The position numbers and the translations under genes are program-made. Shown here in pieces: positions 1 to 64,000 of a stretch of 64,000 bases of DNA (position 1 is the stretch's first letter; each line of letters opens with the position of its first letter). Under the pieces are notes generated by a model. The model saw only the letters and a program-made list of their open reading frames with translations. It did not search any database and was not told the origin of the DNA. Source of the DNA: Nitrospirota bacterium (GTDB taxonomy: Bacteria > Nitrospirota > UBA9217). The stretch lies in contig CAVUCU010000001.1 of assembly GCA_963740085.1 (NCBI GenBank), forward strand, positions 1,312,001-1,376,000. The letters are read 5' to 3'.

Positions 1-836
1 CCGGGGCCCTGCGTGACATGGTGCAGAATCATCTGATGCAGCTGCTCTGTCTCGTGGCAATGGAACCGATGGTCTCCTTCGAGGCCGATGAGATCCGCAA
101 CAAGAAAGTGGACGTCCTGCACGCCGTTCGTCCGATCCACCGGGACGCCGTCCATCAGAGCGTCGTGCGCGGTCAATACGGCCAGGGTTGGGTCGGCGGC
201 AAAAAAGTTTCCGGCTACCGCGAGGAAGACGAGGTGTTGCCTGAATCCCAAACCGAGACGTTTGTCGCGCTCAGGCTGTTCCTCGACAACTGGCGCTGGC
301 AGGGAGTGCCTTTCTACCTCCGCACCGGGAAGCGGCTCACCCGGCAGGCCACGGAAATTACGATCCAGTTTCGCGGAGTGCCGCATCAGTCGTTTCCGGC
401 TGAGGCCACTCTCGATTGGCAGTCGTCACGACTGGTGATGTCCATCCAGCCCGACGAGGGCATTGTGCTGCGTTTTCAGGCAAAACATCCCGGGCCAAAA
501 ATGCACCTGCGCTCCGTGGAGATGCAGTTCAATTACCAGGATGCCTTCGCCGTCAGGTCACCTGATGCGTATGAAACGTTGCTCTGGGACGTGATGAAGA
601 ATGACGCCACGCTGTTCATGCGCGCCGACCAGGTGGAAGCGGCCTGGCGGTTGTTGATGCCGGTGCTCGAGGTCTGGGCGGTGGCTCCGCCCAGTGATTT
701 CCCCAATTACGCCGCCGGCACCTGGGGACCCGAGGATGCGCAGGACCTGCTGGCGCAAGGGCACAGTTGGCCGCTGCCCGCGGAATTAAGACGGTCCGGA
801 CGGAAGCTGCGATGTGCGGGTCCTCAGGGCAGCTGA
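1..836 (+). CDS. zwf: Glucose-6-phosphate 1-dehydrogenase, 3' part (5' end outside the window)
   Basis: Frame open from base 3: GALRDMVQNHLMQ, RWQGVPFYLRTGKRL, IQPDEG, DAYETLL..GD-like and YAAGTWGP motifs of the G6PDH C-domain. Confidence 0.97.
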   Translation, partial: GALRDMVQNHLMQLLCLVAMEPMVSFEADEIRNKKVDVLHAVRPIHRDAVHQSVVRGQYGQGWVGGKKVSGYREEDEVLPESQTETFVALRLFLDNWRWQGVPFYLRTGKRLTRQATEITIQFRGVPHQSFPAEATLDWQSSRLVMSIQPDEGIVLRFQAKHPGPKMHLRSVEMQFNYQDAFAVRSPDAYETLLWDVMKNDATLFMRADQVEAAWRLLMPVLEVWAVAPPSDFPNYAAGTWGPEDAQDLLAQGHSWPLPAELRRSGRKLRCAGPQGS

Positions 837-856
837 CCCGGGCATCCTGACGCTCG

Positions 857-2695
857 ATGGAGGGGAAAATGGAAAAAAAAGCTGACACAATGGCAAAACA
901 TTCAGGCATGGGAGCAATTCCCGGAGCAAAGGGTGTGACCTTTCGCGTATGGGCGCCTCATGCCGAAAAAGTTTACGTGACAGGAACCTTTAATAGCTGG
1001 AGCAAGACCTCAACGCCCTTGACCGGAGAGGAGAACGGATATTGGTCGACTGACGTACCAAAGGCAAAAGTTGGAGATGAGTACCGATATATGATCCACA
1101 CTCCTGTTGATTGGAAGCTCCCTCCTTTCTCCCGCATTGACCCTTATGCCAGAAAAGTGACGAACTCAGTTGGCAACGGAATTATCTACGACCCTAAAGC
1201 GTTTAATTGGGGTAAAGATAACTTTACCATGGCCTCGTGGAACGAGCTTGTCATTTACGAGATGCACATCGGCACCTTTAACGTCAAAAAAAAGGGGCAT
1301 CCAGGCACTTTTGCCGGTGCTATTGAAAAATTACCTTATCTTAAAAAACTGGGTATCAATGCCATCGAAGTGATGCCGGTCATGGAGTTTTCAGGCGATT
1401 TTTCATGGGGGTACAATCCGGATCATCCTTTTGCTGTCGAAGGCATTTACGGTGGTCCGGATGCCTTTAAGCTCTTTGTGAAAGCGGCCCACGAGCAAGG
1501 CATCGCAGTCATCGTGGATGTCGTATACAACCACTTTGGTCCGGACAATCTTGATCTGTGGCAATTTGATGGTTGGAGAGAAAATGAGAAGGGTGGGATT
1601 TACTTTTATAATGATCGTCGCTCGCAAACACCCTGGGGCGAGACGCGTCCCGATTACGGCCGGGGAGAAGTGCGCCAATACCTGCGTGATAACGCTTTGA
1701 TGTGGTTCGAGGAGTACCACGCCGACGGCATACGCTGGGACATGATCGTCTATATCAAAAGCATCGATGGTAATGGCGACAATCCGGCTAATGACATCCC
1801 CGACGGCTGGAGCTTGATGCAATGGATCAATGGGGAGATCCAACAACGGTTCCCCGGCAGGATCTGCATCGCAGAAGGGATGCATAAGAACGCCTGGGTC
1901 ACCAAGGATGCGGGAGCGGGCGGCGCCGGATTCAATGCGCAATGGGACGCCGAATTTGTTCATTCTGTCCGCCGGGCCGTTATCGCCCGTGATGATGCCT
2001 CCCGCGATCTGGGGGCAGTCAGCAGGGCTATAGAGCATCGCTACGATTCAGACGCCTTCAAGCGGGTCATTTATACGGAGTCTCATGACGAGGTTGCTAA
2101 TGGCCGGGAACGCGTGCCCGAGGCGATCTGGCCGGGCAAAGTGGACAGCTGGTTTTCCAAGAAACGCTCCACCCTGGGCGGTGCCATAGTTCTTACTTCG
2201 CCCGGTATCCCGATGATCTTTGAAGGGCAGGAGTTGCTGGAAGATCGGTGGTTCCAGGATAAGGTCCCGATCGACTGGTCCCGAGCCAAGGATGACAAGG
2301 GTATTCTCGGAATGTATCGGGACCTGATCGCCCTGCGGCGCAATCTGTCGGGTCTGACGCGGGGGTTGTGCGGCCAAAATATCCATCTTTATCATTACGA
2401 CGAGGGGGCCAAGATCATCGCGTTCCATCGATGGGACAAACAAGACCCGAAAGACAGCGTCGTTGTGGTGGTGAATCTGATGGATCAAAGCCGCGATAAT
2501 TACGCCATTGGTTTTCCTCGGGCCGGCTTGTGGAAAACGCGATTTAACAGCGACTCCAATAAGTATGGCCAGGATTTTGCGAATCATGCAACCTTTGATG
2601 TAGATGCACACGGGCAAGGAACAGCCGGGCTGCCCTGCTCCGGCAAAATAAGCATCGGGCCATACACGGTAGTGATTTTTTCGCAAGATGAATAA
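857..2695 (+). CDS. GH13 alpha-glucan enzyme with N-terminal CBM48 (TreZ/branching-enzyme-like)
   Basis: FRVWAPHA, IYEMHIGTF, WGYNP, DVVYNH, DGIRWD, IAE and ESHD GH13 conserved regions; true start may be 869 or later. Confidence 0.9.
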   Translation: MEGKMEKKADTMAKHSGMGAIPGAKGVTFRVWAPHAEKVYVTGTFNSWSKTSTPLTGEENGYWSTDVPKAKVGDEYRYMIHTPVDWKLPPFSRIDPYARKVTNSVGNGIIYDPKAFNWGKDNFTMASWNELVIYEMHIGTFNVKKKGHPGTFAGAIEKLPYLKKLGINAIEVMPVMEFSGDFSWGYNPDHPFAVEGIYGGPDAFKLFVKAAHEQGIAVIVDVVYNHFGPDNLDLWQFDGWRENEKGGIYFYNDRRSQTPWGETRPDYGRGEVRQYLRDNALMWFEEYHADGIRWDMIVYIKSIDGNGDNPANDIPDGWSLMQWINGEIQQRFPGRICIAEGMHKNAWVTKDAGAGGAGFNAQWDAEFVHSVRRAVIARDDASRDLGAVSRAIEHRYDSDAFKRVIYTESHDEVANGRERVPEAIWPGKVDSWFSKKRSTLGGAIVLTSPGIPMIFEGQELLEDRWFQDKVPIDWSRAKDDKGILGMYRDLIALRRNLSGLTRGLCGQNIHLYHYDEGAKIIAFHRWDKQDPKDSVVVVVNLMDQSRDNYAIGFPRAGLWKTRFNSDSNKYGQDFANHATFDVDAHGQGTAGLPCSGKISIGPYTVVIFSQDE

Positions 2696-2706
2696 AAGGA
2701 GAACTT

Positions 2707-3156
2707 ATGATTAAAAAAATTCTTGTGCCAATAGACGGTTCAAAGGTCTCACAGAAGGCGGCAAAATACTCGGTCGAGCTCGCGGAACAGACAGGCGCAT
2801 CTTTGACGCTGCTGAGTGTCATCGACAATCGCTTCGTCATCGAGCAAGCGGTTTCCGCTGTCGCATCGCCGACCCATGTAAGAGAATCCATCCAGGATTT
2901 TCTGAAGCAGTCAGCGCAAGCCGCCACGGACGCGATAGCAAAGCTCTGCGAACGGCATCACATTCAATACAAAGCGGCAATAAGGACCGGGCATCCTGTG
3001 GAAGAAATTGTGCGCGAGGCGACAAAAGCAAAGACTGACCTGATCGTTATGGGCTCCCATGGCAAAAGCGCCCTTAAAGCGGCGGTGCTCGGAAGCGTTA
3101 CGTACGGCGTGATTCACAAGGATATGAAGATCCCCGTACTCATCGTGAGACGATGA
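2707..3156 (+). CDS. Universal stress protein (UspA family)
   Basis: KKILVPIDGS, DLIVMGSHG, LGSVT, PVLIV; AAGGAG RBS. Confidence 0.95.
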   Translation: MIKKILVPIDGSKVSQKAAKYSVELAEQTGASLTLLSVIDNRFVIEQAVSAVASPTHVRESIQDFLKQSAQAATDAIAKLCERHHIQYKAAIRTGHPVEEIVREATKAKTDLIVMGSHGKSALKAAVLGSVTYGVIHKDMKIPVLIVRR

Positions 3157-3259
3157 GCGATCGGCAGAGGAAGGTGTTCTCGTTGATTTCGTCGGGAGTA
3201 TTAAGATATACGTGCAAGCTGCCGAAGCTACTGGGGCGGACGGCGTTGACGGAGGCCGA

Positions 3260-3906
3260 ATGAGAAGAGCGATCCCGGTCACGACGTTGTTCCTGGATGT
3301 CGGCGGCGTCCTGCTTACCAACGGGTGGGACCATCACGCCCGCAAGACGGGCGGCCAGGAACTTCAAGCTGGAGTTCGCCGGTATGGAGGATCGGCATCA
3401 CCTGAACTTCGCCACCTACGAAGAGGGGAAACTCACGCATGGAAGAATATCTGGACCGGGTGGTCTTCCATCAAAAGCGATCATTCACCCGGGCTCAGTT
3501 TCGGGACTTCATGTTCGCCCAGTCGAAGCCATTTCCTCAAATGATCGAGCTGATCCATCGGCTTAAGGCACGGTATGGATTAAAGATCGGCGTGGTCAGC
3601 AACGAAGCACGCGAACTGAATGCGTACCGGATCCGGAAGTTCAAGCTTGATGGCTTCGTGGATTTTTTCATTTCCTCCTGCTTCGTCCATTTGAGAAAGC
3701 CGGACGCGGACATCTTTCGGCTTGCGCTGGACATCTCCCAGGCGCAGGCCCGCCAGGTCGTTTATATTGAAAATACCCCGATGTTTGTCCGGATCGCGGA
3801 AGGTTTGGGGATTCAAAGCATCCTTCACACGGATTACAAGTCCACGTGCGAGAAACTGGCTTCGCTCGGATTGCAGTATGACGACGCAAGAGAAGACGAT
3901 GAATAA
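3260..3906 (+). CDS. HAD-IA family phosphatase, split by two +1 frameshifts (about 3344 and 3437)
   Basis: FLDVGGVL motif I in one frame, RRAARNF..TYEEGKLT in a second, VVSN..RKPD..IF in a third; pieces are colinear. Confidence 0.85.
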
Positions 3907-5192
3907 GGCAGGCGACGGCAAGATCGGGTTCTGGGCGGTGGTTGCCATCGGCGTCGGCGGGATGGTCGGGGGCGGGATCTTTGCGGTGCTGGGGTTGGCA
4001 GTGCAACTGGCTCGCGGCGGCACGCCCGTTGCCTTTGCGTTGGCGGGCGTGGTAGCGCTGCTTACGACGTATTCCTACGCCAAACTTTCCGTCGCCTATC
4101 CGAGTCGCGGCGGAACGGTCACCTTCCTCGACCGCGCGTTCGGTGCGGGCATGTTCACCGGCAGCCTGAACGTGCTGTTGTGGCTGAGTTACGTGGTGAT
4201 GCTGTCGCTGTATGCGTTTGCGTTCGGCAGTTACGGTGCGACTTTTATGCCGCAGGCATGGCAGATGATCGGCAAACATGTGCTGATCAGTCTCAGCATA
4301 ATCACGATTTCCGGACTGAACCTTCTCAGCGCCGAGTTTATCGGCAAAGCAGAGGACTGGATCGTGGGATTAAAAGTGGCGATCCTGCTGCTGTTTGTCG
4401 GAGTAGGATTTGCCGGCGTCAAGACCGGCCAGATCGCGCCCGCTTCATGGTCGCCGCCGCTGCAGTTGGCGGCGGGCGGGATGATTATCTTTCTGGCGTA
4501 TGAAGGGTTTGAGTTGATCGCCAACACCGCGCGCGATGTGCGGAATGTGGCCCGGACGCTGCCGCGGGCCTACTACACGGCGGTGTGGTTTGTGATCGCG
4601 TTGTATGTGCTGGTATCGCTCGTCACCGTGGGCAATCTGGCGGTGGACAAAATTGTAGCGGCGAAGGATTACGCGCTGGCGGAAGCGGCCCGCCCCTTTC
4701 TCGGACAGACCGGCTTCACGCTGATCGCGATCGCGGCGATGTTGTCAACCGCTTCGGCGATCAACGCCACGCTCTACGGCGCAGCGCGGTTGAGTTACTG
4801 CATCGCGCGCGACGGCGAATTGCCCGCATTGCTGGAGCGAAAGGTGTGGGGTGAACCGTTAGAGGGACTGTTGATCACCGCGGGGTTGACGCTGTTCGTG
4901 GCCAACTCATTCGACCTGACGAGCATCGCGACGCTCGGCAGCGCCGGGTTTCTGTTGATCTTCGCGGCAGTGAACAGCCGCCAACGCGCGGCACGCTCCC
5001 CATACGAACAGCCGGGGCTGGATTTCGGCGGCTGGGGCAGTTGCGTGCCTGGCTGCGTTGAGCGCGTTGGTTTGGCAGACGTTGCGGACCGGGCCCGGCA
5101 AGTTGTGGGTGCTGGCAGCGATGCTCGCGCTGGCGGTGATCATCGAGGGCGGTTACCGCGTGACGAAACGGGAGATCCGATTGCATGAATGA
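3899..5192 (+). CDS. APC family amino acid permease, +1 frameshift near 4976
   Basis: GGMVGGGIF and FLAYEGFE motifs, many TM helices; two more hydrophobic helices continue in the shifted frame to TGA at 5192. Confidence 0.85.
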
Positions 5193-5300
5193 TCGACCCA
5201 ACGGCCCAAGGGCAGGGTGGCTGGTCAACGACCTCATGAAACCGGGCATGGATCGGACGCTGGATAACAGGTACTCAGTGTTGTCTATGAGGAGAACCGG

Positions 5301-6828
5301 ATGAGCGACCGCACGGAACACAAGCTGGCCACACCATTCCTGTCGCTGCTCCGCAACTGGGTCAGCCTCGCCGGAATCATCCTGGCGGCGGCGAGCTTGT
5401 TTACCGTCGCCTTCCTGATCGCCCTCGACTTCTTCCGCGGCTTCAAAAATCCCTACATGGGGATTCTCACCTACATCGTGGCGCCGGCGTTTCTGATAGC
5501 GGGATTGTTGATGATCGCGCTCGGGGCGCTTTGGGAACGGCATCGGCGGCGAAAACGAAAACCTGAAGACATCCCGGAATACCCGCGTATCGATCTGAAT
5601 GTGCCGCGGCAGCGACACACCTTCATCGTGGTGGTGATGGTGACAATGCTGTTCCTTTTTTTGACCGCGCGTGGGCAGCTATCGGACGTATCAGTTCACC
5701 GAATCAGTGACCTTCTGCGGCAGGACATGTCACTCGATCATGACGCCTGAGTACACGGCCTATCAGGAATCGCCTCACGCCCGGGTCGAGTGCGTCCAAT
5801 GCCACATCGGTCCGGGCGCGAGCTGGTACGTGAAGTCCAAACTCTCCGGTGCCTATCAGGTCTATGCGACACTGGTGGAAAAGTATCCGCGCCCGATTCC
5901 CACTCCCATTGAGAATCTACGCCCGGCCCGCGAGACCTGCGAGCAGTGCCATTGGCCCCGGAAGTTCTTCGGCGAGGTCGCGCGGGATTTCCCTCACTAC
6001 CTGCCGGACGAACAGAATTCTCCCTGGACAATCCGTATGCTTGTGAAGATCGGCGGGGGTGACCCAAGCTTTGGACAAACCGGCGGCATCCACTGGCACA
6101 TGGCCATTGCCAACAAGATCGAGTACATCGCCAGCGACAGTGACCGTCAGGTCATTCCCTGGGTGCGTCTGACCGACCGGAGCGGGAAAGTCACCGTGTA
6201 TCAATCCACCGACGATCCGCTCAACCCCGCGCAAATCGACGCCGCCCGTCCGCGGGTGATGGACTGCATTGATTGCCACAACCGGCCGACGCATATTTAT
6301 CATGCGCCGGTCGATTCCGTCAACACAGCCCTCCGCTCCGGCCGAATCGACCACACCCTCCCCTTCATCAAGAAGCAGGCCGTACAGGCACTGGCAAAAA
6401 CCTATCCGGACACGGAACAAGCACTCTCCGGCATCTCCAAAACGTTGACGGAGTTTTATGAGACCAACTACCCCGGCCTCGCCAAAACCAATTCGCAGTC
6501 GATGGTTGCGGCCGTTACGGAAGTGCGGGACATTTACCGGCACAATTTCTTTCCCGACATGAAAGTGAATTGGAGCGTTTATCCGGATAATATCGGGCAC
6601 ATGAACTTCCCGGGCTGTAACCGTTGCCACGACGGCAGCCATTCGAACGCCGACGGCAAAATGATCGTCCACAACTGCAATGCCTGCCACACTATCATCG
6701 TGCAGGGTCCGGCAGCGAAACCGGAAACCAGCCTGGCGGGCCTGGAATTCAAACATCCCGTGGACATCTCCGGGCAATGGAAGCAAACGAAGTGTTCCGA
6801 TTGCCACGCCGGCTCCTTGGTGGAGTGA
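5301..6828 (+). CDS. Membrane-anchored NapC/NirT-like multiheme cytochrome c (7 heme motifs), frameshift near 5670
   Basis: Three N-terminal hydrophobic helices; FCGRTCH, CVQCH, CEQCH, CIDCH, CNRCH, CNACH, CSDCH. Confidence 0.85.
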
Positions 6829-6835
6829 ACCGAAC

Positions 6836-8047
6836 ATGAAGACATCCGACGTCACGGCAACGAAAGCCCGTTTGATCCTGACCATCAACGGTGGCTCGTC
6901 GAGCATCAAGTTCGCGCTGTTCGAGGCCGGTGACCCGCTCCGACGGGTCCTGGAGGGAGCGATTGACCGGATCGGATTACCGGAGGCATCCTTGCGGGTG
7001 AAAGGCCTGGACCCGGCGGACAACTTTTCGCGGCCGATGGCAGCGCCGGACCACACGGTGGCGGTCGGGGCTCTGATGGATTGGGTCGAGGAACGGCTCG
7101 GGTTTGATGCATTGACCGCGGTGGGTCACCGCGTGGTGCACGGCGGGCCGAGGTACAGCAAGCCCCAGCTGATCACGGCGGAGATGGTTGAGGAGCTGCA
7201 CCGGCTCAGTCCATTCGATCCCGAGCATCTGCCGGAGGAGATCCTGCTGACCGAGGCGTTTCACCGCCGTTTTCCCGACCTGCCCCAGGTGGCATGTTTC
7301 GACACGGCTTTTCACCATGACCTTCCGCGCGTGGCACAACTGCTGCCGATCCCGCGCCGCTACGAAGCGCAGGGAGTGCGTCGGTACGGGTTTCACGGGT
7401 TGTCGTATGCCTTTCTCCTTGGAGAACTTGCCCGTCTGGCCGGATCGGAAGCTGCACAAGGCCGGGTCATCCTCGCCCACCTCGGCAACGGCGCGAGTCT
7501 CGCTGCGGTGCGTGGCGGCAAGAGCATCGACACCAGCATGAGTTTCACCCCGACAGCCGGGGTGCCCATGAGCACCCGCTCAGGCGATCTCGATCCCGGA
7601 CTGGTTTGGTATCTGGGCCGCACTGAGAAAATGAGCGCAAAGCAATTCAACGAGATGGTCAATTCCCGGTCCGGGCTGCTCGGGATATCCGAAACCAGTT
7701 CCGACATGAGCGACTTGCTGGAACGCGAAACGCAGGACGTGCGAGCAGCTGAAGCGATCGCGATGTTCTGCTACCAGGTCAAGAAATGGATCGGCTCATT
7801 CGCGGCGGCGTTGGGCGGACTGGACACGCTGGTATTCTCTGGCGGCATCGGAGAGAAGGCGGCCACAGTCCGCACCCGGATCTGCGACGGGCTGGGATTC
7901 CTGGGAGTCGAACTCGATGAAAAGCGGAACGCGGCGAATGAGGGCGTTATTTCCGCGGACACGGGCCGGGTCGCGGTCCGCGTCATTCATACGGACGAAG
8001 AACTGATGATAGCCAGGACGGTTTGCCGCGTTCTCGGCTTCGATTGA
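6836..8047 (+). CDS. ackA: Acetate/propionate kinase
   Basis: INGGSSSIKF, GHRVVHGG, FDTAFH, RRYGFHGLSY, HLGNGAS, FSGGIGE, TDEE. Confidence 0.96.
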   Translation: MKTSDVTATKARLILTINGGSSSIKFALFEAGDPLRRVLEGAIDRIGLPEASLRVKGLDPADNFSRPMAAPDHTVAVGALMDWVEERLGFDALTAVGHRVVHGGPRYSKPQLITAEMVEELHRLSPFDPEHLPEEILLTEAFHRRFPDLPQVACFDTAFHHDLPRVAQLLPIPRRYEAQGVRRYGFHGLSYAFLLGELARLAGSEAAQGRVILAHLGNGASLAAVRGGKSIDTSMSFTPTAGVPMSTRSGDLDPGLVWYLGRTEKMSAKQFNEMVNSRSGLLGISETSSDMSDLLERETQDVRAAEAIAMFCYQVKKWIGSFAAALGGLDTLVFSGGIGEKAATVRTRICDGLGFLGVELDEKRNAANEGVISADTGRVAVRVIHTDEELMIARTVCRVLGFD

Positions 8048-8065
8048 CTAAAGGAGACTTTGACC

Positions 8066-10427
8066 ATGAAGACAAAAACGCTTTCCCCGGAACTGCTCCA
8101 CCAGATGGACGCCTACTGGCGGGCGGCCAACTATCTGTCGGTCGGCCAGATCTTTCTTTACGACAATCCCCTGCTGAAGCGGCCGCTGACGCTCGCGGAT
8201 GTGAAGCACATGCTGCTGGGACACTGGGGCACGACCCCCGGGCAGAACTTCATTTACGTTCACTTGAACCGGGTCATCAAGAAATACGACCTCGACATGA
8301 TCTACGTCTCCGGCCCCGGGCATGGCGGACCGGCCATCGTGGGCAACACGTATCTCGAAGGCACATACAGCGAGATCTATCCCAATATCAGCCAGGATGA
8401 GTCCGGGCTTCGGAAGCTCTTTCTTCAGTTTTCCTTTCCCGGTGGAATTCCCAGCCACGTATCGCCGGAGTGTCCTGGGTCGATCCACGAGGGCGGTGAG
8501 CTGGGCTATTCGCTCAGCCATTCCTTCGGGGCGGTGTTCGACAATCCCGACCTCGTCGTCGCCTGCGTCGTCGGCGACGGTGAGGCGGAGACGGGTCCGT
8601 TGGCCACCGCGTGGCATTCGAACAAGTTCCTTGATCCGGCAACCGACGGCGCTGTCCTGCCGATCCTGCATCTCAACGGCTACAAGATTTCCAACCCCAC
8701 CGTCCCGGCCCGCATCACCCGCGAGGAATTGGAACAGTTGCTCCGGGGCTACGGGTGGACGCCCTACTTCGTCGAGGGTCACGAGCCGGAGATGATGCAT
8801 GAGGCCATGGCTGCGACGCTCGACACGGCGGTGGACGCAGATCAAAAAAATCCAGCAGGACGCCCGCGTCCACGGCATCTTGGCGCGTCCGCGCTGGCCG
8901 ATGATCGTCCTCAATTCACCAAAGGGCTGGACGGGACCGAAGGTGGTCGATGGCCTGCAGGTTGAAGGCACGTTCAGTGCGCACCAGGTGCCGCTCCATC
9001 CCGATACTCATCCCGAACACCTTAAGCTGCTGGAAGACTGGCTCAGGAGCTACCGGCCGCAGGAACTCTTCGATGAGCAGGGCCGCCTGAAACCGGAACT
9101 GGCCGAACTGGCTCCGAAGGGCGAACGGCGCATGGGCGCGAACCCTCACGCCAACGGCGGCATGCTGCTGCGCGACCTGCGCATGCCGGATTTCCGCGAC
9201 TACGCGGTCGCCGTGCCCTCGCCGGGGGCGCCCGGCATCGGCGACACGCATGTGCTCGGGCCTTTTCTGCGCGATGTGGCGAAGCTCAACGCCGAGCAGC
9301 GGAATTTCCGGGTCTTTGGGCCTGACGAGACGTTGTCCAACGGCCTGGAGGCGCTTTTTGAAGTGACCAAGCGACAATGGGACGCCGCGACCGTGCGCGA
9401 TGACGAATTCCTCGCGCCCTCCGGGCGCGTGATGGAAATGCTCAGCGAACACCAGTGCGAGGGCTGGCTCGAGGGCTACCTGCTTACCGGGCGGCACGGG
9501 CTATTCAACTGCTACGAGGCGTTCATACACATCATCGATTCGATGTTCAATCAGCACGCCAAGTGGCTGAAGGTCACCGCGCACCTGCCGTGGCGGCGCA
9601 AGATCGCCTCGTTAAACTATCTGCTGGCTTCCCACGTCTGGCGACAGGACCACAACGGATTCACGCATCAGGACCCCGGTTTCATCGACCACGTCGTGAA
9701 CAAGAAGGCCGAGGTCGTGCGAGTTTACTTTCCGCCGGATGCAAACTGTCTGCTGTCGGTGATGGACCACTGCCTGCGCAGTCGCCATTACGTCAATGTC
9801 GTGGTCGCGGGCAAACACCCGGCGCCGCAGTGGCTGTCGATGGACGCCGCCGTCAAGCATTGTACCGAGGGCATCGGTATCTGGCGGTGGGCCAGCAACG
9901 ACCAGGCCGTTGCGCCCGACGTGGTCATGGCCTGCTGCGGCGACGTGCCCACGCTGGAGACGCTCGCCGCCGTCTCCATTATGCGCGAGCACCTGCCCGA
10001 CCTGAAGATCAGGGTGGTGAACGTCGTCGACCTCATGAAGCTGCAACCGACTAGCGAACACCCGCACGGCTTGAGCGACATGGATTTCGACGAACTGTTC
10101 ACCAGGGACAAACCCGTGATCTTCGCCTACCATGCCTACCCGTGGCTGATCCACCGGCTGACCTACCGCCGCACCAACCACGACAATATCCATGTCCGCG
10201 GCTACAAGGAAGAGGGTACCATTACCACGCCCTTCGACATGACGGTACTGAACGATCTGGACCGCTTCCACCTCGTGATGGACACCATCGACCGCCTGCC
10301 GCAGACCGGCGACAAGGGCATCTACCTGAAGCAGCAGCTCAAGGACAAGCTCATCGAGCACAAGCAGTACATCGACAAGCACGGCGAGGACCTGCCGGAG
10401 ATCCGCAACTGGAAATGGAAAGGATAA
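8066..10427 (+). CDS. xfp: Xylulose-5-P/fructose-6-P phosphoketolase, +1 frameshift near 8836
   Basis: [36 protein letters not shown] in ORF 8060; [32 protein letters not shown] in ORF 8799. Confidence 0.95.
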
Positions 10428-10434
10428 GACTCTC

Positions 10435-11439
10435 ATGATCCTTCGTTTGATCGAGATGGTGATACCGGAACCTGGGGTCGAGGACCTTCGTCAGATTCTC
10501 GTCGAGCAGCCGGTGCTGGAAGTGCGGCAGGTTGGATTGCGTGAGGGCGAGGTCCTCGTGAGGATTCTGCTGGAAGGTGAAAAGAGCGAGGCGGTGCTGG
10601 ATCTCTTGGAGAAAAAGTACGCCGGCCAGGATGGCTACCGGGTTGTTATTCTCCCGGTAGAAGCCACATTGCCACGGTTCGAGCCGGAGAAAAATACCTC
10701 GCCCGCCGACGCGCAGTCCGCAGAAAAAACGCCGGAACGGATCAGCAGGCATGAATTATACGAGGACATCGGTGACGCGGCTCGTTTTTCGCGGGTATAC
10801 TTTGCGATGGTGGTACTGTCGGCGATCGTGGCGACCATCGGCCTGGATCACAACAGCGTCGCCGTCGTGATCGGTGCGATGGTCATTGCGCCCCTGCTTG
10901 GGCCGAATATGGCGCTGGCTCTGGCGACGACATTGGGCGATCTACCGCTGGCCAAGCGGGCGGCGCTGACGAGTCTGGGCGGCGTTGCCACGGTAGCCGT
11001 GATGACGGCGATCATCGGCGCGCTGCTCCACGTTGATCCAACAATGTCCGAATTGGCATCGCGCACGCACGTAAGGCTCAGTGATGTCGCGCTGGCGCTG
11101 GCGGCAGGTTGCGCGGGGGCTCTCTCGTTCACGACGGGTGTGTCGGCGACGATGGTCGGGGTAATGGTAGCGGCGGCGTTGTTGCCGCCAATGGTGACCT
11201 TCGGACTGCTGCTGGGCGGCGGGCAGACGTCGTTGGCAATGGGCGCGTTGTCGCTGCTTCTGGCAAACCTGATCTGCCTGAACCTTGCCGGAGTGACTAC
11301 GTTCCTGGTGCAAGGCATTCGCCCGGCAACCTGGTGGGAGAAAGAACGCGCCGCAAAAGCCACGCGCATCGCCATCAGCCTCTGGGCGACGTTGTTGGCG
11401 CTCCTGGTCGGCTTGATCCTGCTGTTGAGAAAAGGTTGA
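10435..11439 (+). CDS. TIGR00341/DUF389 family membrane protein
   Basis: AVVIGAMVIAPLLGP and VGVMVAAALLPP motifs; soluble N-terminus followed by about 7 TM helices. Confidence 0.85.
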   Translation: MILRLIEMVIPEPGVEDLRQILVEQPVLEVRQVGLREGEVLVRILLEGEKSEAVLDLLEKKYAGQDGYRVVILPVEATLPRFEPEKNTSPADAQSAEKTPERISRHELYEDIGDAARFSRVYFAMVVLSAIVATIGLDHNSVAVVIGAMVIAPLLGPNMALALATTLGDLPLAKRAALTSLGGVATVAVMTAIIGALLHVDPTMSELASRTHVRLSDVALALAAGCAGALSFTTGVSATMVGVMVAAALLPPMVTFGLLLGGGQTSLAMGALSLLLANLICLNLAGVTTFLVQGIRPATWWEKERAAKATRIAISLWATLLALLVGLILLLRKG

Positions 11440-11472
11440 ACATGCTCGGACAAAAAAATGTGAACATCCCCT

Positions 11473-11510
11473 TCTTCGGCTTCGAAGCGGTGAGCGGTGA
11501 GGAGAAATGA
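11473..11510 (+). pseudogene. 38-bp remnant of the 3' end of an atpG copy
   Basis: 32/38 nt identical (hand count) to 23392-23429; reads [10 protein letters not shown] versus GFEALSAEEK*. Confidence 0.7.
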
Positions 11511-11968
11511 TGCGCATTGGCATAGCTGCAGACCATGGCGGGTTTGAGCTGAAAGCGCAACTGGCCGCAACCCTCAGGGCCGCCGGTCATGAGGTGGTTG
11601 ACTTCGGCGCCCATGAGCTGGTTCCAGGGGATGACTACCCGGATTTCGTGGTGCCCCTGGCCAGGGCAGTGGCAAGTGGCGAGGTCGCCCGGGGCCTGGC
11701 CATCTGCGGCAGCGGAGTAGGAGCTTGTGTTGCGGCCAACAAGGTGCCCGGCGTGCGTGCGGCGTTGATCACCGATCCCTTCTCCGCCCATCAGGGGGTC
11801 GAGGACGACGACATGAACGTCATGTGCCTGGGCGGCCGGGTCACCGGATATGCCCTATCCTGGGATCTGGTCCAGACGTTCCTGAACGCCCATTTCAAGG
11901 GGGCCGAACGGTTCAGGCGCCGCCTCGCGAAAATAGCGGAGCTGGAACGAAAGGAGACCGGATCATGA
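11507..11968 (+). CDS. rpiB: Ribose-5-phosphate isomerase B
   Basis: [37 protein letters not shown]. Confidence 0.95.
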
Positions 11969-12170
11969 AAGACAACCCTTTGAGGAAATTGGGAACGCTC
12001 GGCCAGTCGATCTGGCTCGACTACATCCGACGCGACCTGATCGCAAGCAACGAGCTCCGGCGTCTGTTCGAGGAGGACGGACTGCGGGGATTGCCTGGAC
12101 CCGTCCATCTTCGAGAAGGCGATCGCCGGCAGCCATGATTACGATGAGGATATTCGGGCCATGGCGCCAG
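11965..12170 (+). pseudogene. tal: Transaldolase 5' fragment, copy 1 (degenerate)
   Basis: [19 protein letters not shown]; the TSNPSIF motif is disrupted by a frameshift and the gene is truncated. Confidence 0.85.
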
Positions 12171-12227
12171 TGAAGGGCCGAAAGAGTGAACCCAAAGAGC
12201 GCCATAAACATCGATGAAGGGTGAAGC

Positions 12228-12557
12228 ATGGATATTACAGCGGTCATAAGAATTGCGAAACATAAAATTAAAAGACATATTTACATATACCTGTTTAGCG
12301 GACGGATACAAAAACAACTTGAACTGCGGGAAGGTAAATGTTTGCAGTGTGGACGATGCTGTAAACTCGTATTCAGGTGCCCGATGCTTGTCGGGAAAGC
12401 TCCTCACACGAGATGTAGGATATATAACCACCGGTCCAAAGTCTGTATGCAATTTCCTATCAGCGAAGAAGACCTCATGGATGTAAATTTCCAGTGTGGA
12501 CACAGCTTCAGAACTGCCGATACTGTTATTGGCGATGCAGGTCAGGCAAAGATGTAA
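12228..12557 (+). CDS. YkgJ-like cysteine-cluster (putative Zn/Fe-S) protein
   Basis: CLQCGRCC...CPML...CRIYNHRSKVCMQFP pattern; visibly AT-rich compared with its flanks. Confidence 0.7.
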   Translation: MDITAVIRIAKHKIKRHIYIYLFSGRIQKQLELREGKCLQCGRCCKLVFRCPMLVGKAPHTRCRIYNHRSKVCMQFPISEEDLMDVNFQCGHSFRTADTVIGDAGQAKM

Positions 12558-12626
12558 TTTAGTGAGATATAATTGAGTGTGCTATCAATACGAATTTTGA
12601 CATTATTAAAAAATGGCGACAAGATC

Positions 12627-12869
12627 ATGAAAAACAATCCTTTGAAACAATTGGGAACGCTCGGCCAGTCGATCTGGCTCGACTACATCCGACGCGATCT
12701 GATCGCAAGCGGCGAGCTCCGGCGTCTGATCGAGGAGGACGGACTGCGGGGAATGACCTCGAATCCATCCATCTTTGAGAAGACGATCGCGGGCAGCCAT
12801 GATTACGATGAGGATATTCGGGTCATGGCGCTTGAGGGGCAGCCGGGCCGCGCGCCGCGGCTAATATAA
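12627..12869 (+). pseudogene. tal: Transaldolase 5' fragment, copy 2
   Basis: [30 protein letters not shown], truncated after about 70 codons. Confidence 0.88.
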
Positions 12870-12897
12870 TGCTTAAATTGAAAGGACATGAACATGG

Positions 12898-14108
12898 AAT
12901 CATTACACGTACGCGCTCGTCAGCGACGGCGATCTGATGGAAGGCGTTTCGTCCGAGGCTGCATCGCTCGCTGGTCATTTGAAGCTCGGCAAACTGATCT
13001 GCCTCTATGACGACAACCATATCACGCTTTCCGCTTCGACCCACATCACCTTCACGGAAGATCGTGCCAGGCGATTCGAAGCGTATGGCTGGCATGTGCG
13101 TACGGTTGAGAATGGAAACGATCTTGAAGCCATTGACCGCGCGCTGCGTGCGGCGCAGGCCGAGAAGGAACGTCCCTCGCTGATTCTCGTACGCACGCAT
13201 ATCGGCTATGGCTCGCCGCACAAGCAGGACACTTTTGAAGCGCACGGTTCGCCGCTCGGCAAGGAAGAAGTGAAATTGACGAAACAGGCGTTGGGCTGGC
13301 CGCTCGAGCCGCCGTTCTGGGTTCCGGACAAAGCGCTCGCGCATTTCCGTCTCGCACTTGAAAACGGCAAACAGGCCGAAGCGGAATGGGAGGGGAGATT
13401 CTCGGAGTACTCGAAAGCCTTCCCCGACCTCGCAAGGGAATTTCAGAGGGGAATGGCCGGCGAATTGCCTCAAGGCTGGGACACCGATATCCCGATCTTT
13501 CCGGCCGACCCGAAAGGCATGGCGACCCGCGCCCCTCGGGCAAAGTATTGAACGCGATCGGTCAGAAACTTCCCTCGCTGATCGGCGGCTCCGCGGATTT
13601 AGATCCTTCCACCCGGACTGGACTTACCGCGATGGGCGATTTCGAAAACCCGCGCGACGAGGCCGGCAACCTGCAGGGATCTATGGGCGGCGGCTGGAGC
13701 TATGCGGGGCGCAACCTGCACTTTGGCGTCCGCGAGCATGCGATGGGATCAATCGCGAACGGGTTGGCGGTGCATGGCGGCGTCATTCCGTTCACGGCGA
13801 CGTTCCTCATTTTCTCGGACTACATGCGGCCGCCGATTCGACTGGCTGCGCTGATGGAACAGGGGGTGATCTTCGTTTTCACCCACGACAGCATCGCTCT
13901 TGGTGAAGATGGCCCGACGCATCAGCCGATCGAGCAATTGGCCTCGCTGCGCGCGATCCCAAACTTGCTCGTCATCCGCCCCTGCGATGCGAACGAGACG
14001 GCCGTGGCGTGGCGCGTCGCTCTTCAGACCCGGGATAGACCGGTCGCGCTTGTCTTGACACGGCAGGAGGTGCCCGTATCGCAATTACAGCGGATCAGAC
14101 AGGGGTGA
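12898..14108 (+). pseudogene. tkt: Transketolase internal fragment (no N- or C-terminus, frameshift near 13533)
   Basis: [54 protein letters not shown]; similarity ends at about 14077. Confidence 0.9.
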
Positions 14109-14214
14109 GCCTGATGGAAAGGACCTGAGCATGCCAGGAAGTATCCCGCAACTCACATGACCTGCGGCATGGCAAGAAGTCGAGTCAAATCAAACTTTGT
14201 AAAGGAGGAAGACG

Positions 14215-14415
14215 ATGAAAAGATTATTGATTGTTTTAACGATTTTGTTTGTTTTTAGTACCGCAGCATTTGCCCAGATGGGCGCGGGTCAAGGTCAGGG
14301 TGGCGGCATGATGGGTGGTGTGGGGGGATGGGGAATGGGCTATGGATGGGGTTTCGGGATGATTATCGTGATTATCGTTATTTTTGCTGTCTTGTTTTTG
14401 ATGAAACGAAAGTAA
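14215..14415 (+). CDS. Small Gly/Met-rich exported protein with C-terminal membrane anchor
   Basis: AAGGAGG RBS; signal peptide ending AFA; [15 protein letters not shown], hydrophobic helix, KRK; paralog at 45362. Confidence 0.8.
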
Positions 14416-14458
14416 AAATATGACTGGGCAAACATATCGCGTTGGAAAGGACATCCGC

Positions 14459-17617
<3,159 letters not shown>

Positions 17618-17643
<26 letters not shown>

Positions 17644-18022
17644 GATTCTCCTGCCGTTCCGAATCTTCGCCGAGAAAACCGGCGTTTCGCGCATCGTTGC
17701 GGAGACCCGCGAGGGCTCGTTCGGACTCTTGCCGCACCGACTCGACTGCGTCGCGGCGCTCGCGCCCGGGATTCTGATCTACGAAAACGAAGCGGAGGGC
17801 GAGGTTTACGTGGCCGTCGATGAAGGGGTGCTGGTCAAGACCGGCCTGGACGTGCTCGTCTCCGTGCGCAACGCAATTGGCGGAACGGACCTCGGCCAAC
17901 TGCGTGAGGCGGTGGAGCGGGAGTTTCTGAACCTGAACGAACGGGAGCAGAGCGTCCGCTCGGTGATGGCGAAAATGGAGAGCGGTTTCATCCGCCGCTT
18001 AGCGGAGTTTCAGCATGAGTGA
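17618..18022 (+). CDS. atpC: N-ATPase epsilon subunit
   Basis: EGSFGLLPH, LAPGIL, VAVDEGVLVK; position after atpD. Confidence 0.9.
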
Positions 18023-18354
18023 CAAATCCGGAAATCAAGAGCGCGAAAGACCGGACTGCGTTCAGCCGGGAGGTCGGCGCGAAGGCGGCGCGCAAGCTCA
18101 AGGCGCGGCGCAACTCCACGCAGGGCGTCTGGTTTGGCTTGGGCATGATGGGGCTTATCGGCTGGTCGGTGGTGGTTCCGACGCTGCTCGGCGCGGCGCT
18201 CGGTATCTGGCTGGACAATCGCCATCCGGGAAGCCATTCCTGGACGCTGATGCTGCTGGTCATCGGCCTGGTCATCGGCTGTTTGAATGCCTGGCATTGG
18301 GTGGCCAAGGAAGACAAGGAAATGCGAGAGGAACAGGAGGATAATGATGAATGA
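18015..18354 (+). CDS. atpQ: N-ATPase AtpQ (AtpZ/AtpI-like) subunit; ATG 18015 needs a 1-nt correction, otherwise GTG 18019
   Basis: GLGMMGLIGWSVVVPTLLGAALGIWLD and GCLNAW motifs. Confidence 0.85.
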
Positions 18355-18658
18355 AACTTTGAGTCTGGCGCTGGCTTTGGTGACGGGCGTTTTGCTCGGT
18401 GCGATATTCTTCGGCGGCCTCTGGTGGACGGTTCAGAAAGGGGTTTCGTCCAAACGGCCGGCGCTTTGGTTCTTCGGCAGCCTGTTGCTGCGAACGAGCA
18501 TTGCCCTGGCTGGTTTTTATTTTATCGCGCGCGGTCATTGGGAGAGGCTGCTGGTGTGCCTCCTTGGATTTGTCATGGCGCGCCTGATCGTGACGCGGCT
18601 CACCCGAGCGGCGGAAAAGCCAACTTACTCGGCACAGGAGGCCAGCCATGCACCTTAG
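18344..18658 (+). CDS. atpR: N-ATPase AtpR subunit
   Basis: GAIFFGGLWWTV, SLLLR, GFVMAR; lies between atpQ and atpB. Confidence 0.85.
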   Translation: MMNETLSLALALVTGVLLGAIFFGGLWWTVQKGVSSKRPALWFFGSLLLRTSIALAGFYFIARGHWERLLVCLLGFVMARLIVTRLTRAAEKPTYSAQEASHAP

Positions 18659-19343
18659 TCCCGATGAGATGATCTTCTGGCAACACGGGTTTCTCAAACT
18701 CAACGCCACCATTGTGTTCACATGGGGACTGATGCTCGTGCTGGCCGTCGGTTCAAAACTCATCACGCGCAAACTTTCCACGGGTCTGAAACGTTCCCGC
18801 TGGCAGAACCTTCTGGAAATCGTCGTCACCGGCATCGAGAAACAAATTGAAGAGGTGGGCCTGAGTCAGCCGCAGAAATATCTCGGCTTTCTGGGCACGC
18901 TCTTCCTGTTTGTCGCCGCAGCCAGCCTCTGCACCGTCATTCCCGGCTACGAGCCGCCGACCGGCTCGCTCTCGACCACGGCTGCACTCGCGCTGTGCGT
19001 GTTTGTGGCCGTGCCGTTCTTCGGCATCGAGGAGCAAGGGGTGGGCAACTACCTCAAGTCCTATATGAAGCCGACGTTCATCATGCTGCCGTTTAACATC
19101 ATCAGCGAACTTTCGCGCACGCTGGCCCTGGCCGTCCGTCTGTTCGGCAACATGATGAGCGGGGCGATGATTATCGCCATCCTGCTCACGATTACGCCCT
19201 TCATCTTCCCGATCGTCATGACGGTGCTCGGCCTGCTCACCGGCATGGTGCAGGCCTACATCTTCAGCATCCTGGCCGCGGTTTACATCGCGGCTGCCAC
19301 GCGAGTCCGTAAGCCCAAGCCTGAACCCGAGGCAAAACATTGA
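18648..19343 (+). CDS. atpB: N-ATPase subunit a
   Basis: PFNIISELSRTLALAVRLFGN and QAYIFSIL. Confidence 0.95.
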   Translation: MHLSPDEMIFWQHGFLKLNATIVFTWGLMLVLAVGSKLITRKLSTGLKRSRWQNLLEIVVTGIEKQIEEVGLSQPQKYLGFLGTLFLFVAAASLCTVIPGYEPPTGSLSTTAALALCVFVAVPFFGIEEQGVGNYLKSYMKPTFIMLPFNIISELSRTLALAVRLFGNMMSGAMIIAILLTITPFIFPIVMTVLGLLTGMVQAYIFSILAAVYIAAATRVRKPKPEPEAKH

Positions 19344-19374
19344 AGCATGAACTACGACAACAAAAGGAGATACT

Positions 19375-19656
19375 ATGGATAGCATGACTATTATCGCGGT
19401 GGCATCAATTGTCATCGCCGGCATCACCACCGGTTTCGGCACTATGGGGCCTGCGCTGGCGGAAGGGAGGGCGGTCGCGACGGCGCTGAGTTCGCTGGCC
19501 CAGCAGCCCGATGCCTCCGCTACCATCACCCGGACCTTGTTCGTGGGCCTGGCGATGATCGAGTCCACGGCCATCTACTGCTTCGTGGTCTCGATGATTC
19601 TCATCTTCGCCAACCCGTTCTGGAACCACGTCATCGCCCAGGCCGCAGGAAAGTAA
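19375..19656 (+). CDS. atpE: N-ATPase subunit c
   Basis: PALAEG, AQQP loop, IESTAIY; AAGGAG RBS. Confidence 0.96.
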   Translation: MDSMTIIAVASIVIAGITTGFGTMGPALAEGRAVATALSSLAQQPDASATITRTLFVGLAMIESTAIYCFVVSMILIFANPFWNHVIAQAAGK

Positions 19657-19660
19657 ACCT

Positions 19661-20593
19661 ATGCTAATCGATTGGTTCACGGTCGGAGCACAGGCGCTCA
19701 ACTTTCTCATCCTGGTGTGGTTGATGAAGCGCTTCCTTTACAAGCCCATCCTCCACGCCATCGATGAGCGGGAGAAGCGGATCGCCACAGAACTCGCGAA
19801 CGCCGACAAGAAAAAGGCCGAAGCCCAAAAGGAGCGCGACGAGTTCCAGCACAAGAACGAGGAGTTCGACCAGCAGCGCGCCGCGCTTTTGAGCAAAGCG
19901 ACGGACGAGGCGAAGGCCGAACGTCAGCGGCTCCTCGACGAAGCGCGGAAGGCCGCCGACGCTTTGAGTGCCAAGCGGCAGGAAACGCTGAGAAACGAAG
20001 AACATAACCTGAATCAAGCCATCAGCCGCCGGACACAGCAGGAAGTATTTGCCATCGCACGAAAGGCGCTGACGGATCTCGCCACGACGAGTCTGGAAGA
20101 ACGCCTGGGCGAGGTGTTCACGCGCCGCTTGCGAGAGATGGACGGCCAGGCGAAAGCAGGCCTCGCCGAGGCCCTTAAGACAGCGTCTGACCCCGCGCTC
20201 GTGCGCAGCGCGTTTGACCTGCCTGCGGAGCAACGCGCGGCGATACAAAATGCGCTCAACGAAACCTTCTCGGCTGAAATCCACGTCCGGTTCGAGACCG
20301 CGCCAGACCTGATCAGCGGCATTGAACTCACCACGAATGGACAAAAGGTGGCGTGGAGCATCGCGGATTATCTGGCGTCGCTGGAAAAGGGCGTCGACGA
20401 ACTTCTGAAAGAGAAGGACAAACCTAAAGCCAAGACCAAGACATCGACCGATTTGAAGCCGCAGATCGCCGAGCGCGCCTATGAACTGTACAAGAAGCGA
20501 GGCCGCACGAGCGATTCGACAATTCAGGACTGGAGTCAGGCGGAACAGGAGATCCGGAAAGACGAAGCCAAAGGAGATGCTGAACCTGAATGA
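19661..20593 (+). CDS. atpF: N-ATPase subunit b (b/delta-like fusion) with extra C-terminal DUF2934-like segment
   Basis: IDWFTV.AQ..NFLILVWL.KRFLYKP, coiled coil, DLISGIEL..W; then IAERAYELY..W.QAEQEI. Confidence 0.92.
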   Translation: MLIDWFTVGAQALNFLILVWLMKRFLYKPILHAIDEREKRIATELANADKKKAEAQKERDEFQHKNEEFDQQRAALLSKATDEAKAERQRLLDEARKAADALSAKRQETLRNEEHNLNQAISRRTQQEVFAIARKALTDLATTSLEERLGEVFTRRLREMDGQAKAGLAEALKTASDPALVRSAFDLPAEQRAAIQNALNETFSAEIHVRFETAPDLISGIELTTNGQKVAWSIADYLASLEKGVDELLKEKDKPKAKTKTSTDLKPQIAERAYELYKKRGRTSDSTIQDWSQAEQEIRKDEAKGDAEPE

Positions 20594-20629
20594 TCGAAGA
20601 CGGACCAAGCCGGAACCAAAACCTTTTGA

Positions 20630-20728
20630 ACCGCGAAGGCGCAAAGGTCGCGAAGGAAAGATTGTAGATCTTGTAGTAAGACAAATTACTTTTTTTGATG
20701 TCCTTCGCGTTCTTCGCGTCTTCGCGGT
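20630..20728. repeat. REP-like imperfect inverted repeat (28-nt arms, AT-rich spacer)
   Basis: accgcgaaggcgcaaaggtcgcgaagga (20630-20657) pairs with tccttcgcgttcttcgcgtcttcgcggt (20701-20728), 4 mismatches. Confidence 0.85.
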
Positions 20729-20783
20729 AAATCATTCTTGCCCTTTTGAGTAGAAGCTCATTCATAACGGAAACAAAGAGCCA

Positions 20784-22539
20784 ATGAACATGGAACCTGA
20801 GAGCCTCCAGAACGTTTTCGACAGCGCATTTGCCGGAATAAGCCAGGTGCGGGAAGCATTCACACCGCAACTGACGCCACGGGAGGTGGGCACGATCACC
20901 AGTGTCGCCACCGGCATCGCCAAAGTGTCGGGTCTTCCCGGCGTGGGCTTTGATGAATTGGTGACGTTTCCCGGCGATGTGCTCGGCATTGCGTTCAACG
21001 TGGACGCGGACGAAATTGGCGTCGTTCTGCTCGGCGAATACTGGCATCTCCACGCGGGCGATGAAGTCCAGCGCACGGGCCGGGTCATGGACGTGGCCGT
21101 GGGCGATGGATTGCTGGGGCGCGTCATCGACCCGCTCGGCCGGCCACTCGATGGCAACGGGCCGGTGGCCTCCAGCAAGCGCCTGCCCATCGAACGCCCC
21201 GCCCCGCCCATCATGGACCGCGCGCCCGTCACGGTGCCTCTCCAGACCGGCCTCAAAGTCATCGATGCGCTCATTCCCGTTGGGCGCGGCCAGCGCGAGT
21301 TGATTCTCGGCGACCGCCAGACGGGCAAGACCGCCATTGCGATCGACACCATCCTCAACCAGCGCGGCCAGAATGTCCTGTGCGTTTATTGTGCCATCGG
21401 TCAGCGCGCGTCCGCCGTCGCGAAGGCCGTGGCAACCTTGCGGGAAAAGGGCGCGATGGATTACACCGTCGTCGTCGTGACCGAGGGCAACGACCCGCCG
21501 GGTCTCGCTTACATCGCTCCTTACGCCGCGACCAGCATCGCGGAGTCTTTCATGGAAGCGGGCCGCGATGTGCTGATCGTTTACGACGACCTCACCCATC
21601 ACGCGCGCGCCTACCGCGAACTCTCTCTCTTGCTGCGCCGTCCGCCCGGTCGCGAAGCGTTTCCCGGCGACATCTTTTATATCCACTCGCGGCTGCTCGA
21701 ACGTGCGACGCACTTGCGCAAGGAACTCGGCGGCGGCTCCCTCACCGCGCTGCCCATCATCGAAACCGAAGCGCAGGACATTTCCGCCTATATTCCGACC
21801 AACTTGATTTCCATCACGGATGGGCAGATCTACCTCTCGCCGTCGCTGTTCGAATTGGGCGTGCTGCCCGCGGTCGATGTCGGAAAATCCGTTTCGCGCG
21901 TCGGCGGCAAGGCGCAGCGCGCGGCCTACCGCGCGGTGGCGGGCGACCTCAAGCTCGCCTACGCGCAGTTTGAGGAACTCGAAACCTTTTCCCGGTTCGG
22001 GGCCCGCCTGGATGAAGACACCCGCAAGATCATCGAGCACGGACGGCGAATTCGCGCCTGCCTCAAACAGCCGGAATTCGCCCCGGTGTCCGTGCCCGCG
22101 CAAATCGCCGTGCTGCTGGCGTTGACCGCAGAACTCTTCGACCGCGTGCCGCTTGACCAGATGACGGACGCCGAGCACGCCCTGCGCGAGGCGGCGGCGG
22201 ATATCCCGGCGGAGGTGCGCGAGCGATTGGATACCGCCGACAAATTGAGCGACGAGGATCGTGAAACGATTATCCAAATCGCCCGCAAAGCGCTCGCTCG
22301 CTTCCAACCAAAACTTGAGCAGAAACAAGAGACCAAAGAGGACACAAAATCCGAAGCTAAATCCAAGCTGAAGTCCAAAACCGAAGCTAAACCAGATAAG
22401 CCTGACTCCGAAACCGAAGAAGAGACACAACCGAAACCCAGCCGAGCCAAAGTCGAAGCCCGAGGCAAGGCTGGATGAGCCCAAGCCGGAAGTCCAGGAA
22501 GAGGTCAAGCCCAAGCCTGAACCCGGGGAGAAGTCATGA
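20784..22539 (+). CDS. atpA: N-ATPase alpha subunit; frameshift in the tail near 22440
   Basis: [34 protein letters not shown]; as given it stops at 22478, and the shifted frame ends at TGA 22539 overlapping the atpG ATG. Confidence 0.95.
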
Positions 22540-23429
22540 GCGATACCACGGCGAGTCTGCGCCGAAAGATCGCCGGAGCCGGGGATCTCCAATCCGTCGT
22601 CCGCACGATGAAGGCCGTGGCCGCTTCGAGCATCGGGCAATACGAGAACTCGGTGCTCGCGTTGGCCGACTACTATCGCACTGTGGAGTTGGGGTTGGGC
22701 GCGTGCTTCCGGGAAAGCGGGTCGGCGCCCTTGATTGCAGAACGGAAAGGACAAACAGTTGCGGGTGCGATCGGCGCGGTCGTGTTCGGTTCAGACCAGG
22801 GACTGGTGGGCCAATTTAATGATGTGGTGGCCGATTATGCGGTCAAGACGCTGGCGGCTCTGCCGGCCAAACCCGAGGTCTGGGCCGTCGGTGAGCGCGT
22901 TCATGCGCGCCTGGCGGATGCGGGGCTGCCGCTGATGGGACTCTTCACCGTGCCGAACTCCGTCAAGGCCATCACCCCGCTCGTCGGGCAGATTCTTGTG
23001 GAGAGCGAGACGCGACACAGCCAGGGAGAGGTCACCGAACTCCACCTCTTCTACAACCGCCCCACGTCCGGGGCGGTCTATGCGCCCGTCAGTCAGCGAC
23101 TGCTGCCGCTGGACGAAAACTGGCGACGCAAGCTGGCCGAGCTTCCCTGGCCGACAAAAAACTTGCCCGAGGTCATGGGTGGCGGCACCGCGACCTTGCG
23201 GGCGCTTATCCGCGAATATCTTTTCGTCTCGCTCTTCCGGGCGTGCGCCGAATCCCTCGCGAGCGAGAACGCGAGCCGCCTGGCGGCGATGCAACGCGCC
23301 GACAAAAATATCGACGAATTGCTGGAGGACCTCAACGGGAAATTCCATCGTTTGCGCCAGAGTGGCATCGACGAGGAACTGTTCGATGTCATCTCCGGCT
23401 TCGAAGCGCTGAGCGCGGAGGAAAAATAA
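22536..23429 (+). CDS. atpG: N-ATPase gamma subunit
   Basis: SVVRTMKAVAA, FGSDQGLVGQFN, SENASRLAAMQRA, RQSGIDEEL. Confidence 0.95.
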   Translation: MSDTTASLRRKIAGAGDLQSVVRTMKAVAASSIGQYENSVLALADYYRTVELGLGACFRESGSAPLIAERKGQTVAGAIGAVVFGSDQGLVGQFNDVVADYAVKTLAALPAKPEVWAVGERVHARLADAGLPLMGLFTVPNSVKAITPLVGQILVESETRHSQGEVTELHLFYNRPTSGAVYAPVSQRLLPLDENWRRKLAELPWPTKNLPEVMGGGTATLRALIREYLFVSLFRACAESLASENASRLAAMQRADKNIDELLEDLNGKFHRLRQSGIDEELFDVISGFEALSAEEK

Positions 23430-23882
23430 ATGACTGATTTTAATGATTTTCAAAAGCCATTGGCTGAAGGAGCGGCGGCTCAGTTTAATTTTCTCGACCC
23501 CTTGGAAAAAGACGTGGAAATGAACAAGATTGAAGAAGAGGCAGCACGAGCTGATCACTTGAAGACTGATCCGGCCATCCAGGCCTACCAGGCCATACAG
23601 AAATATGTCGAGAAATTTGAGGCGCAACTGGACAACGAGCATGAGGTAGGGGTGGCACTTGCCTTTTTCGGCGGCAATGTATTTTTCCATGCCGAAAAAA
23701 TGGAATCTTCTGCGTCCAGCATAATTACGTTCTACGGAACTACCGAAGAGGGAGAAAAAATTCAGTTGATTCAACATGTGTCTCAACTGAATCTTCTGCT
23801 GAAACGAGCGAAGAAAATGGATGACAAAGCGCGACGTATTGTGTTCATAAGGGAAGAAACAGCACAGAGTCGAGAAGGGTGA
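23430..23882 (+). CDS. Hypothetical protein, DUF6173-like
   Basis: FEAQLDNEHEVG..F..IITFYG..G...QLIQHVSQLNLLL...RRI pattern recalled for DUF6173; starts right after the atpG stop. Confidence 0.6.
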   Translation: MTDFNDFQKPLAEGAAAQFNFLDPLEKDVEMNKIEEEAARADHLKTDPAIQAYQAIQKYVEKFEAQLDNEHEVGVALAFFGGNVFFHAEKMESSASSIITFYGTTEEGEKIQLIQHVSQLNLLLKRAKKMDDKARRIVFIREETAQSREG

Positions 23883-24118
23883 CAACCCGGCAATTGTCAA
23901 GAAGAGATTGAAACTTCCCGGCAGTCTCCCCACGATTCTACAGATTTTGGAGGTCAACCTTTTTGAGAAAATACCCATTTCTCGGCGGGTTAAGCAAGCA
24001 ATCACGAAAACGAACACCATTACGATAAACAATTGAGTCTATTGACGTAACAACCGGACGGGACTGAAGATGAATATCAATTTTACCAATTTCCACAAAC
24101 TTTTCTGGAGAAAAAACT

Positions 24119-25546
24119 ATGACTAATAAACAAACGCAAAGACTGGATGAAATCGGCATGGTCGGCTTGGGCGTCATGGGACGCAATCTCGTGCTGAACA
24201 TGGCCGACCAAGGCTTTTCGGTGGCGGGTTACGATAAGGACCAGACCAAGGTTGCGGCGCTGCGGAATGAAGCCAAGCAGCGCGATGTTCGCGGCGCAGC
24301 AGACGTCAAAGAGTTCATCGCCTTGCTCCGTCGCCCGCGCGCAATCATGATGCTGGTGCCTGCCGGCGCTCCGGTGGATTCGGTCATCAAGGACCTGTTG
24401 CCGCACCTCGACGAAGACGATCTCATCATCGATGCCGGGAACTCCTACTTCAAAGATACCGATGTGCGCGGACGCAACCTGGCAGCGAAAGGCATCCAAT
24501 TCCTCGGCGTGGGCGTGTCGGGTGGTGAAGAAGGCGCGCGTCACGGACCAAGCATCATGCCCGGCGGGCCGAAAGTGGCCTACGAACGGGTCCGTCCCGT
24601 CTTTGAAGCTGCTGCCGCCAAGGTCAGCGGCGAGCCATGCGTGACCTGGCTGGGGCCCGGATCGGCAGGTCATTTCGTGAAGATGGTCCACAATGGCATC
24701 GAATACGGTATCATGCAATTGGTCGCCGAGACATACGACCTGATGAAACGCGACCTTGGCTTGAACGACGACGAATTGCATGGCGCGTTCAGCGCATGGA
24801 ATAAGGCTGAACTGAACGGCTACCTGATGGAGATCACCAGCCATATTTTCTCCAAAAAGGACGAGAAGACCGGCATGCGGCTGATCGACGAAATTCTCGA
24901 CGTGGCCAGACAGAAAGGCACCGGCATGTGGACCTCGCAGAGCGCAATGGAACTGCAAGTGCCGATCCCGACGATCGACCTGGCGGTTGCGATGCGGGAC
25001 ATGTCCCTGTTCGTAAAGGAACGGGAGCAGGCCGGCGCGATGTATCATCGGCCCCTGCCGCGCTTCACCGGCGACCGCGACGTCTCCCTCAAGCGATTGC
25101 GCCGCGCGCTTTATACCGCGATGATCGGCATCTACGCACAAGGCATGGCTCTCCTGGTGGTTGCTTCGGACAAATACGCGTATCACCTCGATCTCGAAGC
25201 CGTGGCGCGGATCTGGCGCGGAGGCTGCATCATTCGCGCCGCGTTGTTGGAAGACATCGGCGAGGCATTTCACGCGAGACGCGATCTGCCCAATTTGCTG
25301 CTCGATCCGAACCTGTCGCACAAGGTTATGGATCATCAGGAAGATTTGCGCAAGGCGGTATGCCGGGCGGCCGAGGCGGGAATTCCGGCCCCGGGGCTGA
25401 TGGTTTCGTTGGGTTATCTCGACGCCTATCGCAGCGCATGGCTGCCGGCGAATCTCATCCAGGCCCAGCGCGACTATTTCGGTGCTCATACCTATGAGCG
25501 GACCGATGCCAAGGGCACGTTTCACACGGAATGGGAGAAAAAATGA
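24119..25546 (+). CDS. gnd: 6-phosphogluconate dehydrogenase (decarboxylating)
   Basis: GLGVMG, GVSGGEEGA, GHFVKMVHNGIEY, QKGTG.W, QAQRDYFGAHTY. Confidence 0.97.
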   Translation: MTNKQTQRLDEIGMVGLGVMGRNLVLNMADQGFSVAGYDKDQTKVAALRNEAKQRDVRGAADVKEFIALLRRPRAIMMLVPAGAPVDSVIKDLLPHLDEDDLIIDAGNSYFKDTDVRGRNLAAKGIQFLGVGVSGGEEGARHGPSIMPGGPKVAYERVRPVFEAAAAKVSGEPCVTWLGPGSAGHFVKMVHNGIEYGIMQLVAETYDLMKRDLGLNDDELHGAFSAWNKAELNGYLMEITSHIFSKKDEKTGMRLIDEILDVARQKGTGMWTSQSAMELQVPIPTIDLAVAMRDMSLFVKEREQAGAMYHRPLPRFTGDRDVSLKRLRRALYTAMIGIYAQGMALLVVASDKYAYHLDLEAVARIWRGGCIIRAALLEDIGEAFHARRDLPNLLLDPNLSHKVMDHQEDLRKAVCRAAEAGIPAPGLMVSLGYLDAYRSAWLPANLIQAQRDYFGAHTYERTDAKGTFHTEWEKK

Positions 25547-25653
25547 AGATCATGAAAACGAATGACAAACTCGAACCGGCGGTGTTCGCCATTTTTGCCG
25601 GAGCCGGCGACTGGACTTGGCGGAGAATCGAACAAGAAATGATCATCATGTAG
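25543..25653 (+). pseudogene. 5' stub of a zwf-like gene
   Basis: ATG overlaps the gnd stop; EPAVFAIFAGAGDWTWRR resembles the G6PDH N-terminal IFGxxGDLxxRK motif; stop after 36 codons. Confidence 0.6.
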
Positions 25654-25668
25654 CATTGGAGGAGAGTT

Positions 25669-28074
25669 ATGACCGATTCGATACATGCTCCCGGCTGGCC
25701 GGGCAGCCAGGCCCGCTGGACATCGAGCGCCAAGAGCGGCGTGGGCACGTCGCTCTCCCCTGCAAGCCGCGTCTGGTTCACCCTGAGCCACGGCATCCTG
25801 AACGAGATATACTATCCTCGTGTGGATCAGGCGTGCACACGCGACCTTGGCCTCATCATCACCGATGGCCGGGAATTTTTCTCCGAGGAAAAACGCCATG
25901 CCTCATCGCTCCTTACCTACATAGCCGAGGGAGTTCCCGCATATCATCTGGAAAACACTTGCATGGAAGGCCGCTACCGGATCGAGAAAGATATCATCGC
26001 TGATCCCCGAAGGGACGTTGTGCTCCAGCGGGCCCGGTTCGTTGCTCTTCAGGGGAAAATACCGGACTACCATCTCTATGCCCTTCTGGCGCCTCATCTC
26101 GGGAATCACGGCGCCGGAAACACTGCGTGGGTCGGCGACTACAAGGGCGTGCCCATGCTTTTTGCGGAGCGAGACGGTAATGCCCTGGCACTGGCTTGTT
26201 CAGCTGACTGGCTCAGGCGTTCCGTCGGTTTTGTCGGCGCTTCCGATACGTGGCTGGACCTGATGCACAATAGGATCATAACCCGGGAATACGCACGCGC
26301 CGAAAACGGCAACGTGGCGCTCTGCGGCGAAATTGATCTCGCATCATCGAACGGCGCGTTCCTTCTTGCACTGGGGTTCGGCAGCAATTTTTCCGAGGCC
26401 GGAAATCGCGCACTGGCAGGTCTCTACGATGGATTCGAGTCGGCGCAGGCCTTGTACATTCGCGAGTGGCAGGTGTGGCAGCGGACGCTGCCCGTCATGG
26501 ACAGCGCGAAGAGCGACGCCCATAACCTGTTCCGGGTGAGTACCGCGGTCCTCAGGACCCACGAGTCAAAACGCTTTCCCGGCGGCCTGATCGCCAGCCT
26601 TGCCATTCCCTGGGGTTTTTCCAAGGGCGATAACGATCTCGGCGGATATCATCTTGCGTGGCCTCGGGACCTGGTTGAGTCTGCGGGCGGACTTCTGGCC
26701 GCGGGTGCGCGCGAGGATGTTCATCGGGTGCTCCACTATCTTCAGGTCACGCAGGAAGCTGATGGATACTGGCCGCAGAACATGTGGCTCGACGGCACGC
26801 CGTACTGGGGCGGCATCCAGATGGACGAGACCGCTTTTCCCATTCTTCTGGTTGATATGGCGCGGAGGGAAAAGGCGCTGGAAAAGCGTGATCTCGTCGG
26901 GCTCTGGCCCATGGTGCGAAGGGCGGCAAGCTTTATCGTGCGGAATGGTCCGGTAACGCAGCAGGACCGCTGGGAGGAAGATGCGGGCTATTCGCCTTTC
27001 ACGCTTGCAGTGGAGATCGCGGCGCTTCTGGTCGCCGCGGACCTCGCAGAGCTGAACAGCGAGCCCAAGGCCGCCGTGTATCTCCGCGAAACCGCCGACG
27101 CCTGGAACGCGAACATCGAACGCTGGGTCTACGTGACGGGAACGGAGCTGGCAAAGAGCGCGGGAGTTGACGGCTATTACGTACGCATCGCGCCGCCGGA
27201 CACCGCCGATGCAGCCTCACCGGAAGAAGGGTTCGTACCGATCAAGAACAGGCCTGTCGGCCAAAGCGCCGAGCCCGCTGTGCATATCGTAAGCCCTGAT
27301 GCCCTGGGCCTGGTCCGTTTCGGCCTTCGCGCAGCCGATGATCCGCGTATTGTCAATACGGTCAAGGTCATAGACGCGTTTTTGAAGGTGGAGACGCCCC
27401 ACGGCCCGGCCTGGCACCGGTACAATGACGACGGCTATGGAGAGCACGCGGACGGCTCGCCGTTCGATGGCACGGGCATCGGGAGGGCCTGGCCTTTGCT
27501 TACCGGCGAGCGCGCCCATTACGAACTCGCGGCCGGCCGCAGCGATAAAGCGGAGAACCTGCTCCGTGCCCTCGAAGCCTTCGCAAACGAAGGAGGAATG
27601 ATATCCGAGCAGGTCTGGGACGCCCCGGACATCCCGGAGAAAGAACTCTTTTTCGGCAGGCCCTCGGGTTCGGCCATGCCGCTGGTCTGGGCCCATTCCG
27701 AGTACGTGAAGCTGAGGCGGTCTTTGCATGATGGACGCGTGTTCGATACGCCGCCGCAGACCATCGAGCGTTATCAGGGGAAAAAGACCGGGTCCCCCTA
27801 CTCCATCTGGCGGTTCAACCACAAGTGTCGGTCCATGATGGCGGGCAGGACGCTTCGTCTGGAGGTACTGTCGCCTGCGATGGTGCGATGGAGTGCGGAC
27901 GGATGGCGCACGGTTCAAGAAACGTCCACGCAGGATACCGGACTCGGTGTCCATTGCGCCGACCTTTTGACAAAGCATGTCCCCGTCGGAGGAACGATGG
28001 AATTCACCTTCTATTGGACTCAAGCCCGACGATGGGAAAACACGAACTTTTTGGTTGCCGTAACGCAGGAATGA
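25669..28074 (+). CDS. GH15 glucoamylase/glucodextranase
   Basis: APGWPG, NEIYYP, GGYHLAWPRD, QDRWEE, RYNDDGYGE, SAMPLVWAHSEY; C-terminal accessory domain. Confidence 0.92.
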   Translation: MTDSIHAPGWPGSQARWTSSAKSGVGTSLSPASRVWFTLSHGILNEIYYPRVDQACTRDLGLIITDGREFFSEEKRHASSLLTYIAEGVPAYHLENTCMEGRYRIEKDIIADPRRDVVLQRARFVALQGKIPDYHLYALLAPHLGNHGAGNTAWVGDYKGVPMLFAERDGNALALACSADWLRRSVGFVGASDTWLDLMHNRIITREYARAENGNVALCGEIDLASSNGAFLLALGFGSNFSEAGNRALAGLYDGFESAQALYIREWQVWQRTLPVMDSAKSDAHNLFRVSTAVLRTHESKRFPGGLIASLAIPWGFSKGDNDLGGYHLAWPRDLVESAGGLLAAGAREDVHRVLHYLQVTQEADGYWPQNMWLDGTPYWGGIQMDETAFPILLVDMARREKALEKRDLVGLWPMVRRAASFIVRNGPVTQQDRWEEDAGYSPFTLAVEIAALLVAADLAELNSEPKAAVYLRETADAWNANIERWVYVTGTELAKSAGVDGYYVRIAPPDTADAASPEEGFVPIKNRPVGQSAEPAVHIVSPDALGLVRFGLRAADDPRIVNTVKVIDAFLKVETPHGPAWHRYNDDGYGEHADGSPFDGTGIGRAWPLLTGERAHYELAAGRSDKAENLLRALEAFANEGGMISEQVWDAPDIPEKELFFGRPSGSAMPLVWAHSEYVKLRRSLHDGRVFDTPPQTIERYQGKKTGSPYSIWRFNHKCRSMMAGRTLRLEVLSPAMVRWSADGWRTVQETSTQDTGLGVHCADLLTKHVPVGGTMEFTFYWTQARRWENTNFLVAVTQE

Positions 28075-28263
28075 TGGCAAAATCCGGCCGGGAGCTGAAA
28101 CAAGAACATCGTACGCCGATAGAGCCTGCGCAGGAGAGACGATTGCAGGCGTGTGCGTCGGACTTTCTCAGCGCACAATGAAAGAACGCAGTGAGACGTA
28201 TGAGATCCGTGTAACCGAGATAAAAAAGCAATCGCGCATAAATGGCTTGGAAGGAGATCGAAC

Positions 28264-31200
28264 TTGACAACATACAGCAAAACGGGATGTCTTTTACTTT
28301 TCGCCCTTGCTCTCACTGCATTTCAGACAGACGCGTATGGTGCGGGGGAAAAACCCGTGCAGCCCCTTCCGGTATACCGTCTCGTCGTTTCGTTCGACTT
28401 GAAAAGTCATCTCCTGAAAGGCACTGCATCCATTACGCTGCCGGAGGCCGGCGATACGATGGTTTCTGCCGGCAATCTCAGGATCACCTCGGTCACCTTG
28501 AACGGATCGCCTGCGGATTACAAGGTCAAAGAAGGCCTGTTCAAGATAGCCGGGAACGGAATACTCGAAATAAGGTACGAAGGGACCTTCGCGGGAGAGC
28601 CCGGCGACATGGTGAACCTTGAGAATGCAGGCGTGGTCTCAACCGGGGTGGTAAGCGCCGGCGGCATCTCGCTCACCGCTGACTGGTATCCTGCGATCAG
28701 CGGCCTTGCATTTTATAAGCTCATCGCTCTTGTTCCGGATAATTTCGTCGCCATATCGGAGGCGGATGAAATTACCGCAAGCAGGACCCCGTCGGGGAAA
28801 GAGTACTCCTTTGATTTTTCGCACCCCTTATCCGGGGTAGATCTTGTTGCAGGCGAATACCGGGAGGCCAGGGACACGGTTGACGGCATAGATCTTTATA
28901 CCTATTTCATTCCCGAGGATGTTTCCCTTGCTGCGGATTATATCGAACACATGAAAAAATATTTCAAAATGTACAATAAATTGCTCGTTCCGTACCCGTA
29001 CAAAAGGTTCTCCGTCGTGGAGAACATCCTGCCGACGGGCCTTTCCATGCCTACCTTCACCCTTCTGGGAAGGGACATCATCCGCCTCCCGTTCATTCCC
29101 GAGACCTCCCTGGGTCATGAAATTACCCATCAATGGTTCGGGAATTATGTGTTTGCCGACTTTAAAAAAGGCAACTGGCTGGAAGCGATCACCACTTATC
29201 TCTCCGATCATCTTTACGAGGAACAGAAGGGCAAAGGGTGGGAGTATCGAAAGAATATCCTCATTAATTTCCAGAGCTATGTCTCCCCTGAAAAGGACTT
29301 CCCCCTCCGGGATTTCGTGGAGAGGACCGATTTCTCCTCCATGGCGATCGGATACGGAAAAGGCGCCATGCTTTTCCACATGCTGGAGAATCTGCTCGGA
29401 AGGGACAAATTTTATAAATCCCTGCGGACGCTGATCGACGACAATAAATTTCGAAAGGCGTCGTGGGCCGAGGTGGAGAATTCTTTTGAGCGGGAATCGG
29501 GCCAGGACCTCGGATGGTTTTTCAGCCAGTGGCTCGACCGCAAAGGAGTTCCTTCATTCGAAGTGCGATACCCCGGAGCGCTGGTCCTAAACGGCAACCC
29601 GACCGCGTCATGCGAGCTTAAGCAGAAGGGAGCACTTTATCGAGTGGCGTTGCCTGCAAAAGTCGTTACGGAAAGAAGTGAAGTGAGGCAGACGCTGTTG
29701 CTGGAAAAAGAAAAACACTATTTCGACATCGCGGTAAAAGAAGAGCCTCGGGAGCTGATCTTTGATGATGGTTACGACATTATGAGGACGCTTGCACGCG
29801 ACGAATTTCCTCCCGTCATTGCGCGGCTGCTGGGAGATGAACAAAAGCTGATCGTTTACCCTGAAAAAGAAAAAGAGCGGTACGCCGGCTTGATGTCCAT
29901 TTTCAAAAGAGCGGGGTTTGTGGCCAAAGAACAGGGAGAGGTGAACGACAAGGACATCAAAGCCTCTTCGCTCCTCGTTTTGGGCTCTGAAAGCCCTGTC
30001 CTTAAACGGCTCTTTGGAGAAGCCGGGGTAAGGAAGCCGGGATTTCTCCTTATCGTAAGAAATAACCCCCTGAATACCGCAAAGGTCGTGGCCTATGCCC
30101 ACGGGGATTCGAAAGAAGAAGTCGATCTCGCCGCAGGAAAGATATTCCACTATGGAAAGTATTCGGTCCTGCGCTTTGAAAAAGGGAAGAACGTCGTAAA
30201 GGAAATTACCGAAAAAGACCGGGGCATGGTGTTCAATCTCCGTGATTCCGTAGAAGGGGTGGAACCCGCACGATCATTAAAGCTCGATAAAATAATAGAT
30301 GCTGTCAGCGACAAGCCCCTTATCCTCATCGGAGAACGTCACACCAACTATGAAGACCATAAGGTGGAGCTTGCGGTAATCATGGGTCTCTTTAAAAAGG
30401 GGAGAAAATTCGCGATCGGGATGGAAATGTTCCAGACGCCTTTCCAGACGGCGATCGACGGGTATCTCTCCGGAGCCCTGGATGAAAGGGAATTTCTAAA
30501 AAAGACGGAATATTTCAAGAGGTGGAAATTTGACTACATGTATTACCGCGAGATCATAGAGTTCGCCAAGGCGAAGGGTATTCCCCTTATCGCGCTCAAC
30601 CAGCGGACGGAAATTGTGGACAAAGTGGCCAGGGGAGGACTCGATGCCCTTTCCGCGGAGGAAAGGAAAGAGATACCCCAGGACATGGACATGTCCGATG
30701 AATCACATAAACAGCGCATGAAGGATGTATTCGAAGACCATCCTCCAGGAATTGCATTTGACAACTTTTACCAGTCACAGATACTCTGGGATGAGACCAT
30801 GGCGCACTCAGCAGCCCGATTCCTGGAGGAACATCCGGAAGTGCAGATGGTCGTGCTCGCCGGAGATGAACACATCATGTACGGTTCGGGGGTCCCCGAC
30901 CGGATTCACCGGCTTACCGGCAAAGACCCTGTTACGCTTATAAACGGCGTCTTCGACAAGGACGTCGGCACTTATGTGCTTTTTCCGGAACCCCTCAACC
31001 CTCCTTATACCGCAAAACTGGGGGTCATCGTCAAGGAAGCAGATGGTGTGGTTCACGTTGACGATTTTTCGACTGATAGCCCGGCATCACAGGCAGGGAT
31101 CAGAGAAGGCGACATTATCTCTTCCATAGACGGCGGGAAGATAGAAGCCTTAAGCGATATGAAGATAGCCCTGTTTGACAAGAAACCGGGCCAGACGATA

Positions 31201-31269
31201 AGCGTAAAAGTAGTAAGAAAAAACTTTTTTCTTGGCAAAAGAATACTTGAATTTTATCTAACCCTATAA
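28264..31269 (+). CDS. Exported M1-like metallopeptidase / ChaN-like / PDZ fusion protein
   Basis: Signal peptide; HEITHQWFGN..NWLE and YGKG; IGERH..H..AIGMEMF..Q..WDETMA; SPASQAGIREGDII. Confidence 0.8.
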   Translation: MTTYSKTGCLLLFALALTAFQTDAYGAGEKPVQPLPVYRLVVSFDLKSHLLKGTASITLPEAGDTMVSAGNLRITSVTLNGSPADYKVKEGLFKIAGNGILEIRYEGTFAGEPGDMVNLENAGVVSTGVVSAGGISLTADWYPAISGLAFYKLIALVPDNFVAISEADEITASRTPSGKEYSFDFSHPLSGVDLVAGEYREARDTVDGIDLYTYFIPEDVSLAADYIEHMKKYFKMYNKLLVPYPYKRFSVVENILPTGLSMPTFTLLGRDIIRLPFIPETSLGHEITHQWFGNYVFADFKKGNWLEAITTYLSDHLYEEQKGKGWEYRKNILINFQSYVSPEKDFPLRDFVERTDFSSMAIGYGKGAMLFHMLENLLGRDKFYKSLRTLIDDNKFRKASWAEVENSFERESGQDLGWFFSQWLDRKGVPSFEVRYPGALVLNGNPTASCELKQKGALYRVALPAKVVTERSEVRQTLLLEKEKHYFDIAVKEEPRELIFDDGYDIMRTLARDEFPPVIARLLGDEQKLIVYPEKEKERYAGLMSIFKRAGFVAKEQGEVNDKDIKASSLLVLGSESPVLKRLFGEAGVRKPGFLLIVRNNPLNTAKVVAYAHGDSKEEVDLAAGKIFHYGKYSVLRFEKGKNVVKEITEKDRGMVFNLRDSVEGVEPARSLKLDKIIDAVSDKPLILIGERHTNYEDHKVELAVIMGLFKKGRKFAIGMEMFQTPFQTAIDGYLSGALDEREFLKKTEYFKRWKFDYMYYREIIEFAKAKGIPLIALNQRTEIVDKVARGGLDALSAEERKEIPQDMDMSDESHKQRMKDVFEDHPPGIAFDNFYQSQILWDETMAHSAARFLEEHPEVQMVVLAGDEHIMYGSGVPDRIHRLTGKDPVTLINGVFDKDVGTYVLFPEPLNPPYTAKLGVIVKEADGVVHVDDFSTDSPASQAGIREGDIISSIDGGKIEALSDMKIALFDKKPGQTISVKVVRKNFFLGKRILEFYLTL

Positions 31270-31534
31270 ATAAGGTTTAGTTTGCGGATCGGGACCCTCC
31301 TCTTACCGGAGGTCGGGATGGTAAATGAGGACGACCGCAGTCTGATCCGTTTTGCCTAAATGAGATATACTATATCGTGTATGGATCTGGCGAGCAGCCG
31401 GGGCCTTTGTTTCATCAATGACTGCCGACCGGAGTTTTTTCTCAGCGAGAAATGGCCTGTATCGGCATAAACAGGAATTATGTCGCCGCCGTAATCCCGC
31501 GAGTGACGATCTTAACACAAAGAGGAGAAAACAA

Positions 31535-31996
31535 ATGGAAGACATCGATCAGATTCTGGTTGTAAGCAGGATGACCAAGTATTGTCAAAAGGCCGTTCAT
31601 TATGGAATTTCACTGGCGAAAAAGTATGGGGCCGCGCTGACTGTCGTTCATGTGATCCATGATCCCTTCGGGATCCAGGGATGGAATCTCCCTTTGCCTA
31701 ACCTGGAAAAGGACTTCCAGAACCTGATGAAGAAATCGCGACAGCAGCTGGATGAGATCATCGCGGTCGAAAACAAAGGCGGCATGCATATCGAGGTTCT
31801 CCTCCGGGAAGGAGAGCCGATAGAGGAAATATTGAATGTAATCAAGAAAAAGAAGATCAATCTCCTTATCATGCTCGCCCACGAGGAAGGCCGGCTGGAG
31901 CACTTCCTGTTCGGCCGCAGCAACGAGGAGCTGGTTCGCAGAATGCCCTGCTCTATTCTCCTCGTAAAGAAGGAGCCGGGGCCGGCCATATCTTGA
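31535..31996 (+). CDS. Universal stress protein
   Basis: ILVV, LTVVHV, EGEP..EI, FLFG....LVRRMPCSILLV; GAGGAG RBS. Confidence 0.85.
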   Translation: MEDIDQILVVSRMTKYCQKAVHYGISLAKKYGAALTVVHVIHDPFGIQGWNLPLPNLEKDFQNLMKKSRQQLDEIIAVENKGGMHIEVLLREGEPIEEILNVIKKKKINLLIMLAHEEGRLEHFLFGRSNEELVRRMPCSILLVKKEPGPAIS

Positions 31997-32096
31997 TGGG
32001 GTTTGATGTTTTTTTTGAACAGCAGCATGCCGGGGTCCTGTTTCCCGGACGGTTTCACGGTCCCCGAACGTTTACCTGCTTATATGAAAGGCGCTC

Positions 32097-33983
32097 ATGC
32101 AGGGTCAGACAAACAATAAACAGGAGGCAAGCGATCGCCATCTGTTCTATCTGTCCATTGCCGCGCTCGGCGTCGCGTATGGCGATATCGGCACCAGTCC
32201 CTTATACGCTCTCCGGGCCTGTTTTTACGGCGCACATGCGGTCCCTCCGACGCCAAACAACGTGTTCGGAGTGCTTTCCCTCATTTTCTGGTCATTGGTC
32301 CTGGTCGTAAGCGTCAAATACCTCCTGCTTGTTTTGAACGCAGATAACCAGGGTGAAGGGGGCGTCCTGGCGCTCATGGCCCTGGTCCTGCCGAAGAAAG
32401 GCACGCAACGGACGGTGCTCCTTACCCTAGGACTCTTCGGCGCGGCCCTCCTTTACGGCGACGGAAGCATCACGCCCGCCATATCAGTTCTGAGCGCAAT
32501 AGAAGGGCTCTCGATCGCCACGCCTGCCTTCACCTCATTCGTCGTTCCCCTTACGCTCATCGTCCTCTTTTTCCTGTTTCTCATTCAGCGCCGGGGAACC
32601 GGAAAGATAGGCATGATGTTCGGTCCGGTCATGTTCATCTGGTTCCTCGTCCTGGGCGTTCTGGGGCTGGTGAACATCATCCTCAGAAATGAGGTCCTTG
32701 CGGCGGTAAACCCCGCCTATGCAGTCCGCTTTATAGCAGTCGAGGGGTATCAAGGTGTATTTATCATCGGCGCTGTTTTCCTTGTCGTGACAGGAGCAGA
32801 GGCCCTTTACGCGGACCTGGGGCATTTCGGCCGGGCTCCGATACGCCTCGCCTGGTTCGCACTGGCACTGCCTTGCCTGCTGCTGAACTACTTCGGCCAG
32901 GGGGCTCTTCTCCTGGGAGACCCTTCCGGTTCTATCAACCCGTTCTATCACATGGCCCCGGCCTGGGCCCTCTACCCCCTGGTCGTTCTTGCCACGGCAG
33001 CCACGATCATTGCGTCACAGGCCATCATTTCCGGGGTCTTCTCTCTCACTTTTCAAGCCGTGCAGCTCGGCCACCTCCCGCGTCTGCTGGTCCTGCACAC
33101 GTCTGAAGGCGAGCAGGGACAGATCTTTCTTCCGCTGGTCAATTGGCTGTTGTTCTTCGCGACCGCCTCGATAGTCCTTGGCTTCCGGTCGTCGAACAAT
33201 CTCGCCGGAGCTTACGGTATCGCCGTGTCAACAACCATGGTCATAACTACGCTCCTTGCGTATGTGGCCCTCAGAAAACGCTGGCAGTGGCCGATGGGAG
33301 CGGCCGTCGTTGTTGCACTGCCCTTCCTCGCGGTCGACCTCGGCTTTTTCGGGTCGAACCTCATGAAGGTCGGCCATGGAGGGTGGGTTCCCCTGGTCGT
33401 GGCGGCTGTCATCTACCTGCTCATGTCCACGTGGACCGAAGGGCGGCGAGTGATCGCAAAACAGATACAGGATTTTGTCAGACCGCTGAAAAGCTATCTT
33501 CAAACGATCGACCTCAGGTCGGTTAAAAAAGTTTCAGGAACTGCGGTGTACCTGGCTGCCAGCCCGTTCTCGACACCGCCCGCCTTTGTCCATAATGTAC
33601 TGCACAACAAGATCATCCACGAACGCCTGCTTTTTCTGTATGTCGGCTACAAGAACGTCCCGCATGTCCGTGCCGACAAACGGGTCAACGTGAAAAAACT
33701 GATGGACAACGTCTATCGTATCGTGGTGCGCTATGGATTCATGGACCATGCCGACATCCGGGCCGTGGTCCGCATTCTGGACAACAAACATCTCAAGCTC
33801 GACCTGGAGGACACCACCTTCTTTGTAGGGCGCGATACGTTCATCCCCACAAAGTCCGTGGGCATGAGCAAGTGGCGCGGGATCATCTACCTGCTGATGA
33901 GGCGTAATTCGGCGCGGGCATTCCGGTATTTCAACCTGCCGCCGGAACGGGTGCTCGAGATCGGCGCTCAGATCAAGTTTTGA
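32097..33983 (+). CDS. kup: KUP/HAK/KT potassium transporter
   Basis: GVAYGDIGTSPLY, DNQGEGG, GDGSITPAISVLSA, GAEALYADLGHFG. Confidence 0.96.
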   Translation: MQGQTNNKQEASDRHLFYLSIAALGVAYGDIGTSPLYALRACFYGAHAVPPTPNNVFGVLSLIFWSLVLVVSVKYLLLVLNADNQGEGGVLALMALVLPKKGTQRTVLLTLGLFGAALLYGDGSITPAISVLSAIEGLSIATPAFTSFVVPLTLIVLFFLFLIQRRGTGKIGMMFGPVMFIWFLVLGVLGLVNIILRNEVLAAVNPAYAVRFIAVEGYQGVFIIGAVFLVVTGAEALYADLGHFGRAPIRLAWFALALPCLLLNYFGQGALLLGDPSGSINPFYHMAPAWALYPLVVLATAATIIASQAIISGVFSLTFQAVQLGHLPRLLVLHTSEGEQGQIFLPLVNWLLFFATASIVLGFRSSNNLAGAYGIAVSTTMVITTLLAYVALRKRWQWPMGAAVVVALPFLAVDLGFFGSNLMKVGHGGWVPLVVAAVIYLLMSTWTEGRRVIAKQIQDFVRPLKSYLQTIDLRSVKKVSGTAVYLAASPFSTPPAFVHNVLHNKIIHERLLFLYVGYKNVPHVRADKRVNVKKLMDNVYRIVVRYGFMDHADIRAVVRILDNKHLKLDLEDTTFFVGRDTFIPTKSVGMSKWRGIIYLLMRRNSARAFRYFNLPPERVLEIGAQIKF

Positions 33984-34218
33984 GCGAACGTACGGTGAAC
34001 CTTTTTTAAGCGGCGAAGAGGCGCCGGTCAGTCGAGGCGATCAGCCTTTACCATGAACCCAGGTTCGGAAACCCGCCGGGGTCTCTCCCGGGGCTGACCG
34101 GACGATTCTTGAAATTCGCGCTGCGGAACGACCGGTAAAACAAAAAAGAAGGGAAAAGCACGAAGACCCTCTGGCGAAAACCCGGGAGGAGCGGCCTGGT
34201 GGCAAAAAACAAGACCCG

Positions 34219-34227
34219 TGCTATAAT
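34219..34227 (+). promoter_or_regulatory. Extended -10 promoter element upstream of ftsH
   Basis: TGcTATAAT, 6 nt before ATG 34234. Confidence 0.55.
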
Positions 34228-34233
34228 CATTCT

Positions 34234-36156
34234 ATGAATGCCGAACAGGGAAAATCCAATAAAATGATCGACCAGTTCAAAAGCCCGCAGACAAGGCTCA
34301 TGATCGCTGTCGTCTTGCTCACCGTTGTCTTTTACCTTTGGCAGCTATACGCGACACCTTCCATCTCTCCCCAGTACCCCGTCACCTACACGCAGTTCCT
34401 GGAGCAGCTCGACGCCTCGAACATCAAATCCGTATCCATCCAAAAACTGCGGGTAAACGGCGAACTGATAAAAAAAACGGATATAAAAGTTGCCGGCTCT
34501 CCGAAACCCGTTTCCGTGCAGTTCTTCCAGACCTTTCTCCCGACCTTCCAGGGCGATGACCTTTTGACCCGTCTGAGCGCGAAGAACGTTGCCATCACCG
34601 TCGAAGCGCCGGACGAAGGCTCTCCGTTCTGGAACTTCATTTTGAGCGTACTGCCCTGGGTGCTGATCCTGGGATTCTGGTTTTTCATCATGCGGCGCGC
34701 GCAGCAGCAGGTCCAGGGCGGGGCCGGAGGGCTCTTCACCTTCGGTCAGAGCAAGGCCAAACTGTATGACGTCAAGCGGCCGAAAGTGACGTTCGCGGAC
34801 GTGGCCGGGCTCGACAATGTCAAGCAGGAGCTCAGGGAGTCGATCGAGTTTCTGAAAGACTCCTCGAAGTATTCGAAGATCGGCGCTAAGGTCCCCAAGG
34901 GGGTGCTCTTGATCGGCCCTCCGGGCACCGGGAAAACGCTCCTGGCCCGCGCAACCGCGGGCGAGGCAGGCGTGCCCTTCTACAGCATCAGCGCCTCGGA
35001 GTTCATCGAGATGTTCGTCGGCGTGGGCGCCTCCCGGGTCCGGGATATGTTCAAGAAGGCGCGTGCGTCCCACCCCAGCATCATCTTTATGGACGAGATC
35101 GACGCCGTGGGCCGCACGCGCGGCGCGGGGCTCGGTGGAGGCCACGACGAACGCGAACAGACGCTGAACCAGCTTCTGAGCGAGATGGACGGCTTCGACC
35201 CCAACGAAGAGGTCATCGTCATGGCCGCGACGAACAGACCCGATGTCCTGGACCCGGCGCTCCTCCGGCCGGGCAGGTTCGACAAGCATATCGTGGTGGA
35301 CCGGCCGGGGTGGAAGGAGCGCAAGGCCATTCTCACGATCCACGTGAAGAACAAGGCGCTTGCCGGGGACGTGGATCTTGAGACCATCGCGCGGGGAACG
35401 CCGGGCATGACCGGCGCGGACCTGGAGAACCTCGCAAACCAGGCGGCGCTGGTGGCCCTGCGAAAGAACGAGAACATCATTCGTATGCACGATTTCGAAG
35501 AGGCGCGGGACACTATCCTCATGGGCACGGTGCGGGAAGAAACGATCACGGACACGGAAAAGAACATCACGGCATATCATGAAGCGGGGCATGCGCTTGT
35601 GGCCCGGGAACTCCCGGGAACGGACCCGATCTATAAAGTGAGCATCATTCCGCGCGGCATGGCCATGGGCGTCACCCAGCTCCTGCCGGAGGAAGACCGG
35701 CACTATTATCCCCGCACGTATCTGGTGAACAAGTTGTGCGTGGCCCTGGGCGGGAGAGGCGCCGAGAAGCTCGTGTTCAACGACGTGAGCAGCGGCGCGC
35801 AGAGCGATTTGAAGGAAGCCACCTCCCTCGCTGAAAAGATGGTTGCCCAGTGGGGTATGAGCGATAAGGTGGGGCCGATGAACCTGGGGAGAGGAGAAGA
35901 GCACCCGTTTCTCGGCATGGAACTCGCCCAGCCCAAGCGCTATAGCGATGAAATGGCATGGATCATGGACCAGGAGATCCAGCGAATGCTTCACGAAGCG
36001 GAAAGCAGGGCCATGGAGATCCTCAAGAAGAACCGGCACATTCTCGACCCCCTGGCTGCGGCGCTTCTCAAGGAAGAGGTCCTCGACAAGACGCAGATCG
36101 ACCGCATCATCGCGGAAGCCAGGGGCGGGACGGTTCAGGCACCCCCCGGGATCTGA
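34234..36156 (+). CDS. ftsH: ATP-dependent zinc metalloprotease FtsH
   Basis: Two TM helices, [26 protein letters not shown]. Confidence 0.97.
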
Positions 36157-36428
36157 CCGTGCGACATGCCGCACGGACCGCATGAAGCTTCACGCATCCG
36201 CTGTTGATCGATTTTTGTGGACAGGGTCAGAAAAAGAGAACGGTGAAGTATCAAATCCTGCGGCTTTTTGGTGCATTTCGCTCACCAAGGGCGTCGAGGA
36301 TCGGCCTGGCGTGCAAACGGTTGGATAGAGAGACAGGGCATCTCCGTACCCTGGCAGGTTGATGCTGTTACTCGGGTATAAATCACTTCGGACACCGGGA
36401 AAGGATATTGAACCCATGGGAGGCAAAT

Positions 36429-36662
36429 ATGATGCACTGGGGAGATTATGGATGTGGCGCGGGTTATGGATGGATTTGGATGGTGCTTTTCTGGGGACTG
36501 GTCATTGCCGGCCTCGTGTATCTCGTGCAGACAATAACCGGCCGCGCCGGAAAATCCAGTGCGGGAGAGACATCGCTTGATATTCTGAAAAAAAGATACG
36601 CGAGGGGAGAGATCTCCCATGAGGAATTTGACCGGATGAAGGACGAACTCATGAAATCCTGA
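36429..36662 (+). CDS. Small membrane protein with C-terminal SHOCT domain
   Basis: GYGWIWM + TM helix + LDILKKRYARGEISHEEF; GGGAGG RBS. Confidence 0.85.
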   Translation: MMHWGDYGCGAGYGWIWMVLFWGLVIAGLVYLVQTITGRAGKSSAGETSLDILKKRYARGEISHEEFDRMKDELMKS

Positions 36663-36672
36663 GGGGAAAGTT

Positions 36673-36975
36673 ATGAAGCTTATCATTGCCATCGTAAGAA
36701 CCACCAGTCTCGAACGCATCGTGCGGGCGCTCGAAGAGGTCGGCATTAAGAGCATGACGATCTCAGCGGTTAAGGGGTTGGGTGAGGAGGTCCGCCTGCA
36801 TAATCCCTATACGATACACGACAAGATCGAGATCATCCTGCCCGATGACAAGGTTGAAAAAGCGGTTGCTCTTCTTCTGGCAAACAGCCGTATCGGCATG
36901 CCCGGCGACGGTGTTATCGCTGTCCAGTCCCTTGACTATGTCGTGAAGACCCGGACAGAGGAACGGAAGGCGTGA
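36673..36975 (+). CDS. PII-family signal protein with a short T-loop
   Basis: MKLIIAIVR, MTISAVKGLG, KIEII, G.PGDG.I.V; only 100 aa. Confidence 0.85.
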   Translation: MKLIIAIVRTTSLERIVRALEEVGIKSMTISAVKGLGEEVRLHNPYTIHDKIEIILPDDKVEKAVALLLANSRIGMPGDGVIAVQSLDYVVKTRTEERKA

Positions 36976-37011
36976 GGCTTGAGTGAAAGGGCAATAAGGA
37001 GGTGACGTACA

Positions 37012-37230
37012 ATGAAGGTCGCTCTGTTTAGCGTAAGCAATAATCTCTGCGCTGAGTGCTCGCTCGCATTGCGGCGGTTCGTCGGCGGCATGGACGGCGT
37101 GGAGTCCATTGACGTGGAGCACGGGAAGATCGCCGTCAAGTTCGATGAAGCCGCGATCGAAGAGGAAAAACTGACGAAGATCACTCGGGACAGCATAGAA
37201 AAATTGGGGTATCGACTTGAAGAAGAGTGA
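37012..37230 (+). CDS. HMA-domain (CopZ-like) metal chaperone
   Basis: CAEC near the N-terminus, GVESIDV, IEKLGY; AAGGAGG RBS. Confidence 0.8.
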   Translation: MKVALFSVSNNLCAECSLALRRFVGGMDGVESIDVEHGKIAVKFDEAAIEEEKLTKITRDSIEKLGYRLEEE

Positions 37231-37260
37231 GCATGCTTTTTAAAAATGGGTTGACGGGCT

Positions 37261-38343
37261 ATGAAGAAGGATCCTGTCTGCAACATGGAGGTGGGCGAAG
37301 ACACCGGCATTACCACCGAGCGCAACGGCAAAACCGTCTTCTTCTGCTCGGAGGGATGCCGCGAGAAGTTCCTGAAGGAGCGCGAGTGCAAGGTGCCGCG
37401 TTCCTCTTATGACCTCATCATCGTCGGAGGCGGCCCCGCCGGACTTACTGCCGCGGTCTACGCAGCGACCATGAAGATGGATGCGTTCCTTATCGCCAAG
37501 GACCTGGGCGGCCAGGCCGTGGACAGCACCAAGATCGAGAACTACATGGGCTACGACTTCATCACCGGACCGCAGCTGATCGAGAAGTTCCAGGAGCAGC
37601 TCGTGCGGTCCCACTATATAGACCATGTGATCAGCGAGGTCGAGAAGATCGAGCCCATGGGCGTCTGTTTTCGTGTAACGACGTCGGAGCTGAAGCAGTA
37701 CGAAGCGAAGGCCGTGATCGTCACCACGGGTATGGCGAGGCGCACGCTGGGTGTGGAGGGCGAGGAGCGGTTCCAGAGGAAAGGGGTGTTTTACGGGAAT
37801 ATCCAGGACCTTTCCTTCGTCCATGACAAGGACGTCGTGGTGGTGGGCGGCGGGAATTCGGCGCTCCAGACGGTCGAGAACCTGCATGAACTCGCGAGGC
37901 GCATCCACCTCGTGTCCGCCACGGAGCTCACGGCGGACGCGGCGATCATCGAGCGCGTCCGACACCTTTCCGGCCTGAACGTTTACGAGGAGTACAAGGT
38001 CGTTGAGTTTGTCGGGCAAGCGGCACTCTCCGGCGTGACGATCAGGAAGATGGCGGGTGAGGAAACGCTCTCCCTGCCCGCCGAAGGCGTCTTCATCGCG
38101 ATCGGATTCAAGCCGAATTCCGGCCTCCTTGCGCACCTGGTGGACGTGAACGAGCGTGGCGAGATCATCATCCATCCCGATTGTTCGACCTCTTATCCGG
38201 GCATCTTTGCGGCCGGGGACATCACGAATGCCTTCGGCAAACGGATCATCATCGCCTCGGGCGAAGGAGCGAAGGCCGCACTTGCCGCGCGGCAGTACCT
38301 CCTTGACCTCCGGAAGAAGAAGGATGCGGCAGTCTGCACATGA
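37261..38343 (+). CDS. YHS domain fused to a thioredoxin-reductase-like flavoprotein lacking CxxC
   Basis: DPVCNM..FFCSEGC; GGGPAG, IENYMG, GGGNSA, FIAIG, FAAGD; GVFYGNIQD at the active-site position. Confidence 0.85.
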   Translation: MKKDPVCNMEVGEDTGITTERNGKTVFFCSEGCREKFLKERECKVPRSSYDLIIVGGGPAGLTAAVYAATMKMDAFLIAKDLGGQAVDSTKIENYMGYDFITGPQLIEKFQEQLVRSHYIDHVISEVEKIEPMGVCFRVTTSELKQYEAKAVIVTTGMARRTLGVEGEERFQRKGVFYGNIQDLSFVHDKDVVVVGGGNSALQTVENLHELARRIHLVSATELTADAAIIERVRHLSGLNVYEEYKVVEFVGQAALSGVTIRKMAGEETLSLPAEGVFIAIGFKPNSGLLAHLVDVNERGEIIIHPDCSTSYPGIFAAGDITNAFGKRIIIASGEGAKAALAARQYLLDLRKKKDAAVCT

Positions 38344-38915
38344 GCGTAGAGTTTCCGGCAGTGGGAGGCTGATGCGGGTCTCCGCTGACCTGTGCGGTCG
38401 GTTTCCTGGGACAAACAGTTCCTCTTGTACCGGAATTATACAGACTTAGACGTGAAAACCCCTGCTAAGAAGAAAGTACTACGCGTGTGATCTTCCTAGC
38501 GGATTGAAACCGAAGATCGGATAAAATGATGCATGTCTTCCTTCCCTTGTGAGAACATTCTGATATACTGGGATATATAAATAAAATTATTATAATCTGC
38601 TTTAGAGATTACGCAGGGAACTCAATCGAAAGATATTACCTTCTCTTTTGAACGCGGTGGTCGTAACGATCTCCTTTGCGTGTTGTCATGGACATCAGAC
38701 AGGGCAGACCGTGAAATAAAATTTCCCCATCGCGTGCACGGCGATAATCGGCGGGGGCCACGGTTATCCTGTTGAAAATCTAAATATTTTTTTCCCTCCA
38801 TTCAGAGGTGATTGAGACGGGCATGAACCGATCGCTCTCCGGCCAAGGCGTGACATGGTGGAAGCGTCGGGCAACCCTTGGCGGGGAAATCGGTCCCGCC
38901 CGCGAGGCAAAGATC

Positions 38916-39647
38916 ATGAATGAAAAGAGCCGTGTATTTGCGCTGTGCTGGGCAGTGGTGTTCGTTCTGTGCGGGACTGGCGTCCGTGCGGAACAGGGGC
39001 GTGGAGCATGCGTAACATGCCATACCTTTCTGGGCGGCGAACTTGGACGGCCCGTCGCGGAGTGGAGCGGTTCGATCCATCGGCAGAACGGAATTACCTG
39101 CGATCTCTGCCACGGCGGAAATGCAGGCGTTGAGGTGAGGAATGTACGGAATCTCACCGTGCAGGAGTTAGCGGACAAGAAATCGCGCGCGATGTCGAAA
39201 TCCCATGGCTTCATCGGTAAGCCTTCCGGCAAGGCGCTGTTTCACCTGTGCGCGCAGTGCCATGGCGACTCAACGGAGCGGTACGCCGGCAGCATCATGG
39301 GCAGGGCGTATCTTGACGGCAAAGGCGGACCCTCGTGCGTTACCTGTCATCAGGCACACAACAATATCATCCCTTCGGTTCCCAAGGTCTGTGAAAGCTG
39401 TCACAAGGACACGACCGGCTTCGACCGGATAGACCCTATGAACGTGACCGAATCGACTATCAACGAACTCTCAAGGATCCGGATCGGGCTTGCGGAGGAG
39501 AACGCCAGAGGAGTGAAGCCGCACCTGGTTTCCGAACTCCCGGAAGACCTGGATACCTTCCTGATAGGGCTTCTGGCATTCGGGGGGGTGTTCATCATGT
39601 TCCTCATCGGCTATATTGTGTACGTGACGCTGGAAAAAAGGAGATAA
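38916..39647 (+). CDS. Pentaheme cytochrome c with C-terminal membrane anchor
   Basis: Signal peptide; CVTCH, CDLCH, CAQCH, CVTCH, CESCH; hydrophobic C-terminus. Confidence 0.88.
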   Translation: MNEKSRVFALCWAVVFVLCGTGVRAEQGRGACVTCHTFLGGELGRPVAEWSGSIHRQNGITCDLCHGGNAGVEVRNVRNLTVQELADKKSRAMSKSHGFIGKPSGKALFHLCAQCHGDSTERYAGSIMGRAYLDGKGGPSCVTCHQAHNNIIPSVPKVCESCHKDTTGFDRIDPMNVTESTINELSRIRIGLAEENARGVKPHLVSELPEDLDTFLIGLLAFGGVFIMFLIGYIVYVTLEKRR

Positions 39648-39648
39648 C

Positions 39649-39912
39649 ATGGGCATCGAGGTCATTCAGGAAAAGAGGCCGACCTATTCTTCAGTCGCCA
39701 TGGGAGCGATCATCGTCCTCGGCGCCGCGATTCTCGGGATGGGAGCCGCCTTTGCCTATCTCTTGCTGTCGGGCAAGGGGAGCAATTATCTGCTGGGCAC
39801 GCTCCTGGCCTTCGAGTTTTTGTTCGCCGGCATCGAGGTCGTTCTCTATGCACGGTATTTCATCGCATTCAGAGAGGTTTCGGAAGACCGCGAGGAGGAG
39901 TTGTTATGGTAG
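39649..39912 (+). CDS. Small two-helix membrane protein in the Rieske/cytochrome b operon
   Basis: 87 aa, two hydrophobic segments, AAGGAG RBS, tightly coupled to both neighbours. Confidence 0.7.
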   Translation: MGIEVIQEKRPTYSSVAMGAIIVLGAAILGMGAAFAYLLLSGKGSNYLLGTLLAFEFLFAGIEVVLYARYFIAFREVSEDREEELLW

Positions 39913-40523
39913 ACGGGGTCGGCGGAGATACGGGTGAGAAAAAAGGGATTACCCGGAGACGGTTCACGCTCGCGGTGCTCATTGCGTCCGTTGCGGGCGC
40001 ATTCGGCTCTCTCTTTGCAATGCTCCGGGTGCTGGCCCCCGAAAAGAAGGGCGGAGGCTACGTAACGACGATTCAGCCGGGTGACAAACTCGTGTCTGCA
40101 AAAGGCGGCAACATGGGGTCTCTTTTGCGGGCCTCTTCATTCAACACCGGAGATGCCCTCCTTGCCTTTCCGGCCGGCAAATCATCGAACCCTGCAAATC
40201 TCGTCCAGGTGATCAAATTGCAGGAGGGTGACTTCAAGCCGCCCATACACCTTGATCTTACGGACCAGGGTTTTGTCGCTTACAGCGCCATCTGTACGCA
40301 CCTCGGATGCACGGTTTCCTGGGTTAAAAATGAAAAAGCGCCCGACGCGTCGTTCTCGGAATGTTTCTGTCATAACAGCATCTTCGATCCGGCGCAGGGG
40401 GCAAAAGTCATGGGCGGCCCAGCGCCTATCCCGCTCGCGCAGATCGGCGTCAAGGTGGCAGCCGACGGAACGCTCGTTTTCACCAGCGATTTTACCGGCC
40501 CGATAGGCCCGCAGGTAGGGTGA
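39906..40523 (+). CDS. Rieske [2Fe-2S] protein
   Basis: TRRRF Tat-like anchor; CTHLGC and CFCHNS boxes; GGPAP.PL. Confidence 0.93.
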   Translation: MVDGVGGDTGEKKGITRRRFTLAVLIASVAGAFGSLFAMLRVLAPEKKGGGYVTTIQPGDKLVSAKGGNMGSLLRASSFNTGDALLAFPAGKSSNPANLVQVIKLQEGDFKPPIHLDLTDQGFVAYSAICTHLGCTVSWVKNEKAPDASFSECFCHNSIFDPAQGAKVMGGPAPIPLAQIGVKVAADGTLVFTSDFTGPIGPQVG

Positions 40524-40529
40524 GGAGAG

Positions 40530-41795
40530 GTGAGTGACATGAGCATTTTTTCCTGGTTCGATGAAAGGCTGGATCTCAGGAAGTTCAAGGCGAAATTCCT
40601 GGTCAAGACGTTTCCAACCCATCCCACTTTTTTGCTCGGAGAACTGGCGCTGTTTTCCTTTGTCACGCTTGCGGCAACGGGCCTCTTTCTCGGCTTTCTC
40701 TACGAGCCCTCGACGAAAATGGTCTCGTTGTTCGGGGCCATGGTCCCGGCGGCTTATGCGAGCGTGGTAAAAATAGACATCCTGCCTTTCGGCATGATCA
40801 TGCGGCGTATTCATCACTGGTCGGCTATGCTCATGATCGCCGCCATTCTTGCGCACCTGATGAGGATTTACTTCACTTCGGCGTACCGGAAACCGCGGGA
40901 GATCAACTGGCTGATCGGGCTCGGGCTGCTGGGAACGGCGATGGTTGCCGCCTTTACCGGGTATTTATTGCCCTACAGTCAATTCTCGGTGACGGCCACC
41001 TCGATAGCCTATTACGTGTCGAAGTCGGTGCCGTGGGTCGGGGATTGGGCCGCAAGGCTCCTCTTTGCCGGCGAGTTCCCTTCGGACGGGACGGTCCCCC
41101 GCTTCTTCTTCATTCACGTTATGTTGATTCCGGCGGCGCTTATCGGACTCATCGGCCTTCACCTGCTCATCATCATAAAACAGAAGCATACGGAACCCCG
41201 GTCCAACAGGAACCGGAAAGAAGCACAGGGAGGCCGGAGGCTGATCGGAATTCCGGTCTGGCCGGAGCAGGGCGTGATCAGCCTGTCCTTTTACCTGTTC
41301 TTGCTTTTCGTGGTCGTTTTGATGGCGACCTACATCCCCCTGAACCCGATAGAAACGTACGGTCCACCGTCACCCGGAACTCCCGTTATGCGGCCTGACT
41401 GGTACTTTCTTCCTGTATACGGTTTTTTAAAATTGATACCCGGTGACCTGTCCTTCACTGTTCTGGGAGGAAATATTACACCCGAAACCATCGGCGGGGT
41501 CGTGTTCCCGGGATTGCTGTTCCTTGTTCTTGCATTGATCCCATTTCTCGACAGGGCAAGAGAGCCGCAGAATTATATCGAAAATCCGCTTCACCGGCCC
41601 TTTATGACGTCCCTCGGCGTCGGGGGCGGCGTTTTCCTCGGTATGACGGCCGCGGCAGGCTACATAGACGTGCTCCATATTACGCCAGGGAGAATGACGA
41701 TCTATGCGATCTTCGCGGCGTTGGCGGCGTGGAGCATCAGTTACGCGCTGCTGCGGCGATATAGCAGAAGGAGAATCGACCATGCCAAGACTTGA
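40530..41795 (+). CDS. Cytochrome b of a Rieske/cytochrome b complex (unsplit)
   Basis: RRIHHW..AHL, KPREINW.G, FTGYLLP, FFIHV..GLH, PDWYF; start 40530 (GTG) or 40539 (ATG). Confidence 0.93.
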   Translation: MSDMSIFSWFDERLDLRKFKAKFLVKTFPTHPTFLLGELALFSFVTLAATGLFLGFLYEPSTKMVSLFGAMVPAAYASVVKIDILPFGMIMRRIHHWSAMLMIAAILAHLMRIYFTSAYRKPREINWLIGLGLLGTAMVAAFTGYLLPYSQFSVTATSIAYYVSKSVPWVGDWAARLLFAGEFPSDGTVPRFFFIHVMLIPAALIGLIGLHLLIIIKQKHTEPRSNRNRKEAQGGRRLIGIPVWPEQGVISLSFYLFLLFVVVLMATYIPLNPIETYGPPSPGTPVMRPDWYFLPVYGFLKLIPGDLSFTVLGGNITPETIGGVVFPGLLFLVLALIPFLDRAREPQNYIENPLHRPFMTSLGVGGGVFLGMTAAAGYIDVLHITPGRMTIYAIFAALAAWSISYALLRRYSRRRIDHAKT

Positions 41796-42537
41796 TCATA
41801 TGCTTGTTTGCGCGCTTATATCGTTCAGCGTGCTCATTTTCTCCGCATCGGCGAATGCCGCCGATGCCGGCAAAACGGATAATACCTGCGTCGCTTGCCA
41901 TTCCGGGCTTCCGGGCAGCAGCTTTGTAGGCGTAAAATCCCACAGCTGGAGGGGATCAATTCATCAGAAACGCGGAGTGACGTGTGACAAATGCCACGGA
42001 GGAAATCCACGCGCCCCGGAGCAGAAAGCGGCCCATCAAGGTGTCCTCGGCTCCAGCGATTCCCAAAGCACGGTTTACTTCAAGAATATTCCGGCCACCT
42101 GCGGCAAATGTCACGGCGCCGAGTTTTATAAGTTCGGCCAGAGCCTGCACTACAAGATGCTGGAATCGACGGGAAAGGGCCCCGATTGTGTGACCTGCCA
42201 CGGTTCGATGGTCAACAGTATTTTAACACCGGACACAATCGCGGCTTTGTGCGAGCAGTGCCACAACGAGAGGATGGGCATCTTCCCGTACATCCCGCAG
42301 AAGGCGAAGGCGGTGCTTCTTTTACTGAGGGAGAGCACGGCCCTTCTCGACGCGGACGCGAAGCGTTATCGCCCTGCAGATGGAACTGCGAAGGCGCGCC
42401 ACCTGCGCGACGCCCGGACATCTCTACACTCCGCCCGAACGGATTGGCACAAGTTCGACCTTGATACGGTCACAGGACACTTGCAGAAAATGTATAATTC
42501 CCTGGAAAAGTTGTCCCCGGAAAAATCGCGCCAATAG
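41782..42537 (+). CDS. Exported pentaheme cytochrome c
   Basis: Signal peptide; CVACH, CDKCH, CGKCH, CVTCH, CEQCH. Confidence 0.88.
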   Translation: MPRLDHMLVCALISFSVLIFSASANAADAGKTDNTCVACHSGLPGSSFVGVKSHSWRGSIHQKRGVTCDKCHGGNPRAPEQKAAHQGVLGSSDSQSTVYFKNIPATCGKCHGAEFYKFGQSLHYKMLESTGKGPDCVTCHGSMVNSILTPDTIAALCEQCHNERMGIFPYIPQKAKAVLLLLRESTALLDADAKRYRPADGTAKARHLRDARTSLHSARTDWHKFDLDTVTGHLQKMYNSLEKLSPEKSRQ

Positions 42538-42851
42538 CGCGTGCAGGGCATGTAAAAAGAGATTTGGACCGTTCCCTTCAACCAAAGAGGCATGCTTCAC
42601 ATTCACTGTCTGGCTGACGCCGCCGGCATCGTGATGGCGGCAGTGAACTTCTCCTCTTGAGCTTTCGTCCCTTCATGAACAGGGTTTGGAATATAAGTAC
42701 CCTGAACGTGAAGCCTGCCGAAATTCCATGTTCGAGCCTGACAGTGCGTGGATGGCGTACTTCATGAAAGACGTAGTCGCCGTGGTACAGAAAGGCGCTC
42801 ATTTTTTCGTATGAGCGGTGCGTGATGCTTCTCCGGCATCGGGAGGAATTG

Positions 42852-45323
42852 ATGAACGTCAAAGACCCGGTTTGCGGAATGACCATAGGAGAAGAGGATG
42901 CGGCGGGTACATCCACTTACCAGGGGAAGACATACTACTTCTGCTCGACCTCGTGCAAGGAAAAGTTCGATCAGGACCCTGAAGTCTATGCAAAAGAAGA
43001 GGCGTTGGAAGGAAAACAACAGGCTGCAGGAACCTGCCCGACGTGCAGCAGGCCGCTGATCCCTGACGAACCGCATACGCATTCCGCCAAACCCGAGTGG
43101 ACCTGTCCCATGCACCCGGAGGTCCGTCAGCCCGGTTCCGGCGCCTGCCCCAAGTGCGGCATGGCGCTCGAACCCGTTGAACCTGCCCCTGCGTCAACAG
43201 CATCATCGAAAATCGAATGGACCTGCCCCATGCACCCGGAGATCGTGCGCGACAAAGCGGGGGCCTGCCCTAAATGCGGCATGGCGCTGGAGCAGAAGAC
43301 GGTTTCTCTTGACGAGGAGGAGAACCCGGAGCTGATCGACATGATCCGGAAGTTCAAGGTCGGCGTCGTTCTTACGATCCCGCTGGTCTATATCGCCATG
43401 GGGAGCATGGTCCCGGCCATCTCTCCGGACAAGTTCATACCCGTGGGGTGGCTGAAGTGGCTGGAACTGGTCCTGGCGACCCCCGTGGTCCTCTGGGGCG
43501 GCTGGTCGTTCTTTGTGCGCGGATGGCGGTCCATCGTTACCTGGAACCCCAACATGTTCACGCTCATCGGACTGGGCACGGGCGTCGCATACTCATACAG
43601 CGTTGTGGCGGCGCTGTTCCCCGGGATCTTTCCCGCGTCCTTTCGCGGCAAAGGCGGTGCAGTAGGGACCTACTTCGAGGCATCGGCGTCGATTACGACC
43701 CTGGTACTGATGGGCCAGGTACTCGAACTCCGCGCGCGCAGCAAGACGGGTACGGCCATCAAGGCCCTGCTCGGCCTTGCGCCCAAGACCGCGCGGCGCG
43801 TGAAAGACGGGACCGAGGAGGACGTACCGCTTGAACAGGTCCAGGCAGGCGATCAGCTGCGCGTGCGGCCCGGTGAAAAGGTGCCGGTAGACGGCGTGGT
43901 CATCGAAGGAACAAGCGCCATCGACGAATCCATGGTCACGGGCGAACCTATCCCGGTGGAAAAAAATGCCGGCGACCGCGTTGTCGGCGCTACCGTGAAC
44001 GGTACAGGCTCGTTTGTCATGAAGGCAGAGAAGGTCGGTTCCGAGACGCTGCTTGCGCAGATCGTTCATATGGTGGCTCAGGCCCAGCGCAGCCGGGCGC
44101 CCATCCAGAAGCTCGCGGATATCATTGCGGGTTATTTTGTGCAGATCGTGGTCTCGATCGCAGTCCTTACGTTCCTGGTGTGGGCCTGGGTCGGGCCCGA
44201 GCCCCGCTTCGTCTATGGGCTCGTGAATGCGGTTGCGGTGCTGATCATCGCCTGTCCGTGCGCCCTGGGGCTCGCGACGCCCGTGTCCATTATGGTGGCC
44301 ATGGGCAAAGGCGCCAATGGAGGCGTGCTGTTCAAGAACGCCGAGGCCATCGAGCTGATGCGGAAAGTGGACACGCTCGTGGTCGACAAGACCGGAACGC
44401 TCACCGAAGGCAAGCCGAAATTGACTGAAGTGGCGTCGAATGACGGATACGACGAGAAATCGATACTTTTGTACGCTTCGAGCATCGAGCAGGGCAGCGA
44501 GCATCCCCTTGCGGCGGCTATCGTAGAAGGCGCGAAGGGAAAAGGCGTAACCCCGAAAAAGGCAGAGGACTTCAAGTCCAGGACCGGTAAAGGCGTTACC
44601 GGGAAAGTGGACGGTCATGATGTCGCGCTCGGCAACCAGGCCCTTCTCGATGAGCTGAACATAGACCCCGGTGGATTATCCGGAAAGGCCGAGGAACTGA
44701 GAAAGGACGGACAGACCGTCATGTTCGTTGCCGTGGACGGAAAGGCTGCCGGGCTCCTGGGGGTGGCCGATCCGATCAAGGGAACTACGGCCGAAGCGAT
44801 CAAACAGCTTCACGAGGAAGGCGTCAGGATCGTTATGATCACGGGCGACAACAAGACCACGGCTGAGGCGGTCTCGAAAAAACTGGGGCTCGACGAGGTG
44901 ATCGCGGGCGTGCTGCCAGACCAGAAGGTCGAAGCGGTGAAGCGCCTGCAGGGCGAAGGACGCTTCGTTGCCATGGCCGGCGACGGCATCAACGACGCCC
45001 CTGCCCTTGCCCAGGCCCAGGTGGGCATTGCCATGGGCACGGGTACGGACGTGGCAATGAAGAGCGCGGGCGTGACGCTCGTAAAGGGCGACCTTCGCGG
45101 TATCCTGCGCGCACGGCTCCTCTCCCGGGCCACGATGAAGAACATCAAGCAGAACCTGTTCTTTGCCTTTGTCTACAATGCCATCGGCATTCCCGTTGCC
45201 GCCGGCGTGCTGTACCCGTTCTTCGGCATCCTGCTCAGTCCCATTTTTGCCGCGGCGGCGATGAGTTTCAGCTCGGTATCGGTGATCGGAAACGCCTTGA
45301 GACTTCGAAGGGCAAAAATCTGA
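42852..45323 (+). CDS. copA: Cu(I)/Ag(I)-translocating P1B-type ATPase
   Basis: YHS domain + two CPMHP..CPKCGM domains; TGE, CPC, DKTGT, HP, GDGIND, YN and MSFSS. Confidence 0.95.
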
Positions 45324-45361
45324 ATGCGCTGGAAATAATATCAATCGAGAGGAGGAAAACC

Positions 45362-45583
45362 ATGAAAAAGCGTCTACTCACAGCATCTGCAATTGTACTT
45401 ATGACAGCCACGGCTCATGCTCAGATGAGTGGTGGCCATAATGATGGAATGATGGGTGGTGGCCACGGTGATGGAATGATGGGTGGTAATTGGGGCTGGG
45501 GAATGGGCTATGGATGGGGTTTCGGGATCATTATCGTGATTCTCGTTGTTTTTGTTGTCGTTTATATGATGAAAAAAAAGTAA
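45362..45583 (+). CDS. Small Gly/Met/His-rich exported protein with C-terminal membrane anchor
   Basis: GAGGAGG RBS; signal ending AHA; (GGHxDGMMG)x2; [10 protein letters not shown] + TM + KKK. Confidence 0.8.
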   Translation: MKKRLLTASAIVLMTATAHAQMSGGHNDGMMGGGHGDGMMGGNWGWGMGYGWGFGIIIVILVVFVVVYMMKKK

Positions 45584-45632
45584 AAACCTGAAAGACATGA
45601 AACGCTCTGTTCCGCTGAGTCAAGGAGGGAGA

Positions 45633-45881
45633 ATGATTACTACCCTGGTGGTCGTACTGATTGCCGTCGCTGTTATCTTTTCAGTTCAGAACGCCTCGCC
45701 CGTCGCCCTTTCGTTCCTTTTCTGGCATTTCGAGGCATCACTTGCCATAGTTGTTTTGCTTACGCTGGTGATGGGGATGATCATCGGTATGGCCATACTA
45801 TCCTGGTCGCGCGTAAAACGAACGATGCGAAAGAAAAAGGAACTTCCGGGAGATAGGACGGGGTCTTCAATGCCGTCGTGA
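45633..45881 (+). CDS. LapA/DUF1049 family small membrane protein
   Basis: IFSVQN...V.LSFLFW...SLA motif. Confidence 0.8.
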   Translation: MITTLVVVLIAVAVIFSVQNASPVALSFLFWHFEASLAIVVLLTLVMGMIIGMAILSWSRVKRTMRKKKELPGDRTGSSMPS

Positions 45882-45943
45882 CTGACCGATGCGGGTTCGT
45901 ACCGTGCCTTGCCTGGACGGTATCCCTGGAGAATTAATACAAG

Positions 45944-48499
45944 ATGAACCGCAAGGTCGTCAACACACTTGGCTCGTTTGCCGGATTGCTCCTTTTCCTC
46001 ATCGCCCTCTGGGTCCTGCACCATGTGCTTTCGGGGTATCACTACAGGGACCTCGCTGCGGGAGCACGCGCCGTTCCCGCACGACGTTTGTTTTTCGCAC
46101 TGCTGCTCACGGCCCTGAATTATTTCGTCCTGACCGGCTATGACTCCCTTGCGTTCCGTTACATCCACCGCACCCTCGCGTACAGCAAGATCGCCTTCGC
46201 GTCGTTCATCGGCTATGCCTTCAGCAACAATATCGGTTTGTCCATGCTTGCGGGCAGCTCGGTCCGCTACCGGTTGTACACGTCCTGGGGCCTCTCGGTA
46301 CTGGAGATCACGAAAATGGTGGCCTTTTACACCGCGACGCTCTGGCTCGGGCTCTTTTTCACGGGAGGTCTCGCCTTCGTGGCTGAACCGATCGCATTGC
46401 CGTCCCTGATGGATCTGCCCTTTACCTCGGCACGCCCGTTGGGTATTGTCTTCCTCATCATAGTGTTTGGATACATCGGCTTGAGCGCGATCCGCAGAAA
46501 GCCGTTCACGATCCTGAATCGCGAGATCGAACTCCCTTCGGCGCTCCTTTCCGTGACGCAGATCGCACTATCGTCCCTTGACTGGTTGCTTGCCGGATCA
46601 GTCCTCTATGTCCTCCTGCCGGAAGTTTCCGTGCTTACATTTCCGGGCTTTATCGGTATTTATCTTCTTGCCCAAGTAGCCGGTCTGGTGAGCCAGGTAC
46701 CCGGCGGACTGGGGGTGTTCGAGATAATCGTTCTCCTGCTTCTGCCTCCCGGGGTCCCGGCCCCCCGGGCAGTGGGAGCGCTTCTCCTCTATCGGGGCAT
46801 CTACTACCTGCTTCCGCTCATCATTGCGGCGGTGATGATGGGGATGTATGAGCTGGCTGCCGCGAGGTCGCCGGTCAAGGGTCTGGTCAGGTTCATGGGC
46901 CAGGAGATATCGGCCATTGCTCCCCGGGTGCTGTCGATCATCATTTTCGTGGGTGGCGCGTTGCTCTTGTTTTCGGGAGCGACGCCCGAGTTTCCTTCAC
47001 GGCTGGAGTGGCTTACGGACATCCTCCCCTTGCCTTTTCTGGAGGTATCACACTTTCTCGGCAGTCTTGCCGGCGTGGCTCTGCTGCTCCTGGCGCGCGG
47101 CATCCAGCGCAGGCTGGACGCAGCATATAATCTCACGCTTGTCCTGCTCGGAGCAGGCATCCTGTTCTCCCTGGTCAAGGGATTCGATTACGAAGAGGCC
47201 TTTATCCTGGCCATCATGCTCGGCGCGCTTCTCCCGAGCAGGAGGTTCTTTTATCGCCGCGCGTCGCTCCTGAGCCAGGGCTTTTCCGCGGGATGGATCA
47301 TGTCCATCGTGGCAGTCCTCGCCGGCTCTGTCTGGCTGGGGTTTTTCTCCTATCGTCACCTCGAATACTCCCAAAGATTATGGTGGCAATTCACCCTTGA
47401 TGGCGATGCGCCGCGGTTCCTGCGTGCCACGGTCGGGGTGATGACGCTCACCGTGATCCTGGGCGCGGTGCGGCTCCTCCGGCCGGCGCTGCGGGAACCG
47501 CCGACGATCGGCAGCGACGATAGAAAGCAAGTCCGTTCCATTGTCTCGGCCAGCACGGACACGACGGCGAACCTGGCGCTGTTGGGGGATAAAAGGTTTC
47601 TGTTCAGTGAAAGCGGGAAATCATTCATTATGTATGACATCGAGGGAAGGAGCTGGGTCGCCATGGGGGACCCGGTAGGACCCGAGGAAGAACGAAAGGA
47701 TCTGGGCTGGCGCTTCCGGGAGATGTGCGACCGCGATGGCGGATGGCCGGTCTTTTACGAAGTCGGGAAGGAAAACCTCTATCTGTATATCGATCTTGGA
47801 CTTACGCCCCTCAAGCTCGGCGAAGAGGCGAGAGTGCCACTCATGAATTTCTCCCTTGAAGGCAAGGGCCGGAAAGATCTGCGCTATGCGCATATGCGCG
47901 CTGCGCGCGAAGGTGCGGTGTTTTCGGTCGTGCCCGCGGCCGGCGTTCCGCCGCTCCTGCCCGAGCTCAGGAAGATTTCCGAGGCCTGGCTTGCGGCAAA
48001 GAACACGCGAGAGAAGCGGTTCTCCCTGGGGTATTTCAATGAGATCTATCTGCGGGAGTTCCCCGTGGCCGTTGTCAGGAGAGATGGTCACATCATAGCG
48101 TTTTCCAATATCTGGCAGGGAGCGGCCCGGGAAGAGCTCTCCATCGACCTCATGCGTCACGTCCCCGGCACGCCGGGCGGGCTCATGGAATTCCTCTTTG
48201 TAGAGCTGATGCTTTGGGGAAAAGAGCAAGGTTATCGCCGCTTCAACCTCGGCATAGCGCCGCTCGCGGGCCTCGAGGACCGGGCCCTTGCTCCTCTCTG
48301 GAACCGCCTGGGAGCCCAGCTCTTTCGTCACGGAGAGCATTTCTACAACTTCAAAGGACTGCGGCAGTTCAAGGAGCATTTCGACCCGGAGTGGGAGCCG
48401 AAATATCTCGTCTTTCCCCGGGGCTTTCTCCTGCCGCGCATTCTGGCGAACCTCGCCTCTCTTATATCCGGAGGTTTTACCGGGGTAATCAAAAAATGA
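45944..48499 (+). CDS. mprF: Bifunctional aminoacyl-phosphatidylglycerol synthase/flippase
   Basis: GSSVRYRLY, PGGLGVFE, MGDPVG, KLGEEA, SIDLMR, FYNFKGLRQFK..F.P.WEPKYL. Confidence 0.94.
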   Translation: MNRKVVNTLGSFAGLLLFLIALWVLHHVLSGYHYRDLAAGARAVPARRLFFALLLTALNYFVLTGYDSLAFRYIHRTLAYSKIAFASFIGYAFSNNIGLSMLAGSSVRYRLYTSWGLSVLEITKMVAFYTATLWLGLFFTGGLAFVAEPIALPSLMDLPFTSARPLGIVFLIIVFGYIGLSAIRRKPFTILNREIELPSALLSVTQIALSSLDWLLAGSVLYVLLPEVSVLTFPGFIGIYLLAQVAGLVSQVPGGLGVFEIIVLLLLPPGVPAPRAVGALLLYRGIYYLLPLIIAAVMMGMYELAAARSPVKGLVRFMGQEISAIAPRVLSIIIFVGGALLLFSGATPEFPSRLEWLTDILPLPFLEVSHFLGSLAGVALLLLARGIQRRLDAAYNLTLVLLGAGILFSLVKGFDYEEAFILAIMLGALLPSRRFFYRRASLLSQGFSAGWIMSIVAVLAGSVWLGFFSYRHLEYSQRLWWQFTLDGDAPRFLRATVGVMTLTVILGAVRLLRPALREPPTIGSDDRKQVRSIVSASTDTTANLALLGDKRFLFSESGKSFIMYDIEGRSWVAMGDPVGPEEERKDLGWRFREMCDRDGGWPVFYEVGKENLYLYIDLGLTPLKLGEEARVPLMNFSLEGKGRKDLRYAHMRAAREGAVFSVVPAAGVPPLLPELRKISEAWLAAKNTREKRFSLGYFNEIYLREFPVAVVRRDGHIIAFSNIWQGAAREELSIDLMRHVPGTPGGLMEFLFVELMLWGKEQGYRRFNLGIAPLAGLEDRALAPLWNRLGAQLFRHGEHFYNFKGLRQFKEHFDPEWEPKYLVFPRGFLLPRILANLASLISGGFTGVIKK

Positions 48500-49902
48500 G
48501 ACGATCGTCCCCCCATTTCATCGTGATCGCGGCCCTTCTCCTGCTCTTCTGCAACGGCGTCTCCGCCGGCGAGGAGTCCTTTGCTTTCGGCCCGTTCGGG
48601 AGGGTCTTCCTTTACGGCTGGCAGACGAAACCATCGACGGTTGTGCTCCTTATTTCCGGTGACGGTGGATGGAACAAGGGTGTCGTCGACATGGCGCGTG
48701 AGCTCAGCAGTCTGGGTTCGGTCGTCGTGGGCGTGGATATCACGCGCTATCTCAAAAGCCTTTCATCGTCGAGCGGAACGTGCTCGTACCCGGCGGCTGA
48801 TTTTGAGACGTTGAGCAAATACGTGCAGAAGAAGCTGAATTACCCGTACTATACGCTTCCCATTCTCGTTGGCTATTCGTCCGGGGCCGCGCTGGTCTAT
48901 GCCGTGCTGGCGCAAGCGCCTCCGAACACCTTCCGGGGCGGCATCAGCATGGGGTTCTGTCCCGAGCTGAAACTTCGCAAGCCGCTCTGCAGGGGACAGG
49001 GACTCGACGCAAAACCGGGGATTCCCGGAAAGGGAGCGTTATTCCTGCCGGACAGAAAACTTGAGACACCCTGGATCGTCTTGCAGGGAGCGATCGATGA
49101 AGTCTGCGGCGCGGACGGAGCGAGGTCCTTCGTACGCATGATACCCGAAGCTGACATCGTTACTTTGCCGAAGGTTGGACACGGGTTTTCTGTAAAGAGA
49201 AACTGGATGCCTGAATTTAAAAATACCTTTGAACGGTTGAAGAACGACAAAGAGGTCGCGAACACAATGAACACTTCCCTGAACGACCTGCCGATCGTCG
49301 AGGTCCCTGCACAGGAAGGATCTTCCGACTTCTTCGCGGTCATCATCTCCGGCGATGGAGGATGGGCGGGGCTGGACCGGGAGGTTGGGGACGCGCTTGC
49401 CCAGCACGGCGTCCCGGTGGTAGGATTGAACTCCCTCCGGTATTTCTGGACCAAACGCACCCCTGAAGGCGCTTCGGAAGACCTCGCCCGGATACTCCGG
49501 CATTATCAACATGCATGGAACAGGAATACTGTTGTACTTGTCGGCTATTCCCTGGGCGCGGACGTACTTCCCTTCATGGCAAATCGCCTGCCTGCCGGCC
49601 TGCTCGACCACGTGCGCGAGATCGTCCTCCTCGGTCCGGGCAGAAAAACAGAATTCGAATTTCATCTTTCGGACTGGCTGTCCGGCATGGAAGATGCTTC
49701 GGCAAAACCTCTTTTGCCTGAACTCGAAAAGCTGCGTGGGAAAAGAATGCTCTGTCTGTATGGTGCCGGGGAGAAGGACAGCCTCTGTCCCGAGTTGGGA
49801 CATGATCTGGCCGAATCGATGCGTATGCCCGGTGGACACCATTTCGGCGGGCAATACGAATCAATTGCAGGGATGATTCTTAAGAGAATTGAGGGCAAAT
49901 AA
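48496..49902 (+). CDS. acvB: AcvB/VirJ family aminoacyl-PG hydrolase
   Basis: Two SGDGGW motifs, GYSSGA, GYSLGAD, GGHHF; overlaps the mprF stop. Confidence 0.9.
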   Translation: MRRSSPHFIVIAALLLLFCNGVSAGEESFAFGPFGRVFLYGWQTKPSTVVLLISGDGGWNKGVVDMARELSSLGSVVVGVDITRYLKSLSSSSGTCSYPAADFETLSKYVQKKLNYPYYTLPILVGYSSGAALVYAVLAQAPPNTFRGGISMGFCPELKLRKPLCRGQGLDAKPGIPGKGALFLPDRKLETPWIVLQGAIDEVCGADGARSFVRMIPEADIVTLPKVGHGFSVKRNWMPEFKNTFERLKNDKEVANTMNTSLNDLPIVEVPAQEGSSDFFAVIISGDGGWAGLDREVGDALAQHGVPVVGLNSLRYFWTKRTPEGASEDLARILRHYQHAWNRNTVVLVGYSLGADVLPFMANRLPAGLLDHVREIVLLGPGRKTEFEFHLSDWLSGMEDASAKPLLPELEKLRGKRMLCLYGAGEKDSLCPELGHDLAESMRMPGGHHFGGQYESIAGMILKRIEGK

Positions 49903-49948
49903 GGATATTCTCAACTTCTCCGTGGCAAGAAAGAGAGGGGCCGCATCA

Positions 49949-51199
49949 ATGAAGAAGATCGGGGGATTTGCTTACTGGCTGCTGCCGCTGCTGTTGGGAG
50001 TCATGATCGGTATCGGTTTCAACCGCATGATACTCTTTGATCCCGTGCCGTCCGCCGATATCCCGAGCTCGGCGACCCGGGACTTTCAGTTGATGGCCGA
50101 AGCCTGGAACTCGATCGAGCAGCAGTATGTCGACCGATCCGCCGTGCAACCGCGCGTGATGACCTACGGCGCCATCAGCGGCATGGTGGATTCCCTGGGT
50201 GACACGGGTCATAGCGTATTTTTGACCCCCGAAATGGTGCGGACGTTGAGCGGCGTGGAGCGCGGCGAATTTGCCGGCATCGGCGCCGAACTCCGGATGA
50301 AAAATAACCGGGCGGTCATCGTCGCGCCCATGGACGGCACACCGGCGCAAAAAGCCGGTCTTCGTCCCGGCGACATCATCATTCGGGTGGACGGCCGGAA
50401 TGTGGAGGGCCTGCCGTTGCCGGAGGTTGTGGATAAAATAACCGGCCCCGCGGGCACGCGGGTGTCGCTGACACTGAAAGACCCGGCAACGGGGAAAGAG
50501 CGCGTAGTCGAGATCACCCGTGCGAACATATCGATCCAAAGCGTGACCTGGAACAGGCTCCCCGGCACAGATACAGCCCATGTACGGATCTCGCTCTTCA
50601 GCAAGGGAACATCCGATGCCCTGGAAAAAGCAATTGTCGAAATCGAACGGAGCGGGGCCACCGGACTGGTCCTCGATCTCCGGAACGATCCGGGTGGTCT
50701 TCTGGATATGGCGGTGGGCGTGGCGAGTCAATTCCTGAAAGAAGGAGACGCGCTGCGGGAAAAAGACGCAAAAGGAAAGGTCCGGCACGTACGAATTGAA
50801 CCTGGTATCAGGAAAAGCGTCCTTCCTCTTGTGGTTCTCATAAATTCCGGGACCGCCAGCGCTGCTGAGATCGTTGCCGGCGCGCTCCAGGATTCAAAGT
50901 GCGCGACCTTGGTGGGAGAAACCACCTTCGGCACCGGTACGGTCCTGAAAACGATCCCGCTCTCCGACGGATCGGCCCTGCAGCTCGCTATTCTGGAATG
51001 GCTTACCCCGAAGGGCCGCGCTATCTGGCATAAAGGCATCACGCCCGATGTCGTGGTTTCTCTTCCTGCTGAAGCAGGTCCGCTGGTTCCCGAAGCTGAG
51101 CAAGGCATGACCGCGGCGGAACTGCGGACGAGCAAAGACACTCAGTTGCTACGCGCTCTCGACATCTTGCGAAACAGGCCGCCGTCTCGGTGCATATGA
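49949..51199 (+). CDS. S41 C-terminal processing peptidase (CtpA-like)
   Basis: GIGA PDZ, DLRNDPGG, TASAAEI, GETTFG.G, GITPD. Confidence 0.92.
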   Translation: MKKIGGFAYWLLPLLLGVMIGIGFNRMILFDPVPSADIPSSATRDFQLMAEAWNSIEQQYVDRSAVQPRVMTYGAISGMVDSLGDTGHSVFLTPEMVRTLSGVERGEFAGIGAELRMKNNRAVIVAPMDGTPAQKAGLRPGDIIIRVDGRNVEGLPLPEVVDKITGPAGTRVSLTLKDPATGKERVVEITRANISIQSVTWNRLPGTDTAHVRISLFSKGTSDALEKAIVEIERSGATGLVLDLRNDPGGLLDMAVGVASQFLKEGDALREKDAKGKVRHVRIEPGIRKSVLPLVVLINSGTASAAEIVAGALQDSKCATLVGETTFGTGTVLKTIPLSDGSALQLAILEWLTPKGRAIWHKGITPDVVVSLPAEAGPLVPEAEQGMTAAELRTSKDTQLLRALDILRNRPPSRCI

Positions 51200-51212
51200 T
51201 CCAATCACTGAT

Positions 51213-51977
51213 TTAATCGTCGGGTGCGAACAGAGAATCAGGCAGCGGCGGATTCACACGGTACTCGGTGATGCGGACTTCCCCGATCCGTTGTCCCCCG
51301 GCGTAGTTCACGATCCGGAAAGGGAAAATCCGTCCGTTCACCTTCCTGAAGTCATGAAATTCCGACGACAGTTCCGTAACCGCGCCGTTCATCGAGAAAT
51401 CCCCGGAATCCTTGACGATCCTGCGGCTCTTCCTGTCGATGAATAACTTCATGGGTGGACCTTCACTGTCCCTGAGCAGCAGTATCCTCACCAGCCTGCC
51501 GTTTACCGTGCCTTTGCCTCCGTCAATGATCGAGAATGACGAGGTCATCAGCTGATGGGGCATGGTTAGCTCTTTGAATTGGTATGCCATGGAAAGAAGG
51601 CGCGAACCGGAAACCGCAATCAGCGGAGAACCGGTTGTCCGGTAATACCCCCGCTTTCCGTTCAGGATCCTGAGCTCAAGGGAGTCATCCGAGCGGATTT
51701 CCACGCGAAGTTTTCTGTCCCGCTTGAGTGCAAGTGAGTATTCCGCCGGTCTCTCGTACAAGGGCGACTCAAGCACGCCCCGTGCGGACAGGGAATGCAG
51801 GTTCTCCAGTACTGCCGGTCCCCCGTAGGCGTCGATGGTCTGTCGCACGAGGGTCCCGATCATCGGCGAAGAGCGGGGCGCTTCTTGCTGCGCGAAACCG
51901 GGATCCCCGCCAAAAAGCAGCGCCGTTGCCAGGAGAAGGGGAAAGACGTTTACAAGAGTGAAGAAAACGACGCGCAT
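51213..51977 (-). CDS. Hypothetical exported protein
   Basis: Signal-like hydrophobic start, IDAYGG, beta-rich C-terminus (DFRKVNG..FP, VNPPLPDSLF); start uncertain. Confidence 0.65.
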   Translation of the reverse strand: MRVVFFTLVNVFPLLLATALLFGGDPGFAQQEAPRSSPMIGTLVRQTIDAYGGPAVLENLHSLSARGVLESPLYERPAEYSLALKRDRKLRVEIRSDDSLELRILNGKRGYYRTTGSPLIAVSGSRLLSMAYQFKELTMPHQLMTSSFSIIDGGKGTVNGRLVRILLLRDSEGPPMKLFIDRKSRRIVKDSGDFSMNGAVTELSSEFHDFRKVNGRIFPFRIVNYAGGQRIGEVRITEYRVNPPLPDSLFAPDD

Positions 51978-52183
51978 CGACAACCTCGGATCCAGCGTTC
52001 GAAACCATGCCCTTGACGTAGCGCAGCACGGGTACGAATCGTCATTGCATCTCATCGACAGAAAACACTTCTGTGCTCGCAAACTGCGATGGGTCCGTCT
52101 TTCTACGGCATCCCCCTGCCGCATGATCTCTCGAGGACCTGACCACGCACTCTTCGGGGAAAGTATTTCAGAGCAGGGCTTAC

Positions 52184-54853
52184 TCAGGGCTTCGCGATCG
52201 GTCCCACGGTTATTTGGGCAAAACCTGTCGGTCGAATCCACTTGGCAAAAGCCTCTTGAACCTGGCCGGCAGTCGTGTCAACAAAATGCCTGGCGGCTTG
52301 AATCGGTTCGTCGAGAGGCAGGTCTTCCTCCGAGCGGGACAGCAGTCCTCCCGCAATGGCGTCTGTGTTTTCTTCCGAGAGCGTCAGCCGACGGAGGAGA
52401 AGAATTTTGGCCCTCCGCAGTTCCGTTTCCGTAACGGGAACCGTCTGCAGCTCGCCGATGTCCCGATTCACGATGGCACGGGCACTCTCGACATTCGAGG
52501 GGTCGCATGCAAAGAAGACTCCGAAAACTGATCGTGTCTTTTTCGCCTCGATGAAGGACTCCACGGTATATACCAGGCCGGTCTGTTCGCGCAGGTCGCG
52601 GTACAGCCGCGAAGCATAAAACGCGCCCGACAGGACATGATTGCCAAGTACCAGTTTATAGTAGTCGGGGTGGGAGCGTCTGATGCCGATCGTCTCGGCC
52701 AGGGTTACCTCATCCTGGACCCTGCTCTCGTCAGGTACCCTGACCGCGGAGGGCTTGTTGGACGGCACCGGCGGGAGGTCTGTTTCCGGCTTTCTGCCCT
52801 GTGATTTCCATGAACCAAAATATTTTTCAACGACGGACCTCGCCTGTCCGGGAGTTATCCTGCCGATGACCACGATCGTTGACAGGTCAGGGCGAAACAC
52901 CTTGTCATAATACATTCTGACATCGTTCAAGGTCAACTTGCCTACCGTCTCAGGCAAGGCCTGACGGAGCGACGGATCATCCCGGGGATAGAGTGCTTCG
53001 CGAAGTGTGCGCCGTGAAACATAGGAAGGGCTCGAAAGAAGGCCGGGCAGTGAACTTAATTTTTCCTGCCGTACGATCTCAAAAGCGGAATTGGGAAGCG
53101 CGGGGTGAAGTAGATTGTCGGCAAGAAGCTCCATGCCGCGGTCTATCTTGTCGGCGATGACCCTGAGCGAAAAACCCGTTCCCGTCGAGATCTCCGCGCC
53201 GATATCGTCCTGTGCCTTCTGAAACGCCAGCCGGTCCAGGGACGTTGTTCCGTAAGAGAAGAGACTTTCAAGGACATCAGCGACCCCTTCCTTTCCCTTC
53301 GGCTCTTCAAGCTCCGGTTTGTTCTTGATATGCCCTGTGACGGTTACCGTGGGGCTTACGTTTTCCGGCTGAACGATCAGACGGATGCCATTGGATAACC
53401 TGAAGACCGTGGGTTGGACCCTTGAAACCGGAACAGCGGGCAAGGACTCGACTCTTTTTGCCCAATCAGGAAGTTTGGCCAGCGTGACCACCTTCGGGGC
53501 GAACGACTCCTTGCCGCCAAAACCTTTTGATGACACCGGTTTGCTCGAGGGGCGTGGTGTAAGAACTGCCGTGATCGCGGTATCATTCAAAAGATACTGC
53601 CTGAAAACGCGGTTCACATCTTCCACGGTTACTTTTTTGAATGCCGTGATGTCCTCATCCGGAGAGTATCGGCCCTCGACCGCAAGGGCTTGAGACCAGA
53701 TATTGGCGAGACCGGAAATAGAATTGGTCTGAAATTCAGCATCGGTGATTTCGTGACGCTTCGTGGCCTCCACGATGTCGGCCGGGACGCCCTTTTTTGC
53801 GTAATCGGCGATTACGCTCTTTATCGAGGAAATGAGACCGGAACCGTCCCCTCCGGCGGGGAAAGCCGCTGAGGCATAACCGAACGACGCTTTCGGAAAG
53901 GCCTCGCCGTCAAAACCGGTAAAGAGAGCCTTCCCTTCAGTGACCAGCGAATAAAGATTACCCCGGCGACTATCGAGTACGTCGGCCAGGATCTGTCCTG
54001 CCGCAAAATCCGGGCTGTCGTAGCCGGGAAGGCGAAATGCGACAACAGCAAGCCCGTAGGGCAGATCGGAGTCAAGATTGATCGCAGCGGGTTTGAGTGA
54101 CTCAAGATGAACATCCGTGCGGGGAGGGACCGGTCTTGAAGGAATCGGCTCAAACAGCGCCCTCACCTTTTCCAGTGTTCGCCCGGGATCGACATCACCC
54201 GCGATGATGAGGATGGCGTTATTCGGGGCGTACCATGCATTGTAAAAGGCCTTAAGCATGGCGCCGGTCGTCTTGTCGAACGAGGGGCGTGTGCCGAGGG
54301 CGTCATGGGAATAGGGCGTACCGGGAAACAGATCCTCGAGAAGTCGCGTGCTCAAAACATATTCGGGGCTCGAAAGGTCCCGGGCCACTTCTTGCTCTAT
54401 CGCTCCCCGTTCCTGTTCCCAAAGCTCCTCGGTGTCGAGTACGCCGCTCATGCGTACCGCTTCCAGATTCAATGCGACGTCGAGGTCATCCTTCGGTACC
54501 GTAAGGTAATACTGGGTAACGGCCTGCTGAGTGTCGGCGTTAAAGTCGCCTCCCATCAAGGCGATAATGTTCGCGAGTTGAGCGGCTGACAATCCCGGAT
54601 TGCCTCGAAACATCATGTGTTCCTGGGCATGAGCCATTCCGGGAAAGCCGTCAGGCGCATCATTCGAACCCACGAGGTAGTTCATTTCCGTCGTAACTAC
54701 GGGTGCCAGTGTATTCGGGATAATCACCACGCGCAGGCCATTGGTAAGCGTTGCGCGAAGAACACTGGCATCGTGGTACGCCCGCGCCTGCATCGGCAAC
54801 AGCAGCAGACACATGACTGTTGCACACGCGAAAAGGATCCTTCTCTTCATCAT
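52184..54853 (-). CDS. M16 family zinc peptidase (PqqL-like)
   Basis: Signal peptide; LTNGLRV, HAQEHMMFRG, WYAPNNA, SRLYRDLREQTGLVY. Confidence 0.92.
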   Translation of the reverse strand: MMKRRILFACATVMCLLLLPMQARAYHDASVLRATLTNGLRVVIIPNTLAPVVTTEMNYLVGSNDAPDGFPGMAHAQEHMMFRGNPGLSAAQLANIIALMGGDFNADTQQAVTQYYLTVPKDDLDVALNLEAVRMSGVLDTEELWEQERGAIEQEVARDLSSPEYVLSTRLLEDLFPGTPYSHDALGTRPSFDKTTGAMLKAFYNAWYAPNNAILIIAGDVDPGRTLEKVRALFEPIPSRPVPPRTDVHLESLKPAAINLDSDLPYGLAVVAFRLPGYDSPDFAAGQILADVLDSRRGNLYSLVTEGKALFTGFDGEAFPKASFGYASAAFPAGGDGSGLISSIKSVIADYAKKGVPADIVEATKRHEITDAEFQTNSISGLANIWSQALAVEGRYSPDEDITAFKKVTVEDVNRVFRQYLLNDTAITAVLTPRPSSKPVSSKGFGGKESFAPKVVTLAKLPDWAKRVESLPAVPVSRVQPTVFRLSNGIRLIVQPENVSPTVTVTGHIKNKPELEEPKGKEGVADVLESLFSYGTTSLDRLAFQKAQDDIGAEISTGTGFSLRVIADKIDRGMELLADNLLHPALPNSAFEIVRQEKLSSLPGLLSSPSYVSRRTLREALYPRDDPSLRQALPETVGKLTLNDVRMYYDKVFRPDLSTIVVIGRITPGQARSVVEKYFGSWKSQGRKPETDLPPVPSNKPSAVRVPDESRVQDEVTLAETIGIRRSHPDYYKLVLGNHVLSGAFYASRLYRDLREQTGLVYTVESFIEAKKTRSVFGVFFACDPSNVESARAIVNRDIGELQTVPVTETELRRAKILLLRRLTLSEENTDAIAGGLLSRSEEDLPLDEPIQAARHFVDTTAGQVQEAFAKWIRPTGFAQITVGPIAKP

Positions 54854-54929
54854 CAGGCCTCGTGTCGATCCCTTCATCAGCAGGAAAAGGCGATGGGGCT
54901 CCTCCCTCCCCCACCTGGCAAACGTTGCC

Positions 54930-56396
54930 TTACGGCTGTATCGTAAGATAGACCGACCCACCGTCCCTATAGATCAAAAGGAGGACGGTGTCATGCTCGC
55001 CGATCTTTGAAACGATGTCCTCGTACTCCTGCGCGTTCCGGACCGCTTTCCGGTTTATTTCCTGGATCACATCGTTAGCCTGCAAGAGCCCCTGTACCTG
55101 GCTGTCGGACGCTATTTCCGTGACCACCACTCCGGCCAGGCTCTCCGGAAGATTTAATTTATTTCGAAGGCTCGGCGTGAGTTCCTGGACCGTGACGCCC
55201 TTGAGCGCGTTGTTGAATTCAGTTTTTTTCACGACCCGCTTTTCCTGGTACTCGCCCAGCGTAACCGAAATGGTCTGCTCCTTGCCGTTCCTGATGACCT
55301 TGAAATCAGTTTTCGTTCCCGGCGCCATCGCGGCTACCATGTTGCGAAGGGTCGTCACATCGGCGATCTTTTTATCGTTCATCCCGATGACGAGATCTCC
55401 CCTCTTGAGGCCCGATTTTTCCGCAGGACTGTTGTTCTCCACCCCGGAGATGAGGGCACCCTCCGTCTCTTTGATCCCGAGTGATTTCGAGAGCTCGGGG
55501 GTGAGGTTCTGGATGCTTACGCCAAGCCAGCCGCGGATCACTTTGCCGTGCTTGATGATGCTGTCCATGACCGCCTTCGCCATGTCCGAAGGGATCGAGA
55601 ACCCGATCCCCATGTAGCCCCCGCTGGTTGAGAAGATCGCCGTATTGATGCCCACGAGCTCGCCGCTGCCGTTCACCAGCGCTCCTCCGGAATTCCCCGG
55701 ATTGATCGCCGCGTCGGTCTGGATGAAGTCCTCAAAATCGGCCAGCCCGATGTTCGAGCGTCCCACGGCGCTTACGATACCCATGGTTATGGTTTGATTC
55801 AGGCCGAAGGGATTGCCGACGGCAATGACGACGTCGCCGGTCTTCATTCTGCTGGAATCGCCGAACGCGAGCGTGGGCAGTCCTTTTGCATTGATCTTGA
55901 TGACGGCCAGGTCCGTTCGCGGATCAGTACCCACGACCTTGCCCTTGAATTCTCGTTTGTCGAAGAGTATGACCTTGATCTCGTCCGCTCCCTTCACCAC
56001 ATGATTATTGGTCAGGATATAACCATGTTCGGATACGATCACGCCGGAGCCGAGGGCCGATGATTTGAACTTTCGTTTCTGTCCCGGATGTCCGCCGCCG
56101 AACTGATCACCAAAATAGTGCCGGAAGAAGGGGTCGTTGAACATGCCGCCGAAGGGGTCGTCCTCCCTGGTCTCGACTGTTGTTGTTGATATGTTGACAA
56201 CGGCAGGCCTCACTGCTTCGGCAACATCGGCCAAGGCCTCACTCAGCTTGCTGAGCGTTTTGACAGATTCCGCGGAAATATCCTTTTCCCTGGCTGGTGC
56301 AAAGCCGGATGAGGAAAGGCCGGCTGCGAGAATTATCGCTGCAAAAAAAATAAGAATCCTCTTCAGTGTGCCTGTTTGCTTCCACGGTATCTTCAT
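54930..56396 (-). CDS. HtrA/DegQ serine protease with two PDZ domains
   Basis: GSGVI, TNNHV, DLAV, QTDAAINPGNSGG, RGWLGV. Confidence 0.95.
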   Translation of the reverse strand: MKIPWKQTGTLKRILIFFAAIILAAGLSSSGFAPAREKDISAESVKTLSKLSEALADVAEAVRPAVVNISTTTVETREDDPFGGMFNDPFFRHYFGDQFGGGHPGQKRKFKSSALGSGVIVSEHGYILTNNHVVKGADEIKVILFDKREFKGKVVGTDPRTDLAVIKINAKGLPTLAFGDSSRMKTGDVVIAVGNPFGLNQTITMGIVSAVGRSNIGLADFEDFIQTDAAINPGNSGGALVNGSGELVGINTAIFSTSGGYMGIGFSIPSDMAKAVMDSIIKHGKVIRGWLGVSIQNLTPELSKSLGIKETEGALISGVENNSPAEKSGLKRGDLVIGMNDKKIADVTTLRNMVAAMAPGTKTDFKVIRNGKEQTISVTLGEYQEKRVVKKTEFNNALKGVTVQELTPSLRNKLNLPESLAGVVVTEIASDSQVQGLLQANDVIQEINRKAVRNAQEYEDIVSKIGEHDTVLLLIYRDGGSVYLTIQP

Positions 56397-56604
56397 TGAC
56401 GTCCTCCTTGAGTAATTAGTTTCATACGAATGGATCCCGACAGGTCTTCGCTCAACTTTAAGTATACTGCGAAAAACAGGGAACGGGTGCATGACCGGGT
56501 AAATTCCGGATTGTCCGTGCGATACTACTTTGGTTCTATCGTTCTCCTGTGCTCGTTGACTGCGGTCTTCCCGAGTGATATGCTTTCACCAAAGGAGGAT
56601 CATT

Positions 56605-57018
56605 ATGAATAGGATCATGAAAAAACTAATAATCATTATTGCGGGGACGCTCCTTATGTCAGCGGCATGGGGCGTGGAGACCAGGGACGTATTCACGGCT
56701 ACGGTCGACAGCAGCGGTGTACAGAAGGTTGAAATGGTCGGCGGCAGCTATTATTTCAAGCCCAATGATGTTATCGTGAAAGTAAATTTACCCGTGGAAA
56801 TTACGATTAAAAAAGAACCAGGAATTATCCCCCACAACATCGTCCTTCATGCCCCGGAGGCAGGGATCGACTTCAAGGTAGAGCTTAGCACCGAACCGAA
56901 GGTCATCAAGTTCACTCCGACGAAGGTCGGGAAATATCCTTTTTATTGCAGCAAGCGGTTTCTCTTCTGGACGCACAGAGCCAAAGGCATGGAGGGCGTG
57001 CTGGAAGTGGTAGAGTGA
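56605..57018 (+). CDS. Exported cupredoxin-domain protein
   Basis: F.PN, HNIV, YPFYC-x8-H-x4-M type 1 copper ligand set; AAGGAGG RBS. Confidence 0.8.
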   Translation: MNRIMKKLIIIIAGTLLMSAAWGVETRDVFTATVDSSGVQKVEMVGGSYYFKPNDVIVKVNLPVEITIKKEPGIIPHNIVLHAPEAGIDFKVELSTEPKVIKFTPTKVGKYPFYCSKRFLFWTHRAKGMEGVLEVVE

Positions 57019-57713
57019 GCCGGGCTGAGGATCTCCATGCTATGAAGCGGATCTTCACGCCAGATGAAGCAAAACGATTTTACGACCGATTCGGTGCCAA
57101 GCAGGATCTGCAGGCTTTTTATGAAAATCCGGCTCTGGATGATCTTATTGCCTATGCTGACTTCGGTCATGCCAGAGCGGTTTTCGAGTTCGGCTTCGGA
57201 ACGGGCCGGTTGGCGGAGCTGCTGTTGTCCCGCCACCTGCCTCAGGACGCGTCGTATACCGGTATCGATATCAGCGCAACCATGTCACGGCTTGCCGGGG
57301 AGCGTCTGCGCCCGTGGCAGGAGAGGTCCGTGGTGAAGGTCCTCGATGGTACAAGAGGCATGGCTTTCCCCGACCAATCATTCGACCGGTTCGTGTCCGT
57401 TTATGTTCTTGATCTCCTGGCTCCTGAAAATATACGGAGCGTCACGGACACTGCACACCGGATCCTGGTCCCGGGAGGCCGCATCTGCCTCGTGAGTCTG
57501 ACGCGAGGGACCACTGCATGGTGCCGCGTCGTCACGCGGGCCTGGGAATTCGTGTATCGGAGAAGTCCCCGGTTGGTAGGCGGGTGCCGTCCCATAGAAC
57601 TGCTCAAGTATCTCAGACCTCATCTTTGGCGGACCGAGCACCATACCATCGTCTGTTCTTACGGAATATCCTCAGAAATCGTCGTCGCCTCGCGAGCGCC
57701 GTCCTTGGCCTGA
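57015..57713 (+). CDS. Class I SAM-dependent methyltransferase
   Basis: VFEFGFGTG, GIDIS, FPDQSFD, RILVPGG; start 57015 (GTG) or 57042 (ATG). Confidence 0.88.
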   Translation: MSRAEDLHAMKRIFTPDEAKRFYDRFGAKQDLQAFYENPALDDLIAYADFGHARAVFEFGFGTGRLAELLLSRHLPQDASYTGIDISATMSRLAGERLRPWQERSVVKVLDGTRGMAFPDQSFDRFVSVYVLDLLAPENIRSVTDTAHRILVPGGRICLVSLTRGTTAWCRVVTRAWEFVYRRSPRLVGGCRPIELLKYLRPHLWRTEHHTIVCSYGISSEIVVASRAPSLA

Positions 57714-57808
57714 CCAGAAAGAGATTACGGAAGAAATGCTCGAGATACTCGGGAGCGGGGCATTCTACCGAAGGCAATCTCCAGTCGATTGAGAGGAGGT
57801 ACTTCACC

Positions 57809-59506
57809 GTGTCGATAGGAAAGTACGCTCGCAGCGTCATCCGTTTTATCAGGCTTTTCCTCATCCTGGCCAGGAAAGTCCTCATCAATTTGCCCTATCG
57901 GCTCATGTTCGTTCCCCAGCCGAAAAGCATAAAAGTGATCAGCAAATATCTGAAGACCAGAAGATCGAAGATCAGCGCTCCGCTCATTGCGAGGGAAACC
58001 CTGGAAAGCCTCGGGCCTACCTACGTAAAGTTCGGGCAATTCCTGAGCATCAGGCCGGACCTGATCCCGGCCGAATTCTGCAACGAATTCAGAAAACTGC
58101 AGGACAAGGTCCCCCCTTTTCCCTTCGCACACGCAAAGAGAGAGCTTGAGAACGAGCTGAAAAAGGATCATAACGAAGTATTCAGCGAATTTGACGAAAT
58201 ACCCGTAGCCGCGGCCTCCGTGTCCCAGGTCCACCATGCGAGGCTCCGGTCGGGCGAAGAAGTAGCGGTCAAGGTCCAGCGTCCGGGCATGCGGGCAGAA
58301 ATGGAGGAAGACATACTGATCATGCTGTTTTTCGCCATTCTTCTGGAGAAGTTCGTTCCCTCGCTCAGGAAGAACCGGCCCGTCATGCTGATCCATGAGT
58401 TCTCGCGATGGACCGACCGCGAACTCGATTTCTGCCAGGAGGGAAAGAATGCACTGCATTTTTCCTATTACTTTAAAGACTATCCGCAGGTAACTATCCC
58501 GAAGGTTTTTCTGGAGCATACGACAGAAAAAATCCTCGTCATGGAATTCATCCACGGCGTTAATACGCTCGAAGCCCTCCCGGAGTCCATCGACAAAAAA
58601 GCAGTTGCCCACCTCATTGCAGAGTCCATGCTGAAACAGATTTTCGTGGACGGGTTCTTTCATGGGGACCCGCATGCGGGGAACATCTTTCTCCTGGAGA
58701 AAAATACCATCGCCTATCTCGATTTCGGGATCGTCGGATATTTATCGGAAGACTTGCGGGCGTGGACATTCGACATCCTCTACGGCATGTCGGAGGGCAA
58801 CATCGAGAGGGTCATCGAATCGTTCATGGAACTCTGCAATGTCAGTGAAGAGGAAGTGAACGTCGCTGCCTATCGCCGCCAGATGAATGAGGTGCTTTGC
58901 GAACTGCATATTTGTGAAATGGCCAATATCCCCTTTACGCACATGATGGAGAAATTTTTAAATACGAGCCTCGAATACCGCATCAATATCCCGCATGATT
59001 TTGTGATGATGTCCAAGGCGATCGCGACGCTCGAAGGAACGTGCCTGTCGCTCGATCCGGAAATAAGGATCGTCGAGTATCTGAAGCCCTTTGTGCAGAA
59101 ATATCTGACGACCGTCCCGGAATGGGACGATGTCATAAAACAGCTGAAGGCCGGTCCCTTCGAGATGGGGCGGCTGAAGAGATTGATCGCCAAGCACGGC
59201 GTCAGGGCGCTGCACATCCTCGAGAGGCCCACCTTCCGGATCGAAGGCGGGGAATTCAGGAACATCGTGAGAGAAATGGAGAAGTCGAGCCTCAATGTCT
59301 CCTATGGACTTCTCATCGCCGCTCTGATCGTATTCGCGGCGTCACTGAGCAATGAGAGCGCCTTTGAGGCATGGCTGAAAACGGTCCTTCATTTGCCGGT
59401 GGTTCCGATTCTTCCGCTCATCAGCCTCGTGGCTGCCGGATATTTATGGCTGCGGCTCTACCTGCGTACGCGTCAAAAAAAAGGCGCGAACGATTCTTTG
59501 CGATAA
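57809..59506 (+). CDS. UbiB/ABC1 (AarF) atypical kinase
   Basis: LGPTYVKFGQ, AAASVSQVH, VAVKVQRP, FFHGDPHAGN, LDFG. Confidence 0.93.
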   Translation: MSIGKYARSVIRFIRLFLILARKVLINLPYRLMFVPQPKSIKVISKYLKTRRSKISAPLIARETLESLGPTYVKFGQFLSIRPDLIPAEFCNEFRKLQDKVPPFPFAHAKRELENELKKDHNEVFSEFDEIPVAAASVSQVHHARLRSGEEVAVKVQRPGMRAEMEEDILIMLFFAILLEKFVPSLRKNRPVMLIHEFSRWTDRELDFCQEGKNALHFSYYFKDYPQVTIPKVFLEHTTEKILVMEFIHGVNTLEALPESIDKKAVAHLIAESMLKQIFVDGFFHGDPHAGNIFLLEKNTIAYLDFGIVGYLSEDLRAWTFDILYGMSEGNIERVIESFMELCNVSEEEVNVAAYRRQMNEVLCELHICEMANIPFTHMMEKFLNTSLEYRINIPHDFVMMSKAIATLEGTCLSLDPEIRIVEYLKPFVQKYLTTVPEWDDVIKQLKAGPFEMGRLKRLIAKHGVRALHILERPTFRIEGGEFRNIVREMEKSSLNVSYGLLIAALIVFAASLSNESAFEAWLKTVLHLPVVPILPLISLVAAGYLWLRLYLRTRQKKGANDSLR

Positions 59507-59791
59507 GCGGCAGGTTACCGCATTGACCTTGCGGGAGACGGTACTTTGAGAATTGCCTCACGCCCGCCTCATTGAGAACTCAAAGGGGATACGGAAGGTG
59601 AAGCAGCAGAAGCCATTGTGAAATAACGAGGACATCATCTTGCGATCAATGAGCGTTGCGTATGTTGGATAGCCAGTCAAGGATAATGAGGGCATTCTGA
59701 ATCGCTTTTCGGATAACAATACCTTTCTGCGGGCTTGAAATATTGCTATGCTCATGTCTGTAACGCGTGCTTGAACGTTGCAGGTGAGCAC

Positions 59792-60661
59792 ATGAGCAAA
59801 AGGCGGTTTCCCGTGAAAATGCTGTTTTGCTTTGCTTTCGGGCTTATGCTTATTCTTGCTGTCACCCCGGTTATGATTGTTGGTGAGGATGCAGGATCGT
59901 ATGCAGCACCTGCAGTCGCAAATCATGCCGCAACAGAGAAGGACAGCTTGAGCGGCGGTTCCTACATCGAGGCCGAGATGGGCATGGAATTCGTGCTCGT
60001 CAAGGGCGGCTGCTACCAGATGGGCGACACGTTCGGGGACGGCTATGAGAATGAAAAGCCCGTGCATGAAGTGTGTCTTGGTGATTATTACATCGGCAAA
60101 TTTGAGGTGACCCAGGGCCAATGGAAAACCGTGCAGGGTAATAACCCATCGTATTTCAGAAATTGCGGCGACACCTGTCCTGTTGAGAATCTAAGCTGGG
60201 ACAACGCTCAGGCGTTCATCCGCATCCTGAACCAGCGGACAGGCAAGACCTATCGGCTTCCCACCGAGGCGGAGTGGGAATATGCAGCCCGGAGCGGCGG
60301 CAAGAGGGAAAAGTGGTCGGGTACGAGCAGCGAAGCAGAGCTTGGGGAGTATGCCTGGTACAGTGGCAACTCCGGCAACCAGACCCATCCTGTCGGCCGG
60401 AAGAAGCCGAACGGGATTGGGATCTATGACATGAGCGGGAATGTGTGGGAATGGGTGCAGGATATATACAGTGGTACTGCATATTCTTCTCCTGTCAGAA
60501 ACAACCCTGTATATGCGGGCAGCGGCCCCGGCCATGTGTTTCGTGGCGGCAGTTGGCTCTACCATCCGAGAGGCGTTCGGGCGGCCTTTCGCAACCGCCG
60601 CGCCCCGTTCAACATAATCAGGCACCACAATGTCGGCCTTCGCCTCGCCAGGACTCCGTAA
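59792..60661 (+). CDS. FGE-sulfatase (SUMF1/EgtB/PvdO) fold protein
   Basis: FEVTQ, RLPTEAEWEYAAR, YDMSGNVWEW, RGGSW; FGE catalytic cysteines absent. Confidence 0.9.
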   Translation: MSKRRFPVKMLFCFAFGLMLILAVTPVMIVGEDAGSYAAPAVANHAATEKDSLSGGSYIEAEMGMEFVLVKGGCYQMGDTFGDGYENEKPVHEVCLGDYYIGKFEVTQGQWKTVQGNNPSYFRNCGDTCPVENLSWDNAQAFIRILNQRTGKTYRLPTEAEWEYAARSGGKREKWSGTSSEAELGEYAWYSGNSGNQTHPVGRKKPNGIGIYDMSGNVWEWVQDIYSGTAYSSPVRNNPVYAGSGPGHVFRGGSWLYHPRGVRAAFRNRRAPFNIIRHHNVGLRLARTP

Positions 60662-60763
60662 CGGTATGGTTTTTTGCGTTTTTCAGGACTCTGCAAAAAC
60701 GATTGCCCTTTTAAGGATAATGTCTATATGAGACTGTTTAAAACAGAGTGAGGGCCGTTTTCC

Positions 60764-61873
60764 GTGAAAACCGTTAAGGTCAGGAAAGAACATCTCAAGG
60801 TGGTCTTCGCTATACTCGAAGAAAGGTTCCGCATTATCGGACCGAAGATAGCGAAAAACACGGTTATCCTGTCAGAGATATCTGTACGCGACATCCCGGC
60901 CGGATACCGGGACCACCAGGGCCCTGCGAAATACCGGCTCGATCAGCAGAGATCCGATGGTGTCTTCACCTTCTCTCCCGGCCCTGATTCGTTCAAGAAA
61001 TTTCTGCATCCCTCTTCTGAAAAACTCTTTTCCTTCCGGAAGACCGCGAAGGGCCTTGTCGTTATAAAAGAAGTGAAGGAAGAAAAAACGATGGCTTTTG
61101 TAGGCGTGCGGGCTTGTGATCTCGCGGCCCTTGCACTTCTCGACAAGGCCTTCCTCGAAGGCCCTGTTCCGGAGCGGGGATACGAGCACAGAAGAAGGGG
61201 CATCTTCATTGTCGCCGTGAACTGTCTTGAGCCAAACGATACCTGTTTTTGCGATTCCCTCGGGACCGGCCCCGGGATAACGGTCGGGTTTGATCTTGGG
61301 ATCACCGAAACCGCTGATTTTTTCCTGATCGAAGCCGGCAGCGCCGAAGGCGAAGAGGTACTCGAAAAACTGCCCTACGAGGAAGCCTTGGATGCCGATC
61401 TCGATGAAAAAAAGACCGTCATCGCCCGGTGTAGGGAGATGATGAAAAGATCGATGAAGACCGGCGACCTCCCCGGCATCATCTACAGAAATCTTGAGCA
61501 CCCGCGGTGGGCCGAAATCGCGGCCAAGGACCTCGAATGCGGCAACTGCACAATGGTCTGTCCCACCTGCTTCTGCAACTCGAGCTTCGACACCGTCCCG
61601 GCATCGGGCATCACCGGCAGCGTCGGGGAATTTTCCGGCCAGAGGAAGAGGACGTGGGACTCCTGTTTCTCGAAGAATTTTGCCAGGGTCCACGGCGGAA
61701 ATTTCAGGCCCACCCGGAGGGCGAGATACCGGCACTGGATGACCCACAAGCTCGCCTACTGGATCGACCAGTTCGGAAGGCCGGGGTGCGTCGGCTGCGG
61801 CAGGTGCATCACCTGGTGTCCGGTCGGCATCGATATCACTGAAGAACTGGAGGAGCTGAGACGTGTACGATAG
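60764..61873 (+). CDS. hydB: Group 3b [NiFe]-hydrogenase Fe-S (beta) subunit
   Basis: GVRACD, TCFC, ECGNCTMVCPTCFC, WDSCF, CVGCGRCITWCP. Confidence 0.9.
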   Translation: MKTVKVRKEHLKVVFAILEERFRIIGPKIAKNTVILSEISVRDIPAGYRDHQGPAKYRLDQQRSDGVFTFSPGPDSFKKFLHPSSEKLFSFRKTAKGLVVIKEVKEEKTMAFVGVRACDLAALALLDKAFLEGPVPERGYEHRRRGIFIVAVNCLEPNDTCFCDSLGTGPGITVGFDLGITETADFFLIEAGSAEGEEVLEKLPYEEALDADLDEKKTVIARCREMMKRSMKTGDLPGIIYRNLEHPRWAEIAAKDLECGNCTMVCPTCFCNSSFDTVPASGITGSVGEFSGQRKRTWDSCFSKNFARVHGGNFRPTRRARYRHWMTHKLAYWIDQFGRPGCVGCGRCITWCPVGIDITEELEELRRVR

Positions 61874-62696
61874 GTCAGTCCCCTTCGCGGCCACGATAAA
61901 GTGGATAAGGAAAGAGACCCGTGACACCTGGACCTATGCCCTCAGGATCAATGACCGGGAGATTGAAAGGGCCTACCGGTTTCTGCCGGGGCAGTTCAAC
62001 ATGCTCTCTGTGCCCGGCGTCGGGGAATCGGCAATATCGATCAGTTCCGGCGCTTCTGATCGCGACGTGCTTCATACCTTGAGGGTGGCCGGGGACGTGA
62101 CAACGGCGATATCCAAAATGAGCGAAGGAGATGTCGTCGGAATGCGCGGCCCCTTCGGAAAGGGCTGGCCCATGGAGGAAACGGGAAAGAGAAACGTCAT
62201 GATCATAGCGGGGGGAGTCGGCATCGCGCCGTTGAGGTCCGTCATGCGGTCTCTCTCTGCCGAGAGAAGGTCCTGCCCTGGAAAGGACATCATCCTCTAC
62301 GGTGCAAAGACACCCAAGGACATCGTCTATCGGGATGAATTCCCGAGGTACCGGGACATCTTCCAGGTCTTGCTCACCGTCGACAAAGCGGACCCCGAGG
62401 AATACTGGAGGGGAAATGTGGGACTCGTGACGCATCTGCTTGCAAAGGCCTCATTTGATCCCCTCAGAACGATCGTCTTTCTCTGCGGGCCGGAGGTGAT
62501 GATGCAGTCCACGATCAAAGAACTGCTTCTTCATGGTGTTCCCGGCGAGAAGATTTTTCTCTCAATGGAGAGAAACATGAACTGCGGGATGGGCCACTGC
62601 GGGCACTGTTTCTTCGGACCGAAATTTGTCTGCAAGGACGGGGCTGTCTTCAAGTATACCGACGTGGAGGATTTCCTGAGCATACGGGAGGCCTGA
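61863..62696 (+). CDS. hydG: Group 3b hydrogenase FAD/NAD(P) (gamma) subunit
   Basis: PGQFNML, RGPFG, AGGVGIAP, CGPEVM, CGMGHCGHC..VCKDG. Confidence 0.9.
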   Translation: MYDRSVPFAATIKWIRKETRDTWTYALRINDREIERAYRFLPGQFNMLSVPGVGESAISISSGASDRDVLHTLRVAGDVTTAISKMSEGDVVGMRGPFGKGWPMEETGKRNVMIIAGGVGIAPLRSVMRSLSAERRSCPGKDIILYGAKTPKDIVYRDEFPRYRDIFQVLLTVDKADPEEYWRGNVGLVTHLLAKASFDPLRTIVFLCGPEVMMQSTIKELLLHGVPGEKIFLSMERNMNCGMGHCGHCFFGPKFVCKDGAVFKYTDVEDFLSIREA

Positions 62697-62697
62697 C

Positions 62698-63462
62698 ATG
62701 AAAAGACCGAGGATAGGGGTCTTCAAATTCACCTCGTGCGATGGCTGTCAGCTCGCGCTTCTGAATCTTGAAGAAAAGCTCCTTGACCTGCTTCAGTTTT
62801 TTGATATTGCCTATTTCCGGGAAGCGCTCGATAAAGCGGCGCTGAAGGAATACGATATCGGAATAGTGGAGGGGTCCATCTCGACCGACAGGCAGAAGAA
62901 GGAAATCGCCGAGATCAGAGAACGATCACGGTGGCTCATGACCATCGGCGCCTGCGCCGCAGCCGGGGGCCTCCAGGCATTGAGAAACTGGGCGAATATC
63001 GAGGAATACAAGCGATATGTCTACCCGTCACCGGACCTCATCAGCGCCCTCCCGATGTCAACGCCTGTCTCGGACCATGTCTACATCGACTATGAGCTTT
63101 GGGGCTGTCCGATCGACAAGGAGGCCCTTTCTGAGACGCTCGTCTCCCTCATTATGGGAAGGCGGCCGGGCATCCCGGTGTACAGCCTCTGCATGGACTG
63201 CAAGATGAAAGGCATCCCCTGCGTACTCGTCTCCCGCGGGGAACCCTGTCTCGGCCCGGTTACCCGGGCCGGCTGCGGAGCACTCTGCCCGTCCTTCGAG
63301 AGGCCGTGTTACGGCTGCTTCGGCCCCCGGGAAGGCGCGAATATCGATTCTCTTCTCAGTCGGTTCGAAGCAAACGGACTCGACAGGAAACAGGCAGATC
63401 TCCTTCTGGATACGATGAATACCTATGCCTACAGGAGGGTGCGGCTTGAGAAAGCTGATTAA
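62698..63462 (+). CDS. hydD: Group 3b hydrogenase small (delta) subunit
   Basis: SCDGCQ, VEGS, GACA, GCP, CLGPVT.AGC.A.CP...CYGC. Confidence 0.92.
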   Translation: MKRPRIGVFKFTSCDGCQLALLNLEEKLLDLLQFFDIAYFREALDKAALKEYDIGIVEGSISTDRQKKEIAEIRERSRWLMTIGACAAAGGLQALRNWANIEEYKRYVYPSPDLISALPMSTPVSDHVYIDYELWGCPIDKEALSETLVSLIMGRRPGIPVYSLCMDCKMKGIPCVLVSRGEPCLGPVTRAGCGALCPSFERPCYGCFGPREGANIDSLLSRFEANGLDRKQADLLLDTMNTYAYRRVRLEKAD

Positions 63463-64000
63463 GACGGACTACCTCGCAAGGGTCGAGGGTGAAGGCGGGA
63501 TCGTGATCGAGATAACGGACGGAGCCGTATCAAAGGTCCATATGAGGATCTTCGAGGCTCCCCGGTTCTTCGAGGCTTTTCTGAGAGGAAGGACCTATCA
63601 GGACGTGATCGATTTCACCGCGAGGATCTGCGGCATCTGCCCGGTGGCATACCAGATGAGTTCGGTCCATGCTATCGAGAAGATCTTTGGGGTAAAGGTA
63701 TCGCCTCCCGTACGGGAGCTCAGGAGGCTCATGTACTGCGGGGAATGGATAGAGAGCCACGCCCTGCACGTCTATCTCCTCCAAGGCCCGGATTTTTATG
63801 ATCTGGAGAGCGCCTGGGCGGGAAAGGACTACCTTGAGATCGCGAAGCGGGGCCTTGCATTCAAGAAGCTCGGGAACGAGATACTGACAATCCTCGGCGG
63901 GAGGCCGGTCCACCCGATCTCGGTGAGGCCCGGCGGGTTTTTCAAGGTACCTGATAGTAGGAGTCTCTCCTCCCTGCTGCCTGAACTCGAAAAGGCTTAT
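63446..64000 (+). CDS. hydA: Group 3b [NiFe]-hydrogenase large (alpha) subunit, 5' part (not in the ORF track)
   Basis: Hand translation from TTG 63446: LARVEGEGG, FEAPRFFE, RICGICPVAY (L1 motif), GEWIESHALH, GGRPVHP. Confidence 0.93.
   Translation, partial: MRKLIKTDYLARVEGEGGIVIEITDGAVSKVHMRIFEAPRFFEAFLRGRTYQDVIDFTARICGICPVAYQMSSVHAIEKIFGVKVSPPVRELRRLMYCGEWIESHALHVYLLQGPDFYDLESAWAGKDYLEIAKRGLAFKKLGNEILTILGGRPVHPISVRPGGFFKVPDSRSLSSLLPELEKAY

Follow-up and report, generated by a model that had tools for sequence, protein, structure and literature searches.

The window, a 64,000-nt stretch of a Nitrospirota contig, contains a run of four genes that ends in a flavoprotein gene and lies upstream of a copper ATPase gene; all features described below are on the + strand. 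The run begins with a gene (36408..36662) for an 84-aa small membrane protein with a SHOCT domain (Pfam, 41.5 bits), followed by genes for a 100-aa P-II-like protein (36673..36975; Pfam P-II, 55.5 bits) and a 72-aa HMA-like protein (37012..37230) bearing C13-A-E-C16 and L-A-L-R-R-F. The last of these genes lies 30 nt upstream of the flavoprotein gene (37261..38343), which encodes 360 aa from an ATG start and combines the Pfam domains YHS and Pyr_redox_2. Further downstream is a CopA-type Cu(I) P1B-ATPase (42822..45323) with a CPC motif. The preliminary description of this DNA had assigned a YHS domain to the ATPase, and Pfam indeed places one at its N-terminus (59.8 bits), along with two HMBD repeats; it is the sole other YHS domain in the genome. 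The HMA-like protein scores just below the Pfam HMA cut-off (23.5 bits against 24.8) and at 33 bits with the NCBIfam copper-ion-binding profile TIGR00003, and its residues C13, C16, R22, F23 and M27 are invariant across seven sequences. By tblastn, the SHOCT gene occurs in 18 related loci, the P-II-like gene in seven and the HMA-like gene in seven, in four of which (L007, L008, L009 and L058) it is immediately upstream of the flavoprotein gene. These counts were taken from tblastn; the longest-ORF caller preferred antisense ORFs, so that its counts for small genes are underestimates. A scan of the whole window at Rfam gathering thresholds gave no matches, while promoter/terminator and inverted-repeat scans around the operon found nothing above shuffled expectation and no convincing operator. 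Thirteen unnamed neighbouring ORFs had no NCBIfam match, and many of them are probably spurious antisense ORFs.

The flavoprotein has a YHS/TRASH domain at residues 3-41 (37267..37383; PF04945, 38.1 bits against a gathering cut-off of 30.3) and a Pyr_redox_2 match at residues 50-327 (119 bits). The N-terminal YHS part comprises about 48 residues and is joined to the FAD/NAD(P)H module by a linker of about six residues, inside which lies Cys43. The Asp and three Cys that define PF04945 (D-P-V-C ... F-C-x-x-x-C) are present as Asp4, Cys7, Cys29 and Cys33; the remaining cysteines of the translation are Cys43, Cys135, Cys308 and Cys359, the last poorly conserved (47/120). Conservation was scored in the 120 closest database clusters (67-100% identity), hereafter the close homologues. 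The FAD-binding GGGPAG (residues 56-61; 37426..37443) has G56, G57, G58, P59 and G61 in all 120 and A60 in 112, FAAGD (residues 316-320; 38206..38220) is kept in 118-120, and each position of the NAD(P)H-binding GGGNSA (residues 196-201; 37846..37863) in 119-120; VTTG is read at residues 154-157. By its fold, its FAD GxGxxG and its NAD(P)H GxGxxA, the protein belongs to the low-Mr thioredoxin-reductase (TrxR) class.

Alignment by phmmer with solved TrxR and AhpF chains puts G179-N-I-Q182 exactly over the C-x-x-C of the active site, which reads ‘gvsycavcd’ in the Streptococcus pyogenes enzyme and GVFYGNIQD (residues 175-183) here. The segment G179-N-I-Q-D183 (37795..37809) is itself conserved (G in 120, N in 118, I in 115, Q in 118 and D in 118 of the 120). 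At the 2'-phosphate site, where TrxR has H-R-R, we find H-L-V-S-A-T (residues 216-221; 37906..37923; AhpF counterpart L-L-E-F-A-P), with ‘lvs.ateltad’ aligned over TrxR ‘vvhrrdqlraq’ and AhpF ‘llefapemkad’. Residue 219 is Ser in 119 of 120 close homologues, and residue 220 is variable (Ala 48, Asp 39, Thr 14, Val 12). The NAD(P)H site thus looks closer to that of AhpF than to that of TrxR, though it is without the AhpF Glu. Translation, alignment and Pfam therefore bear out what had first been read from the letters: replacement of GVSYCxxCD by GVFYGNIQD and of HRR by HLVSAT, intact GGGPAG, TTG, FAAGD and GGGNSA motifs, and an N-terminal YHS domain supplying Cys7, Cys29 and Cys33, plus Cys43. 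The best structural matches (Foldseek, VIA-align) are AhpF and TrxR; VIA-align superposes the model on 7p9d with Z 34 and an rmsd of 2.2 Å over 302 residues. The AF2 model has a pLDDT of 85, with a pTM of only 0.69 and a linker pLDDT of about 65, and its residues 8-353 fit residues 183-521 of Escherichia coli AhpF by VIA at an rmsd of 7.8 Å, too loose for placing the YHS domain. A complex prediction for the HMA-like protein, the flavoprotein and FAD gave a score of 0.02, which speaks neither for nor against an interaction.

Had close homologues kept the CxxC, the window protein could have been dismissed as a degenerate allele. None of the 120 closest clusters has it, and GNIQD positions are retained in 115-120 of them. 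Nor is it found in any of the eight deeper YHS-fused representatives at the 50%-identity level (the query, P0121-P0126 and P0130; 43-62% identity). Among the rows without YHS, 106 retain the CxxC, and so do the nearest YHS-less relatives, often with an N-terminal glutaredoxin or AhpF domain. By these alignments, loss of the CxxC is a fixed trait of the YHS-fused family and no decayed allele; because the identical motif set is conserved family-wide, the pattern is far beyond chance. We considered Cys308 as a single catalytic Cys and rejected it: this residue goes back to AhpF-like ancestors, and P0121 and P0124 lack it.

The flavoprotein shares with TrxB and the C-terminal module of AhpF a two-Rossmann fold, the FAD and NAD(P)H glycine motifs and 31-36% identity, and further details are AhpF-like (‘ADxx’, Cys308 within ‘DCSTS’ where AhpF has ‘KCETS’, and ‘IIIASGEGAKA’). 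It is nevertheless neither enzyme: it lacks the CxxC and the HRRxxxR of TrxB (reading H-L-V-S-A-T-E-L-T-A) and reaches 254.9 bits against the TIGR01292 cut-off of 343.45, and it lacks both the N-terminal double thioredoxin fold and the CxxC of AhpF, with 237.1 bits against 502.9 for TIGR03140. The annotation now attached to family genes, ‘alkyl hydroperoxide reductase subunit F’ or ‘thioredoxin reductase’, cannot be right in either case, because both redox dithiols are missing. In a protein atlas, the homologue P0107 falls only in generic ‘thioredoxin-disulfide reductase family’ clusters of Nitrospirota. YumC-type ferredoxin-NADP+ reductases (3lzw, 8c16, 2zbw) also have the TrxR fold without CxxC, but score only 94-106 bits against the flavoprotein by phmmer, versus 160-171 bits for TrxR/AhpF. 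The proposed alignment with TrxB, AhpF and these reductases hence showed an erased CxxC in a protein that is outside the ferredoxin-NADP+ reductase clade by score and by tree.

In a FastTree phylogeny of 133 core domains, seven YHS representatives and one N-terminally cut fragment form one group (SH-like support 94), nested in a 33-row group (support 93) with AhpF-long and glutaredoxin-fused forms that have the CxxC. Another CxxC-less group lies elsewhere in the tree, and since the YHS clade groups with the AhpF/glutaredoxin forms, its loss of the CxxC was independent of that in YumC-type reductases. The nearest YHS-less relatives are glutaredoxin-TrxR-like fusions (P0141, P0144, P0154 and others; 38-43% identity; same tree group), whose added small domain is likewise N-terminal; they differ in keeping the CxxC and in having gained a dithiol redox partner instead of a metal-binding module. 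By this phylogeny the family descends from the AhpF/glutaredoxin-TrxR branch of the low-Mr TrxR fold, and the nesting implies that an N-terminal acceptor-domain position has been re-used: to judge by the alignments, the slot of the electron-acceptor domain (the AhpF double thioredoxin fold or glutaredoxin) is now taken by a copper-type YHS. Members, down to 43% identity, occur in Nitrospirota, Thermodesulfobacteriota, Spirochaetota and others, for the most part in anaerobes that live in reduced habitats and belong to uncultured lineages.

Among the close homologues the YHS signature residues are well kept (D4 112/120, C7 112/120, C29 119/120, C33 119/120), as is C43 (111/120); the eight other rows are gapped at C7 because their starts were miscalled. 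A fifth Cys stands at residue 21 in 97 of the 120, where the window has Arg (codon 37321..37323, CGC here and TGC in most of the family, a C/T polymorphism at 37321). The near-identical database protein P0001 has Cys21, and contigs of four public soil-metagenome runs have T (Cys) once and C (Arg) three times at 37321, with depth below 5 throughout; Arg21/Cys21 is natural variation and no assembly error. Extra cysteines occur in the Cys21 region of 38 and the Cys43 region of 34 of 48 flavoprotein YHS domains, and in none of 32 YHS domains from neighbouring ATPases, kinases, HD-GYP proteins and phosphorylases, which marks the flavoprotein YHS domain, by its residues, as a specialised variant. 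The deep-branching P0124 and P0126 have only an ordinary three-Cys YHS; as the window itself carries Arg21, the extra cysteines are not essential to the role of the family. The YHS part alone gives only a weak L24e match in NCBIfam (E 0.023), where we found no curated family for the YHS-flavoprotein fusion. The domain is predicted to bind a transition metal. An earlier suggestion that a metal site replaces the disulfide found no support here: YHS is attached at the N-terminal end of the FAD domain, elsewhere than the former CxxC.

Gene neighbourhood ties the family to copper. A copper P1B-ATPase is encoded within 6 kb of the flavoprotein gene in 35 of 56 loci, where chance proximity would be about 1% (from three CopA-like genes in a 3.46-Mb genome), and in nine loci the ATPase gene is its immediate same-strand neighbour (gaps of -11 to 220 nt). 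CPH (CopB-type) is the motif in six of these nine adjacent ATPases, and the other neighbouring ATPases largely have CPC/YN/MxxSS (CopA-type). This recurrent linkage makes the copper link of the family real. CsoR, DUF302, YtkA/FixH, DUF4396 and SHOCT genes also recur nearby, and in related loci YHS is fused to histidine kinases (HisKA/HATPase), to HD-GYP proteins (HD_5) and to a glycogen-phosphorylase-like protein.

Cu-exporting P1B-ATPases and copper chaperones handle Cu(I) only. We favor, at a probability of roughly 40%, the reading that the flavoprotein is an NAD(P)H-driven metal (cupric) reductase in which electrons would pass from flavin to metal directly. FAD would be reduced by NAD(P)H; as the HRR specific for NADPH is missing, the donor is probably NADH, or NADH and NADPH alike. 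Without a dithiol relay, the reduced flavin would then give its electrons straight to a metal ion that the YHS domain captures or presents, most likely Cu(II), yielding Cu(I) that may be handed to the co-encoded HMA chaperone and on to a CopA/CopB-type ATPase for export. We infer this direct transfer, the copper substrate and the hand-off; the observations on which they build are the architecture, the conservation of the cofactor motifs, the clade-wide loss of the CxxC and the linkage to copper-ATPase genes. The preliminary description had proposed a metal-ion or metallochaperone reductase. Its metal-reductase part gains from the fixed CxxC loss, the conserved cofactor motifs and the copper-gene linkage; its exchange of a disulfide for a metal site does not, and the absence of any relay dithiol makes it improbable that a metallochaperone is reduced through thiol-disulfide exchange. 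Re-reduction of oxidised HMA or YHS cysteines by disulfide exchange was rejected on the same ground.

There are precedents for the reductase reading. TrxR-like ferric reductases without CXXC (Thermus scotoductus ‘FeS’ and Thermoanaerobacter indiensis ‘Trx’) pass electrons from NAD(P)H through FAD directly to the metal ion, and in T. scotoductus the absence of CXXC is reported to be an advantage in reducing Fe(III) (PMC4142287). Compared by description only, they differ from our family in acting on Fe(III) chelates and in having no copper-gene context, and neither a YHS nor another metal-binding domain is reported for them. MerA is alike in outline, an N-terminal soft-metal-binding domain being tethered to a metal-reducing NAD(P)H flavoprotein, but belongs to another branch of the superfamily (57.6 bits for our protein against the TIGR02053 cut-off of 454.45, hence not MerA); MerA has an HMA domain, a CxxxxC by the flavin and a C-terminal Cys pair, where the flavoprotein has YHS, no FAD-site Cys and the single Cys359. 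According to the account in PMC7558416, reduction of Cu(II) is required ahead of P1B export, CcoG is the only specific bacterial cupric reductase, encoded in an operon with a Cu-ATPase, and a Cys-rich Fe-S domain at the N-terminus of Archaeoglobus fulgidus CopZ reduces Cu(II). The proposed role of CcoG and of this CopZ domain, to provide Cu(I) for a co-encoded P1B-ATPase or chaperone, is the one suggested here, and they too have a Cys-rich metal-handling domain. They differ in their Fe-S clusters, in the membrane-bound state of CcoG and, as given in that account, in their unknown electron donors (PMC7558416); the flavoprotein is soluble, has its own NAD(P)H site and has no sequence relation to them.

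Several points count against a cupric reductase. A Cys3 site prefers Cu(I), and bound Cu(II) would tend toward reduction by the thiolates. YHS is attached to the N-terminal strand of the FAD domain, not necessarily close to the isoalloxazine. Copper is already Cu(I) in the reduced habitats of the mostly anaerobic carriers, and cytosolic reductants are described as reducing Cu(II) unaided (PMC7558416). The same YHS module is also found on non-redox enzymes in these loci, which fits a sensor as well as a substrate-binding role. Perhaps YHS senses Cu(I)/Cu(II) and allosterically switches the flavoenzyme on or off, as part of a copper-stress response, and the substrate is something else (a quinone, O2, a low-molecular-weight oxidant or a protein). 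We regard this as possible, though somewhat less probable than direct copper reduction. YHS is a published copper-sensor module: an adenylyl cyclase of Mycobacterium phlei is described as copper-activated through a YHS domain with Asp and three Cys on a very short, 8-residue linker to the catalytic domain (PMC4626032). The flavoprotein linker is equally short (about six residues), its deep members have the ordinary three-Cys YHS, and the kinase, HD-GYP and phosphorylase fusions all have non-redox outputs. In the cyclase, however, the YHS domain is C-terminal and regulates a non-redox enzyme, as described in that source, whereas ours stands at the N-terminus of a redox enzyme and as a rule has two more Cys. 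A sensor role would also leave unexplained why the CxxC is lost in every YHS-fused member and retained in non-fused sisters, and why the extra Cys are absent from all 32 sensor and ATPase YHS domains; moreover, the neighbourhood offers no evident candidate substrate.

A built-in one-electron carrier seems unlikely: the four to five Cys would bind rubredoxin-like Fe, an Fe-S cluster or structural Zn, making a fused reductase and carrier akin to an NADH:rubredoxin or ferredoxin reductase with its partner, and the external acceptor might be HMA- or CopA-bound copper. Solved CxxC-less TrxR-fold enzymes with iron-sulfur partners (the ferredoxin-NADP reductases mentioned above) are in keeping with this, as are the four Cys retained by the window allele (C7, C29, C33, C43) and the kinship of the TRASH treble-clef with L24e, weakly matched here. 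But to our knowledge the spacing of the YHS cysteines fits no known Fe-S motif, deep-branching members have only three of them, 9 of 120 close homologues lack Cys43, Cys21 is either absent or polymorphic, and Pfam scores the domain as an ordinary YHS. That L24e binds metal via Cys (stated in PMC4626032) and that the CopZ Fe-S domain reduces Cu(II) (PMC7558416) lend the carrier some precedent. A catalytically dead AhpF-like relic, kept by chance beside copper genes, might be suspected from the missing active-site dithiol and the scores under the curated TrxB and AhpF cut-offs; it is highly improbable, being effectively refuted by the conservation of GNIQD and the FAD/NAD(P)H motifs in 115-120 of 120 homologues at 67-100% identity and by the persistence of the clade to 43% identity over several phyla.

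This is a conserved, widespread and uncharacterised family of soluble flavoproteins, and we found no publication on a fusion of YHS with a TrxR/AhpF-type enzyme in the literature searched, subscription journals being outside its coverage. Having an NAD(P)H site of its own, a copper-type binding domain and a fixed place beside copA/copB, the flavoprotein would be a directly testable candidate for Cu(II) reduction. Bacteria were long presumed to lack specific cupric reductases, and the electron donors of CcoG and the archaeal CopZ domain are given as unknown (PMC7558416). If the copper-reductase reading is true, the family would provide what copper reduction in bacteria has lacked, an electron donor coupled specifically to it. 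More tentatively, it might be a dedicated, soluble NAD(P)H:copper reductase on the MerA plan and the first of its kind, in which YHS would capture copper (alternatively silver or gold) for direct reduction by the flavin, the product being Cu(I) for CopA/CopB or, more boldly, thiolate-bound Cu(I) being taken on to inert Cu(0). If YHS is instead a sensor, this would be the first copper-switched redox enzyme and, with the YHS-kinase, -HD-GYP and -phosphorylase fusions of the same loci, would suggest a wide copper-sensing regulon that relies on a single module.

The flavoprotein gene occupies 37261-38343 on the forward strand, starts with ATG and encodes 360 residues, with a YHS domain at residues 3-41 (Pfam, 38.1 bits, gathering score 30.3) and a pyridine-nucleotide-disulphide-oxidoreductase fold (Pyr_redox_2) at residues 50-327 (119 bits). 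The top NCBIfam match is thioredoxin-disulfide reductase (254.9 bits), ahead of AhpF (237.1 bits), and each score falls well short of the curated cut-off (343.45 and 502.9, respectively). Among solved proteins, phmmer scores are highest for TrxR of Mycobacterium tuberculosis (171.5 bits) and AhpF of Salmonella (162.3 bits). The phmmer alignments pair the C-x-x-C-D of these reductases with G179-N-I-Q182-D183, and both the H-R-R-D of TrxR and the L-L-E-F-A-P of AhpF with H-L-V-S-A-T; GGGPAG, GGGNSA and FAAGD are all present. Translation and alignment to the solved enzymes thus bear out the motif list of the preliminary description, every item of which is real and correctly placed. Judged by sequence, it is a flavoprotein whose cofactor sites are intact and which is incapable of dithiol-disulfide chemistry. 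Its C-terminus, A-A-V-C-T, recalls the C-terminal metal-handling Cys of MerA, but this Cys359 (codon 38335-38337) is poorly conserved (Cys in 47 of 120 relatives).

Structure prediction with AF2 from a 52-row alignment gave a model with a mean pLDDT of 85 and a pTM of 0.69, the YHS domain scoring ~80 and the linker ~65. By Foldseek and VIA-align, the core of the model matches AhpF and TrxR best (Z 34; rmsd 2.2 Å to 7p9d). The model lies nearer the FR (4.2 Å) than the FO (5.4 Å) conformer of the Lactococcus lactis enzyme, and for Escherichia coli is 4.1 Å from the TrxR-Trx complex and 5.6-5.7 Å from FO; the predicted conformation resembles flavin-reducing forms more than flavin-oxidising ones.

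Loss of CxxC is a family trait. Close homologues were taken as the best 120 clusters from a word-indexed search (67-100% identity, all ~350-375 residues), nearly all with precomputed YHS and Pyr_redox_2 domains. CxxC is absent from the active site of all 120, which rules out the degenerate allele that the preliminary description had listed as a possible refutation. In a MAFFT alignment of these clusters the replacement residues are themselves conserved (G179 in 120, N180 in 118, I181 in 115, Q182 and D183 in 118 each), as are the FAD and NAD(P)H glycine motifs (112-120). DPxC occurs within the first 40 residues in 110 clusters and DQVC or DIVC in two more; seven begin at internal Met9, apparently through a miscalled start, and one is truncated. 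Cysteines of the YHS part are retained in 112 (C7), 119 (C29), 119 (C33) and 111 (C43) clusters, and position 21 is Cys in 97.

Further out, YHS fusions are few among the 50%-identity representatives, which were searched exhaustively: six full-length proteins (P0121, P0122, P0123, P0124, P0126 and P0130, the YHS of the last confirmed by Pfam) and the fragment P0125, at 43-66% identity. All lack CxxC, the site reading GN-VQD, SA-VQD, RL-VHE, SV-VQD or YH-DLL. Below them the score falls from ~305-340 to ~230 bits, the remaining proteins align over residues 46-350 only, and 106 rows without YHS keep CxxC. In two database TrxR homologues (P0264, P0238) a ~400-aa insertion, apparently an intein, lies exactly inside the CxxC (GVSYCA...NCD).

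Among the nearest relatives that bear CxxC (38-43% identity), an N-terminal glutaredoxin is frequent (P0141, P0143, P0144, P0154, P0167, P0185, P0231, P0242); in P0148 a 242-residue extension of AhpF length takes its place. In a FastTree phylogeny of 133 core domains, from which fragments with cores <270 or >340 residues were left out, seven YHS rows and one N-terminally cut fragment form a group (SH-like support 94, not starred), nested in a 33-row group (support 93) with AhpF-long and several glutaredoxin-fused forms. We read this as follows: the N-terminal slot, where enzymes of this lineage normally carry their own dithiol acceptor domain, was refilled once with YHS, and the relay dithiol was lost. 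Three further TrxR-like paralogues, 33-36% identical to the flavoprotein, are encoded in the genome of the window.

Residue 21 is Arg in the window (CGC, 37321-37323) and likewise in its assembly; the database protein P0001 has Cys there and is identical at all other 359 positions. Contigs from four public soil-metagenome runs of one study, each at a depth below 5, read T (Cys) once and C (Arg) three times at 37321, so both alleles appear to occur naturally. Since P0124 and P0126, the deepest members of the family, have just the ordinary three YHS cysteines, Cys21 and Cys43 are later, dispensable additions. These additions are specific to the flavoprotein family: among fetched loci, Cys21 is found in 38 of 48 flavoprotein YHS domains and Cys43 in 34, and neither in any of 32 YHS domains of neighbouring ATPases, kinases, HD-GYP proteins, phosphorylases and small proteins.

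In the window the flavoprotein gene is the last of a tightly spaced four-gene run (gaps of 10, 36 and 30 nt), after genes for a SHOCT membrane protein (36408-36662), a P-II-like protein (36673-36975) and a 72-aa HMA-like protein with a C-A-E-C motif (37012-37230). CopA (42822-45323) has, as previously described, a YHS domain; Pfam finds one YHS and two HMBD (CPMH-type) repeats at its N-terminus and no classical HMA domain, a layout common to many neighbouring CopA genes in related loci. The flavoprotein and CopA carry the only two YHS domains of the genome. Between their genes lies a cluster (38808-42537) that opens with the gene for a 279-aa multihaem cytochrome c and closes with that for another multihaem cytochrome, of 277 aa; an 87-aa membrane protein, a Rieske protein and a 421-aa cytochrome b are encoded, in this order, between the two. 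Among related loci this cluster recurs only in the close relative L058, and since it lies after CopA there, it is outside the conserved copper module. Just downstream of CopA (45944-49902) are genes for an MprF-like lysyl-phosphatidylglycerol synthase (851 aa) and then a VirJ-family hydrolase (562 aa); elsewhere in the window, a 1001-aa protein joins Peptidase_M1, ChaN/Tiki haem-binding and PDZ domains (28264-31269).

A scan with one genome per species yielded 61 related loci, by record title 33 from Nitrospirota and the rest from Thermodesulfobacteriota or 'Deltaproteobacteria', Spirochaetota, Stahlbacteria/WOR-3, Bipolaricaulota or unclassified bacteria. A P1B-ATPase lies within the fetched flank (up to 6 kb each side) in 35 of the 56 loci where ORF calling found the flavoprotein, and many of the others end early at contig ends; chance proximity would be ~1%, from three CopA-like genes in the 3.46-Mb genome of the window. 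The CopA signature CPC/YN/MxxSS is present in 17 complete neighbouring ATPases. In nine loci the ATPase gene is the immediate neighbour on the same strand (gaps -11 to 220 nt), six of these nine being CPH (CopB-type), a subtype whose specificity for Cu(II) or Cu(I) was debated; the adjacent pumps are usually short (~690-720 aa) CPH-motif proteins (L021, L024, L034, L043, L044, L045). By tblastn the SHOCT gene recurs in 18 loci and the P-II-like and HMA genes in seven each, the HMA gene directly upstream of the flavoprotein in L007, L008, L009 and L058. Other recurrent neighbours are DUF4396, DUF5676, ICMT/PEMT-like methyltransferase, CsoR, DUF302, YtkA/FixH-like and Fer4_5 proteins. Across several phyla, genetic linkage connects the flavoprotein with the machinery of Cu(I) export. 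A 373-aa geranylgeranyl-reductase-family flavoprotein (NAD_binding_8) is encoded beside the YHS-flavoprotein in six loci (including L010, L018, L050 and L059), and its gene co-occurs with those for DUF5676, the ICMT/PEMT-like methyltransferase, SHOCT and CopA.

Where relatives carry their electron acceptor, the protein bears a copper-type Cys3(+2) YHS domain. Direct reduction of a metal by the flavin is suggested by published precedents: ferric reductases of TrxR-like type without CXXC exist, the absence being reported as advantageous in Thermus scotoductus (PMC4142287); AhpF, TrxB and MerA each reduce tellurite (PMC4960239); and Cu(II) has to be reduced before chaperone and ATPase can handle it, CcoG is encoded beside the ATPase CcoI, Archaeoglobus fulgidus CopZ has a Cys-rich reducing domain, the electron donor of both CcoG and this CopZ is reported as unknown, and P1B-3/CopB is now reclassified as a Cu(I) pump (PMC7558416). 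With these precedents, the architecture, the CxxC loss and the copper-gene linkage lead us to favour, at a probability of roughly 0.4, an NAD(P)H-driven cupric (soft-metal) reductase that would supply the HMA protein and CopA/CopB. Against it, most carriers are anaerobes, reductants of the cytosol can convert Cu(II) to Cu(I) unaided, a thiolate site prefers Cu(I), and the extra cysteines are non-essential. The main rival, a flavoenzyme switched by copper, is somewhat less probable; it has a parallel in a copper-activated YHS adenylyl cyclase (PMC4626032) and draws support from non-redox YHS fusions in the same loci. Use of the YHS domain as a built-in Fe or Fe-S one-electron carrier is unlikely, and a dead relic highly improbable.

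By the defining tests of TrxB, AhpF, MerA and YumC-type FNR the flavoprotein belongs to none of the four classes, and by those of the YHS domain and the TrxR fold it has both. Members are named in their sources 'alkyl hydroperoxide reductase subunit F', 'NADH-dependent peroxiredoxin subunit F' or 'FAD-dependent oxidoreductase'; we found no curated NCBIfam model for the fusion and, in full-text searches of non-subscription literature, no published work on it. Fold and module are each known; their combination here is new, conserved and suggestive of function. Related loci encode further fusions, YHS-HisKA-HATPase, YHS-HD_5 and YHS-phosphorylase, in which N-terminal YHS domains precede histidine kinases (HisKA+HATPase_c), HD-GYP-type HD_5 or a glycogen-phosphorylase-like protein (L011:8129-8998, L012:3367-4203, L057:2368-3237, L022:10483-11430, L026:1734-3653 and others). 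This suggests that these lineages employ one copper-type YHS module as a general domain for input or targeting.
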